Positions 1 through 34,388 of a stretch of DNA of 34,388 bases are shown piece after piece. Origin of the DNA: Parachlamydiales bacterium. GTDB taxonomy: Bacteria > Chlamydiota > Chlamydiia > Chlamydiales > Rhabdochlamydiaceae. The stretch spans positions 1-34,388 of the forward strand of contig JAGVJV010000006.1 in the NCBI GenBank assembly GCA_020050965.1. Direction: 5' to 3'. Position numbers and translations under genes: made by a program. Numbering within the stretch: position 1 is the first letter of the stretch; the number at the start of each line of letters is the position of its first letter. The notes under the pieces were generated by a model, which was not told the DNA's origin, ran no database searches, and saw nothing but the letters and a program-made list of their open reading frames with translations.

Positions 1-2
1 GC

Positions 3-296
3 GAACTCAAAGCCCTCCTCCTTCACCCTTTATTTCAACACAGGGTTGAGGAAGGAATCATCGTCATCATCCCTGAATCTCCTGATAAAGAGGCGGACGG
101 CAAGAAGTCGGTTAAGGAGATGATGAAACTCATCCCTCAAATTTATGACCATGCCTATCTGAATCGAATTATCGATGAAGACGGCCGGGACAAGGTCGTA
201 GACGCAGCTAAAAAACAGCTTCATAAAATTTCCCATCAAGCGGAGGAAGAGGAAAATGAGCATTTCGGATCCAATACCAAGTCAAACGATAATTGA
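3..296 (+). CDS. 3' end of an upstream (head-module?) gene, hypothetical
   Basis: Frame 3 is open from the window edge to TGA 294-296 (..KQLHKISHQAEEEENEHFGSNTKSNDN). It is absent from the ORF track because its start lies outside the window. No motif recognised. Confidence 0.35.
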   Translation, partial: ELKALLLHPLFQHRVEEGIIVIIPESPDKEADGKKSVKEMMKLIPQIYDHAYLNRIIDEDGRDKVVDAAKKQLHKISHQAEEEENEHFGSNTKSNDN

Positions 297-669
297 TACG
301 CTGTTTGTCATTGCGCCTCAGTTCTATACGACCGACCCAGTGAAGTTGGCTAACTACAATACCATGATCGGTTTGTTGAGATGCCAAGTCAATGAGCGGG
401 TCTTATCTTGCTGCGGCGTTCTGGCCTACGTTTATCTTTTGGCTCATTGGCTTCAATTGCAAACAAGTCCTCAGACTGGGGTCGCTACTAATCTTAGCGA
501 GGGAGAGCTTTCTATCGGACTGGCTGTCTCTCCGGATTCGTCGATTCTAGACGCTACCCAGTACGGCAGACTGTACAAGGATTTAATCAAGCGGACCGTC
601 ATTGGTTCGACTGTAACAAATTTACCCCCAAACTTTGCGGTGATCAATGCGTGCTGTTGTCAGGGATAA
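256..669 (+). CDS. Head-tail connector protein, DUF4054-like
   Basis: 137 aa. The segment AYVYLLAHWLQL...ATQYGRLYKDLIKR resembles DUF4054-type connector proteins, which usually precede an HK97 gp10-like gene. ATG 256 overlaps the upstream open frame by 41 nt, so the exact start is uncertain. Confidence 0.55.
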   Translation: MSISDPIPSQTIIDTLFVIAPQFYTTDPVKLANYNTMIGLLRCQVNERVLSCCGVLAYVYLLAHWLQLQTSPQTGVATNLSEGELSIGLAVSPDSSILDATQYGRLYKDLIKRTVIGSTVTNLPPNFAVINACCCQG

Positions 670-1129
670 AGATCTAGGCTTCGAGGAAATCCAACGGCAG
701 ATTGCTTTGCTGGATGGTTCCCATGTCAAAGTCGGTTTTCAAGAAGGAACTGTTACTAAGACGCAGGTGAAAGGACAGCGGAAGCAGACCGCCGGCCTTT
801 CAATACCTCAAATAGCAGCAGAGAATGAGTTTGGCACGAAGTCCATCCCGGCCAGACCTTTCATGTCGACCAGTTTTGATGAAAACAAAGCATTGATCAA
901 CAAGGCAATCCAAGGAGAATACAATAAAATTCTAGATGGGCAGAGAACGACGGAGCAATCGCTGGGCCTGATAGGACAGCTGATGACCAAGCTGATCGTG
1001 CAAAAGATCCGCGCCATTGTCTCTCCCCCCAACTCCCCAAGGACCATTGCTATTAAAAAGAGCTCCAAGCCTTTGATCGACTTCGGCCAGATGGTGCAGT
1101 CGGTGCGCTATAAGGTGGTGCTCAAATGA
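647..1129 (+). CDS. HK97 gp10-family head-tail/tail completion protein
   Basis: 160 aa. The core IAAENEFGTKSIPARPFMSTSFDEN matches the EFGT..PARPF motif of the HK97 gp10 family. Position in the neck module fits. Confidence 0.65.
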   Translation: MRAVVRDKDLGFEEIQRQIALLDGSHVKVGFQEGTVTKTQVKGQRKQTAGLSIPQIAAENEFGTKSIPARPFMSTSFDENKALINKAIQGEYNKILDGQRTTEQSLGLIGQLMTKLIVQKIRAIVSPPNSPRTIAIKKSSKPLIDFGQMVQSVRYKVVLK

Positions 1130-1482
1130 CGTCGCCGTTTGAGATCTTCCGCTCCCCAGTAACACTCCGCCGTTTTCAAAGCGGAGGCTATACGAATGGA
1201 CGCTGGAGCGACGGCGCTTACACAGATACTCAAATAACATCCAGCATCCAGCCTATGAAAGGCGAAGAGATGCAGGAGCTGCCGGAAGCAAGAAGAGATT
1301 CAGAAGGCTATAAGCTTTTTACCTCAGCCCTCATTAATACGGTGACGGCTGTAAATCCTGATCTTGTTCTTTTCTTCGGGAAGACTTTTGAAGTGATTCA
1401 GGTCTTTCCATGGCAAAACGCCCCTGCAATGGGGCTGGTAAACCATTACAAATACATAGTTTTGCGACTAGAGGGGCAATAA
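1126..1482 (+). CDS. Neck / head-tail joining protein (stopper-like), hypothetical
   Basis: 118 aa. ATGA overlap with the previous stop. Sits between the gp10-like and terminator-like genes. Assignment is by position and a weak resemblance to head-closure proteins. Confidence 0.45.
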   Translation: MTSPFEIFRSPVTLRRFQSGGYTNGRWSDGAYTDTQITSSIQPMKGEEMQELPEARRDSEGYKLFTSALINTVTAVNPDLVLFFGKTFEVIQVFPWQNAPAMGLVNHYKYIVLRLEGQ

Positions 1483-1682
1483 TGAAGGCAAAAATCATCT
1501 CGGAAACGGACTACTCAATACTGGAATCCAGATTGAATGAGTTTCTAAAGGAAATCAAAGATAATGCATGGCGTCTTTTCGACATCAAATATGACACATT
1601 CTATGTGCTGAATATGGAACTAGAAGGGCATCAACTCCACTCCGTTCTTGTCATATACGGAGATAGGAAGAATGCCGCTTAA
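1482..1682 (+). CDS. Small hypothetical protein (66 aa)
   Basis: ATG 1482 overlaps the previous stop as TAATG. The track ORF 1410..1682 is the same frame with an upstream start inside the preceding gene. Sequence MKAKIISETDYSILESRLNEFLKEIK... has no recognised motif. Confidence 0.4.
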   Translation: MKAKIISETDYSILESRLNEFLKEIKDNAWRLFDIKYDTFYVLNMELEGHQLHSVLVIYGDRKNAA

Positions 1683-2199
1683 CTTTGAGACGATAAAGAC
1701 CAATCTTTATGCCTGGGCTTTGGCTAATTCTCCAGGATGTTCGGTCATTTTCTTGAATGAAAATGCTCCGCGCCCTGCCCAGCCGTATTTGACTTTATTG
1801 CTCAGCCCTTTGAATCAAATAGGCGAAGACTACACACCTGAAGCGGATGCCGGCGGCCTGGTCGATATGGTCGGAGATCGGGAATTCACCCTGCAAATTC
1901 AAACCTATGGCGGCGATTGCATTACCCGCCTTGAAAATTTGAGGAGCAGCCTGCAGAAGCAGACCGTTCTGGATTCCCTAAGAGCCAATGGGATCGTTTT
2001 TGTGAATCACTTCGGCATCAACGACACTACAGAACTGTTGGATTCGCGGTTTGAAAAACGAGCCGCCATGGATGTCCTTTTTAGAATCGGACAAGACTAC
2101 CAAGACAACTTAGGTCTGATTGAGACTGTCGAAGTAGAAGAAATTTATCAAGATGCTAGCGGAAGCGTGGTCTACGATCACACAACCACAATACCCTAG
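1672..2199 (+). CDS. Phage neck/tail terminator-like protein
   Basis: ATG 1672 is preceded by AGGAAG (the track start 1648 is a TTG). [19 protein letters not shown]...[12 protein letters not shown] resembles neck-terminator (DUF3168 / LIC_12616-like) proteins. Lies immediately upstream of the sheath gene. Confidence 0.55.
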
Positions 2200-2207
2200 G
2201 AGGGAAT

Positions 2208-4088
2208 ATGCCATTAAGCGACATCGTAAACGTGCAGATCACTAGAGATACTCAAACTGTCTCGGAAGCTGGCTTTGGCCTTCTCATGATTTTGGGAACT
2301 CATAAGCGATTTAACGATCGCATCAGATTTTATAGCAATATTCAAGGCGTGGGCAACGATTTCATTCCCACCGATCTTGAATATATCGCTGCTCAAGAAG
2401 CTTTCAGCCAAAACCTGAGCCCTGAGCAGATAGCCATCGGCCGTAGGACTGTAGACAGCGCTTCCATATTGGTTGAAACAGCCATGTCCCCCTTCAATTA
2501 TACAACCACGATCAATGGGACCGATATCACGGTTCCATCTACCCCGACCGCTCAAAACTCCATAGTGACAATGAGCGGAAATTTCGTAACCGGAAACTCG
2601 ATCGCCATCACGTTGAACGGAACTCCTCTAACTCCTATTCCTTTCAACACGGATCAAATCACGACAATGAATGATATTGCAACAGCCCTGGAAGCCAACG
2701 CTGCCGTCGATTCTGTCAGCATTACAGGATCGAACCTCATCATCAACGTCTTTGGGCTGCCTAACGTTTCAGCAATCGTCAACTCTTTAGTCGTAACAGG
2801 GGGCGCAAGCCAGCCGACTGCTGCAATTACAACGCCTACTCAATCTGTTTCTCCAGAGTCAATCGCTCAATCCTTGGTAGTTGCAATCAATGCAGCAGCC
2901 TTAGGAGTCACGGCAACGGACAACCTTGACGGCACGTTCTCCCAGGCCGCCGACGTGCCAGGCGTTCCTTATACCTTGGCTGTAAGCTCAACAATCGTCA
3001 ATCCGGATGAAGCCCGGGTCACCGTCACTCAAGTCGAGCCAAACACGGACTATACGGTAACGATCAACGGCGTGGCATTTACCTACACCACTTTGAATGA
3101 AGTGCAAACCAATGAAGATATCGCTGCAGCATTGACTCAGATCATTTCCACTCAAACAGCTGTTCCTGTGAGCGCTACAGATAATCTCGACGGCAGCTTT
3201 GAAATTACAGCCAATGTCTCTGGGACAGGATTTGTCCTAAGCGTGTCGGACGGAATCTTGAGCAAGCAATTCGGACTGATCATCAATTCTTATACTCCAT
3301 CCGATACAGTCGTGAACGACTTGAATGCCGTTCAATTAGTCGATGACAGCTGGTATGCATTCGCTCTTACTGACAGGACGGCAGCTACTGTTTTTTCAGC
3401 AGCTGGATGGGCTGAAGGACAGGTCAAACTTTTTGGGACGGCTTCTTCCGATCCAAATATCATCAATTTGGCTGCCGGGGTGGATTTATCCTCTATTGCT
3501 GCTAAATGCAATCAATCCGGCTATGTGAGAACTTTTGTTCTTTATCACCAAGATGCAGCCAATGACTTTCCTGAATGCGCTTGGTTCGGAGGAGTCCTTC
3601 CTCTCGATCCCGGATCTGAAACATGGAAGTTCAAGCGCTTGAATTCGATTTCATATTCCAATCTTACGAGCACCCAATCTCAGAATGCTAGAAACAAAAA
3701 AGCCAATACCTACGAATTCATCGGCGGAGTTGGAATTACGAGGGAAGGGACTGTTGCTCAAGGGGAATTTATCGACATCGTCCGCGGCGTGGACTGGCTG
3801 ACCTCCAGAATTCAAGAATTCGTCTACTCAGTGCTTGTAAATAGCAATAAGGTCCCCTACACGGATGCAGGGATCACAGCCATTGAATCCGAAGTCAAGC
3901 GAGCCCTTCAGCTGGGGATCAGCAATAATTTCATCGCTAATGATCCAGCCCCGACTGTGACGGTTCCAAAGGCTGCGAATGTGCCCCCGACGGATAAAAC
4001 TCAGCGGATTTTGAAAAATGTCAGATTTCAAGCGACGCTGGCAGGAGCCATACACGCGATTAATATTACAGGAACCGTCACCGTTTAA
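2208..4088 (+). CDS. Tail sheath protein, DUF3383-like, with a repeat-domain insertion
   Basis: 626 aa with a GGAGGG RBS. The N-terminus [30 protein letters not shown] and the C-terminal third are typical of DUF3383 sheath-like proteins. It is directly followed by a DUF3277-like tube gene. Confidence 0.75.
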
Positions 4089-4105
4089 AGAGCAGGAGAT
4101 AATTT

Positions 4106-4540
4106 ATGGCAGTAAGAACTTACGACCCTAAGCAGGTCATCATCACGGTAGGCGGGGTTCCAATGAGCGGTTTTGCCGACGGCTCCTTCCTCACTATCGA
4201 TAGAGACGATAATCAATGGACGAAAGTCACCGGGGCGGACGGCACCAGTACGCGGATTAAGAGCAACAATCGCTCAGGGAACATGACCATTACCCTCAAA
4301 CAGTCGAGCCCGAGCAATGATGTGCTCTCCGGCTTTGCCAATGTCGACGAGCTTACTAATGCAGGAGTGGTTCCCATCTTAGTCAAAGACCTTAGCGGCA
4401 ATTCTATCTTTTTTAGTGCAACCGGGTGGGTTAAGAAATACCCCTCCTCGGAATTCGGGAAGGACCTCGCAAACCGCGAATGGGTGCTTGACCTAGTCGA
4501 TCTTGACGTCTTCGTCGGAAGCAATGGAGTAAATGTATGA
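4106..4540 (+). CDS. Tail tube protein, DUF3277-like
   Basis: 144 aa. YDPKQVIITVGGVPMSGFADGSFLTIDRDDNQWTKVTGADGTSTRIKSNNRSGNMTITLKQSSPSNDVLS matches the DUF3277 phage structural protein pattern. AGGAGA RBS present. Confidence 0.75.
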   Translation: MAVRTYDPKQVIITVGGVPMSGFADGSFLTIDRDDNQWTKVTGADGTSTRIKSNNRSGNMTITLKQSSPSNDVLSGFANVDELTNAGVVPILVKDLSGNSIFFSATGWVKKYPSSEFGKDLANREWVLDLVDLDVFVGSNGVNV

Positions 4541-5013
4541 TTCAAACCAAAGAAAAGCAAATTCATGGAGCTGTCTATTCTGTTACGCAGCTTCCAGCAA
4601 GACGGGCGCTCCGTCTGAAAGCAAAATTACTGCGCTTATTCGGCCCTGCTCTCGCCCATCTGTTCCTTCCTGGAGTAAGTAGCGAAAGCATGTCAGGGCT
4701 TCCCTTTTCAAAGACAGAAGCCGTGCGCGCCGTAGAGTCTTTAATGGCTCAGCTCGATGATAAAACATTTGAGAGCTTGGTGCTTGAGCTATGCCAAGGG
4801 GTCCGAAAAGACGGAATGGAGCTCACAGATTCTGTCATCGATGTGGAATTCGCTGGAGACCTAGGAACTCTCATGCAGGTCCTATGGTTTGTTATCGACT
4901 GCAACTTTGGTTCTTTTTTTGGGGAGAGCGGTATTGGACGCCTATTCGAGGCCACAGCTCCGATGCCGCAGAATCGTCAGCCAGACACGAGAAAAACCTC
5001 CATCCGGACATAA
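4537..5013 (+). CDS. Tail assembly chaperone (G-like, zero-frame product)
   Basis: 158 aa. ATGA overlap with the tube gene stop. Located between the tube and tape measure genes. Helical, acidic sequence typical of tail assembly chaperones. Confidence 0.65.
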   Translation: MIQTKEKQIHGAVYSVTQLPARRALRLKAKLLRLFGPALAHLFLPGVSSESMSGLPFSKTEAVRAVESLMAQLDDKTFESLVLELCQGVRKDGMELTDSVIDVEFAGDLGTLMQVLWFVIDCNFGSFFGESGIGRLFEATAPMPQNRQPDTRKTSIRT

Positions 5014-5171
5014 AGAGCGAGTTTCTTTTCTGGCGCATAATATTGGAAGGAATCGCTTCTTTAGAGGAGATCGAGCGCGCATGGAGTTTAGATGATCTGA
5101 TGAGAGCGAATGCTCTGCTGGATATGAGGCTCGATCTATTGGAAGAATCTAAAAGGAAAGGGTCGAAATGA
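4920..5171 (+). CDS. -1 frame extension of the tail assembly chaperone (GT-like fusion product 4537..5171)
   Basis: The -1 frame is open through the 3' end of 4537..5013 and continues to TGA 5169-5171, which overlaps the tape measure ATG 5168 as ATGA. There is no plausible independent start near the real-looking C-terminal part (KSEFLFWRIILEGIASLEEIERAWSLDDLMRANALLDMRLDLLEE). The run T7 G4 at 4914-4924 is a slippery candidate. Confidence 0.45.
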   Translation, partial: WGERYWTPIRGHSSDAAESSARHEKNLHPDIKSEFLFWRIILEGIASLEEIERAWSLDDLMRANALLDMRLDLLEESKRKGSK

Positions 5172-6238
5172 CAGTAGTCAGAGAGCTCACAACCGTTCTC
5201 GGGTTCACAGTCGATAAGAGAGGCGTTGAAGACTTCAACCGCACAATTATCGGCTTTAAAACCAAATTTGCCATTGCTGCGACGGCTGCTGCTGCCTTTG
5301 TGTCCAAGACTTTGGATTTCTTCAAAGACATTTCCGACGCCACTCTTGACGCCAATGACTTAGCAAGAAGCATCGGCATTTCTTTCCAGGAATTCCTCAA
5401 GCTAAGAAGAACGGCTGAAGATTTTAGGATCGATCCTAAAAACTTCGAGTCCGCCCTAAAAAGCCTGAGCAAAATGCTTCGCGATGCCAAATATGGCATG
5501 GGAGATTTAGCAAACATTGCCTACTACACGGGCATTGAATTCCGCGACAAATTCACTGGAGAAGTCAAGAATGCCCGCGATCTTTTCGTCGACATTCTTA
5601 AAAGAATCAATGAAGCGCGCACAGAAACCGAAAAATTCTCCATAGCGAAGTTCTTCTTTGGAGAAGAAGATGCTCAAAAATTCATCAAGTTCGCCCAAGA
5701 AGCAGGCGACAATCTCGATGTTTTAACGGGCAAATACGCAGACTATGCCAAATCGCTTGAAGATTCGCTTCCGGCTTTTGAAGACGTCAATAAATCCATC
5801 CGTTCTTTTTGGAATACTTTCGAGTCCTTCAAGATAGCCTTTGTCGAGGATATTCTTCCGGCAATTACAGCCGGAGTGAAAGTCCTTGAGGTTGTCATGA
5901 AAGGCATTGGCTACGTAGCTCGAGGAATCAAGGGAGCCTTCAACCTGATCGGAGAAGGGATTCAGCGCGAAATCATGTCCGATTTAGCGGAAATCCCCGA
6001 TTTTGAAGTGGAGGCCACTCAGAAAATCAATCGGATCATGGAGAACCAAGCGGCTAAAAACGCCCCTGCAGTCATAGAGCAGAATTTCAATATCGATACA
6101 AAGATAGAGATGCAAGTTCCTCCAGGCACGACTGAACAGCAGCAAGTTATCCTGCGCGAAACCGTCGACGAAGTGATTAAAAGCGCTTTAATCGATCAGG
6201 TACGGGAAATCTATAACAACAACCCGCAGGTGGAATAA
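5168..6238 (+). CDS. Tape measure protein
   Basis: 356 aa. Immediately follows the chaperone pair. Ala-rich hydrophobic segment FAIAATAAAAFV, otherwise long charged helical sequence. Assigned mainly by position. Confidence 0.65.
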   Translation: MTVVRELTTVLGFTVDKRGVEDFNRTIIGFKTKFAIAATAAAAFVSKTLDFFKDISDATLDANDLARSIGISFQEFLKLRRTAEDFRIDPKNFESALKSLSKMLRDAKYGMGDLANIAYYTGIEFRDKFTGEVKNARDLFVDILKRINEARTETEKFSIAKFFFGEEDAQKFIKFAQEAGDNLDVLTGKYADYAKSLEDSLPAFEDVNKSIRSFWNTFESFKIAFVEDILPAITAGVKVLEVVMKGIGYVARGIKGAFNLIGEGIQREIMSDLAEIPDFEVEATQKINRIMENQAAKNAPAVIEQNFNIDTKIEMQVPPGTTEQQQVILRETVDEVIKSALIDQVREIYNNNPQVE

Positions 6239-6882
6239 TGGTTTTATCTCTTCTATTCGGGAAAAAATATCCAAGCCCTAAAATCGGATCGATCGATTTA
6301 GATGTAACCATCCGCGAAGAACATCGCTTTGCATCCCGTGTGACAAATTATCCGGTGGAAGACGGGACCATCGTTTCTGACCACATTATCAATGAACCGG
6401 ACATAGTAGTCCTTGTCGGACTGGTTACCGATACCCCTCTTTCAATTTTTGCTCCGTTCAACAGATCGATTGATGCCTTCAACCGCCTTATCCAGCTCCA
6501 TCAAAATAGAGATGTAGTGACGGTTGTAACCGGGCTGAAGGTTTATAAAAATATGGCCATTACGACTCTTGATGTTCCGAGAGATATAAGAACTGGACAA
6601 TCTCTTACCTTCACTATTGAACTGCAAAGAATTGTATTCGACACTTCTGTCAGGCTGCTGCTTGACCAGGGGAATATTTTTGGAGGCATCCAGACTAAAA
6701 TACCAAGGAATACTGTGGCTTCCAATGCCAACTATCCGATCATTCAAAACGACCCGGCAGATAGCTTGAAGGACCAAGCATCAAGCGGCATTAATGTAGG
6801 CGTTCAATCGTTAGCTCCCATTCCCGGCAACATTCTGCCGGCCGTCCTGTCTGTAAAAAGTCAAATTCTGGGGGTCGTATAA
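6238..6882 (+). CDS. Baseplate/tail-tip protein, Dit-like N-terminal domain
   Basis: 214 aa with TAATG overlap. ASRVTNYPVEDGTIVSDHIINEPDIVVLVGLVTD resembles the (H)P(V)E.G..(I)sDh motif of Dit-like phage tail proteins. Confidence 0.5.
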   Translation: MVLSLLFGKKYPSPKIGSIDLDVTIREEHRFASRVTNYPVEDGTIVSDHIINEPDIVVLVGLVTDTPLSIFAPFNRSIDAFNRLIQLHQNRDVVTVVTGLKVYKNMAITTLDVPRDIRTGQSLTFTIELQRIVFDTSVRLLLDQGNIFGGIQTKIPRNTVASNANYPIIQNDPADSLKDQASSGINVGVQSLAPIPGNILPAVLSVKSQILGVV

Positions 6883-7202
6883 TGCAAATCATACCATTTA
6901 AAGAACCTTCGCAATGGCAGGAGCAGATCGAACTTGGCAGTCAAACTTTTATCCTTTCTTTTAGCTGGAATGCGATGAATGAGTACTGGGCCATGGATAT
7001 TTTAACTCGAGATTTAGTGCCTATCATTCTCGGAATCAAGGTAGTCGCCAATTACGATTTGACAGCTCAATATGCGGCTAACGGCAAGCCGAGCGGAGAT
7101 ATCGTCTGCGAAAATATCATAGGAGGCCAAGGGAAAATTCAACGCTACGACATGGGAGAAGTAACTGAATTAATTTATTACGCATTAGGGGAGTTTGTTT
7201 AA
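6882..7202 (+). CDS. Baseplate plug-like protein
   Basis: 106 aa with TAATG overlap. QTFILSFSWNAMNEYWAMDILTRDLVPIILGIKVVANYDL resembles small baseplate plug proteins of simple myovirus baseplates (Pam3 gp18-type). Confidence 0.45.
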   Translation: MQIIPFKEPSQWQEQIELGSQTFILSFSWNAMNEYWAMDILTRDLVPIILGIKVVANYDLTAQYAANGKPSGDIVCENIIGGQGKIQRYDMGEVTELIYYALGEFV

Positions 7203-8066
7203 ATGACCCGATTCAATCGAATTGCAAGCGTTGAAATTGATTTAAGAAATTCTACTTTCAATGGATATATCGGAAGCATAAAACTTTCAAACTTGCGCAT
7301 AGCCTTCTCTATGCAAAAAAACTTAGCGTGGTCGGCCAATACGGCCTCGGTAAAAATATGGAATTTAAGCCAAGAAAATAGAAATAGGATCAAAGATTAT
7401 GGAGACCAAGTCATTGTATCAGCCGGATACAGCCAGGATGCTGGAGAGCAATTGCTTTTCATTGGGAATACCACCCAGGTCAGCCATGCCTATGAACAAC
7501 CTGAAATCATCACCACTTTGGACTGCGGAGACGGAGAGCGGATTCTTAATCAAAAGAATATCGCCGTTAGCTTCAAGGAAAAGGTCGCAGTGCGCCAGGT
7601 TATCGAGACAATCGCGCAGCAAATGGGCCTTACTATTTCTGAGTTTTCTCCTACTGATAATATTGTTTATGAGCAGGGCTTTGAATTTATAGGAATGGGA
7701 AAAAATGCGATCGACAAAACGGTATCAAGGCTCGGATTGAAATGGAGCGTCCAAAATGGAAAGCTGCAAATCATTCCTCAATTCGGCACAACCTCCAAAC
7801 CGGCCGTAGAAATCAACGCCGATACCGGCATGATCGGCATTCCTCAAAGGTTTACAGATAAAAGAGCCAGCCTCTATTTGGACGGCCCTAAAACAGGCTA
7901 TATCGTCACAACAACATTACGCCCGGACATCCTTCCAGGAGACCTAATCAACGTAAAATCCCAAAGAATAGGACTCGACGGCCCCTACTCCGTCTTTTCA
8001 ATCAAGCATGAGGGAGATACTTTCGGTCCTAATTGGCGTTCAATTATGGAGATCATCTTAATATGA
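7203..8066 (+). CDS. Baseplate hub protein
   Basis: 287 aa. LRIAFSMQKNLAWSANTASVKIWNLSQENRNRIKDYGDQVIVSAGYSQDAGEQLLFIGN fits the hub-protein pattern (..N.a.v.IwNLs...r..i...g..v.v.aGY). Lies upstream of the spike gene. Confidence 0.55.
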   Translation: MTRFNRIASVEIDLRNSTFNGYIGSIKLSNLRIAFSMQKNLAWSANTASVKIWNLSQENRNRIKDYGDQVIVSAGYSQDAGEQLLFIGNTTQVSHAYEQPEIITTLDCGDGERILNQKNIAVSFKEKVAVRQVIETIAQQMGLTISEFSPTDNIVYEQGFEFIGMGKNAIDKTVSRLGLKWSVQNGKLQIIPQFGTTSKPAVEINADTGMIGIPQRFTDKRASLYLDGPKTGYIVTTTLRPDILPGDLINVKSQRIGLDGPYSVFSIKHEGDTFGPNWRSIMEIILI

Positions 8067-8713
8067 CCACAATGACTGACGCAATGAGGCAGGCTATCCA
8101 ATTTCAATTGTATGACGTCCACACGGCATTGCCGGGCCAAGTAATATCTTATGACTATTCGACTCAAAAGGCTTCAATACAGCCCTGTTTAAAGAAGAGT
8201 TATTTGGACGGCACTACTCAAGAAATGCCCATTCTAAATAATGTTCCTGTAATTTTCCCAAAAGCGGGCGGAGCCAGCCTGACTTTCCCTGTTATGCCGG
8301 ACGACAACTGCTTGCTTTTGTTTATTGAAAGAAGCACGGATCTTTGGAAATCGGTAGGAGGCATAGTCGCCCCTAACGATCCCAGAAAATTCGACCTTTC
8401 TGATGCCGTTGCAATCATGGGTTTAATGCCATTCTCAGAAAATTCTTTATCCGAAAACAACGAAGACGTGCTTTTAACGTATAAAAACTCTAGTATAAGA
8501 ATTAAAGCTAGTGGGGATATTCAAATCCAAACAGCTTCAAAAGTGGCGATAGGAAATGCTTCAGCAGAAGTGCTCGATATCGTCAGCAGCATACTCGGAA
8601 TATTGGCAACTTCTGTGACAACAGCTCCAGGAAGTCCAATTTTCCAAGGAGTAGGACCCACATACGCAACTTTAAAATTCGCTATAGACTCTATTAAGGG
8701 ATCAATTCCTTAA
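8063..8713 (+). CDS. Central spike protein, Gp138 N-terminal-domain-like
   Basis: ATG 8063 overlaps the hub stop as ATGA (the track start 8033 lies inside the hub gene). LYDVHTALPGQVISYDYSTQKASIQPCLKK...PVIFPKAGGASLTFPVMPDDNCLLLFIERS matches the phi92 gp138-type spike N-domain pattern. Confidence 0.6.
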   Translation: MTTMTDAMRQAIQFQLYDVHTALPGQVISYDYSTQKASIQPCLKKSYLDGTTQEMPILNNVPVIFPKAGGASLTFPVMPDDNCLLLFIERSTDLWKSVGGIVAPNDPRKFDLSDAVAIMGLMPFSENSLSENNEDVLLTYKNSSIRIKASGDIQIQTASKVAIGNASAEVLDIVSSILGILATSVTTAPGSPIFQGVGPTYATLKFAIDSIKGSIP

Positions 8714-8801
8714 TAGCTTCAAGGCATATCCAATAGTCTCAATTAACTCAAATACCCAGCCATAAATGCGTTAGGAAACGTTTTTGAGTTAACGAGGCTT
8801 C

Positions 8802-9164
8802 ATGAAAGATATCGCGCTGGATCCGACAACCGGCGACTTGCTCTTAGAAAATTTTGACCTTCAACTAGTGGAAGGCCGCGATCAAATCGCTCAAAACTTA
8901 GCGATCAGGCTTCGCTTTATCCTAGGAGAATGGTTTTTAGACACCACAGCCGGCGTTCCCTATTACGACGATTTCTTTATCAAAGCTCCCAACCAAATCC
9001 GCATTGAAAGCGTTCTTAAAGAAGAAATTCTTGATACTCCTGGAGTTAACCAAATTCTCAGCTTTGCGAGCAATTTCGATGCTCAGCGCCGTGCCTATTC
9101 CGTTGTTTTCTCCGTAATCACTACTCAAGGCGAGATCACTCTAACAGAGGAGCTCGTAGCATGA
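8802..9164 (+). CDS. Baseplate wedge protein, gp25/W-like (DUF2634-like)
   Basis: 120 aa. DPTTGDLLL...LVEGRDQIAQNLAIRLRFILGEWFLDTTAGVPY is the classic motif of this family. Directly precedes and overlaps the J-like gene. Confidence 0.65.
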   Translation: MKDIALDPTTGDLLLENFDLQLVEGRDQIAQNLAIRLRFILGEWFLDTTAGVPYYDDFFIKAPNQIRIESVLKEEILDTPGVNQILSFASNFDAQRRAYSVVFSVITTQGEITLTEELVA

Positions 9165-11146
9165 CTTCTCAATTCGGCCTTACCCCTCAAGGATTTAAAA
9201 TCAAACGCCTCCCCGACATTCACGCAGAGAATCAAAATCTCCTGCTGGCTGCCTTCGGGGAAATCAACCTTGATCCTCAATCTATCTTCGGCCAACTCAT
9301 CGGCGTGCTTTCCAAAGTGGAAGCCGACATATGGGAAAACATGCAGGACGTCTATTTCAGCCAATATCCAAACTCCGCTGAAGGGATCAGTCTTGACAAT
9401 GTCGTTCAACTAAACGCCATCACAAGACTCGCAGCTCAACAAACAAATGTTACCGCCGTATGTTCTGGATTAGAAGGCACTCTCATCAATCAGGGCGCAC
9501 TGGCCCGAATTCCAGATACAGGCGCGGTTTTCTTCTGCCAGATAGATTCGTTTATCACACGGTCGAATGCAGCCTCCGCTAATGTGCAAGTCGGTTTGGC
9601 TGCAGCTCAATCTTACACCGCCATCATCAATAATCAGGCCATCACTTATTCTCTTCCGATCATCACCTTCACAGGAAGCTTCGTTACTGGAAACTCGATT
9701 GTTGCCACACTAAATGGCACGACACTGCCTGCCGTCCCTTTCAACACGAGCAATAACCAAACCCTTGCAGACTTAGCCTCTGCGATTGCAGCAAATCCTG
9801 ACGTATTATCTGCTACGCCAACCAATCCGAATATCATCAGCATTGTCCCCGTATTAGGCAAAAATGTTGTGGTCAACTCGATCGTCATAACGGGAGGGGC
9901 GTCGCAACCCACCTATGCGGTGACTTTCGATACGCCAACAATCAATGCGGTCTCCCAAAATTTAACCAGCATTATCAATGCTGCAATTTCAACTGTATTA
10001 GCAACGGATCTGGTAGGAAGCCTGTCAATTGTAGCTAACGACCCCGATGTCCCTTTCTCCATCAGCGTAGGAACGAATTTAAGTATTTCTTCTCAATCCT
10101 CTCCCGTTACTTTTTTATCTCAAGACTTTGCTCCTATTGCCGCTCCCATCAATACCTTGGTCGAAATCCTCACTCCTATTTCCGGATGGAATTCGATCAA
10201 TAATCCAAAAGCCGGGGTTACTGGACGCTTTATCGAAACAGATGCTGAATTGCGCATCAGAAGAAACAACTCCATTCGCCTTTTAGGAGCAGGAACTGTT
10301 GAATCCATCAGAGCCCGCCTCCTTCAGCAAGTTCCAGGCGTCACCTCCGCTTTTATTTTCGAAAATAGAACGATGACTCAAGAGCCGATCGACATCGTCT
10401 TGAATCAGGATTTGGTCGCAGGGAATACGATCACAATCGTTTTCAATACCATTCAGACGCTTCCCATTGTCACTTTCGTCACCTCCCATCTGGATACTAT
10501 GAACGCGATAGCACTCGTCATAGCCAACCAGCCTCAAATTGCCTCTGCTGTTGTGGGCGGAACAGCAAATCGAACTATCACCGTATCTATGAAAGAGGCC
10601 GTCGAGGTTGCTATCACAACATTTTCAGTCACAGGCGGCGCGAGCCAAGCGCAAGCAGTATTCAAAGGCGGGCGCCTCGCCAAAAGTTTCGAAGCAGTCG
10701 TAGAAGGAGGTTCCGATGCTGACGTTGCAAATAAAATCTGGCTTACCAAACCGGCGGGCATCCAAACCTTCGGTAATACGGCCTTTACCATCACCGACTC
10801 ACAAGGCGAGCAGCAAGTCATCAACTTCAGCCGCCCCACCCCCATCTACATTTGGATTACGGCTGCACTGACCCTCTATTCCGAAGAGACATTTCCTCCC
10901 AATGGGCAGGATTTGGTCGCAGAAGCCATCAATACTTATGGAAACAATTTAGGGATTGGAGTCGATGTTCTTTTACAACGGGTTCTAGCTCAAATCTTCA
11001 ATGTCCCAGGGATTGCAAGCGGCGCCATGCAGATTGCAGCTACTAACGGTCCCGGCGACAGCCCTCTCTATGGAACGGCAGATATTCCGATCCAAGAAAA
11101 TGAAATAGCGGTATTCGACCTATCGCGCATTACGGTGACGGTATGA
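9161..11146 (+). CDS. Baseplate J-like wedge protein with inserted repeat domains
   Basis: 661 aa with ATGA overlap. TDAELRIRRNNSIRLLGAGTVESIRARLLQQVPGVTSAFIFEN and the C-terminal part fit the Baseplate_J family. Extra repeat units related to those in the sheath are inserted. Confidence 0.8.
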   Translation: MTSQFGLTPQGFKIKRLPDIHAENQNLLLAAFGEINLDPQSIFGQLIGVLSKVEADIWENMQDVYFSQYPNSAEGISLDNVVQLNAITRLAAQQTNVTAVCSGLEGTLINQGALARIPDTGAVFFCQIDSFITRSNAASANVQVGLAAAQSYTAIINNQAITYSLPIITFTGSFVTGNSIVATLNGTTLPAVPFNTSNNQTLADLASAIAANPDVLSATPTNPNIISIVPVLGKNVVVNSIVITGGASQPTYAVTFDTPTINAVSQNLTSIINAAISTVLATDLVGSLSIVANDPDVPFSISVGTNLSISSQSSPVTFLSQDFAPIAAPINTLVEILTPISGWNSINNPKAGVTGRFIETDAELRIRRNNSIRLLGAGTVESIRARLLQQVPGVTSAFIFENRTMTQEPIDIVLNQDLVAGNTITIVFNTIQTLPIVTFVTSHLDTMNAIALVIANQPQIASAVVGGTANRTITVSMKEAVEVAITTFSVTGGASQAQAVFKGGRLAKSFEAVVEGGSDADVANKIWLTKPAGIQTFGNTAFTITDSQGEQQVINFSRPTPIYIWITAALTLYSEETFPPNGQDLVAEAINTYGNNLGIGVDVLLQRVLAQIFNVPGIASGAMQIAATNGPGDSPLYGTADIPIQENEIAVFDLSRITVTV

Positions 11147-11165
11147 CAAACCAGGAGACAGCCAG

Positions 11166-11924
11166 ATGGTCTTAATACCGAATCATGTTCAAAGAGCGAT
11201 CGCACTGCTTGCCGGACAATTCCAGCAAAGCTTGCTGGATGGAGAATATAGCCGGTTCCAACGATTAATCCAGGCTTTTGTCACTCAATTTCAAGAGATA
11301 GACGATGTAAATCAAACGTTGAAATTTGATCGGGCTATTGAAACAGCTGTCGGTGTTCAACTCGACGGCCTAGGGCAGATATTAGGACTCGCCCGGCTGC
11401 CGGACGAAGGCGATGAAGATTACAGGGAAAAGCTGAAATTCCAGATTTTCATTAACAAATCTAATGGAACGCCTGAGGAAGTGATCGCCGTCCTCAAATT
11501 TTTGACTAAAGCAACCAAGGTGCGCTACCACGAATACTATCCGGCAGCTTTTCAAATGGACACAGACGGAATCACCTTCTCCGTTCCTCCGGAGCAGCTG
11601 GTTTCGGCTATTCAATCAGTGAGCCCGGCGGCAGTTCAATACACTCCCATTACAGCAACCTACGGGGTTCCTCTTCCATTTATTTTCAGCGGAGACCCGA
11701 TTATAGAACTGCTCGATGTTTCTCCATTTGAATCCGATCCATTCGACCTCAGAAATCTTCAAGTGCAGACGACCGATCTTTTAGCAGTTAATGCCGGGAA
11801 TGTTGCCAATCCAGCATTTGGAGGCTGTTTTGCAGAATTTGGAACGCCCGACATCGATACGACTGGAGCCGGGCAAATGGCAGAAGTAATCATGTTTAAT
11901 GGCTTTGAGCCGCCACCACCTTAA
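11166..11924 (+). CDS. Baseplate/fibre-socket protein, DUF2612-like
   Basis: 252 aa with AGGAGA RBS. FDRAIETAVGVQLDGLGQILGLARLPDEGDEDYREKLKFQIFINKSNGTPEEVI matches the DUF2612 pattern (tA.G.qLD.lG.ivG..R...dd..yR). Confidence 0.7.
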   Translation: MVLIPNHVQRAIALLAGQFQQSLLDGEYSRFQRLIQAFVTQFQEIDDVNQTLKFDRAIETAVGVQLDGLGQILGLARLPDEGDEDYREKLKFQIFINKSNGTPEEVIAVLKFLTKATKVRYHEYYPAAFQMDTDGITFSVPPEQLVSAIQSVSPAAVQYTPITATYGVPLPFIFSGDPIIELLDVSPFESDPFDLRNLQVQTTDLLAVNAGNVANPAFGGCFAEFGTPDIDTTGAGQMAEVIMFNGFEPPPP

Positions 11925-11934
11925 GGAGACCATT

Positions 11935-12402
11935 ATGGTATCAAAACCAACCGTCCTGCCGGAATGGGCAGAAAATGATGTTGTAGATCCAATCTCAGGG
12001 CAAAATAACGTCCTGGAACCGCCTCCAGAAAAAAAACTCGAAGGCTGGGCAAGGCTCGAATATCCGCCAAGAAACTGGTTCAACTGGCTAGCCCGTTATA
12101 CCTGGAGATGGCTGAACTGGCTAAATCAGCAGGAAGAGCAGGCAATTGTCACAGATGGGTCCGGAACCAATATCTTTCCAACCAGCGGCTCTCTTTGCGT
12201 CTTATTTGCCGTCGACACAGCAAATCCAGCTTCCTATCTCTACGCAATTGGAGCAAATGTCGGAGGGACAGTGACTTTAACGACAGTGGCCAGTGCAACC
12301 TTAGCCATCGGCGTGATTTCCGGAACTTCCGTCCCCATTACAGGAGCTGCAGATCCATCGACAATCATCGCTTGGGGACAAACAAAAATTATTCCGTCTT
12401 AA
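11935..12402 (+). CDS. Tail fibre protein (proximal, baseplate-attaching)
   Basis: ATG 11935 lies behind AAGGAG (the track start 11899 is inside the previous gene). LPEWAENDVVDPISGQNNVLEPPPEKKLEGWARLEYPPRNWFNWLARYTWRWLNWL is a common N-terminal motif of phage tail fibres. Confidence 0.6.
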   Translation: MVSKPTVLPEWAENDVVDPISGQNNVLEPPPEKKLEGWARLEYPPRNWFNWLARYTWRWLNWLNQQEEQAIVTDGSGTNIFPTSGSLCVLFAVDTANPASYLYAIGANVGGTVTLTTVASATLAIGVISGTSVPITGAADPSTIIAWGQTKIIPS

Positions 12403-12411
12403 GGAGAAACC

Positions 12412-13014
12412 ATGAGCACACCTGTACTGATAAGCGATCTTGATCCTGTAGGCGCAATAGATCCTGCCAATGATCTAACTATTGTTCATCAAGGATTTAC
12501 TGATAAAAAAGCCACCATTGCTCAAATAAGGAATTTCGATATCTCCCTATTCGATCCGCTTCCGAGCACGGCTATCAATAACGACTTGCTGGTCATAGGA
12601 AGAGGTTCGACGAATTATCAAATCCGATTCGACCAGGTCAGCTTTGTCGCAGGCACCCAACTCTGGTTTTATCAGGATGTAGCGCCCAGCGGATGGGTAA
12701 CAATTCCCGTCGGCGATTGCTTACTAGGAGTCAAAGGAGGGTCCACCTACACCGTCGGAGGCTCGCTACCCCAAGGAACGTGGCAGACAGCGGATCACAC
12801 CTTGACAATCAACGAAATGCCAGCTCACTCCCATACAATTTCACCATTTTTAATCGGCAAAAATCAGAGAGGTTCGGCTGATACTAAACCATGGAGATCC
12901 GATCACGGAGGAGAGGTTACAACCTCCACCGTTGGAGGAAATGCGCCTCATAATCATGGAGCCTCTTGGAGGCCCCTAGCTGCAACAGGAATTTTATGCC
13001 AAAAACAACCTTAA
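12412..13014 (+). CDS. Tail fibre / receptor-binding protein with phage tail collar-like domain
   Basis: 200 aa with AAGGAG RBS. LTINEMPAHSHT and GGNAPHNHG resemble the Collar / microcystin-dependent-protein family motifs (emP.H.H ... GG...H.N). Confidence 0.65.
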   Translation: MSTPVLISDLDPVGAIDPANDLTIVHQGFTDKKATIAQIRNFDISLFDPLPSTAINNDLLVIGRGSTNYQIRFDQVSFVAGTQLWFYQDVAPSGWVTIPVGDCLLGVKGGSTYTVGGSLPQGTWQTADHTLTINEMPAHSHTISPFLIGKNQRGSADTKPWRSDHGGEVTTSTVGGNAPHNHGASWRPLAATGILCQKQP

Positions 13015-13041
13015 AAAATTAACCAACAATGGGAGAACTCA

Positions 13042-13401
13042 ATGGACTGTACTTCATGTAAAGAAAACTGCCCATTTGTCAAGAGCAAATTATGCGCTTC
13101 CGAAAGAGAATGCCCCAATTTCATGGAATCATGGTGGCAAGAAGGAGGAACCGGGCAGCCGAAGGTTATAGCAGATTGCGCTCCCAAGAGAATGCTGATT
13201 CAGCAGCAGATGGAAGTTAACCGCATGTTCGCGCTGCAGCAGGCCATTGAACAGATGAGAAACCGCCTCGAAAAGCTAGAAGGTCTATTAGGTCAATTGA
13301 TAGAGCAAAGCAAAGAGTACGTTCTCCAGCAAGCTCCTAAGCAAATCGCTAAAAAATCAAACAGGAAGGCGCTTGGCCATGAGTCATCCAATTCTTCTTG
13401 A
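13042..13401 (+). CDS. Cys-rich coiled-coil protein, hypothetical (fibre assembly factor?)
   Basis: 119 aa. Six Cys in the first 46 residues (CTSCKENCPFVKSKLCASERECPNF...DCAP), then a heptad-like helical region (QQAIEQMRNRLEKLEGLLGQLIEQSKE). No family recognised. Confidence 0.5.
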   Translation: MDCTSCKENCPFVKSKLCASERECPNFMESWWQEGGTGQPKVIADCAPKRMLIQQQMEVNRMFALQQAIEQMRNRLEKLEGLLGQLIEQSKEYVLQQAPKQIAKKSNRKALGHESSNSS

Positions 13402-13708
13402 CGCTCTTTCTTGCGAGTTTACGGATAAAAAGCATCTCTCGCCTTCACTGCGGGAAAATGCTTCTCCTGCTTCTGGATCGTTCGTCGTCATAAACCCAAC
13501 GCAAATCATTCCCCTCTTACCCAAATTCCCCAATGCAAAAATGACGGCACATCCATCGAAGGTCTGCTCAGCAGAATCAGGATATTCAACTTTTGCAGCT
13601 CGAAAGATCGATATCCGGCGAGCAGCAAAAGGCCCAGCAGGGCGTAAACATCGTTTAACAACAAAGAAAGAGGCAAGAATATGGCTCGCAATTCATCAGT
13701 CAACTTAG
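13379..13708 (+). CDS. Questionable ORF bridging an otherwise unassigned 280-bp gap
   Basis: ATG 13379 lies 9 nt after AGGAAGG. Encodes a 109-aa basic protein that overlaps both neighbours (23 and 28 nt). No motif recognised, and two antisense frames are also open here. Confidence 0.25.
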
Positions 13709-14346
13709 ATATTTCCAACCTGACGGTTGGATTCAGCATCGGAGGCGGCGCTACAAAAAGAACCGTCACCTACAACGGAAGCGGGGATTACACCCTCACC
13801 AATCAATTTGCCGGAGCGGGGGTTTATACATTCCCCAATAGAGCAGCCGATACTTTAATCGGCTTCGCAGACTATACCGCAAAGGGCGTGATCTTAGTCG
13901 GTACTGGATCGGGAACATTTACTCCATTAACCGTCGGAACAGACACTTTTGTCTTAACCGCCGATTCCACTCAGACATCAGGCGTCAAATGGGCAGCATC
14001 AAGTGGTGGCGGGGGCATTAGTTCATGGATAGACGTTACCGGAACCTCTCAAACAATCGCAGTCAATACCGGCTATATCGCCGACAACGTTGCTTTAGTC
14101 ACCCTGACTCTCCCAACCACAGCAGCTCAAGGCACCACCTTCAGAATTGCGGGAAATGGAGCAGGCGGGTGGCTGTTGGCCCAGAATGCCTCGCAAACGG
14201 TCAATTTTGGAAGTGCAGCCACAACGGCTGGAGTCGGAGGCAGCTTGGCTTCAACAGACCCAGGCGATGCCTTAGAGTGCCTCTGCGTGGTCGCCAATAC
14301 CACATGGAGAGTGTTGAGTGCAGTCGGCAACTTGACCGTCGTTTAG
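13681..14346 (+). CDS. Fibre-family protein A1 (shared adaptor module plus small C-terminal domain)
   Basis: 221 aa. Adaptor-like segment [45 protein letters not shown]. The C-terminal ~105 aa align with ORF 18971..19474 (..GGSLAST...W.VLS.VGNLTVV). Confidence 0.65.
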
Positions 14347-14383
14347 CAAACAAGAACATCCTCACTGTAATGGGTTTTGTAAA

Positions 14384-14881
14384 ATGATTCAAAATAACGC
14401 TGTAAATACATCGATTATCGTTAAAAACAATCAAGTTACGCGTCCATTGCAGTGTACGTTTTTTGCCCAACTAAACGCAAACTTAGGAAATGTCACCGGA
14501 GATGGAACCGTCTACCAGATTCCCTGTGACAATGTCATTGTAGATCAAAGCTCAAGCTATAATCCTCTTACAGGCGTTTTCACAGCTCCTGTGCTAGGAA
14601 ATTATATTTTTGGAGCCTCTATCAACACTCAAGGACTAACGCCCGGAATGAGTGTGTATGTCTTAAAATGCATGACAACAGTGAGAGAATATCGACTTGT
14701 AGAAATGGGAGCCATTACTCCTTCATCTGCATCTCAAACTCTTCAAATAGCCGGTTGTATTTTTGCCCGAATGAATACAAATGATACTGCAATTTTTACG
14801 ATTCAGGTTGCTGGAGGATCAAAAGTTGTCTCCCTACAACCCAATGGCATCTCTTTCATATACGGCTATCTCTTGGATTAA
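14384..14881 (+). CDS. C1q/TNF-like jelly-roll domain protein B1
   Basis: 165 aa. IPCDNVIVDQSSSYNPLTGVFTAPVLGNYIFGASI fits the C1q signature core (x5-[ND]-x4-Y-x6-F-x5-G-x-Y-x-F) except for its first residue. Confidence 0.6.
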   Translation: MIQNNAVNTSIIVKNNQVTRPLQCTFFAQLNANLGNVTGDGTVYQIPCDNVIVDQSSSYNPLTGVFTAPVLGNYIFGASINTQGLTPGMSVYVLKCMTTVREYRLVEMGAITPSSASQTLQIAGCIFARMNTNDTAIFTIQVAGGSKVVSLQPNGISFIYGYLLD

Positions 14882-14886
14882 AAATT

Positions 14887-15414
14887 ATGACTATAAGCAA
14901 CTCTATCAACAATCCAGACTACATCTCAAAAGGGCAAATTCTTGTAGGGAGAAATGGCACTCGTCCTATCATGCTCAATTGGGGATCTTTGAATGGACAG
15001 GTGCTTGCTTGCGACTCTACTACTTCTAGTGGTTTCAAGTACATGTATGGGATGACCGGTTATTACTTGAATACGTTTAATGCAAAAAATACTGGCAATA
15101 CCATCTTCTTTACTACCCCTTCCAGCGGATTTCGTTTTTTCCCTACTCACATCATCATGAGCGTTCTCTTTGCTTCTTCGATTTCCGCTGGCGCGAGTAT
15201 TTCTATCGGCACGAATGGCTCTAGTTACAACAACATCTTGGCGAATACTTCCTTCATCGGACTGACAGCAGCTAATAACTATCAAGTGGTTCAACTCAGC
15301 GGAGTTTTAAACGCTATCCCCGTTAACACGTCAGGATATTTGAATGTTAATACCGCGGCAATAGGGACGTCTATCACGATGAGCTGCGTCATCGTAGGTA
15401 CTTGGTCGCAATAG
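14887..15414 (+). CDS. Fibre-family protein X (adaptor module plus unique C-terminal domain)
   Basis: 175 aa. N-terminus ISKGQILVGRNGTRPIMLNWGSLNGQVLACDSTTSSGFKYM is a diverged copy of the shared adaptor. Confidence 0.55.
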   Translation: MTISNSINNPDYISKGQILVGRNGTRPIMLNWGSLNGQVLACDSTTSSGFKYMYGMTGYYLNTFNAKNTGNTIFFTTPSSGFRFFPTHIIMSVLFASSISAGASISIGTNGSSYNNILANTSFIGLTAANNYQVVQLSGVLNAIPVNTSGYLNVNTAAIGTSITMSCVIVGTWSQ

Positions 15415-15422
15415 AGGAAAAC

Positions 15423-16874
15423 ATGACGACTAACACTTCTATCAATACGCCAGCTCTCTTCAATAAAGGAGATCTTCTTCTGGGACAAGGCAGTGGGCTA
15501 AGACCCAGCGTTCTTCCCGCAGGAGCTAACGGGTTAGTTTTGACGTTAGATAATACTCAGCCTACTGGAGCTAAATGGGCTGCTGGAGGAGGCGGTGGAA
15601 GTACTTTATCTCCTTATATCGTAGGTGCAACGGAAAGCGATTTTACGACGATTCAAGCTGCCATTGATCAAGCTGTGACTGATGGGGCGTCAAAAACAAA
15701 CCAAAAGAACGTCTATGTGAAACCTGGCACTTATAATGAGAATATCTCGCTTTTCGACGGAATAAATGTTCTAGGGTTTGACCCCTATCCAAGCGAGGAC
15801 TATCCAGGCATTCAATTCCCAAACAATGGATTCTTATCTGCTGTCTTGACTGGAACGGTTACTCATAGCAGTGGGGATAGCAAGATTTACAATATTTATA
15901 TTAAGCCAGGAGATGGCTTCAATGCTTTTAATTTAAGCGCTATCGGCGGACTTCTTTTTATCCGAGGATGTCGATTCGATCTTCCTACTACTTCGATTTT
16001 GTTAAATTTCAGCAATGCAGACACGGTTGTCATATCTGATTGCATTTCAGCTAGTGGGTTCGGTCAATTTCTCACATGTACCTCAACCGACATAGCCTCA
16101 GTGGCTATTTTTAGTAGCGAAATTTTATCAATGACAACATCTACTCTTCCTATGGGAGGGGCATCAATTCAGCTCTCAAATAGTTATCTATACGCCTCTA
16201 TAGACGCTTCAAACGCATCCATTTTTTATTTTCAAGCCTACGATTCTCAGCACTGGCCCAATGGAAGTGATCCATTGATTCAAATAGGAGCGTCCACAAA
16301 CTCATTTATTACTTACGTCGGGTCACAATTTGCTTCTCCAGAAAACAATGCCTTTATCATTCCCAATAGCGATACGCCAGTTCGTCTAGTCAATTCTTGG
16401 AATATTAGCGGTGGAAACAATGTGAGTGGTGGGGGCATCGCTTTTAAAAACTTCATCACAGGGCCGTCAGGGGAGAGCATTTTAGTCAAAAACATTAGTG
16501 CCGGCTTCAATGGCACGGATTACATCTTTACTCAAGGCGGTTTGCAAACATCAGACGACTCTACTCAGCTACTTGCAAGTATGGTCTTAAACACGAACGA
16601 GTCAATCACGTTAATGGGAAACGTTGTAGGCGCTCAAAGCGATCATAGCAATGCCGTGGGAGGAGATTTTACCGTTACAGCAAGAAGAAGTTCAGGAGAC
16701 ATAACCTTAATCGGTAGCCCTATCGTGAATGTCCGTTCTTCATCAACGGCTACCTTCACCGTAGATGTCGATACAACAACACAGTCTGCACGCGTGCTTG
16801 TCACTGGGGTTGCAGCTACCGTTTATAACTGGGTTGCTACTCTGCAATATCAAAAAATACTAACCAATGCGTGA
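15423..16874 (+). CDS. Tailspike C1, right-handed beta-helix (pectin-lyase-fold-like) putative depolymerase
   Basis: ATG 15423 lies behind GAGGAAA (the track start 15402 is a TTG inside the previous gene). Shared adaptor MTTNTSINTPALFNKGDLLLGQGSGLRPSVLPAGANGLVLTLDNTQPTGAKWAAGGGGG. Then YIVGATESDFTTIQAAIDQAVTDGAS..NVYVKPGTYNENISLFDGINVLGF, typical of beta-helix N-caps. Confidence 0.75.
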   Translation: MTTNTSINTPALFNKGDLLLGQGSGLRPSVLPAGANGLVLTLDNTQPTGAKWAAGGGGGSTLSPYIVGATESDFTTIQAAIDQAVTDGASKTNQKNVYVKPGTYNENISLFDGINVLGFDPYPSEDYPGIQFPNNGFLSAVLTGTVTHSSGDSKIYNIYIKPGDGFNAFNLSAIGGLLFIRGCRFDLPTTSILLNFSNADTVVISDCISASGFGQFLTCTSTDIASVAIFSSEILSMTTSTLPMGGASIQLSNSYLYASIDASNASIFYFQAYDSQHWPNGSDPLIQIGASTNSFITYVGSQFASPENNAFIIPNSDTPVRLVNSWNISGGNNVSGGGIAFKNFITGPSGESILVKNISAGFNGTDYIFTQGGLQTSDDSTQLLASMVLNTNESITLMGNVVGAQSDHSNAVGGDFTVTARRSSGDITLIGSPIVNVRSSSTATFTVDVDTTTQSARVLVTGVAATVYNWVATLQYQKILTNA

Positions 16875-16880
16875 ATAAAT

Positions 16881-18425
16881 ATGACGATTAATACTTCCAT
16901 CAATACACCAGCCCTCTTCAACAAGGGAGACCTCCTTCTAGGAAAAGGAGGAGGCTTAAGACCTGGTATTCTTCCAGCTTCAACGAATGGGTTTGTGTTA
17001 ACACTTGATAATACCCAGCCGACTGGAGCCAAATGGGCTACCGCTTCTGGAGGAGGAACGACTCTTTCACCCTATATCGTAGGATCGACAGGCAGTGATT
17101 TCACGACAATTCAAGCGGCTATCAATCAAGCCGTGACTGATGGGGCCTCTCATTCAACTCCAAAAAATATCTATATTAAATCTGGAACGTACGTCGAAAA
17201 CCTTATAGTATATGATGGGATCTCTCTTATTGGATTTGACCCTATCAACTTCACTCAAGATTACCAATATGGAATACCAAACATCTCGAGCCTTCCAAGT
17301 ATTCAATTAACGGGGAGTATTTCTTTTTCTCCAAGCGGCGGTCAATCGTGCAAAATTTTCAATATGTGGATCCAACCAACAACAGGATCTGCTATTTATC
17401 TGACCTGCGCTTCTCTTACAGGCATTCTTTTTAAAGGTTGCTTTATTCAAACCACTCAATCTGGGAACTCCATTTTTTCTTATACCCCGGCAGTTGCGAC
17501 CATGTGGGTTTGTTTTGAAGAAAGCGTCTTGTCCGACAACACAGCCAATACCACTTTGTTTAGCTATACAGGCTCTGGCGGCTTGCTCAAGCTCATAATC
17601 TCAAATTGCTTCGTCCAAGCATCACAAATTCAAGCTGCTATAATCCCGGCAAGTTCCACTTTCCATATGCAAGTTTCGAGCACCGTTCTTCTCTCATGCT
17701 TTGACGCGTCTGCTAGTTCAGTCTATTACCAATTTGTCGCGTATAACACCATGCACATTCAAACAGGTGCGGTCTCAATTGGAGCCTTCCATTTAATCGG
17801 CGCCTCAACAACAAACAGCTCATACATTGATTACACTAATTCTTCGATTGGCATATCAAGCGTTAATAAAGTAGCCATCATCAACAATTCAAACATCTCT
17901 TTTAATGCATTCAATACTTCCTTCTGGGGTCCTAACTTAATGACTGCAGGCTACTCCGACGTGATTACAGGAGGAAAAGTCGTTACTGCCGGATGCCAAT
18001 GCAGTCCAGCTGCAGGTCTATTTCTAGAAAGAAGGCAGTTAATCGGATCTGGATTCACTGGCTCGCAGCAGTACACAGGGCAAGCAGGTCTACAAACTTC
18101 AAACAGCACAATGCAAACACTCGCCGCAATTGTTGTTAATCAAGCTGAATCCATTACTCTTACAGGGACCATTACAGCGGCCCAAAATGATCATTCCAAC
18201 ATGGTGGGCGGAGATTTTCTTATTTGTGCAAGGAGAGCCAGTGGAGGAAATGTCACTCTTATAGGATCGCCTATTGTCAATGTCGAAAGCTCTTCCGCTG
18301 CTACTTTTACCTGCGATGTCGACACTTCCACACAGGCAGTGCGCATCAGAATCTCTGGAATATCCTCAACGATTTACAACTGGGCTTGCACTTACAGCTA
18401 TCAAAAAGTCTTAACAAATGCATAA
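16881..18425 (+). CDS. Tailspike C2, paralog of C1 with a divergent central beta-helix
   Basis: 514 aa. The N-terminal ~110 aa and C-terminal ~110 aa align with C1 (..DHSN.VGGDF...ARR.SG...TLIGSPIVNV.SSS.ATFT.DVDT.TQ...YQK.LTNA). The central region is not obviously alignable. Confidence 0.75.
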   Translation: MTINTSINTPALFNKGDLLLGKGGGLRPGILPASTNGFVLTLDNTQPTGAKWATASGGGTTLSPYIVGSTGSDFTTIQAAINQAVTDGASHSTPKNIYIKSGTYVENLIVYDGISLIGFDPINFTQDYQYGIPNISSLPSIQLTGSISFSPSGGQSCKIFNMWIQPTTGSAIYLTCASLTGILFKGCFIQTTQSGNSIFSYTPAVATMWVCFEESVLSDNTANTTLFSYTGSGGLLKLIISNCFVQASQIQAAIIPASSTFHMQVSSTVLLSCFDASASSVYYQFVAYNTMHIQTGAVSIGAFHLIGASTTNSSYIDYTNSSIGISSVNKVAIINNSNISFNAFNTSFWGPNLMTAGYSDVITGGKVVTAGCQCSPAAGLFLERRQLIGSGFTGSQQYTGQAGLQTSNSTMQTLAAIVVNQAESITLTGTITAAQNDHSNMVGGDFLICARRASGGNVTLIGSPIVNVESSSAATFTCDVDTSTQAVRIRISGISSTIYNWACTYSYQKVLTNA

Positions 18426-18457
18426 GGGAAACATGAATCATAGAAAGGAAATATCCG

Positions 18458-18946
18458 ATGACGGGATTTAATAATGGCTTTTTGCTTTCTGATAATTTTC
18501 CCTTCTTTGCCTATCAAAGCACCTCACAATCAGCGATCACTGGTGGAGGAGCCACAGCCACACTAATTTGTGACACAGAAATATTTGATCCATTCAATGG
18601 ATATGATCCATCGACAGGACTCTATACGATCCCTTCAATCTTTCCCATCGGCACATGGTTTTTCCAAGGGAAAGTAACTATCACAGGCATTACTGCCTCC
18701 CATACCACAGCTATATTTTCTATCACCAACGTCAATAGGAATCTGTATTACGAAATAAATGCTGCTAATTCGAGAACTTCGGGTAATGAACTGACACTAC
18801 AAGTATGCGGTTTTATAAATGGAATCAGCCCTGGAAGCATAATCAACCCGCAAATCCAAGTTCTTGGCGGATCTAATGTCGTAGGAACAAAGGCTACTGG
18901 AGATCAATGGTGTGATTTTGGAGGAATTTTCATTAAATCGAGCTAA
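18458..18946 (+). CDS. C1q/TNF-like domain protein B2
   Basis: 162 aa with AAAGGAAA RBS. LICDTEIFDPFNGYDPSTGLYTIPSIFPIGTWFFQGKV parallels the B1 motif, with a 3-residue insertion before G-x-W-x-F. Confidence 0.5.
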   Translation: MTGFNNGFLLSDNFPFFAYQSTSQSAITGGGATATLICDTEIFDPFNGYDPSTGLYTIPSIFPIGTWFFQGKVTITGITASHTTAIFSITNVNRNLYYEINAANSRTSGNELTLQVCGFINGISPGSIINPQIQVLGGSNVVGTKATGDQWCDFGGIFIKSS

Positions 18947-18970
18947 AGATTTCAATAGAGGAAAAAATAG

Positions 18971-19474
18971 ATGACTCATAATTCCATTAACACCCCAGCC
19001 CTTCTTAGTAAAGGAGACCTACTCCTAGGAAAAGGTGGCGGCCTTAGCCCCGCTATTTTATCAGCTGCAACCAATGGATTCGTTCTAACACTCGATAACA
19101 CGCAGCCTACAGGAGCCAAATGGGCGGCTAGTGGAGGTGGTGGCGGAATTACATGGAATACCGTTTCTGGAACATCTCAATCGGCGGCTGTGAACAACGG
19201 CTACATCGCGAACAACGCAAGCCTTGTCACTGTTACTCTTCCTTCGAGTGCTTCAGTCGGAGATATGGTCGAAATAGCCGGAAAGGGAGCAGGCGGATGG
19301 AAGGTCGCACAAAACTCAGGCCAGGTCATCCACATGGATGGCGTGGACTCAACGACTGGAACTGGAGGCAGCCTTGCCTCTACAGTAAGATACGATGCAG
19401 TTCGTCTGCTTTGTATTACAGCTAATACGGATTGGCTGGTCCTCTCAGGAATCGGCAACTTAACGGTGGTGTAA
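18971..19474 (+). CDS. Fibre-family protein A2 (adaptor plus A-type C-terminal domain)
   Basis: 167 aa with GAGGAAAA RBS. INTPALLSKGDLLLGKGGGLSPAILSAATNGFVLTLDNTQPTGAKWAASGGGGG, then a domain alignable with the A1 C-terminus. Confidence 0.65.
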   Translation: MTHNSINTPALLSKGDLLLGKGGGLSPAILSAATNGFVLTLDNTQPTGAKWAASGGGGGITWNTVSGTSQSAAVNNGYIANNASLVTVTLPSSASVGDMVEIAGKGAGGWKVAQNSGQVIHMDGVDSTTGTGGSLASTVRYDAVRLLCITANTDWLVLSGIGNLTVV

Positions 19475-19475
19475 T

Positions 19476-20228
19476 ATGCCAGTACAAGATTTCATCAATC
19501 GATACGCGATGTCCACGGGGTATACGAATAAGCTTTCAGGATTGGCTTACGTTCCTGCAAACGGAACGCCAGCAGCTAGTGGAACTGTAGATTGGTATAC
19601 GTGTCCAGCAGGGAAAAGAGCAGCTGTCATGGGGATAAGCTATTGCTCTCCTTCAGGAAATGCAAGCATAACCCCAATGCTTAAGTCGGGGGGCAATTAT
19701 TACAACCTGAATGTTACTCAAACAGCCACATCTATCGGAGTAGGTGCAGGCGGAATCGTCAATCTCATCATCTTGGAAGCTGGTGAATCGATCTCGACCA
19801 ATCAAAGCACGTCTTCGATCAACGTGTGGATTTCGATTATGGAGTTTGATTCGGATATTCCCTTCAAGACAGTGAAGCTTCTTTCATTGGCCAGCGGAAA
19901 TAACACTCTTTATAGCTGCCCTGCAGGGAAAACAGCTATTTTTGTAAGCGATAATCTCAGTCCTTTATCAGCCAGTTCAGTTAAGTCCGTTAATTATTGG
20001 AACAATAGCGGAGGAAGCAGAAACATTTCAGCTTATCATGTGCCTAACGGAGGATCTCCAGGATCAAGCAATCAATTTTTACCCACAATCCCTCAAGCCG
20101 TTGCAAATAGTTCCTTTATGACAAATTCAGCAGTAAGTAATTGCATGAACGCAGGCGACTCAATTGTAATCAATACCGATGCAGCCACAGCAACTCAATT
20201 TGCGTGGGTAACAGTGCAGGAGATTTAA
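19476..20228 (+). CDS. D-family protein 1 (two tandem ~115-aa domains), function unknown, probably structural
   Basis: 250 aa. Each half starts with Y(T/S)CPAGK(R/T)A and ends with an (A/E)G(D/E)SI...W..(V/I).E(F/I) pattern. Paralogous to the next two genes. Confidence 0.65.
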   Translation: MPVQDFINRYAMSTGYTNKLSGLAYVPANGTPAASGTVDWYTCPAGKRAAVMGISYCSPSGNASITPMLKSGGNYYNLNVTQTATSIGVGAGGIVNLIILEAGESISTNQSTSSINVWISIMEFDSDIPFKTVKLLSLASGNNTLYSCPAGKTAIFVSDNLSPLSASSVKSVNYWNNSGGSRNISAYHVPNGGSPGSSNQFLPTIPQAVANSSFMTNSAVSNCMNAGDSIVINTDAATATQFAWVTVQEI

Positions 20229-20969
20229 ATGCCTAATCAAAATGATGTAAACAATCTGATTTATCACCCTGAAGGGGTGTATTTGCCGGGTGTAAAATTT
20301 CCATCCGCATTCGTCTCTAACGCAGGATCAGGCAATGTGGATATGTACACTTGCCCTGCAAGCAAAAGAGCCTGTGTGAGTTACATTATTGGCTACAACA
20401 CGGCTGGAACAACCACACCCATTTTTCCAGTTCTTTATGTGAGCGGCACTTATTATCGCATAGGAGGAGCTGGGAACGCGGCTACAACAGCGCAAACACA
20501 GGTTTTAGTAGCCAACCAAGCTATAATTTTAGAGGCTGGGGAAAGAATCGGCGTAAATACAACTCAAGTTGGCATGAATCTTTGGGCCAATATTGTTGAA
20601 TTCGATAATACAGCTCCCATCAAGAGCAGCAAGGTTGTGAGCTTGTCCAATGGAAATAACACTGTTTATACGTGTCCTTCAGGTAAAAAAGCGATCACTC
20701 TAGACCAATGGTTTAAAACGAATTTTACCTTGAAAAAGGTCTTCTATTTCAACAATTCAGGGAACAGCGTTTCTTTGATTTGGTACGCCGTTCCTAGCGG
20801 AGGATCACCTGGATCTACAAACCAAATGGGAACAGAAACTGTTACTACAGGATCAGCCTCAGCTCGACTCATTGGCGGCTTAATATTAAGCGCGGGTGAT
20901 TCCATCGTAGTCAATACAAACGTAGGAACGGGAACTCAAACCGCTTGGGTCAACGTAATGGAGCTATAA
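20229..20969 (+). CDS. D-family protein 2
   Basis: 246 aa. The start abuts the previous stop. Motifs YTCPASKRA and YTCPSGKKA. C-terminus SAGDSIVVNTNVGTGTQTAWVNVMEL. Confidence 0.65.
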   Translation: MPNQNDVNNLIYHPEGVYLPGVKFPSAFVSNAGSGNVDMYTCPASKRACVSYIIGYNTAGTTTPIFPVLYVSGTYYRIGGAGNAATTAQTQVLVANQAIILEAGERIGVNTTQVGMNLWANIVEFDNTAPIKSSKVVSLSNGNNTVYTCPSGKKAITLDQWFKTNFTLKKVFYFNNSGNSVSLIWYAVPSGGSPGSTNQMGTETVTTGSASARLIGGLILSAGDSIVVNTNVGTGTQTAWVNVMEL

Positions 20970-20970
20970 A

Positions 20971-21696
20971 ATGGGAAATAATGTCATAAACAATACCGTT
21001 TTCATAAGTGGTTTTGGCCCTCTAGTGAGAGGGGCTAAGTTCGTTAATGCATTCTCTGGAAGTACCTCTGGAACCGTCGACATTTATACATGTCCTGCAG
21101 GAAAAAAAGCTTTCATCACCCAAGTGATGGGTATTAGCTCTCCGATTATGACAGGGGGAATGCAACTAAAAGTTTCAGGAAATTATTACAATATTACTCC
21201 TCAGAACACCGGCTGGGGAAATATAGCCACTAATTCGTTTGGAATTGTACTAAATGCAGGTGAGGGATTGTCGTTCACGGTGAACTCTAATGCCGGAGGA
21301 AATCTTTGGGCTAGAGTGATGGAAATGGATATTTCTACCCCCATTTATACTGCAAAGCTATTGAGTTTATCTGCAGGAGACAACACTATTTTCACCGTCA
21401 GCGCGGGGAAAACAGCTATTACTCTAGATACTCTTGGAGGAGTCTACGTCAACGGATCTGGAGGTTTATATAAAAATTTCTCTGGAGCAAGCAGAAGCAT
21501 TAAAGTCTACCACGTTCCAAATGGTGGCTCTAGCGGAACTGGCAATCAATACTTTCAAAACACCGCTGTGGCAAACAGTTCTGGGGTCGTCGTCCCTTCC
21601 GTTCCTGCCTCCATGAACGCAGGCGACTCAATTGTGATTAATACAGACGCAGCTACGGCTACGCAATGGGTTTATATGACATATTATGAAATCTAA
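20971..21696 (+). CDS. D-family protein 3
   Basis: 241 aa. Motifs YTCPAGKKA and FTVSAGKTA. The C-terminal MNAGDSIVINTDAATATQ is identical to D1 at protein level, including a 23-nt exact DNA match (20145-20167 = 21613-21635). Confidence 0.65.
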   Translation: MGNNVINNTVFISGFGPLVRGAKFVNAFSGSTSGTVDIYTCPAGKKAFITQVMGISSPIMTGGMQLKVSGNYYNITPQNTGWGNIATNSFGIVLNAGEGLSFTVNSNAGGNLWARVMEMDISTPIYTAKLLSLSAGDNTIFTVSAGKTAITLDTLGGVYVNGSGGLYKNFSGASRSIKVYHVPNGGSSGTGNQYFQNTAVANSSGVVVPSVPASMNAGDSIVINTDAATATQWVYMTYYEI

Positions 21697-21697
21697 G

Positions 21698-21746
21698 ACC
21701 CCCTAAAAGTTCAGTTTCAATCTCATCAAAAATCAGGGGTTTTTTG
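21698..21746 (+). terminator. Weak terminator-like hairpin plus T-run at the end of the late operon
   Basis: ACCCC (21698-21702) pairs with GGGGT (21736-21740), followed by T5 and G. The stem is only 5 bp and the loop is ~33 nt, so this is atypical. Confidence 0.3.
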
Positions 21747-21775
21747 TTCACTCTTTTAACATTTCTTTGTATAAT
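21747..21775 (+). promoter_or_regulatory. Candidate sigma70-type promoter for the CoiA-like gene
   Basis: TTCACT (21747-21752), a 17-nt spacer, then a perfect TATAAT (21770-21775), ~40 nt upstream of the start codon. Confidence 0.3.
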
Positions 21776-21816
21776 TTCTCTCTACCAACGGTCAATAAAA
21801 AGGAAACGTGGTAGGA

Positions 21817-22608
21817 ATGAAATATGCATTAGTAAATGACACTCCTCAAGAAGCCCAGCCTGGCCTTTCCGGAAAATGCAAATGCTGTGGTAGTCCGACT
21901 ATACCAAAGTGTGGAGAATTGAAAATTTGGCATTGGGCCCACAGCGGAAAACGGATGTGTGATCCCTGGTGGGAAAATGAAACCGAATGGCACCGCGCAT
22001 GGAAAGGGCACTTTCCTAAAGAGTGCCAAGAGGTCATTCATACCGCCGTAAATGACGAAAAGCACATTGCTGATGTGAAGACAGGTCAAAGTTACGTAAT
22101 TGAGTTCCAGCATTCCCATCTAGCTTCTCAAGAACGAATCATACGTGAGGCTTTCTATCAAAATATGGTATGGGTTATCGACAGTACGCGCCTAAAGAAA
22201 GATTATCCCCGCTTTCTTGAAGCAAGAAAAAATTTCAGTCCTATCTACAAACCAGGATTCTTCTTGGTCTATTTCCCTGAAGAATGTTTCCCCGCTGCAT
22301 GGGTTGAGAGCTCAGTGGAAGTTGTTTTCGATTTCCAAGGTAATCCACCAACCGATTCGCAAGATGGGATGCGAGATACCCTATGGTGTTTGTTACCGGG
22401 ACGCGCTAGAAGAGGTGCTGTGGTGATTGCAATTTCGCGTCAGACTTTCATAACAACACTCTTGAAACAACCTAGGTTGCTTCCGAATCCGGCTCACGAG
22501 TTTGTTAACGCTCTCGATAAATTGCTTGCAGAACAAGCAGAGATAAGGGAACAACAGACACAAAAGCACCAATGGCAGCCTCGTAATAAGAGGACATGGC
22601 GGCTCTAA
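21817..22608 (+). CDS. CoiA-like nuclease-family protein
   Basis: ATG 21817 (the track start 21808 is a GTG). CKCCGSPTIPKCGELKIWHWAH ... EKHIADVKTGQSYVIEFQHSHLASQERIIREAFYQNMVWVIDS matches the competence protein CoiA-like family pattern (C..C...hFaH ... aDv....iEfQ.S.is..e...R...Y....vWi.d). Confidence 0.65.
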   Translation: MKYALVNDTPQEAQPGLSGKCKCCGSPTIPKCGELKIWHWAHSGKRMCDPWWENETEWHRAWKGHFPKECQEVIHTAVNDEKHIADVKTGQSYVIEFQHSHLASQERIIREAFYQNMVWVIDSTRLKKDYPRFLEARKNFSPIYKPGFFLVYFPEECFPAAWVESSVEVVFDFQGNPPTDSQDGMRDTLWCLLPGRARRGAVVIAISRQTFITTLLKQPRLLPNPAHEFVNALDKLLAEQAEIREQQTQKHQWQPRNKRTWRL

Positions 22609-22647
22609 GTGACTTCATTATTTTTTATAACACTTTTAAAATAAAAC

Positions 22648-22753
22648 GGTTGGTTATATGGATTTCCACCCAGCTGGTTTTATGGATAACCAGTTGGATG
22701 GCCAGGTGGTTGGTTTGTTTCCCCTCTTCCAAAATGGATGACTGGCCATCCAT
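22648..22753. repeat. Cluster of short direct/inverted repeats (CCAGNTGG, GGTTGGTT, TATGGAT, ATGGATG-N6-CATCCAT); candidate centromere/operator
   Basis: CCAGCTGGTT 22670, CCAGTTGGAT 22690 and CCAGGTGGTT 22702. GGTTGGTT at 22648 and 22708. TATGGAT at 22657 and 22681. Palindrome ATGGATG (22734-40)/CATCCAT (22747-53). Lies between convergent genes. Confidence 0.5.
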
Positions 22754-22826
22754 TCTTCCAATAAGTGCTTTTGATTTTGGAAACGGCAGACAAACAAAGC
22801 GCCGCTACAATCATAATCCGGAATTT

Positions 22827-23033
22827 TTATGACTTTGCTGAGCCGACAACTTCTTTCTCTTTTTGCATTTTCTCCAGAACAATCGATAAAATGAAATCAT
22901 TCATACTTTTATCTTCTTGTGCTGCGCTAATCCGTATGGATTTTCTGATTTCCTGAGAACATTCTAATGTAATGCGTGCTCTTTTCGATTTCTCAGAACT
23001 CTCGGAATTTTCTTTACCGGTTTTTTTCGCCAT
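22827..23033 (-). CDS. Ribbon-helix-helix (CopG/Arc/ParG-like) DNA-binding protein
   Basis: 68 aa. RITLECSQEIRKSIRISAAQEDKSMNDFILSIVLEKM has the beta-strand/helix/helix layout of RHH regulators. Divergent from parA. Confidence 0.6.
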   Translation of the reverse strand: MAKKTGKENSESSEKSKRARITLECSQEIRKSIRISAAQEDKSMNDFILSIVLEKMQKEKEVVGSAKS

Positions 23034-23054
23034 TACCTTCCTCGACTAACGGTT

Positions 23055-23080
23055 TTGCTAAAGTGTTTTCATCTTAGCAA
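23055..23080. promoter_or_regulatory. Perfect 7-bp inverted repeat TTGCTAA-N12-TTAGCAA in the divergent RHH/parA control region
   Basis: TTGCTAA 23055-23061 and TTAGCAA 23074-23080, 22 nt from the RHH gene start. Candidate operator. Confidence 0.35.
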
Positions 23081-23184
23081 CACCCCTAATTCCAGTAAAT
23101 CATCAATTCACTGTTTACTTAAATATGATGCTCTTTTAAAGTTGGGGAATATCAAAGGACTCATGGAATGCAAGGACTCAACCG

Positions 23185-23952
23185 ATGCACAAGATAGCAA
23201 TTTCGAATCAAAAAGGGGGCGTTGGAAAATCCACAACCTCTATCAATCTGAGCGCAGGACTTGCTCATGCTGGAAAAAAGGTTCTTCTTGTTGACTTAGA
23301 TCCACAAGGTCACTCTAGCATAGGTCTTGGAATCAAGACTGAAAATCGCCAAACAATCGCAGAACTCCTATGTCATGATGACTGTGAGTTAAAAGATGTG
23401 ATCCAACCTTCATACATCAAGAATCTAGATGTAATCCCATCTGACAATTCTCTCTCTGTGGCTGAGTATAAATTAGCGCAAACCCAGGCAAAAGAATTTG
23501 TATTAAGAACAAAACTGAAAAAAGCTGATTACGATTACATCATCATCGACACTTCCCCTACTTTTAACACTCTTTTAGCAAATGCTTTTCTAACAGCCGA
23601 ACACATCATCTTGCCAGTCCAACTCGATTATTTTAGCCTAGCTGGCATTCAATCATTCTTAGAGTCAATTAATCGAACCAATGCTAAAGCTGGCAGCCTT
23701 GTTGATCACCGCGCCGAAATCATGGGCGTTCTTTTTACCTTCTTCAAAACCCGAAGCAATCTTTCAAAAAGAGTCCTAGAAACGATTAACGAGCTCTTTG
23801 GCAATAAGGTTTTTGAAACCCGCATTCCAGAAAACGTAAAACTCAGTGAAGCTCAAGAATCCAGCAAAGCGGTCTTTGATCACGATCCTAAATGCAGCGG
23901 GGCTGAAGCCTATCTAAGTCTTGTTAATGAAGTTATGAGGAGATTGAAATAA
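23185..23952 (+). CDS. parA: ParA/Soj-family partition ATPase
   Basis: 255 aa. Deviant Walker A in IAISNQKGGVGKSTT, and LLVDLDPQG. Small ParA size typical of type Ib partition systems. Confidence 0.9.
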   Translation: MHKIAISNQKGGVGKSTTSINLSAGLAHAGKKVLLVDLDPQGHSSIGLGIKTENRQTIAELLCHDDCELKDVIQPSYIKNLDVIPSDNSLSVAEYKLAQTQAKEFVLRTKLKKADYDYIIIDTSPTFNTLLANAFLTAEHIILPVQLDYFSLAGIQSFLESINRTNAKAGSLVDHRAEIMGVLFTFFKTRSNLSKRVLETINELFGNKVFETRIPENVKLSEAQESSKAVFDHDPKCSGAEAYLSLVNEVMRRLK

Positions 23953-24482
23953 TGTCAGGAATCAAAAATATTAAAGAAAAATCTAAAATGCACTTAGATG
24001 AAATGTTTGATTCTAAGTCGGTTGGCAAGCCAGACGTACAGAAAGATGGCAACCCAGAAGTCAAACAAACCAACCAGCTGGACAGCCAGCAAACCATGCA
24101 CCCTGTCAGCCAGACGGCCACTCTCCCAGAAGTCCAGCCACCCGTCTCACCTTCTTTCCAGCAAGCTGCAATACCATTACCCCATCCAGTTGGCCATACA
24201 GCAGTCCATCCTGTTGGAAGAATGGAGACCCAAGAAGATATTAGACCAGAAATTCAGCCATCCAGACAACCATCCATCTTCTCAACAAAACAATCAAAAA
24301 ATCAAAAAATCCAAACCTATAAGATGACTTTCAACATAAGAGAGGACATCCATAAAGCATTTCATGATCTCTATGCAAATCGAATACTGCAGGGGAGAGC
24401 TACTGAAAAATCGGAAATGATCTGCGAAGCAATTCAATTGCTCATCAGCATGGAAGAGCCCCCAGCAACCCCAATTAGGTAG
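23952..24482 (+). CDS. Partition adaptor candidate: disordered Q/P/H-rich N-terminus plus C-terminal RHH (ParG-like)
   Basis: 176 aa with TAATG overlap with parA. C-terminal KMTFNIREDIHKAFHDLYANRILQGRATEKSEMICEAIQLL looks like an RHH fold. Position immediately after parA. Confidence 0.5.
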   Translation: MSGIKNIKEKSKMHLDEMFDSKSVGKPDVQKDGNPEVKQTNQLDSQQTMHPVSQTATLPEVQPPVSPSFQQAAIPLPHPVGHTAVHPVGRMETQEDIRPEIQPSRQPSIFSTKQSKNQKIQTYKMTFNIREDIHKAFHDLYANRILQGRATEKSEMICEAIQLLISMEEPPATPIR

Positions 24483-24519
24483 CTCACGATAAAAAATACG
24501 GTACTCAAGAGGATTCGAT

Positions 24520-26862
24520 ATGATCGACAATTTGGCCAAAGAAAAACTAAAAGCATTCATCCGAATAGAAGACGTCATCGATCACCTCGATCTTCGCCAC
24601 AAATTAGGACTAAAGCATGTTGGGGGCTATTTAGTAGGGAAATGCGTTGCAGGGCATGAATCTAAAAGCGGTCAATGCTGTAAATTGGGGCCCGATTGGA
24701 GCCATCTGCACTGTTTCAGCTGTAACGAATCGTTTGATGCCATTGAGCTCGTACAGAGGGAAAAAGGGCTAAATTTCGTTGAATCCTGCCAATATCTTGC
24801 TGAAACTTTTCGATCTGACCTACTCGAAGAGCTTAAAAAAAGCAATTTTTCAGCTGCAGCGCCCAAGCAAAGCTATGCTTTATCTCATCTCTACGAAATG
24901 GTCTTTCAGTATGGAAAAGAGCTCCTCTTTACCGAGAAGGGGAAAGATGCTTTAGATTATCTCGTAAAAGTCAGAGGATATGATCCAACCAAACTCCAAA
25001 TTACGGAATGGGTATATTGGCCTAAGGATGCTGAAATAAGAAAGCATTTGAAGTCCAAACTCCCCAAGGAAAGGCAAGAAGAAGCGGATTCGATCAAGCT
25101 CAATGGAAATGGTGGCGATTTATTTAGGGTTGCCCTTCCTTACAGAGATCGCTTTGGTAAAATTCTTGGGTTTGCAAAAAGAGCTGCAATCAAAGAGGGG
25201 GTCGCGGACGCCGAAGGGAAAATGCATCGATGGAGCTATACAGCCGGTCTAAAGAAAGACGACCCCTTCAATATTTGCAGATGTAAACGCGAAAAACATC
25301 TCATCTTGGTAGAAGGGCTTCCCGACGCCGCCTATCTTCCCAGCGTAGGCATCAAAAACATTATAGCTACCGGACAAGGTGACCTCTCTGTTAAACATAT
25401 CGAAAGCCTAAAAGTTTATGAAATCGAGAGCGTCGTCATCGTTTTTGATAATGACGCTAAGGATAGCAAAGGGGAAATAGGTTCTATTGAGAAGGCAAAG
25501 AAGGCAGCGGATCTTCTTGAGAAAAATGAGATCAAAGCATTTATTCTGCCACCTCATCTCCTATCACCATTCAAAGATCCAGATGAGTACGTTAAAGCAA
25601 ATGGTCCAGAAGCCTTTAAAAAGCTCGTTGAAGAAAAGGCATTGGCTCGCGTTAGATGGCTTCCTTCGTACTTTGCCTACAAACATGATCTTGGAACAGA
25701 CATAGGACGTTTTACGGCCCTTGGCGGCGTTTCTAAAGCTTACTCTCAGATCCATGATGAGTTTGAAAGAAGCCTTTTCAAGCAAGAAATCGAGAATACC
25801 TTCCGATTGAACCCCGCCGAGAGCGAGGGCATTCTAGCAAAAGCTCTAAAAGAGCAGAAAGTTCAGGATGCGGTCGAAAAACAGAAGCAATCGGTTGAAG
25901 AAGCTCAAAAATTGCTCTCTCAAGGGGACTTTCTCAAAGCAACGCAGCTTCTTTCTCAGTTGAATAAAGAAGGGAAAAACGACGACGTCTACGTCAAACC
26001 TTATACCATAGACAACTTAAGGGAAGATTTATCCAAAATCCCCGAAGGGTTAAAAACAGGCTATAAATCTCTCGATAAAACAGTCTTAATGCCTCAAGGC
26101 GCCATCACAATCGTTGCAGGAAGACCTTCCCACGGCAAAACGACCACTCTTCTGAATTTCATTGTGAACATGGTCAAACTTTATCCTGATAGGGAGTTTT
26201 ACTTCTTTTCCTATGAGGAACCAAAAAACCAAATACTTTTAAAAATTCTTAACATTCTAGCCGGAGAATGTGTTAATGAAACCAGCAACCTCTCTAATTT
26301 AGAAGGATATGTAAGAGGGGGCCTGAATAAATTATCTAAGGTTAATGAAGCAATGTCTCTTTTACAGTCATGGACGGAAAGTCATCGGTTGGTTGTATGC
26401 GATCATCCATTTTTCGTAGATGATTTAAGCAGAGAGATTGGGCGTCTCAAGGAAAGAGGAAAATTAGGCGCTGTTTTCATTGATTACATGCAAAAAGTAA
26501 AATTTCGTGGTAAATCCTCCTCTAGACAATTAGAGCTGCAAAAAATTTCAGAAACCATTCTTGAAGCAGCCAAATTTTATTCTATCCCTATCATTCTAGG
26601 AGCCCAGCTCGGCAGAGGTAATACTAAAGCAGAAGTGTTACGAATGGATAACATACGTGAAGCGGGCGATATCGAGAACGACTCAAAGGTTATCCTAGGC
26701 ATCTGGAACGAGGCTAAAGAAGCAGCAGATACCAAGGGAGTTCCTTTAAGCAGAATGGTTGATTTCGACCTTGTAGTACTTAAAAATCGAAACGGCCTTT
26801 CCAATCATACCGTCTCCCTAACCTTCGATAGACCTTTATCCACTTTAAAAGAAAAGAGCTGA
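24520..26862 (+). CDS. Bifunctional DNA primase / DnaB-like replicative helicase
   Basis: 780 aa. CHC2-type zinc finger (CVAGHES...HCFSCNESFDAIELV). Toprim motifs (LILVEGLPDAAY, VVIVFDNDAKD). C-terminal helicase Walker A (GRPSHGKTT) and Walker B-like AVFIDYMQ. Confidence 0.85.
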   Translation: MIDNLAKEKLKAFIRIEDVIDHLDLRHKLGLKHVGGYLVGKCVAGHESKSGQCCKLGPDWSHLHCFSCNESFDAIELVQREKGLNFVESCQYLAETFRSDLLEELKKSNFSAAAPKQSYALSHLYEMVFQYGKELLFTEKGKDALDYLVKVRGYDPTKLQITEWVYWPKDAEIRKHLKSKLPKERQEEADSIKLNGNGGDLFRVALPYRDRFGKILGFAKRAAIKEGVADAEGKMHRWSYTAGLKKDDPFNICRCKREKHLILVEGLPDAAYLPSVGIKNIIATGQGDLSVKHIESLKVYEIESVVIVFDNDAKDSKGEIGSIEKAKKAADLLEKNEIKAFILPPHLLSPFKDPDEYVKANGPEAFKKLVEEKALARVRWLPSYFAYKHDLGTDIGRFTALGGVSKAYSQIHDEFERSLFKQEIENTFRLNPAESEGILAKALKEQKVQDAVEKQKQSVEEAQKLLSQGDFLKATQLLSQLNKEGKNDDVYVKPYTIDNLREDLSKIPEGLKTGYKSLDKTVLMPQGAITIVAGRPSHGKTTTLLNFIVNMVKLYPDREFYFFSYEEPKNQILLKILNILAGECVNETSNLSNLEGYVRGGLNKLSKVNEAMSLLQSWTESHRLVVCDHPFFVDDLSREIGRLKERGKLGAVFIDYMQKVKFRGKSSSRQLELQKISETILEAAKFYSIPIILGAQLGRGNTKAEVLRMDNIREAGDIENDSKVILGIWNEAKEAADTKGVPLSRMVDFDLVVLKNRNGLSNHTVSLTFDRPLSTLKEKS

Positions 26863-26867
26863 TCTTC

Positions 26868-28511
26868 ATGGAAAAAATAAAAAAAAATAAAAAGAAACCT
26901 GCTAAGGAAGAGAAGAAAAAAACACTGCCAGTAGAAGCTAGCATTGAACCCGACTATCAACTATCCGTAGTAAAAAAGAAGCTACATGTCGTAGATAATA
27001 GAACGGGAAAAACCATCAACATCAACACGATCGAAGACCTGCAATTACTCGGAGTGTCGCTGGGTGAAGTTGGGGGAGCCGAAAGTACATGGGAATCTGT
27101 TGCTTCTTCTATCCAAAATTTCTCTCCTAATCAACTAGCCTCCTTAAAAAACATACTCGGTGGAATGGCTCCTACAGCCCAGCGCGTATTAATCGAAGAA
27201 GCGATTCAAAAAATCGTAAAACACTCCTCAAACAAAGATACTTTTGCCCTTCCTTCTCATCCTCTGATGTTCACTTTGCTAGCCATGTTTGCGGGAAAGC
27301 CAGACATGATCCCAAGACGTCTATTGACCAAGCCTTATTCAGAATGGAATGAGACGGAGCAGAAAGAAGCTGAAGAATTCTTTTCATCGATCATAAAAAT
27401 CGAAAAAACAACGAGCTATGATAGCGGAAAAGAAGAAACCAGTTCGAAACACATTGCTGTCATCAGTGACAACCCTAAGGTGGAAGCTTCTGCTCAAATC
27501 GATATCTCATTGTTTAAGTCTGATGTCCGCTTCAGGGAAGTGAGCTTAGCTCTATATATCAAACGCACATTTGGAGCCGAGGGACTTCGGCATCTCTTAG
27601 GTCTATTGATCGGTTTGGAGGAGAATTTTAGGAATGGGCACTTTATTTGGAGCGTGAATGATCATTTAGCGCGTTTGGGGCACAAAAAAAAGGCTAACGG
27701 ATCCTATGACCACGAACTGAAAAAAACGGCGAGTGAAATCATCCGAATTTTTCAAAGCCTTTTCATCACAGCTCGTAGAAAAGATGGTAAAAGCGAAACC
27801 GTTAGAGGTGAACGCCTATTCAGCATCGATGGTTTTCAGCAAGAAATATTCGATAAGGTCATCATCGATGAAAAAATTAAGCTACGCGCTACAGATTTCT
27901 GGTATAAAAACGCATTTGAACCCAAAGATGGCCAATCAGCAAAATATACCAAGCTGCTTAAGAAGATCGCCCAGGAAAATCACAGGCTCCATCCTCTCAC
28001 GATTTATCTAACCCCTCTATTGGCAATCTTTTGGAGAATGAGTCCTCAACAGAAAATCTCTGTTACTAACTTGATGGATTGGTGCCATTTGGGATCCGAT
28101 AGCCGGTATAAGATGAGGGATCTCAGATCATTAGAATCTGAGCTCAACTACATGAAAGAACATGGTTACTTGGGGGAATGGTCTCATGCTGGAGAAAAAG
28201 CTCTCCCTTCAGATTGTGAAAACCCCTTCAATTGCTCTTTGACCCTTACTCCGCCTGAATGGTTTGGTCAAGAAATTGGACGTATCAAATCCAATAAAGA
28301 AATTCCAGCTTTAGAGCATAAAAAAGAAGACAAATTGGTCGACTTTGAAGAATTTAAAGAAATTTACAAACGTTCGAGTTTGAATGTTAGACAGTTTGGT
28401 AATCACATAGGCATTACTGGACAAATGGTTAGCTATCTCCTCAATGAAAAACGGCAAATCAGCAAAGAAGTCTCGGACAAGGTGAGGGCTTTTGCTAAAA
28501 AGTATGACTAG
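26868..28511 (+). CDS. Putative replication initiator (orphan Rep) with C-terminal HTH
   Basis: 547 aa with a Lys-rich N-terminus. C-terminal NVRQFGNHIGITGQMVSYLLNEKRQIS looks like an XRE-type HTH. Lies immediately upstream of the iteron array. No family recognised. Confidence 0.5.
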   Translation: MEKIKKNKKKPAKEEKKKTLPVEASIEPDYQLSVVKKKLHVVDNRTGKTININTIEDLQLLGVSLGEVGGAESTWESVASSIQNFSPNQLASLKNILGGMAPTAQRVLIEEAIQKIVKHSSNKDTFALPSHPLMFTLLAMFAGKPDMIPRRLLTKPYSEWNETEQKEAEEFFSSIIKIEKTTSYDSGKEETSSKHIAVISDNPKVEASAQIDISLFKSDVRFREVSLALYIKRTFGAEGLRHLLGLLIGLEENFRNGHFIWSVNDHLARLGHKKKANGSYDHELKKTASEIIRIFQSLFITARRKDGKSETVRGERLFSIDGFQQEIFDKVIIDEKIKLRATDFWYKNAFEPKDGQSAKYTKLLKKIAQENHRLHPLTIYLTPLLAIFWRMSPQQKISVTNLMDWCHLGSDSRYKMRDLRSLESELNYMKEHGYLGEWSHAGEKALPSDCENPFNCSLTLTPPEWFGQEIGRIKSNKEIPALEHKKEDKLVDFEEFKEIYKRSSLNVRQFGNHIGITGQMVSYLLNEKRQISKEVSDKVRAFAKKYD

Positions 28512-28610
28512 ACAAGAACGACCCTTCTCAGTCACACAAAAAGAGAAGGGGAGCGCCCCTGTCTTCTTGAACTTAAGAGAGAAATTTCTCCCTTTAGAAC
28601 AAAATGGCTT

Positions 28611-29651
28611 TGTAAACAAGCGTAAACCAAATCGACCCTCATCTTTCACAGTTTGTCAACCAAATCGACCTTCCTTAATCGCAACATCGCCCCTCTTCAA
28701 TCACCACACCGCCCCCCTTGGATCACTGGGTGTTTTGCAAGTAGCTGATTTTGTGTGGCTTATCATCAAGTAAACAGCTCTAATTATATTCAACGAGAAT
28801 ATAAAATGTTTACAGCTATCGCAGTAAACAAAAGTCTCTCTCCCGCTTCGCTTCGAGAGACATGAAAAAAACTAATCTGAAGGAAAAACTCTTTTCGATG
28901 CTTCTTGTAAACAAGCGTAAACAAAAACGACCTTCATCCTTCACAAAAGAAGAGTCAACTTTTGATGATCCTGATGCTGATTTCTTGAACTGACAAAGTG
29001 TAAAAAAACTCTTGAAATAGAGAGGGTTCTGTAAAAATTTTAAACCCTAGCTTTACGAGAAAGAGGGTTTAGGAAACTAGAAAGTCTGTAAACAAATGTA
29101 AACAAGATCGACCTCCATCCATCACAAAGCGCCATTTTCAATTTCAGACATGCACTTTTTTCTACTAAAATGCTCAATGGAAAATTAGGTTCCTCTAAAA
29201 GAAGAAGTAGTTTGTAAACAAGCGTAAACAAAAACGACCCTCATCTTTCACACGGTCTCGACACGAATACGGCTTTCTGTAAACAGAAGCGACCCGTTTC
29301 ATTCACATTTTACGACCTTCTTCAATCACAGATTAGCTTTATTAAAGAGGCGCATCTTTTTAAAAATAAGAAGCTTGAGCATTCATTCAAAAAAGAAGTG
29401 GTATAAGCGGTCCTCGATTAGCTTGTAAACAAGATCGATAAAGTAGATCTCACTCCAGCTTGGATTGCTCCAGTAAGGTTTTTGTAAACAGCCGTAAACA
29501 AAAACGACCTCTTTCCTTCACATAAATAAACGAGACTCATTGAGATCGTCAGCTTAACCCTTTACTCGGGGAAAGTCTAGTTCCCCATGGAAAAGAAGCC
29601 TCTTTTGAGCTTGTAAACAGCTGTAAACAAAATCGACCTTTATCTTTCACA
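28611..29651 (+). repeat. Iteron array (candidate replication origin)
   Basis: Six full 40-bp direct repeats at 28611-28650, 28906-28945, 29087-29126, 29213-29252, 29483-29522 and 29612-29651. Consensus is TGTAAACAAGCGTAAACAAAAWCGACCYTCATCYTTCACA. Partial copies at 28654-28683, 29278-29307, 29312-29330 and 29424-29453. All are in the same orientation with irregular spacing. Confidence 0.8.
28769..28861. promoter_or_regulatory. AT-rich palindrome flanked by inverted iteron half-sites, plus a second hairpin (possible origin core)
   Basis: GTAAACA 28770-76 and its inverse TGTTTAC 28807-13 flank TTATATTC-aacga-GAATATAA (28784-28804). GTCTCTC 28834-40 / GAGAGAC 28855-61 enclose CGCTTCGCTTCG. Confidence 0.3.
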
Positions 29652-29867
29652 CTCCCCATATAATAGGTTGGACATCCAAGTTTCCATATTGCCATCTTCT
29701 TGGATTGCTGGGTGTATGGTAGGTAGTTAAGCTGGTAAGAGGGGAGTGTGGTAGACGGGTAGTCCATACTTACAACCATCTGTCTGTTTTTCTTTCCATC
29801 CATACAACCAGCTTTATGTTTAGCTGGCCATCTGGATTGTTTCTTGAACGGTCGGATGGGAGGATTG

Positions 29868-30746
29868 TTATCCTCGAGATAGGAGGTCTTCAAGGATTTT
29901 CCAGCAACGCTTTGATTCAAAATTGTCTGGATTGGTATTTCCGGCTGCCGTGATAAGAGCCTTCCATAAAGTCCAGGCTTTACCTCGTACCCACGTGTGC
30001 TCATCTAGGGGGAGGGCTTTGCGTAAAGCTTTTCTGCTTTCTCCGTGAAAGAAAGTCCAAGCGATTGAAAGATCGCAAGAAGGATCACCAACGGCCATTT
30101 GCCCAAAATCGATTACCGCAGAGAGGCAACCATCACGGATAAGCAAATTTCCCGGACTAAGATCGCCGTGGATCCATACATTTGGTCTTTCCCAGCGTGA
30201 GGCAAGAGCTTTTTCCCAGAGTTCGATTGCGCTCTGCGCATCGATTCTGTCTTTGAGAGTTTCTATGGCTTTCCTTGTTTCGGCGTCGTAATAGTGGAGA
30301 GGGGAGCCTCGATAAAAACTATGAAAGCCGGGGAGTGGGCCGTTTTTTGCATCAATGGAATGTAGAGCGCTGAGGAACTTCGCGAGATCCTTAGCAAGCG
30401 CTACAAGATCGATTTTAGTGGCTCCGGATGCTGGAGTTCCTTCGATCCATCGTCTGATCGACCATCTCCACGGATAGCCTTCTCCTGGCATTCCTATGGC
30501 AATTGATTGAGGAATCTCAAAAGGAAGAAGGGGAGCGAGCTTTGGAAGCCAAAAATGTTCTTTTTCTACTTGTGGCTCATAGGCTTCTGCACTTGGCATC
30601 CTTATAAGCATCTCAGTACCTAGATGGAAAGTCCTATTGTCCCAGCCTCCAAGGGCCACAGGATCAATGCGCAGATCCTTCCATTGTGGGAATTGGGCTG
30701 CAATTAGCCGGTGTGCAAGCTCTGCGTTTATTTTAGATTTATCCAT
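29868..30746 (-). CDS. APH-family (aminoglycoside phosphotransferase-like) small-molecule kinase
   Basis: 292 aa. GGWDNRTFHLG near the N-terminus. Catalytic loop WIHGDLSPGNLL and metal-binding VIDFGQMAVGDPSCDL are typical of the phosphotransferase enzyme family. The substrate cannot be inferred. Confidence 0.8.
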   Translation of the reverse strand: MDKSKINAELAHRLIAAQFPQWKDLRIDPVALGGWDNRTFHLGTEMLIRMPSAEAYEPQVEKEHFWLPKLAPLLPFEIPQSIAIGMPGEGYPWRWSIRRWIEGTPASGATKIDLVALAKDLAKFLSALHSIDAKNGPLPGFHSFYRGSPLHYYDAETRKAIETLKDRIDAQSAIELWEKALASRWERPNVWIHGDLSPGNLLIRDGCLSAVIDFGQMAVGDPSCDLSIAWTFFHGESRKALRKALPLDEHTWVRGKAWTLWKALITAAGNTNPDNFESKRCWKILEDLLSRG

Positions 30747-31018
30747 TGCTGATGCTCAATCAAATTGACTTGAGGATTAGATAGAGTGTAAAAGAATGGT
30801 GTGATAATAGCTCGGATTCTATGAGAAAGCAGTTTGTTTCTTTTAGCGCTGTTGACGTTGTAAGTTCTTGAAATCCTTAATAATCAATGACTTACACAAC
30901 ATAATTAGCATTATCAGACGTTGAATAAACGACTCAAAAGCCCTCTTGCAGCCCCAAAGCCTCCTATTACCCCAAGGACCCATCGAATGGACAACCTAAA
31001 CCTAAACATGGGGGCGTT

Positions 31019-31240
31019 ATGCTTTACAATTTTATTTCTCTCGTTGCTCTGTCTATGCTTTTAACTGGATGCGCTCAGCTCCTTCCTGGTCTTTTTTCGG
31101 CCGTGGAAGATATAGAAACCCAAGAAGCGATCACTCTCACTGTAGACAAAGAGGCATTCCAAAAGGACACCGACGTCAAAATCTCCATAGAGGTCACAAA
31201 TAAAGACCCTGTGGTGGTGACACCTCCTGCTGCTAAGTAG
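31019..31240 (+). CDS. Small lipoprotein
   Basis: 73 aa. Signal peptide with lipobox MLYNFISLVALSMLLTG|C. GGGGG lies upstream of the ATG. Confidence 0.55.
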   Translation: MLYNFISLVALSMLLTGCAQLLPGLFSAVEDIETQEAITLTVDKEAFQKDTDVKISIEVTNKDPVVVTPPAAK

Positions 31241-31243
31241 CCT

Positions 31244-32137
31244 CTAGGCTGAGGCTGCCAGGCTTTCAAATGGCAGTGATGGGGTGTTGGCAGGTGTCTG
31301 CGCTCCAACTTTGCCTTTTGCTCTCTTTTCAACGTTCTGCTGATCTGTTTTCCATTTATTGAAGGCAGTTAGGAATCCTGATTCATTGGAAACGGCCGAA
31401 TTGATAATTTGAGCTTCTGTCTTGTTGGTAGCCTGAGCGATTTTACGGACATAAGCCACCTTGTCGTCCTCGCACAGGTGTTTTTGGCAGAAATCCTCAT
31501 ACCCATCGGCTTTTTCTTGCTCGATTTGCTTTGGAGCTTCCTTTTGAGGTTCTTCCGGGGTTTTATAAACCTCTACTGAACGCGTGGCAAGATCAGGCAC
31601 TGCTGTTGGAATGGATCCGTCTTCTTCTCCGAGTTCTCCTATGGCATAGGCATTCATGATTACATCGGGCATGAATTTTCTTGATCCGCCGGAAAGGCAG
31701 CGGCTGAAAAGCATGTCCTTGGGTGACTTTTTCCAGTTATCTTTTCCAAGATAGCCGGCTTTTGCAGCCATTTCAATCGTATATTCATATTCAAATGTGC
31801 AGTTGTCTTTTGGACGGTCGGAGCGCCAGAATCTAATTCGGCATATTTTTTCATCGAGCTGCAAGACATCAGCTCTGTGGCCGGCATTCACAATCAGCAT
31901 GTTCATGAGCTGAGCGGAAAGGCTGACAAGCCCCGAAAAGGTGTACATGCCTCCATTCAGGCACATCATTAAAGGAAGGTTCATTTCTCTGGCCGTTAAA
32001 TAGATTGCGAGGACTCCGCCGGATCCGAGCTTTTGATAATAGGGGCAGGTAGCCAGGACTTTGCAAACTGAAATGACTTGATCCAACTCTTGGCCTACGG
32101 GCATTGAGAAGGAATTTCGAAGGGCTAGTTGATTCAT
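31244..32137 (-). CDS. recT: RecT-family single-strand annealing protein
   Basis: 297 aa. The central region (..GGVLAIYLTAREMNLPLMMCLNGGMYTF.. ..AAKAGYLGKDNWKKSPKDMLFSRCLSGGSRKFMPDVI) resembles RecT. Sits in an operon with a PD-(D/E)XK nuclease. Confidence 0.65.
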   Translation of the reverse strand: MNQLALRNSFSMPVGQELDQVISVCKVLATCPYYQKLGSGGVLAIYLTAREMNLPLMMCLNGGMYTFSGLVSLSAQLMNMLIVNAGHRADVLQLDEKICRIRFWRSDRPKDNCTFEYEYTIEMAAKAGYLGKDNWKKSPKDMLFSRCLSGGSRKFMPDVIMNAYAIGELGEEDGSIPTAVPDLATRSVEVYKTPEEPQKEAPKQIEQEKADGYEDFCQKHLCEDDKVAYVRKIAQATNKTEAQIINSAVSNESGFLTAFNKWKTDQQNVEKRAKGKVGAQTPANTPSLPFESLAASA

Positions 32138-32147
32138 GATTGACTCC

Positions 32148-32747
32148 TTAATTTTTGATTCTCATGGTGATTTCTTCTTTTTCCGAGATTTTGATCCCGG
32201 GTATATTGCGAACTCCCTGCTTGACTGCTTCGTCAATTTTTTTCTGGTCTAAGGACAGATATTCTCGAGGGACTAAAGCTTCATTTTCTAATTCCCAACT
32301 CCATTTCTTTACTTGAGTTAGCTTGCCGTCTTCGACAAACATCTCTTTAGATTTTGCAATGAAGGAAGCGTTATTCGTTGATGCGGATTTTTGGAGATAG
32401 TCGTCTAATTTGGCCTTAAGGCTATTTTCGATTTCTTCCAGCTTGGCTTCGTACTCTTTGACGATTTTGTTAATAGCTTTCTGAAAGTCGAGATGGGGGC
32501 GGATGATAGATAATCTTGTTTCATCCAGCTGTTTGCGGATTTTTCTGGCTTGCAGGCTCATGGAGAGCGCCTGGCTGGCGCTTTCCTCGTTCTCAATCAA
32601 ATGATTGGAGGCGCGGGAAATCAGCGGTGTCAGGTCTAGTTTTTTGCCTAGCAATTGAGTGGCTTGCCCGACAGTCATGCCTCCTGCTTGAATGCTCATG
32701 ATTTCATTTTTCTTAATTGCTTCGTTGGCCTCTTCAAAATCGAACAT
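32148..32747 (-). CDS. Siphovirus Gp157-like coiled-coil protein
   Basis: 199 aa with a long helical middle. The C-terminus VKKWSWELENEALVPREYLSLDQKKIDEAVKQGVRNIPGIKISEKEEITMRI resembles the Gp157 family tail. Commonly found next to RecT-type recombinases. Confidence 0.45.
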   Translation of the reverse strand: MFDFEEANEAIKKNEIMSIQAGGMTVGQATQLLGKKLDLTPLISRASNHLIENEESASQALSMSLQARKIRKQLDETRLSIIRPHLDFQKAINKIVKEYEAKLEEIENSLKAKLDDYLQKSASTNNASFIAKSKEMFVEDGKLTQVKKWSWELENEALVPREYLSLDQKKIDEAVKQGVRNIPGIKISEKEEITMRIKN

Positions 32748-32758
32748 GTTTTTACTCC

Positions 32759-32923
32759 TTAGTCGAAAAATAATGTGAACAGGAGGGCGAGAAGGCTTCC
32801 CGCTCCTGTTTTTCTTTGCCTTCCGCCTTTTGTGAGGGGGATTTTAATTTTGCGGGAGAGAGAGCTTTTTGCTGCGCTCAATCCCATTAGTTTTTTCCAG
32901 CTGAAGCCACCTTTGTTATTCAT
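32759..32923 (-). CDS. Small basic tail-anchored protein (54 aa)
   Basis: An internal ATG of track ORF 32759..33061 that overlaps the stop of the upstream gene by 8 nt. MNNKGGFSWKKLMGLSAAKSSLSRKIKIPLTKGGRQRKTGAGSLLALLFTLFFD has a basic head and a hydrophobic C-terminal segment. Confidence 0.4.
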   Translation of the reverse strand: MNNKGGFSWKKLMGLSAAKSSLSRKIKIPLTKGGRQRKTGAGSLLALLFTLFFD

Positions 32924-33227
32924 CGGGGACCGCCTTTTGGATTGTTGTATGGTTGGTTGTACAGAAAGATGGGTGTATGGCTGACTGGCTGTCCAGGTCA
33001 TTGCACTCCCCTTCTTCATATTCGTGCGCAAATTCTTCTTCCCAAAGATCAACGCACTCATCAGAGCAAAAATCTAACTTTGAATCGTATTTTGTTCCGA
33101 GCGAGTTGTCTGAATTAAAATATTCCTCGCACATTGCGCATTCGATGCATCTGGGACCGTACATTTCATCAATCATCCGGTCTGTTTGCGCTTCGTATGC
33201 TATTTGCATTCTGTCGATCCAATCCAT
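32916..33227 (-). CDS. Acidic Cys-rich protein, hypothetical (zinc-ribbon-like)
   Basis: 103 aa. CIECAMCEEYF ... FCSDECVDLWEEEF suggests a CxxC...CxxxC metal site. First gene after the 140-bp gap downstream of the nuclease gene. Confidence 0.45.
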   Translation of the reverse strand: MDWIDRMQIAYEAQTDRMIDEMYGPRCIECAMCEEYFNSDNSLGTKYDSKLDFCSDECVDLWEEEFAHEYEEGECNDLDSQSAIHPSFCTTNHTTIQKAVPDE

Positions 33228-33369
33228 CGAAATTTCTCTTTTTTAGACTTTACCTTTTGTTATACGCAATACGATATGCAATTTCAGGTATTTTGCCTAC
33301 TAGAAAAGCATCATTAAAACCAAAAAAATTAACCTTTGGAGCCTTGTGGGTACATTTTTTTAGTTTTTG

Positions 33370-33927
33370 CTATTTAAAAAAATGAAAGAGCTCGACAGCG
33401 CCCAAGAATATGCGCTCATCTGCTTCGTGGTTGGTATACTCAATGATCTTCGGCATCTTTCCTTCTTTGTCCAAGATCAGGCAGATGCGTCTTGAAATAT
33501 CGATGCCTTGACTGGCTCGCATAAGATACCGATAGGCTGCCGTTTGCAATTGCCATGAAGGGCTTGCTTGCTGAGGAGTTTTTAGATCAACAAGGGTTTC
33601 GGTTTTGTCTCCCTTGATGGTCGCAACCATGTCGAGTTTGCCAGTGATGAGGTACTTGCTGCAGGAAAGCCTCATCTCGCTTACCCAAACCTCTTCAACC
33701 ATTGTGTCAAACCATTGGATGAAGCTCTCAACGTAAGGCCGGCAATCCCCGTCTATTTTTTCAATGAGGAGATTTTGTGTGTACAGTTCGCAGTATTTGT
33801 GGACTCTAGTGCCCCTGTCTGCAGCTTTTGCAAGAACTGCAGGGTCAATTCCATCAAATGATGTATAGGGCTGGAGGACTTCTGTAACCCTGGCATATCC
33901 TGGGGGGATTTCATCTGAATTATTCAT
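33370..33927 (-). CDS. PD-(D/E)XK (Cas4/RecB-like) exonuclease
   Basis: 185 aa. GKLDMV ... LVDLKT ... QLQTAAY matches the D...(D/E)xK...QxxxY core of this nuclease superfamily. Confidence 0.7.
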   Translation of the reverse strand: MNNSDEIPPGYARVTEVLQPYTSFDGIDPAVLAKAADRGTRVHKYCELYTQNLLIEKIDGDCRPYVESFIQWFDTMVEEVWVSEMRLSCSKYLITGKLDMVATIKGDKTETLVDLKTPQQASPSWQLQTAAYRYLMRASQGIDISRRICLILDKEGKMPKIIEYTNHEADERIFLGAVELFHFFK

Positions 33928-33976
33928 TTTGTTCCTTCTCTTTATCGGGTATAAAAAGAGGACAAAGCTGTCCCCT

Positions 33977-34240
33977 TTATTTATCTTTCTTTTTCTTTTC
34001 TAAATCCTTTTCATAAGCAATCGACAGCTTGCGGAATTGCGAGCCTAATTTTTCCAGGTCGACCAGCAACTGCCGGACTCGAAAGAGGCAGGAAACAGTA
34101 TATTTTCCAGATTTTTCACTATCCCTTTTAGCTTTAATCAGGTCGTACTTGAACGTCTCCGTTAATTCAAGAATCTCGCTCATCGAGCTCTCTAGGGTTA
34201 GCGTTTCTAGAAACGCTTTATCTATTTTTTTCCTGTCCAT
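33977..34240 (-). CDS. Hypothetical helical, Lys-rich protein
   Basis: 87 aa. Same strand as the recombination genes. No motif recognised. Confidence 0.45.
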   Translation of the reverse strand: MDRKKIDKAFLETLTLESSMSEILELTETFKYDLIKAKRDSEKSGKYTVSCLFRVRQLLVDLEKLGSQFRKLSIAYEKDLEKKKKDK

Positions 34241-34270
34241 AATTGAGTCCTTTTTTGCTTGAGGAATTGG

Positions 34271-34387
34271 TTAATTTAAGGCTAGCATGATGCCAATCCC
34301 TGTAAAAATTCCTGAGAGGAATAACAGCGGCATAGGAAGAAGCATTTTGCGGAATTCCACCTTTAGGGGGGCTGGTCGCCAAACTTG
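34271..34387 (-). CDS. Partial ORF ending in a hydrophobic segment, hypothetical
   Basis: The frame is open from the window edge to the stop at 34271-34273 (..KMLLPMPLLFLSGIFTGIGIMLALN). The start is outside the window or at an internal ATG. Confidence 0.2.
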   Translation of the reverse strand, partial: QVWRPAPLKVEFRKMLLPMPLLFLSGIFTGIGIMLALN

Positions 34388-34388
34388 A

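Follow-up and report, generated by a model that had tools for sequence, protein, structure and literature searches.

Ten consecutive, co-directional open reading frames occupy positions 13681-21696 of the window (the whole stretch of 34,388 nucleotides that was analysed). An earlier note on this DNA had proposed that they represent four paralogue families of fibre- or spike-type proteins, which the virion may dock through one shared adaptor. All ten frames were recovered exactly where that note had placed them (Table 1), with a spacing of 0-37 bp, and the window genes include sheath, tape measure, hub, gpW, gpJ and gpI-like proteins. The best overall explanation, to which a probability of about 0.6 is assigned, is that the ten genes make up the hypervariable locus for host recognition in an uncultivated contractile-tailed phage of ~90-98 kb with a simple baseplate of the P2/Pam3/E217 type. 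They would supply co-expressed receptor-binding components assembled from exchangeable modules, which may give several specificities per virion.

Table 1. Genes of the block and of its flanks (coordinates in the window).
Feature	Coordinates	Strand	Description
Left flank	11935..13401	+	Two small fibre-like proteins (11935-12402, 12412-13014) and a Cys-rich 119-aa protein (13042-13401)
A1	13681..14346	+	62-aa N-terminal domain (A1N), one fibre repeat, Gly hinge, ~105-aa C-terminal knob
B1	14384..14881	+	Free-standing gC1q-type globular head, 165 aa, N-terminal tag MIQNNAVN
X	14887..15414	+	Divergent fibre repeat (aa 1-52), no Gly run, ~120-aa distal domain
C1	15423..16874	+	Tailspike-type: fibre repeat (aa 1-55), Gly hinge, right-handed beta-helix, conserved ~120-aa C-terminal beta-sandwich
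C2	16881..18425	+	C1-like architecture; modelled representative of the C family
B2	18458..18946	+	Second free-standing gC1q-type head, 162 aa (BLASTP to B1, 6e-10)
A2	18971..19474	+	Fibre repeat (aa 1-54), Gly hinge, A-type knob (knob BLASTP to A1, 4e-48)
D1	19476..20228	+	Two tandem jelly-roll beta-sandwich domains, 250 aa
D2	20229..20969	+	D1 paralogue (BLASTP 1e-46), tag MPNQNDVN
D3	20971..21696	+	D1/D2 paralogue (BLASTP 2e-49 and 3e-36), tag MGNNVINN
Right flank	21808..22608	+	CoiA-like nuclease gene; then ParA at 23185-23952

The ten proteins fall into families A (two), B (two), C (two) and D (three), together with the single protein X. The proposed paralogue groupings were borne out by all-vs-all BLASTP (Table 1; C1/C2 6e-113, with 45% identity; the D proteins 1e-36 to 2e-49). 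The C1 start at ATG 15423 was retained and an upstream TTG at 15402 was rejected, since homologues begin MTTNTSIN, which fits the ATG. The quasi-mirrored gene order remarked on previously is coincidental: it has no counterpart in relatives. A2 goes together with the three D genes, and L052 likewise has a B2-type gene that stands on its own. Upstream of the block, the three left-flank genes keep the same order in all relatives and give weak PHROG tail-fibre or tail-protein matches; the first two had been described as canonical fibre genes, but their products are as short as 155 and 200 aa and match fibre families weakly, so that they are better called fibre-like. Downstream, the Pfam CoiA_N and CoiA_nuc matches of the right-flank gene are below their cut-offs and the next gene is AAA_31/ParA; CoiA or ParA forms the block boundary in relatives.

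A module of ~50 aa occurs in five of the ten proteins (A1, X, C1, C2 and A2). The similarity among its copies is statistically supported by BLASTP (A2-C1 3e-18, A2-C2 5e-17, X-C1 5e-7, A1-C2 4e-6) and by a profile built solely from the repeats of unrelated proteins, which in a six-frame search of the window found exactly these five copies and nothing else (E-values from 1e-10, for X, to 1e-20, with A1 at 1.2e-20). The module is N-terminal in four carriers, as had been supposed, whereas in A1 it is internal (aa ~66-112, DNA ~13876-14016) and follows the 62-aa N-terminal domain. Likewise, the expected Gly run follows it in A1, A2, C1 and C2 but not in X, and the carriers show three distal families (A, C and X) rather than five different distal domains. 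The idea of a lineage-specific docking domain did not hold. The module is one unit of a generic and very widespread tail-fibre repeat, which matches 10,780 cluster representatives and normally forms tandem shaft arrays, usually of 3-6 copies with a period of 46-57 aa. It falls in PHROGs 38058, 4492 and 9851, each annotated 'tail fiber protein', and the fibres of these PHROGs and of 33513 and 32934 have the same repeat, with the consensus ..KGDLLVGTG....RL.VGTNGQVLTADST...G.KWA. These tandem-repeat fibres contain 3-25 copies, mostly internal, whereas each carrier in the block has exactly one, N-terminal in four of the five. The repeat matches no Pfam family. It was left unmodelled in the AF2 model of the C2 monomer (pLDDT ~30), and searches found it in no solved structure, for which reason its role as stem or dock is conjecture. 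Its copies within the window are old and yet under constraint (dS 1.36 or saturated, dN 0.09-0.15, dN/dS ~0.06-0.07), and the longest exact DNA word that they have in common is 14 bp.

The distal parts support the reading of the block as a host-recognition locus. In its AF2 model (pLDDT 74.7), C2 folds as a tailspike depolymerase, with a predicted beta-helix at residues 64-370 and a beta-sandwich at 395-514; Foldseek matched it to phage tailspike depolymerases, among them 6c72 (1.9e-9), 7xy1, 5w5p, 8iq5 and CBA120 TSP2 (6w4q), and residues 44-110 resemble pectinesterase-like PRK10531. The domain layout of C1 was inferred from this model. B1 matches Pfam C1q at 26.6 bits (cut-off 23.7), and the B-family profile matches C1q, cerebellin, EMILIN and collagen X in the PDB (best 1.2e-9). 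Heads of the B type are either free-standing in relatives or fused to the C-terminus of a spike protein; B2 shares 56-58% identity with the last ~145 aa of two adaptor-bearing proteins, P0028 and P0030 (595-596 aa), and with those of a 981-aa protein of L001. The D1 model (pLDDT 83.7, pTM 0.82) matched a 722-aa phage protein in BFVD with a TM score of 0.82 and cyanophage 'tail fiber-like' proteins with scores of 0.60-0.64. The longer of its 76 homologues have fibre-shaft-like N-terminal extensions, and the D fold is found at the tips of cyanophage fibre-like proteins; it makes up the C-terminal end of such proteins and of others annotated 'virion structural protein'. Domains of the B and the D kind are thus both known from other phages as covalent parts of fibre or spike tips. 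A1 and A2 are short stalks, each with a ~105-aa knob at its end. X gave no match to Pfam, PHROG or NCBIfam.

A synteny comparison of ~25 related loci showed common baseplate genes and different block contents, with whole genes and sub-gene modules gained, lost and recombined. The number of repeat carriers ranges from one to at least five per genome while the baseplate genes are unchanged, and fused forms combine adaptor, spike and B2-type head. Exchange of cassettes at the module/Gly-hinge boundary, suggested by the earlier note, is seen directly in related genomes; in the L050 chimera, an A1-like sequence switches to an A2-like one exactly at the Gly hinge. The relatives bin with Chlamydiota MAGs. 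Certain associations are stable: A2 is the first gene of an A2-D1-D2-D3 unit that moves together, an A2-type knob gene lies directly 5' of the D triple in all eight loci having either, and the order D1-D2-D3 is kept in all relatives, including L047, which has two triples. B1 directly follows a gene ending in an A-type knob in nine of nine loci; the reverse pairing is not strict, as A1-type knobs precede Gly-rich proteins in L014, L019, L054 and L056.

The most conserved N-terminal element is A1N, which is 82-95% identical in all relatives, even where the baseplate protein J is only 73-75% identical. Where the block start is covered, its gene is the first or second after the homologue of g13042, with one small ORF ahead of it in L049 and L052; the exception is L011, in which several genes precede it. 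On these sequence comparisons, A1N is proposed as a better candidate for the baseplate anchor than the shared repeat, and A1 as the primary, baseplate-anchored member. The N-terminal pattern N-x-x-[IV]-N occurs in eight of ten block genes and in none of the 31 other window genes (p=5e-7), and in 47 of 88 against 0 of 182 genes in relatives (p=2e-28), the expression having been drawn up after the data were seen and B2 and D1 fitting it loosely. In the form M-x-x-N-x-x-[IV]-N it is found on most of the repeat-less B and D proteins and may contribute to docking. [quoted passage not shown]

Small tip adhesins are known from T2 and S16: gp38, the product of a gene adjoining that of the fibre, attaches to the tip of the fibre and determines specificity. 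This is the role proposed for the free-standing B and D proteins, although there is no homology: S16 gp38 is a polyglycine sandwich, whereas B is gC1q-like and D a tandem jelly-roll. The block resembles CBA120 and G7C (gp66/gp63.1) in having several tandem receptor-binding genes downstream of baseplate genes, including beta-helix depolymerase-type spikes, and modular proteins with conserved N-termini and variable distal parts; the C2 fold also matches CBA120 TSP3 (6nw9). The branched TSP1-4 complex of CBA120 and other kuttervirus phages has one primary member anchored to the baseplate (PMC8825819), and CBA120 branches through the T4-gp10-like XD2/XD3 domains of TSP4 and TSP2. Homology to this apparatus, which the earlier note had invoked as a parallel, is unsupported, since no such branching domain was detected; the only hint is a match of the A knob to TSP4 XD1 at 27% probability. 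Furthermore, the shared N-terminal element here is one generic fibre-repeat unit, and half of the block genes (B and D) encode small stand-alone tip domains, not spikes. The RaK2/phiK64-1 adsorption complex comprises at least ten fibre proteins with conserved N-terminal assembly domains and a primary protein with a lineage-specific anchor (PMC10253068). Both RaK2 and the block have about ten mostly consecutive receptor-binding or fibre genes, but RaK2 is a jumbo phage with large depolymerases bearing CBA120-like D1/XD domains, whereas the present phage has a minimal baseplate, two beta-helix spikes among ten proteins and a different domain repertoire.

Another reading, in which the block stores silent cassettes that are decaying or unexpressed and serve only as recombination stock, would suit its wide cassette-by-cassette variation among relatives and the duplication of paralogues within the window. 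This explanation is highly improbable, the selection analysis having refuted it for the most part. Purifying selection acts on all ten genes, with orthologue dN/dS values of 0.02-0.12, in the range of J and ParA (A1 0.02-0.06, D2 0.05-0.12, D3 0.07-0.09; B2 0.06 against its free-standing, 72% identical orthologue in L052). For X, the orthologues of L001, L008 and L052 show 88-91% identity and a low dN; dS is saturated except against L052, where dN/dS is 0.03. In addition, all ten genes have start codons and intact reading frames, most have Shine-Dalgarno-like motifs, and no gene conversion has recently taken place within the genome, exact words common to two block genes being at most 24 bp long (D1 and D3).

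It is also rather unlikely that B and D are assembly chaperones or accessory factors absent from the virion. Genes for fibre chaperones typically lie directly downstream of fibre genes, as with T4 gp38/gp57A, Mu U', P2 G and lambda Tfa, and the constant positions of B1 after a knob-ending gene and of the D triple after A2 would agree with such a role, as would the absence of a fibre repeat from both families. However, the covalent B2-type heads of adaptor-bearing proteins, the nature of gC1q domains as globular trimeric heads, and the C-terminal location of the D fold in fibre-like and virion structural proteins, some with shaft extensions, argue for structural components. Less easily set aside, although still doubtful, is alternative display, in which the repeat-bearing proteins would compete for one and the same limited set of docking sites. 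The strongly constrained, near-identical module of the five carriers, the simple baseplate and the variable number of carriers on unchanged baseplate genes are consistent with competition, whereas the searches revealed neither a regulatory switch, an invertase or a DGR nor credible inverted repeats, the genes lie close together and point the same way, and phages known to have several receptor-binding proteins show all of them together (PMC8825819, PMC10253068).

In the favoured assembly, A1 would be the primary protein, fixed to the baseplate through its invariant N-terminal domain, and the single fibre repeat would form a short trimeric stem on which the other carriers are mounted. The B and D proteins would attach to it non-covalently, probably through the knob of whichever protein the preceding gene encodes: an A-type knob for B1 and that of A2 for D1-D3. 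Were display alternative, individual virions would carry different subsets, a form of bet hedging across the population instead of a single branched complex; with the favoured assembly, one virion would present several specificities simultaneously.

The ten plus-strand genes at 13681-21696 (A1, B1, X, C1, C2, B2, A2, D1, D2 and D3) are co-directional open reading frames at the positions assigned to them in the earlier note, with gaps of 0-37 bp, and they stand in tandem downstream of the genes for the gpJ-like baseplate protein (J), the gpI-like protein and the small fibre-like proteins. The proposed paralogue families were recovered by all-vs-all BLASTP (A1/A2, 4e-48; B1/B2, 6e-10; C1/C2, 6e-113; D1/D2/D3, 1e-36 to 2e-49), as was the similarity among the ~50-aa modules (A2-C1, 3e-18; A2-C2, 5e-17; X-C1, 5e-7; A1-C2, 4e-6). 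The count of five module carriers (A1, X, C1, C2 and A2) also stands, although the module of A1 is internal (aa ~66-112), lying behind a 62-aa N-terminal domain (A1N), and the glycine run described as following the module is absent from X. The distal parts of the carriers, which had been counted as five different domains, belong to three families.

The genes upstream of the block identify the phage as a myophage with a simple P2/Pam3/E217-like baseplate, and those downstream encode a CoiA-like nuclease, ParA and a primase-helicase. Comparison with 50,697 GenBank phages, by megablast for window positions 9000-22000 and by tblastn for C2 and D1, gave no match, and the phage lineage has no cultured relative among these records. 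The best matches of the sheath were ~94-101-kb Pseudomonas phages, at only 36-40% identity. Neither the window nor the related locus L054 yielded any tRNA gene. A ~187-aa insertion domain is common to the sheath (aa 77-263; 2436-2996) and J (aa 132-307; 9554-10081), with 42% identity (5e-26), and a weaker second copy occupies aa 412-499 of J; it probably serves as an exposed surface decoration and arose by duplication between these two tail proteins. The largest gap of the late operon, 280 bp at 13401-13681, lies directly before A1. It is spanned by an open reading frame with a TTG start (13373-13708, 111 aa) that has a homologue in locus L049, and the variable block may open here with a small gene or with conserved regulatory sequence.

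Tail genes of the window and copies of the ~50-aa module
Feature	Position	Strand	Context
Sheath, DUF3383 type	2208-4088	+	
Tape measure	5168-6238	+	
Dit-like protein	6238-6882	+	
E217_GP41-type hub	7203-8066	+	
Spike N-domain protein	8033-8713	+	
gpW-like protein	8802-9164	+	
gpJ-like protein (J)	9161-11146	+	
DUF2612 / gpI-like protein	11166-11924	+	
Small fibre-like protein (g11935)	11935-12402		after gpI-like gene
Small fibre-like protein (g12412)	12412-13014		after gpI-like gene
Module copy	13876-14016		A1
Module copy	14887-15042		X
Module copy	15423-15587		C1
Module copy	16881-17045		C2
Module copy	18971-19132		A2

The module had been interpreted as one adaptor shared by five proteins. 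A 56-position profile of it was searched against 1.84 billion cluster representatives (50%-identity clusters) and matched 10,780 proteins at E<=1e-3, of which 1,642 reached E<=1e-10; the highest-scoring ones contain 3-25 copies per protein at internal positions. Among the top 150 proteins, ranked by summed score and hence favouring multi-copy proteins, 149 have 2-15 copies (up to 25 matched stretches in the search with the 56-position profile), mostly 3-6 each with a spacing of 46-57 aa, and a copy lies at the protein start in only 11. The repeat proteins fall into PHROGs 38058, 4492 and 9851, annotated 'tail fiber protein', and the unannotated 33513, 32934 and 3030. No family covering the repeat was found in Pfam or NCBIfam, and PDB sequence searches with narrow and broad repeat profiles returned nothing or only spurious beta-propeller blade matches. 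An independent profile, built from 300 repeats of unrelated proteins only, singled out the five window copies (E 1e-10 to 1e-20) and gave no further match in a six-frame translation of the window. Tandem arrays of the unit are absent from the window proteins, each carrier having exactly one. Because a profile of unrelated repeats recovers just these five copies, the supposed adaptor is a single copy of a generic repeat of fibre shafts, placed at the N-terminus of every carrier except A1. The repeat belongs to a very large tail-fibre family (~10,800 50%-identity cluster representatives) that has neither a curated model nor a detectable solved structure.

A shorter element was not listed in the earlier note. 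Nearly all cassette proteins of the window and its relatives start with the consensus M-x-x-N-[NST]-x-[IV]-N. With the expression N.{1,2}[IVTD]N applied to the first 13 residues, a pattern chosen after the sequences had been seen, this tag was found in 8/10 block proteins and 0/31 others in the window (p 5e-7), and in 47/88 block proteins and 0/182 others in the relatives (p 2e-28); B2 and D1 fit it only loosely. It is also present on the B and D proteins, which have no repeat, and on cassettes of relatives that are unrelated to the window families. The codons of the tag differ at synonymous sites, so the signal lies in the protein and not in the DNA. Experiments on KP32-type phages have validated a conserved docking peptide (PMC13352976), and by analogy the present tag may plausibly act in docking as well.

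The distal domains are of several kinds. The AF2 model of C2 (pLDDT 74.7) contains a right-handed beta-helix at 64-370, with a cap resembling pectinesterase-like proteins, and a C-terminal beta-sandwich at 395-514; residues 1-63 are unmodelled (pLDDT ~30). In the Foldseek search that had been suggested, its best PDB matches were phage tailspike depolymerases, with Acinetobacter Fri1 gp49 at 1.9e-9, and further matches were Klebsiella Kp9 gp42, AM24, K2-2 TSP, Agrobacterium 7-7-1 fibres and CBA120 TSP2. The ~120-aa C-terminal domain of the C family is 50-66% identical, while the helices have diverged far more. Within the block, beta-helix spike bodies of depolymerase type are predicted for C1 and C2 only. 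B1 matches Pfam C1q (PF00386) with 26.6 bits (gathering cut-off 23.7), and a profile of B1 and B2 matches the solved structures of C1q (1.2e-9), cerebellin (3e-6), EMILIN-1 (1e-5), collagen X NC1 (1e-5) and adiponectin; the B family is thus predicted to consist of gC1q-type domains. D1 was modelled as two tandem jelly-rolls (pLDDT 83.7, pTM 0.82), for which PDB matches were limited to generic double beta-sandwiches at TM ~0.4 (PHM, STIV, PRD1). More specific matches came from a viral structure library: a phage protein of 722 aa (TM 0.82), cyanophage 'tail fiber-like' proteins in their C-terminal part (TM 0.60-0.64) and many ~110-aa single-domain proteins, several of them annotated as virion (structural); longer D homologues have fibre-shaft-like extensions at the N-terminus. 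The ~105-aa C-terminal knob of A1 and A2 is also C-terminal in other proteins of relatives, and internal in P0029. The distal domain of X had no match in Pfam, PHROG or NCBIfam.

The locus was compared with ~25 related loci from Logan and NCBI assemblies, IMG/VR and GTDB MAGs, in which genes were classed by module. The order J, I-like gene, g11935, g12412, g13042 is common to them, and the content differs after g13042. The gene with A1N is present in every relative in which the block start is covered, at 82-95% identity even where J is only 73-75% identical, and no more than one gene separates it from g13042, L011 excepted; its knobs are of at least two types. A gene with an A2-type knob stands directly before the D1-D2-D3 triple in 8/8 loci with either, and locus L047 (16122-20664) has two tandem triples, ~65% and ~95% identical to that of the window, in the same internal order. 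D1, D2 and D3 therefore travel together and may also function together, and the fixed order, kept on duplication, is compatible with a heterotrimer, which is speculation. B1 follows a gene with a terminal A-type knob in 9/9 loci; the converse fails, the knob type that precedes B1 being followed elsewhere by Gly-rich proteins (L014, L019, L054, L056), and a divergent A1-type knob by a 693-aa fibre (L009, L048, L050, L057). The window, with ten genes in 8.0 kb, has one of the largest blocks; nine genes were counted in L047, and nine or more in the part of the block that locus L052 covers.

Both gene boundaries and the Gly hinge that follows the module serve as points of cassette exchange. The A2 knob occurs behind A1N and the repeat or behind the repeat alone, and the swaps that the earlier note had suggested looking for at the hinge are exemplified by a chimera in L050, whose sequence follows A1 (80-95% identity) as far as 'KWAA-GGGG' and A2 (85-100% identity) from there on. 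The window and L052 have B2-type heads as free-standing proteins; heads of this type also form the C-terminal domain of the adaptor-bearing proteins P0028 and P0030 (595-596 aa) and of a 981-aa protein of L001. These hinge swaps and the fused and split gC1q heads are natural recombination experiments, and the module boundaries are useful for engineering. On a 39-kb contig, L002 (1-11509) contains B1-, C1- and C2-type cassettes and proteins ending in an A knob. Its upstream structural genes do not match the window baseplate, and ParA identity is just 31%; therefore, cassettes cross between phage backbones. A 225-229-aa protein (MKKVMIATPAYDG...) follows the 693-697-aa fibre cassette, which has Collar and DUF6242 matches, in three relatives (L048:17250-17927, L050:17268-17957 and L057:5752-6441); it has no N-terminal tag and no family match, and a non-structural accessory role is possible for this gene of the block. 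The quasi-mirrored gene order pointed out previously did not hold up as a meaningful feature, since the relatives never show an inverted arrangement and the units A1-B1, X-C and A2-D-D-D combine variously; without a counterpart in any relative, it is best read as coincidence.

Several other explanations of this arrangement were considered. A silent or decaying reservoir of cassettes is ruled out, dN/dS against orthologues in related contigs being 0.02-0.12 for each block gene; the range is the same as for the comparison genes J (0.03) and ParA (0.03-0.05). Shine-Dalgarno-like motifs are found at most block genes, and all ten appear to be functional. A scan for promoters and terminators was uninformative because the counts were not above the shuffled expectation (12 versus 18.9 and 12 versus 9.0, respectively). 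Programmed fibre switching is known from the invertible G segment of Mu and C segment of P1, and from the diversity-generating DGR-Mtd system. Here, all of the genes are on the plus strand, only five inverted pairs were found, all short and imperfect (16-28 nt, 71-88% complementary), and the Pfam matches of the window proteins scanned include no invertase or reverse transcriptase; switching of either kind was rejected for want of credible inverted repeats or such enzymes.

The likeness of the modules could also have arisen through recent duplication or gene conversion, or the modules could be recombination boxes acting at the DNA level at gene starts. Between the window copies, dS is 1.36, 1.49 or saturated and dN is 0.09-0.15 (dN/dS ~0.06-0.07 where dS is finite), and the longest exact DNA word in common is 14 bp. 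The copies are old but tightly constrained; the module is therefore conserved at the protein level, and both explanations were rejected on these values. The match of the A-knob profile to CBA120 TSP4, the only structural lead for this knob, was not accepted as evidence of a branching domain: it covers residues 94-127 only (PDB hmmsearch, E=0.97), which belong to XD1, a domain that acts as a spacer rather than in docking, and hhalign with TSP4-N gave an insignificant 27% probability over 33 columns. Searches of Pfam, PHROG and NCBIfam for T4-gp10-like XD2/XD3 branching domains gave no match.

Selection acts on this modular, co-directional locus, which encodes tip modules of tailspike, gC1q and jelly-roll type. 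The scheme favoured for their assembly is that A1 would be anchored on the baseplate via A1N and a single repeat would act as a short trimeric stem. The B and D proteins would dock on knobs encoded upstream, as suggested by the existence of both split and fused forms and by tip adhesins that have their own genes, such as gp38 of T2/S16. All of the receptor-binding proteins (RBPs) would then be shown together on the virion, as in CBA120 and RaK2, for which joint display has been described (PMC8825819, PMC10253068). In a bolder reading, a tag of ~8 residues, with or without one repeat, would hang any tip module, among them depolymerase spikes, gC1q heads and an obligate D1-D2-D3 heterotrimer of double jelly-rolls, on a simple baseplate via knob-type platforms in a plug-and-play manner, in the first recognised tailed-phage or phage-plasmid lineage of environmental Chlamydiota. 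The probability of this whole reading is put at only about 0.15.

The functional likeness is to the branched multi-RBP systems of CBA120, G7C, RaK2/phiK64-1 and KP32. Tandem RBP genes beside baseplate genes and beta-helix spikes (C1/C2) are common to the block and the CBA120/G7C/RaK2 type, whereas its shared N-terminal element and stand-alone tip proteins differ from the gp10-type branching class, in which its membership is not established because XD2/XD3 were not detected. Large RBP arrays are already known; the present one combines different parts with a minimal baseplate and belongs to an uncultivated lineage.

The closest genomic relatives, L046-L057 (J 73-96% identical), lie on 45-98-kb contigs in MAGs assigned to Chlamydiae, Parachlamydiaceae, Rhabdochlamydiaceae, Chlamydiota and Verrucomicrobia, and one (L054:19427-21980) lies on the 350-kb Parachlamydiaceae contig CAVVXH010000002.1. 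In the latter, synteny with the close relative L056 stops ~120 bp into ParA, beyond which the GC content falls from 0.44 to 0.375 and the next gene encodes a Na+/H+ exchanger. A prophage junction and an assembly chimera are the two explanations considered for this boundary. To our knowledge, only Microviridae are known as phages of Chlamydiota and no tailed phage is known; no report of one was found in the literature searched. If the association with Chlamydiota bins is real, these are tailed phages of Chlamydiota.

Multi-receptor phages are natural models for broad host range and for the engineering of specificity. Here, ten recognition genes stand on a minimal baseplate, and their modules are unlike the T4-gp10-like branching domains of all characterised systems; they may therefore reveal a second route to a multivalent adsorption apparatus. 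If the plug-and-play mounting is true, having many specificities could help against the varied surfaces that intracellular hosts present.

Follow-up and report, generated by a model that had tools for sequence, protein, structure and literature searches.

In T2- and S16-type phages, gp38 is a free-standing protein of ~250 aa whose gene lies directly 3′ of the distal fibre gene. Encoded by one gene and bound in one copy, gp38 adopts a polyglycine-rich sandwich that caps the gp37 tip non-covalently and bears the receptor specificity, with variable segments on a conserved scaffold. In the globular head of C1q, three paralogous chains from three clustered genes form a jelly-roll heterotrimer. We know of no phage fibre tip composed of three different paralogous chains. 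In CBA120 TSP4 and T4 gp9 and gp10, XD1 domains serve as spacers rather than docking faces, and the docking faces of TSP4 and gp10 are XD2 and XD3 (PMC8825819).

The window analysed here, a stretch of 34,388 nucleotides, comes from a contractile-tailed phage or phage-plasmid that was binned with Chlamydiota MAGs. To our knowledge, tailed phages of Chlamydiota have not been described, and literature searches turned up nothing relevant on tailed phages or phage-plasmids of Chlamydiae or on heterotrimeric fibre paralogs. Three genes, D1, D2 and D3, lie at the 3′ end of the contractile-tail module (sheath, tape measure, hub and wedge), 1 nt past a fibre-type gene whose short product we call the stub. 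From comparative sequence analysis, we put the chances as even that D1–D3 form a receptor-binding fibre head, split and probably heterotrimeric, docked on this stub. The locus contains the following features:

13681-14346, + strand: second stub-type protein, 221 aa; C-terminal domain 55% identical to that of the 167-aa stub (blastp E 1.5e-45)
14384-14881, + strand: C1q/TNF-like small protein, 165 aa, directly 3′ of the 221-aa stub-type gene
14887-18425, + strand: three fibre/spike genes (175, 490 and 514 aa) with the same N-terminal anchor/adaptor as the stub
18458-18946, + strand: C1q-like paralog, 162 aa, 28% identical to the 165-aa protein (blastp E 2.5e-10); matches phrog_15750 (E 1e-4)
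18971-19474, + strand: stub, 167 aa; anchor/adaptor (~residues 1-55) and C-terminal XD1-like β-sandwich; ends 1 nt before D1
19476-20228, + strand: D1, open reading frame of 250 aa, position-1 paralog
D1 ~residues 1-20: short N-terminal leader
19533-19856, + strand: D1 β-sandwich domain 1 (~residues 20-127)
19857-20225, + strand: D1 β-sandwich domain 2 (~residues 128-250)
20229-20969, + strand: D2, 246 aa, position-2 paralog; its ATG abuts the D1 stop (TAAATG)
20971-21696, + strand: D3, 241 aa, position-3 paralog; starts 1 nt past the D2 stop; domain-2 motif IFTVSAGKTA
20145-20198 (D1 copy) and 21613-21666 (D3 copy), + strand: 18-aa motif MNAGDSIVINTDAATATQ; first 23 nt the same in both
21697-21807, + strand: intergenic gap after D3, 111 nt; CCCC(C)T...AGGGG inverted repeat, then TTTTTT; promoter-like site at 21747-21775

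The open reading frames agree with the initial annotation, which had read three abutting genes of 250, 246 and 241 aa; all lie on the + strand, with gaps of 0 and 1 nt. Pairwise blastp confirms that they are tandem paralogs, at 41% identity between D1 and D2 (E 7e-48), 45% between D1 and D3 (E 1e-50) and 37% between D2 and D3 (E 1e-37). Each protein is itself a duplication of a ~115-aa domain, as had been proposed. The N- and C-terminal halves of D1–D3 are 25–27% identical by pairwise blastp (E 1e-4 to 1e-8), and profile–profile alignment of the halves with hhalign reaches a probability of 98.8% (E 6.7e-17, 90 columns), so that similarity is evident both between and within the genes. The repeats start with Y-T-x-P-x-G-K-x-A and end with (E/N)AG(E/D)...E-(F/I/L). 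The motifs read as first reported: the N and C halves open with WYTCPAGKRA and LYSCPAGKTA in D1, MYTCPASKRA and VYTCPSGKKA in D2, and IYTCPAGKKA and IFTVSAGKTA in D3, and the closing motif (E/N/S)AG(E/D)...E(F/I/L/M) is found in all three. D1–D3 match profile A1 from end to end (E 1e-88 to 1e-97), and the module forms the extreme C terminus of the protein, stopping ~1–3 residues past the conserved Glu.

The 18-aa stretch that D1 and D3 share had been read as a sign of selection on the protein. The observation itself stands: the protein sequence is the same, the DNA matches exactly over 20145-20167 and 21613-21635 (24 nt with one upstream base), and the 31 nt downstream hold 8 differences, all synonymous, giving 46/54 identical nucleotides across the motif. 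However, the stretch is a family-wide motif with the consensus LNAGDxIVxNTxAATATQ; it therefore marks no special relationship between D1 and D3 and carries no constraint specific to the pair. The long exact DNA run is lineage-specific, with equivalent runs of 5–12 nt in L005, L001, L013 and L008; gene conversion between D1 and D3 is one possible source of it.

D1–D3, the family profile and the isolated halves have no significant match in Pfam, PHROGs, NCBIfam or PDB sequences. The sole PDB sequence matches, to nanobodies (E ~0.1), were treated as chance. The domain is thus without a named family, as first suspected, and the profile searches gave no confident match to any characterised one. It is not rare, as "unrecognised" might suggest: these databases are blind to the family, yet a profile search finds the module in 2,521 cluster representatives at 50% clustering. 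Among the best 150 of the 2,521, the module is either free-standing or C-terminal in longer proteins, the largest of 1,403 aa. The fused proteins bear classic fibre N termini, their N-terminal parts match tail-fibre PHROGs, and they match cultured-phage genes that carry a tail-fibre annotation. Fibre shafts and N termini are therefore covalently joined to homologous modules, as expected of a distal domain, and "distal fibre element", one of the roles initially suggested, is the best supported because homologous modules end bona fide tail-fibre proteins.

Neither D1 (tblastn) nor 24 kb of the window (megablast) has a match among 50,697 deposited phage records, and fused family members match deposited phage records solely via their fibre N termini. 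Looking up the first protein of the window by exact sequence also gave no record. A 62-aa N-terminal extension of one family member, P0010, was considered as an adaptor; it resembles an out-of-frame upstream gene and is best explained by a mis-called start. Another, P0077, is a membrane-anchored, signal-peptide-bearing, cellular-looking protein with three modules in one chain, and the module is therefore not exclusive to virions.

The AF2 model of D1 (pLDDT 83, pTM 0.82) is all-β with two β-sandwich domains, and the predicted fold is a tandem jelly-roll-like β-sandwich. Its best structural neighbours are a 722-aa protein of an uncultured phage (TM 0.81), "tail fiber-like" proteins from cyanophages and proteins of ~110 aa that bear the annotation "virion structural protein". 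In BFVD predicted models, the "tail fiber-like" proteins of S-CAM1 (M4QS96) and P-SSM2 (Q58M40) share the two-domain fold (TM 0.61–0.64), and the ~110-aa cyanophage proteins have a single domain (target TM ~0.8); single-domain cyanophage relatives are also detected by sequence (E 1e-11 to 1e-15). The cyanophage proteins are 10–22% identical to D1–D3, their functions are annotation-level only, and their PHROGs (phrog_1276 and phrog_20100) are labelled "unknown function". Unlike D1–D3, they have no known triplet organisation.

No solved structure matches the family. The nearest solved folds are PHM/PNGase F, CBM22 tandems and the PM2 spike P1, each of which, like D1–D3, has two successive ~8-strand β-sandwiches. 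Foldseek probability reaches 1.0 for PHM; across these folds the TM is only 0.36–0.43, with RMSD 8–12 Å and identity 8–11%. Neither His nor Met occurs among the invariant or nearly invariant family columns, and with no conserved His the PHM copper sites are absent. The predicted likeness to PHM/PNGase F is thus one of fold class only, and the "lectin-like" label of the initial annotation is compatible with the predicted fold. D1–D3 have no match to C1q (PF00386 or gC1q structures). The neighbouring 165-aa protein does match, both in Pfam (C1q, E 7.6e-6, above the gathering score) and in the gC1q domains of EMILIN-1 and collagen X in the PDB (E 5e-4), and may be an alternative plug-in head.

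The stub shares its anchor/adaptor with four other fibre proteins. By phmmer it matches 7rfv (CBA120 TSP4-N250, residues 72-125; E 3.7e-4), and its AF2 model (pLDDT 91) matches TSP4-N in Foldseek with probability 1.0 (25–27% identity, E 4e-7), with T4 gp9 also matched. The stub is therefore an anchor domain followed by an XD1-type β-sandwich, the layout of an AD–XD1 adaptor, with no distal body. A short stub of this kind is usually encoded just upstream of the triplet. The link between stub and triplet runs in one direction: a homolog of the stub C-terminal domain ends the gene just upstream of the three-module set in chlamydial-type loci, L017, L049 and L051, and in the distant phages L073, L074 and L076 unrelated small genes come after stub-type genes. 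Docking on the stub presupposes a C-terminal XD1 with an exposed, free three-fold face. Further upstream in the window, the 490- and 514-aa fibre/spike proteins are 45% identical paralogs, and the genes at 14887-18425 give a weak pectinesterase-like match (PRK10531, E 5.7e-6) that falls far under the curated cut-off.

As the initial annotation stated, D1–D3 lack the shared fibre adaptor (~55 aa), but their first ~9 residues, M-x(1-3)-[QN]-N-x-[IV]-N, are common to other fibre-cluster proteins. The statement that the three genes close the late operon holds in part: D3 is followed by the 111-nt gap with its T-run and promoter-like site, but the hairpin there has a 33-nt loop (z = -0.9) and was rejected as a canonical terminator. 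In 11 of the 12 loci with free-standing modules, these lie directly 3′ of fibre genes on the same strand, and a position within or at the end of the tail-fibre cluster is expected of a distal domain. The exception is L015, whose stand-alone triplet is flanked by a regulator and an integrase and lies apart from the tail module of its contig.

Module number follows a rule of three. Modules fused to a longer protein occur as one copy per locus (26/26 loci), whereas the 12 free-standing loci, some of them near-identical, have exactly 3 tandem genes (10 loci) or 6 (2 loci). Free-standing arrangements comprise three single-module genes in fixed order; 2+1 fusions (P0078 and P0082, two-module fusions each followed by one single-module gene with a 4-nt overlap); three modules in one chain (P0077); and two triplets, which in L003 are of two different types. 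A count of three or its multiples wherever the module is not fused to a shaft is what a heterotrimer would produce, and it lends comparative support to the earlier suggestion that D1–D3 are hetero-oligomeric.

In a Poisson-distance bootstrap tree, the position-1, -2 and -3 genes fall into three clades with 100% bootstrap each, and gene order is fixed. The three modules of a locus are mutually closest in L049 (95% bootstrap), P0077 (92%) and L051 (78%), and the modules of distant sets cannot be assigned one-to-one to D1, D2 or D3; both results argue for independent triplications. The tree indicates that several three-module sets arose independently, although concerted evolution within a locus could mimic this.

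Among related phages the baseplate genes are 86–96% identical, whereas D1, D2 and D3 change together, their respective identities ranging from 97/96/93% to 65/68/64%; no other part of the tail module diverges as much as the triplet. The dS of D1–D3 is decoupled from baseplate dS, and ortholog dN/dS is 0.04–0.12; D1–D3 are under strong purifying selection. Ortholog variation is not confined to loops, with 42% of strand positions variable against 45% of non-strand positions. Judged from these comparisons, the triplet is exchanged as a unit, like a host-range cassette, and a distal domain is expected to diverge more than the remaining tail genes or to be swapped as a module.

We propose that D1–D3 belong to the virion and jointly build the distal, receptor-binding head of a tail fibre made in two parts. 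Their role in the virion is well supported; we infer incorporation itself, and receptor binding is presumed. In most module-bearing phages the module is the covalent C-terminal end of the fibre, and since such a fused fibre is presumably a homotrimer, its tip would present three identical copies. In the lineage of this phage, the module would have been split from the fibre and triplicated. Tightly packed genes would most likely supply the three paralogs in equal amounts, and 1:1:1 assembly would most likely give a heterotrimer with six β-sandwiches. Using either its short N-terminal leaders or one face of a module, the head would probably dock on the XD1-like domain of the short trimeric stub encoded just upstream, at the distal face left free there; the shared anchor domain would plug the stub into the baseplate or fibre network. 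Both the 1:1:1 assembly and the docking are suggested by comparison among loci. Variable stretches on a conserved scaffold would contact the host surface, and recombination that swaps the whole triplet would alter host range.

A fuller version of this proposal is offered tentatively, as possible but somewhat doubtful. It would have D1–D2–D3 as an obligate heterotrimer of six jelly-rolls with pseudo-three-fold symmetry, mounted on a C-terminal XD1 trimer at its free face; at least 3–4 independent origins from a homotrimeric fibre end; a three-gene host-range cassette; and a ~90–100 kb contractile-tailed phage-plasmid infecting environmental Chlamydiota.

Alternatively, D1, D2 and D3 could be separate receptor-binding proteins, each forming its own homotrimer on the stub or baseplate and conferring three receptor specificities, as in the branched tailspikes of Ackermannviridae. 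At least five proteins encoded in the window share the anchor, and it also encodes two C1q-like proteins, which clearly makes this a multi-fibre phage; paralogs that are just 37–45% identical could bind different ligands, and the module is presumably homotrimeric in fused fibres. Separate proteins should, however, be gained, lost or replaced one by one, whereas the free-standing modules always number 3 or 6, keep one gene order and diverge in step. Separate homotrimers would hardly account for the 2+1 fusions or the three-in-one chain, sets of three arose repeatedly, and a single stub lies directly upstream of the triplet. We consider this alternative unlikely, although it deserves to be kept in view.

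A chaperone role, which the initial annotation had also raised, would make D1–D3 a free-standing form of a C-terminal intramolecular chaperone domain, folding the fibres encoded upstream and absent from or loosely attached to the mature virion. Tfa- and gp38-type chaperones are usually encoded last in the fibre cluster, as D1–D3 are, and among the best 150 matches the homologous module in fused proteins is always C-terminal, as are intramolecular chaperone domains. Chaperones should co-vary with the tip of their client fibre, but D1–D3 diverge far beyond all neighbouring fibre genes: against L008 the stub is 86%, the 221-aa fibre protein 93% and the C1q-like protein 84% identical, and D1–D3 just 64–68%. 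D1–D3 therefore do not track any candidate client. Nor do they match a chaperone family model in Pfam, PHROGs or NCBIfam, and the invariant and nearly invariant columns hold no Ser or Lys, as self-cleavage of the Peptidase_S74 type would need. Their structural neighbours carry virion or tail-fibre annotations, and three different chaperones in fixed stoichiometry have no precedent. This reading is disfavoured, and we regard it as improbable. Least probable is a place outside the tail, as a lectin- or adhesin-like accessory set (moron) that works inside the host cell or at its surface, perhaps by modifying or masking a surface receptor: the stand-alone L015 operon, the membrane-anchored P0077 unit on a cellular-type protein with a signal peptide, and a fold like PHM/PNGase F and CBM22 tandem sandwiches point that way, but D1–D3 have no visible signal peptide, 11/12 loci directly follow same-strand fibre genes, homologs are covalently fused to fibre shafts, and the L015 contig still carries a related contractile tail.

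Receptor-binding proteins set the host choice of phages and are the parts most often engineered. The family defined here is a large fibre-tip module family unnamed in databases: it comprises 2,521 representative clusters, and neither a solved structure nor a model in Pfam, PHROGs or NCBIfam covers it. This gives database curators and structural biologists a specific goal. On the evidence of the rule of three, diverged paralogs assembled into a heterotrimer may be able to take the place of a homotrimeric fibre tip. If so, the three-fold symmetry of the binding surface would be broken, with up to three different sites possible, and a new principle would emerge for fibre design and for the evolution of host range by cassette exchange. 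The element may also provide an initial view of the machinery by which Chlamydiota-associated tailed phages adsorb.

By analogy, gp38 resembles D1–D3 in size, gene position, free-standing state and the combination of a scaffold with variable segments. D1–D3 differ in having no sequence or fold relation to gp38, in being three tandem-β-sandwich paralogs, and in their putative partner, a short AD–XD1 stub rather than a long fibre. The AD and XD1 region of CBA120 TSP4-N and T4 gp10–gp9 (PDB 7REJ, 7RFO, 7RFV and 1QEX) is related to the stub in sequence and fold, and the logic is shared, with small trimeric β-domains as sockets for separately encoded receptor-binding proteins. Unlike TSP4 and gp10, the stub ends after XD1, and the partners of TSP4 and gp10 are homotrimeric tailspikes with XD domains of their own, which D1–D3 lack. 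A stub with a plug-in head would thus extend the adaptor logic of T4 gp9/gp10 and the Ackermannviridae tailspikes. D1–D3 are not homologous to gC1q, as they have no C1q Pfam match and two sandwiches per chain instead of one; the true C1q-like proteins of the window are the products of other genes (14384-14881 and 18458-18946). As a functional analogy only, the three-chain heterotrimer of gC1q parallels the proposed D1–D3 head, and its single-chain, three-module version (PDB 5hkj) parallels P0077.

The window belongs to a contractile-tailed phage that also has maintenance genes of a plasmid-like kind. Its structural genes specify neck and head-completion proteins, a tail terminator, sheath, tube-type protein, assembly chaperone, tape measure, baseplate hub and gp6-like wedge. 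The tail genes are followed by a fibre cluster at 11.9–19.5 kb and then by three tandem paralogs, which lie exactly where the initial annotation put them:

19476–20228, + strand: D1, ORF of 250 aa
20229–20969, + strand: D2, ORF of 246 aa
20971–21696, + strand: D3, ORF of 241 aa

The D1 stop codon runs into the D2 ATG with no gap, and one nucleotide separates the D2 stop codon from the D3 start. By pairwise blastp, D1–D2, D1–D3 and D2–D3 share 41% (E = 7e-48), 45% (E = 1e-50) and 37% (E = 1e-37) identity. Their earlier description as six copies of one ~115-aa domain is formally correct, because the N and C halves within each protein are 25–27% identical and, when an alignment of 46 family members is split in two and its halves are compared profile to profile, the probability is 98.8% (E = 6.7e-17, 90 columns). 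The 18-aa identity previously noted between D1 and D3, with its 23-nt exact DNA match and synonymous differences (eight of them), is also real, but the peptide is merely the whole-family consensus. Genes at positions 1 and 3 (the D1 and D3 slots) of other loci share exact DNA runs of at most 5–12 nt, unlike the long run in the window. D3 is separated from the next gene by 111 nt containing a promoter-like site; a canonical terminator was rejected there, as the hairpin and T-run are not of canonical form. Downstream, besides ParA and a DnaG-DnaB primase-helicase, lie these accessory and replication-recombination genes:

21808–22608: CoiA-like gene, present in only some relatives, scoring just under Pfam cut-offs
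29868–30746, − strand: APH-family (kinase-type) phosphotransferase, E = 1e-41
31244–32137, − strand: RecT-like protein of the annealase type
33370–33927, − strand: PD-(D/E)XK nuclease, Cas4-like

D1 has 76 relatives in a 90%-clustered protein collection, all unnamed and none with a Pfam domain. Searching 1.84 billion cluster representatives with a profile of the two-repeat module recovered 2,521 proteins at E ≤ 1e-3, of which 769 reach E ≤ 1e-30. In the 150 top-ranked of the 2,521, the module either stands alone (~245 aa) or forms the extreme C terminus of a larger protein, the longest having 1,403 aa. The N-terminal parts of these long proteins resemble classic fibre N termini, and match tail-fibre PHROGs and 'tail fiber protein' genes of Pelagibacter, Synechococcus and Methylophilales phages. 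The module itself has no match in 50,697 deposited phage genomes, single-domain relatives of ~107–110 aa fall in PHROGs of unknown function, and the family is undescribed. The best explanation of D1–D3 is that this widespread, unnamed tail-fibre tip module has here been split off and triplicated, and a distal-fibre role is probable.

An AlphaFold2 model built with the family alignment is confident and all-beta, with two domains (pLDDT 83, pTM 0.82). No close solved structure was found; the best PDB matches (PHM, TM 0.36–0.43; CBM22 tandems; cupins; PM2 spike P1) amount to a likeness in fold class only, a predicted tandem jelly-roll or beta-sandwich. A PHM-like copper site was ruled out: histidine occupies none of the conserved columns, so the copper ligands are missing. 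Matches among predicted viral structures include a 722-aa uncultured-phage protein (TM 0.81, 25% identity), cyanophage 'tail fiber-like' proteins (TM ~0.63) and dozens of ~110-aa models that match one domain (target TM ~0.8), some annotated 'virion structural protein'.

A census of modules, in which six-frame ORFs from 46 loci were searched with the family HMM, found exactly three tandem free-standing module genes in the close relatives of the window and in the more distant loci L015 and L017, six (two complete triplets) in L003 and L004, and one module in 26 of 26 loci where it is fused into a longer ORF. Behind each of the two-module fusions P0078 and P0082 comes a gene with one module that overlaps the fusion by 4 nt (E = 5e-43 and 1e-26, respectively), and P0077 carries three modules in a single chain. 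In a bootstrapped neighbour-joining tree, genes at positions 1, 2 and 3 fall into separate clades, all three supported at 100%. The three modules of one set group as nearest relatives in L049 (95%), P0077 (92%) and L051 (78%), and identity is higher within than between sets in all but one set, L017, which indicates that sets of three arose, or were homogenised, independently in several lineages. P0077 is a cellular-looking protein of 995 aa; a signal or transmembrane segment at its N terminus is joined by three tandem two-domain modules, a long Pro/Thr-rich linker and C-terminal transmembrane helices, a layout that points to recruitment of the three-module unit as a cell-surface structure as well.

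Fibres are trimers, and a fused module therefore occurs three times per fibre. Three free-standing paralogs would restore this stoichiometry, which is our main argument for proposing a 1:1:1 assembly of D1, D2 and D3. The arrangement we judge likeliest is a receptor-binding head, heterotrimeric and carried by an anchor-plus-connector stub, the heterotrimer itself being nearly an even call. That the three are independent homotrimeric receptor-binding proteins is a less likely reading, to which we give perhaps one chance in four.

The stub and the other members of the fibre cluster are as follows:

13042–13401: 119-aa protein in mid-cluster, with a Cys-rich N terminus (CxxCxxxC...C....C) and a coiled-coil-like C-terminal half, kept at 78–90% in related loci
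13681–14346: second stub-type gene
14384–14881: small C1q/TNF-like protein
15402–16874: fibre/spike paralog, 490 aa, with the shared adaptor
16881–18425: fibre/spike paralog, 514 aa, with the shared adaptor
18458–18946: second small C1q/TNF-like paralog
18971–19474: stub, 167 aa, with the shared adaptor and a ~100-aa domain, ending 1 nt before D1

The ~55-aa N-terminal adaptor is common to five fibre proteins of the window. The ~100-aa domain of the stub matches the N-terminal part of the phage CBA120 tailspike TSP4 (TSP4-N250) where XD1 begins (E = 3.7e-4). An AlphaFold2 model of the stub (pLDDT 91) retrieves TSP4-N (25–27% identity, probability 1.0), a Klebsiella phage baseplate chain, tailspike N termini, CpaA and the T4 adaptor gp9, and these matches include XD1 relatives listed in PMC8825819. 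The stub is thus an anchor and connector (AD-XD1) whose own distal body is absent. In chlamydial-type loci, and also in L017, L049 and L051, which are distant, the gene directly 5′ of the three-module set ends in a homolog of the stub's C-terminal domain (50–55% identity), and the domain was not found in fused fibres. The link is one-way; in other phages unrelated small genes follow stub-type genes. The L015 triplet is set apart from the tail genes, within the region 5798–15043 (IMGVR_UViG_3300049255_000556), between a divergent XRE/ImmA-like regulator and a tyrosine recombinase; a gene nearby is predicted to encode an outer-membrane beta-barrel and has a signal peptide. This phage is related to that of the window, its sheath (on L057) being 86% identical.

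The second stub-type gene is directly followed by a C1q-like gene, which suggests a general layout of socket and plug-in head in the window. The two C1q-like proteins (for the first, Pfam C1q at E = 7.6e-6 and the gC1q domains of EMILIN-1 and collagen X in the PDB) may be alternative trimeric plug-in heads, as the first comes straight after a stub-type gene. The slot varies among relatives: in L046 (4976–7057; L005/L006-type phages) the first stub-type gene is followed not by a C1q-like gene but by one for a fibre of 693 aa, whose N terminus is of the classic 'PLSGGTMTG...ATKSYVD' kind. The 490- and 514-aa paralogs (45% identical) carry, past the adaptor, a '...SPYIVG...DFTTIQAAI(D/N)QA...' segment whose resemblance to a pectinesterase is weak (PRK10531, E = 5.7e-6, far under the curated cut-off), and may be beta-helix tailspikes. 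Almost every fibre-cluster protein opens with M-x(1-3)-[QN]-N-x-[IV]-N (starts 13681, 14384, 14887, 15402, 16881, 18971, 19476, 20229 and 20971), as do proteins in L015, L017 and L046. The motif occurs in D1–D3 and in one of the two C1q-like proteins (14384–14881), all of which lack the 55-aa adaptor, and is a candidate common docking peptide.

Wedge and baseplate proteins are 86–96% identical among related phages, and the identities of D1/D2/D3 fall jointly, from 97/96/93% against L003 to 90/92/90% (L005), 77/76/71% (L007), 70/65/64% (L013) and 65/68/64% (L008). Nei–Gojobori dN/dS values of 0.04–0.12 mark D1–D3 as genuine genes under constraint. In the comparisons with L003 and L005 their dS is lower than that of the baseplate genes, and in those with L013 and L008 it is saturated; the triplet thus has a recombinational history of its own. 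In the near-identical contigs L003 (7484–12218) and L004 (3747–8481), a window-type triplet and an L008/L014-type triplet stand back to back; the third gene of the first L004 triplet appears truncated (201-aa ORF). Variable spots recur at residues ~80–100, 160–170 and 200–215 of all three paralogs. Such variation is expected for a host-range determinant. It does not match the behaviour of fibre chaperones, since no adjoining candidate client varies as much as D1–D3, and we consider that role improbable. A non-virion accessory function is more improbable still.

The nearest loci are 88–98 kb contigs in MAGs labelled Chlamydiae, Rhabdochlamydiaceae, 'Verrucomicrobia' (one) or uncultured bacterium; L003 and L005–L008 are among these contigs, and the NCBI names of the stub homologs (P0208 and P0211) agree with these labels. 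Further relatives occur in the very fragmented assemblies GCA_013558375.1 and GCA_013573075.1. The window thus looks like part of a ~90–100 kb contractile-tailed phage or phage-plasmid (ParA and primase-helicase) associated with environmental Chlamydiota, an assignment that follows MAG binning and is not proof of host. No such phages of Chlamydiota were found in the literature searched, and to our knowledge none with a tail has been described from this phylum. As a phage receptor-binding element, the system belongs to a known category, within which a fibre head of three paralogs, if true, would be a new variant.
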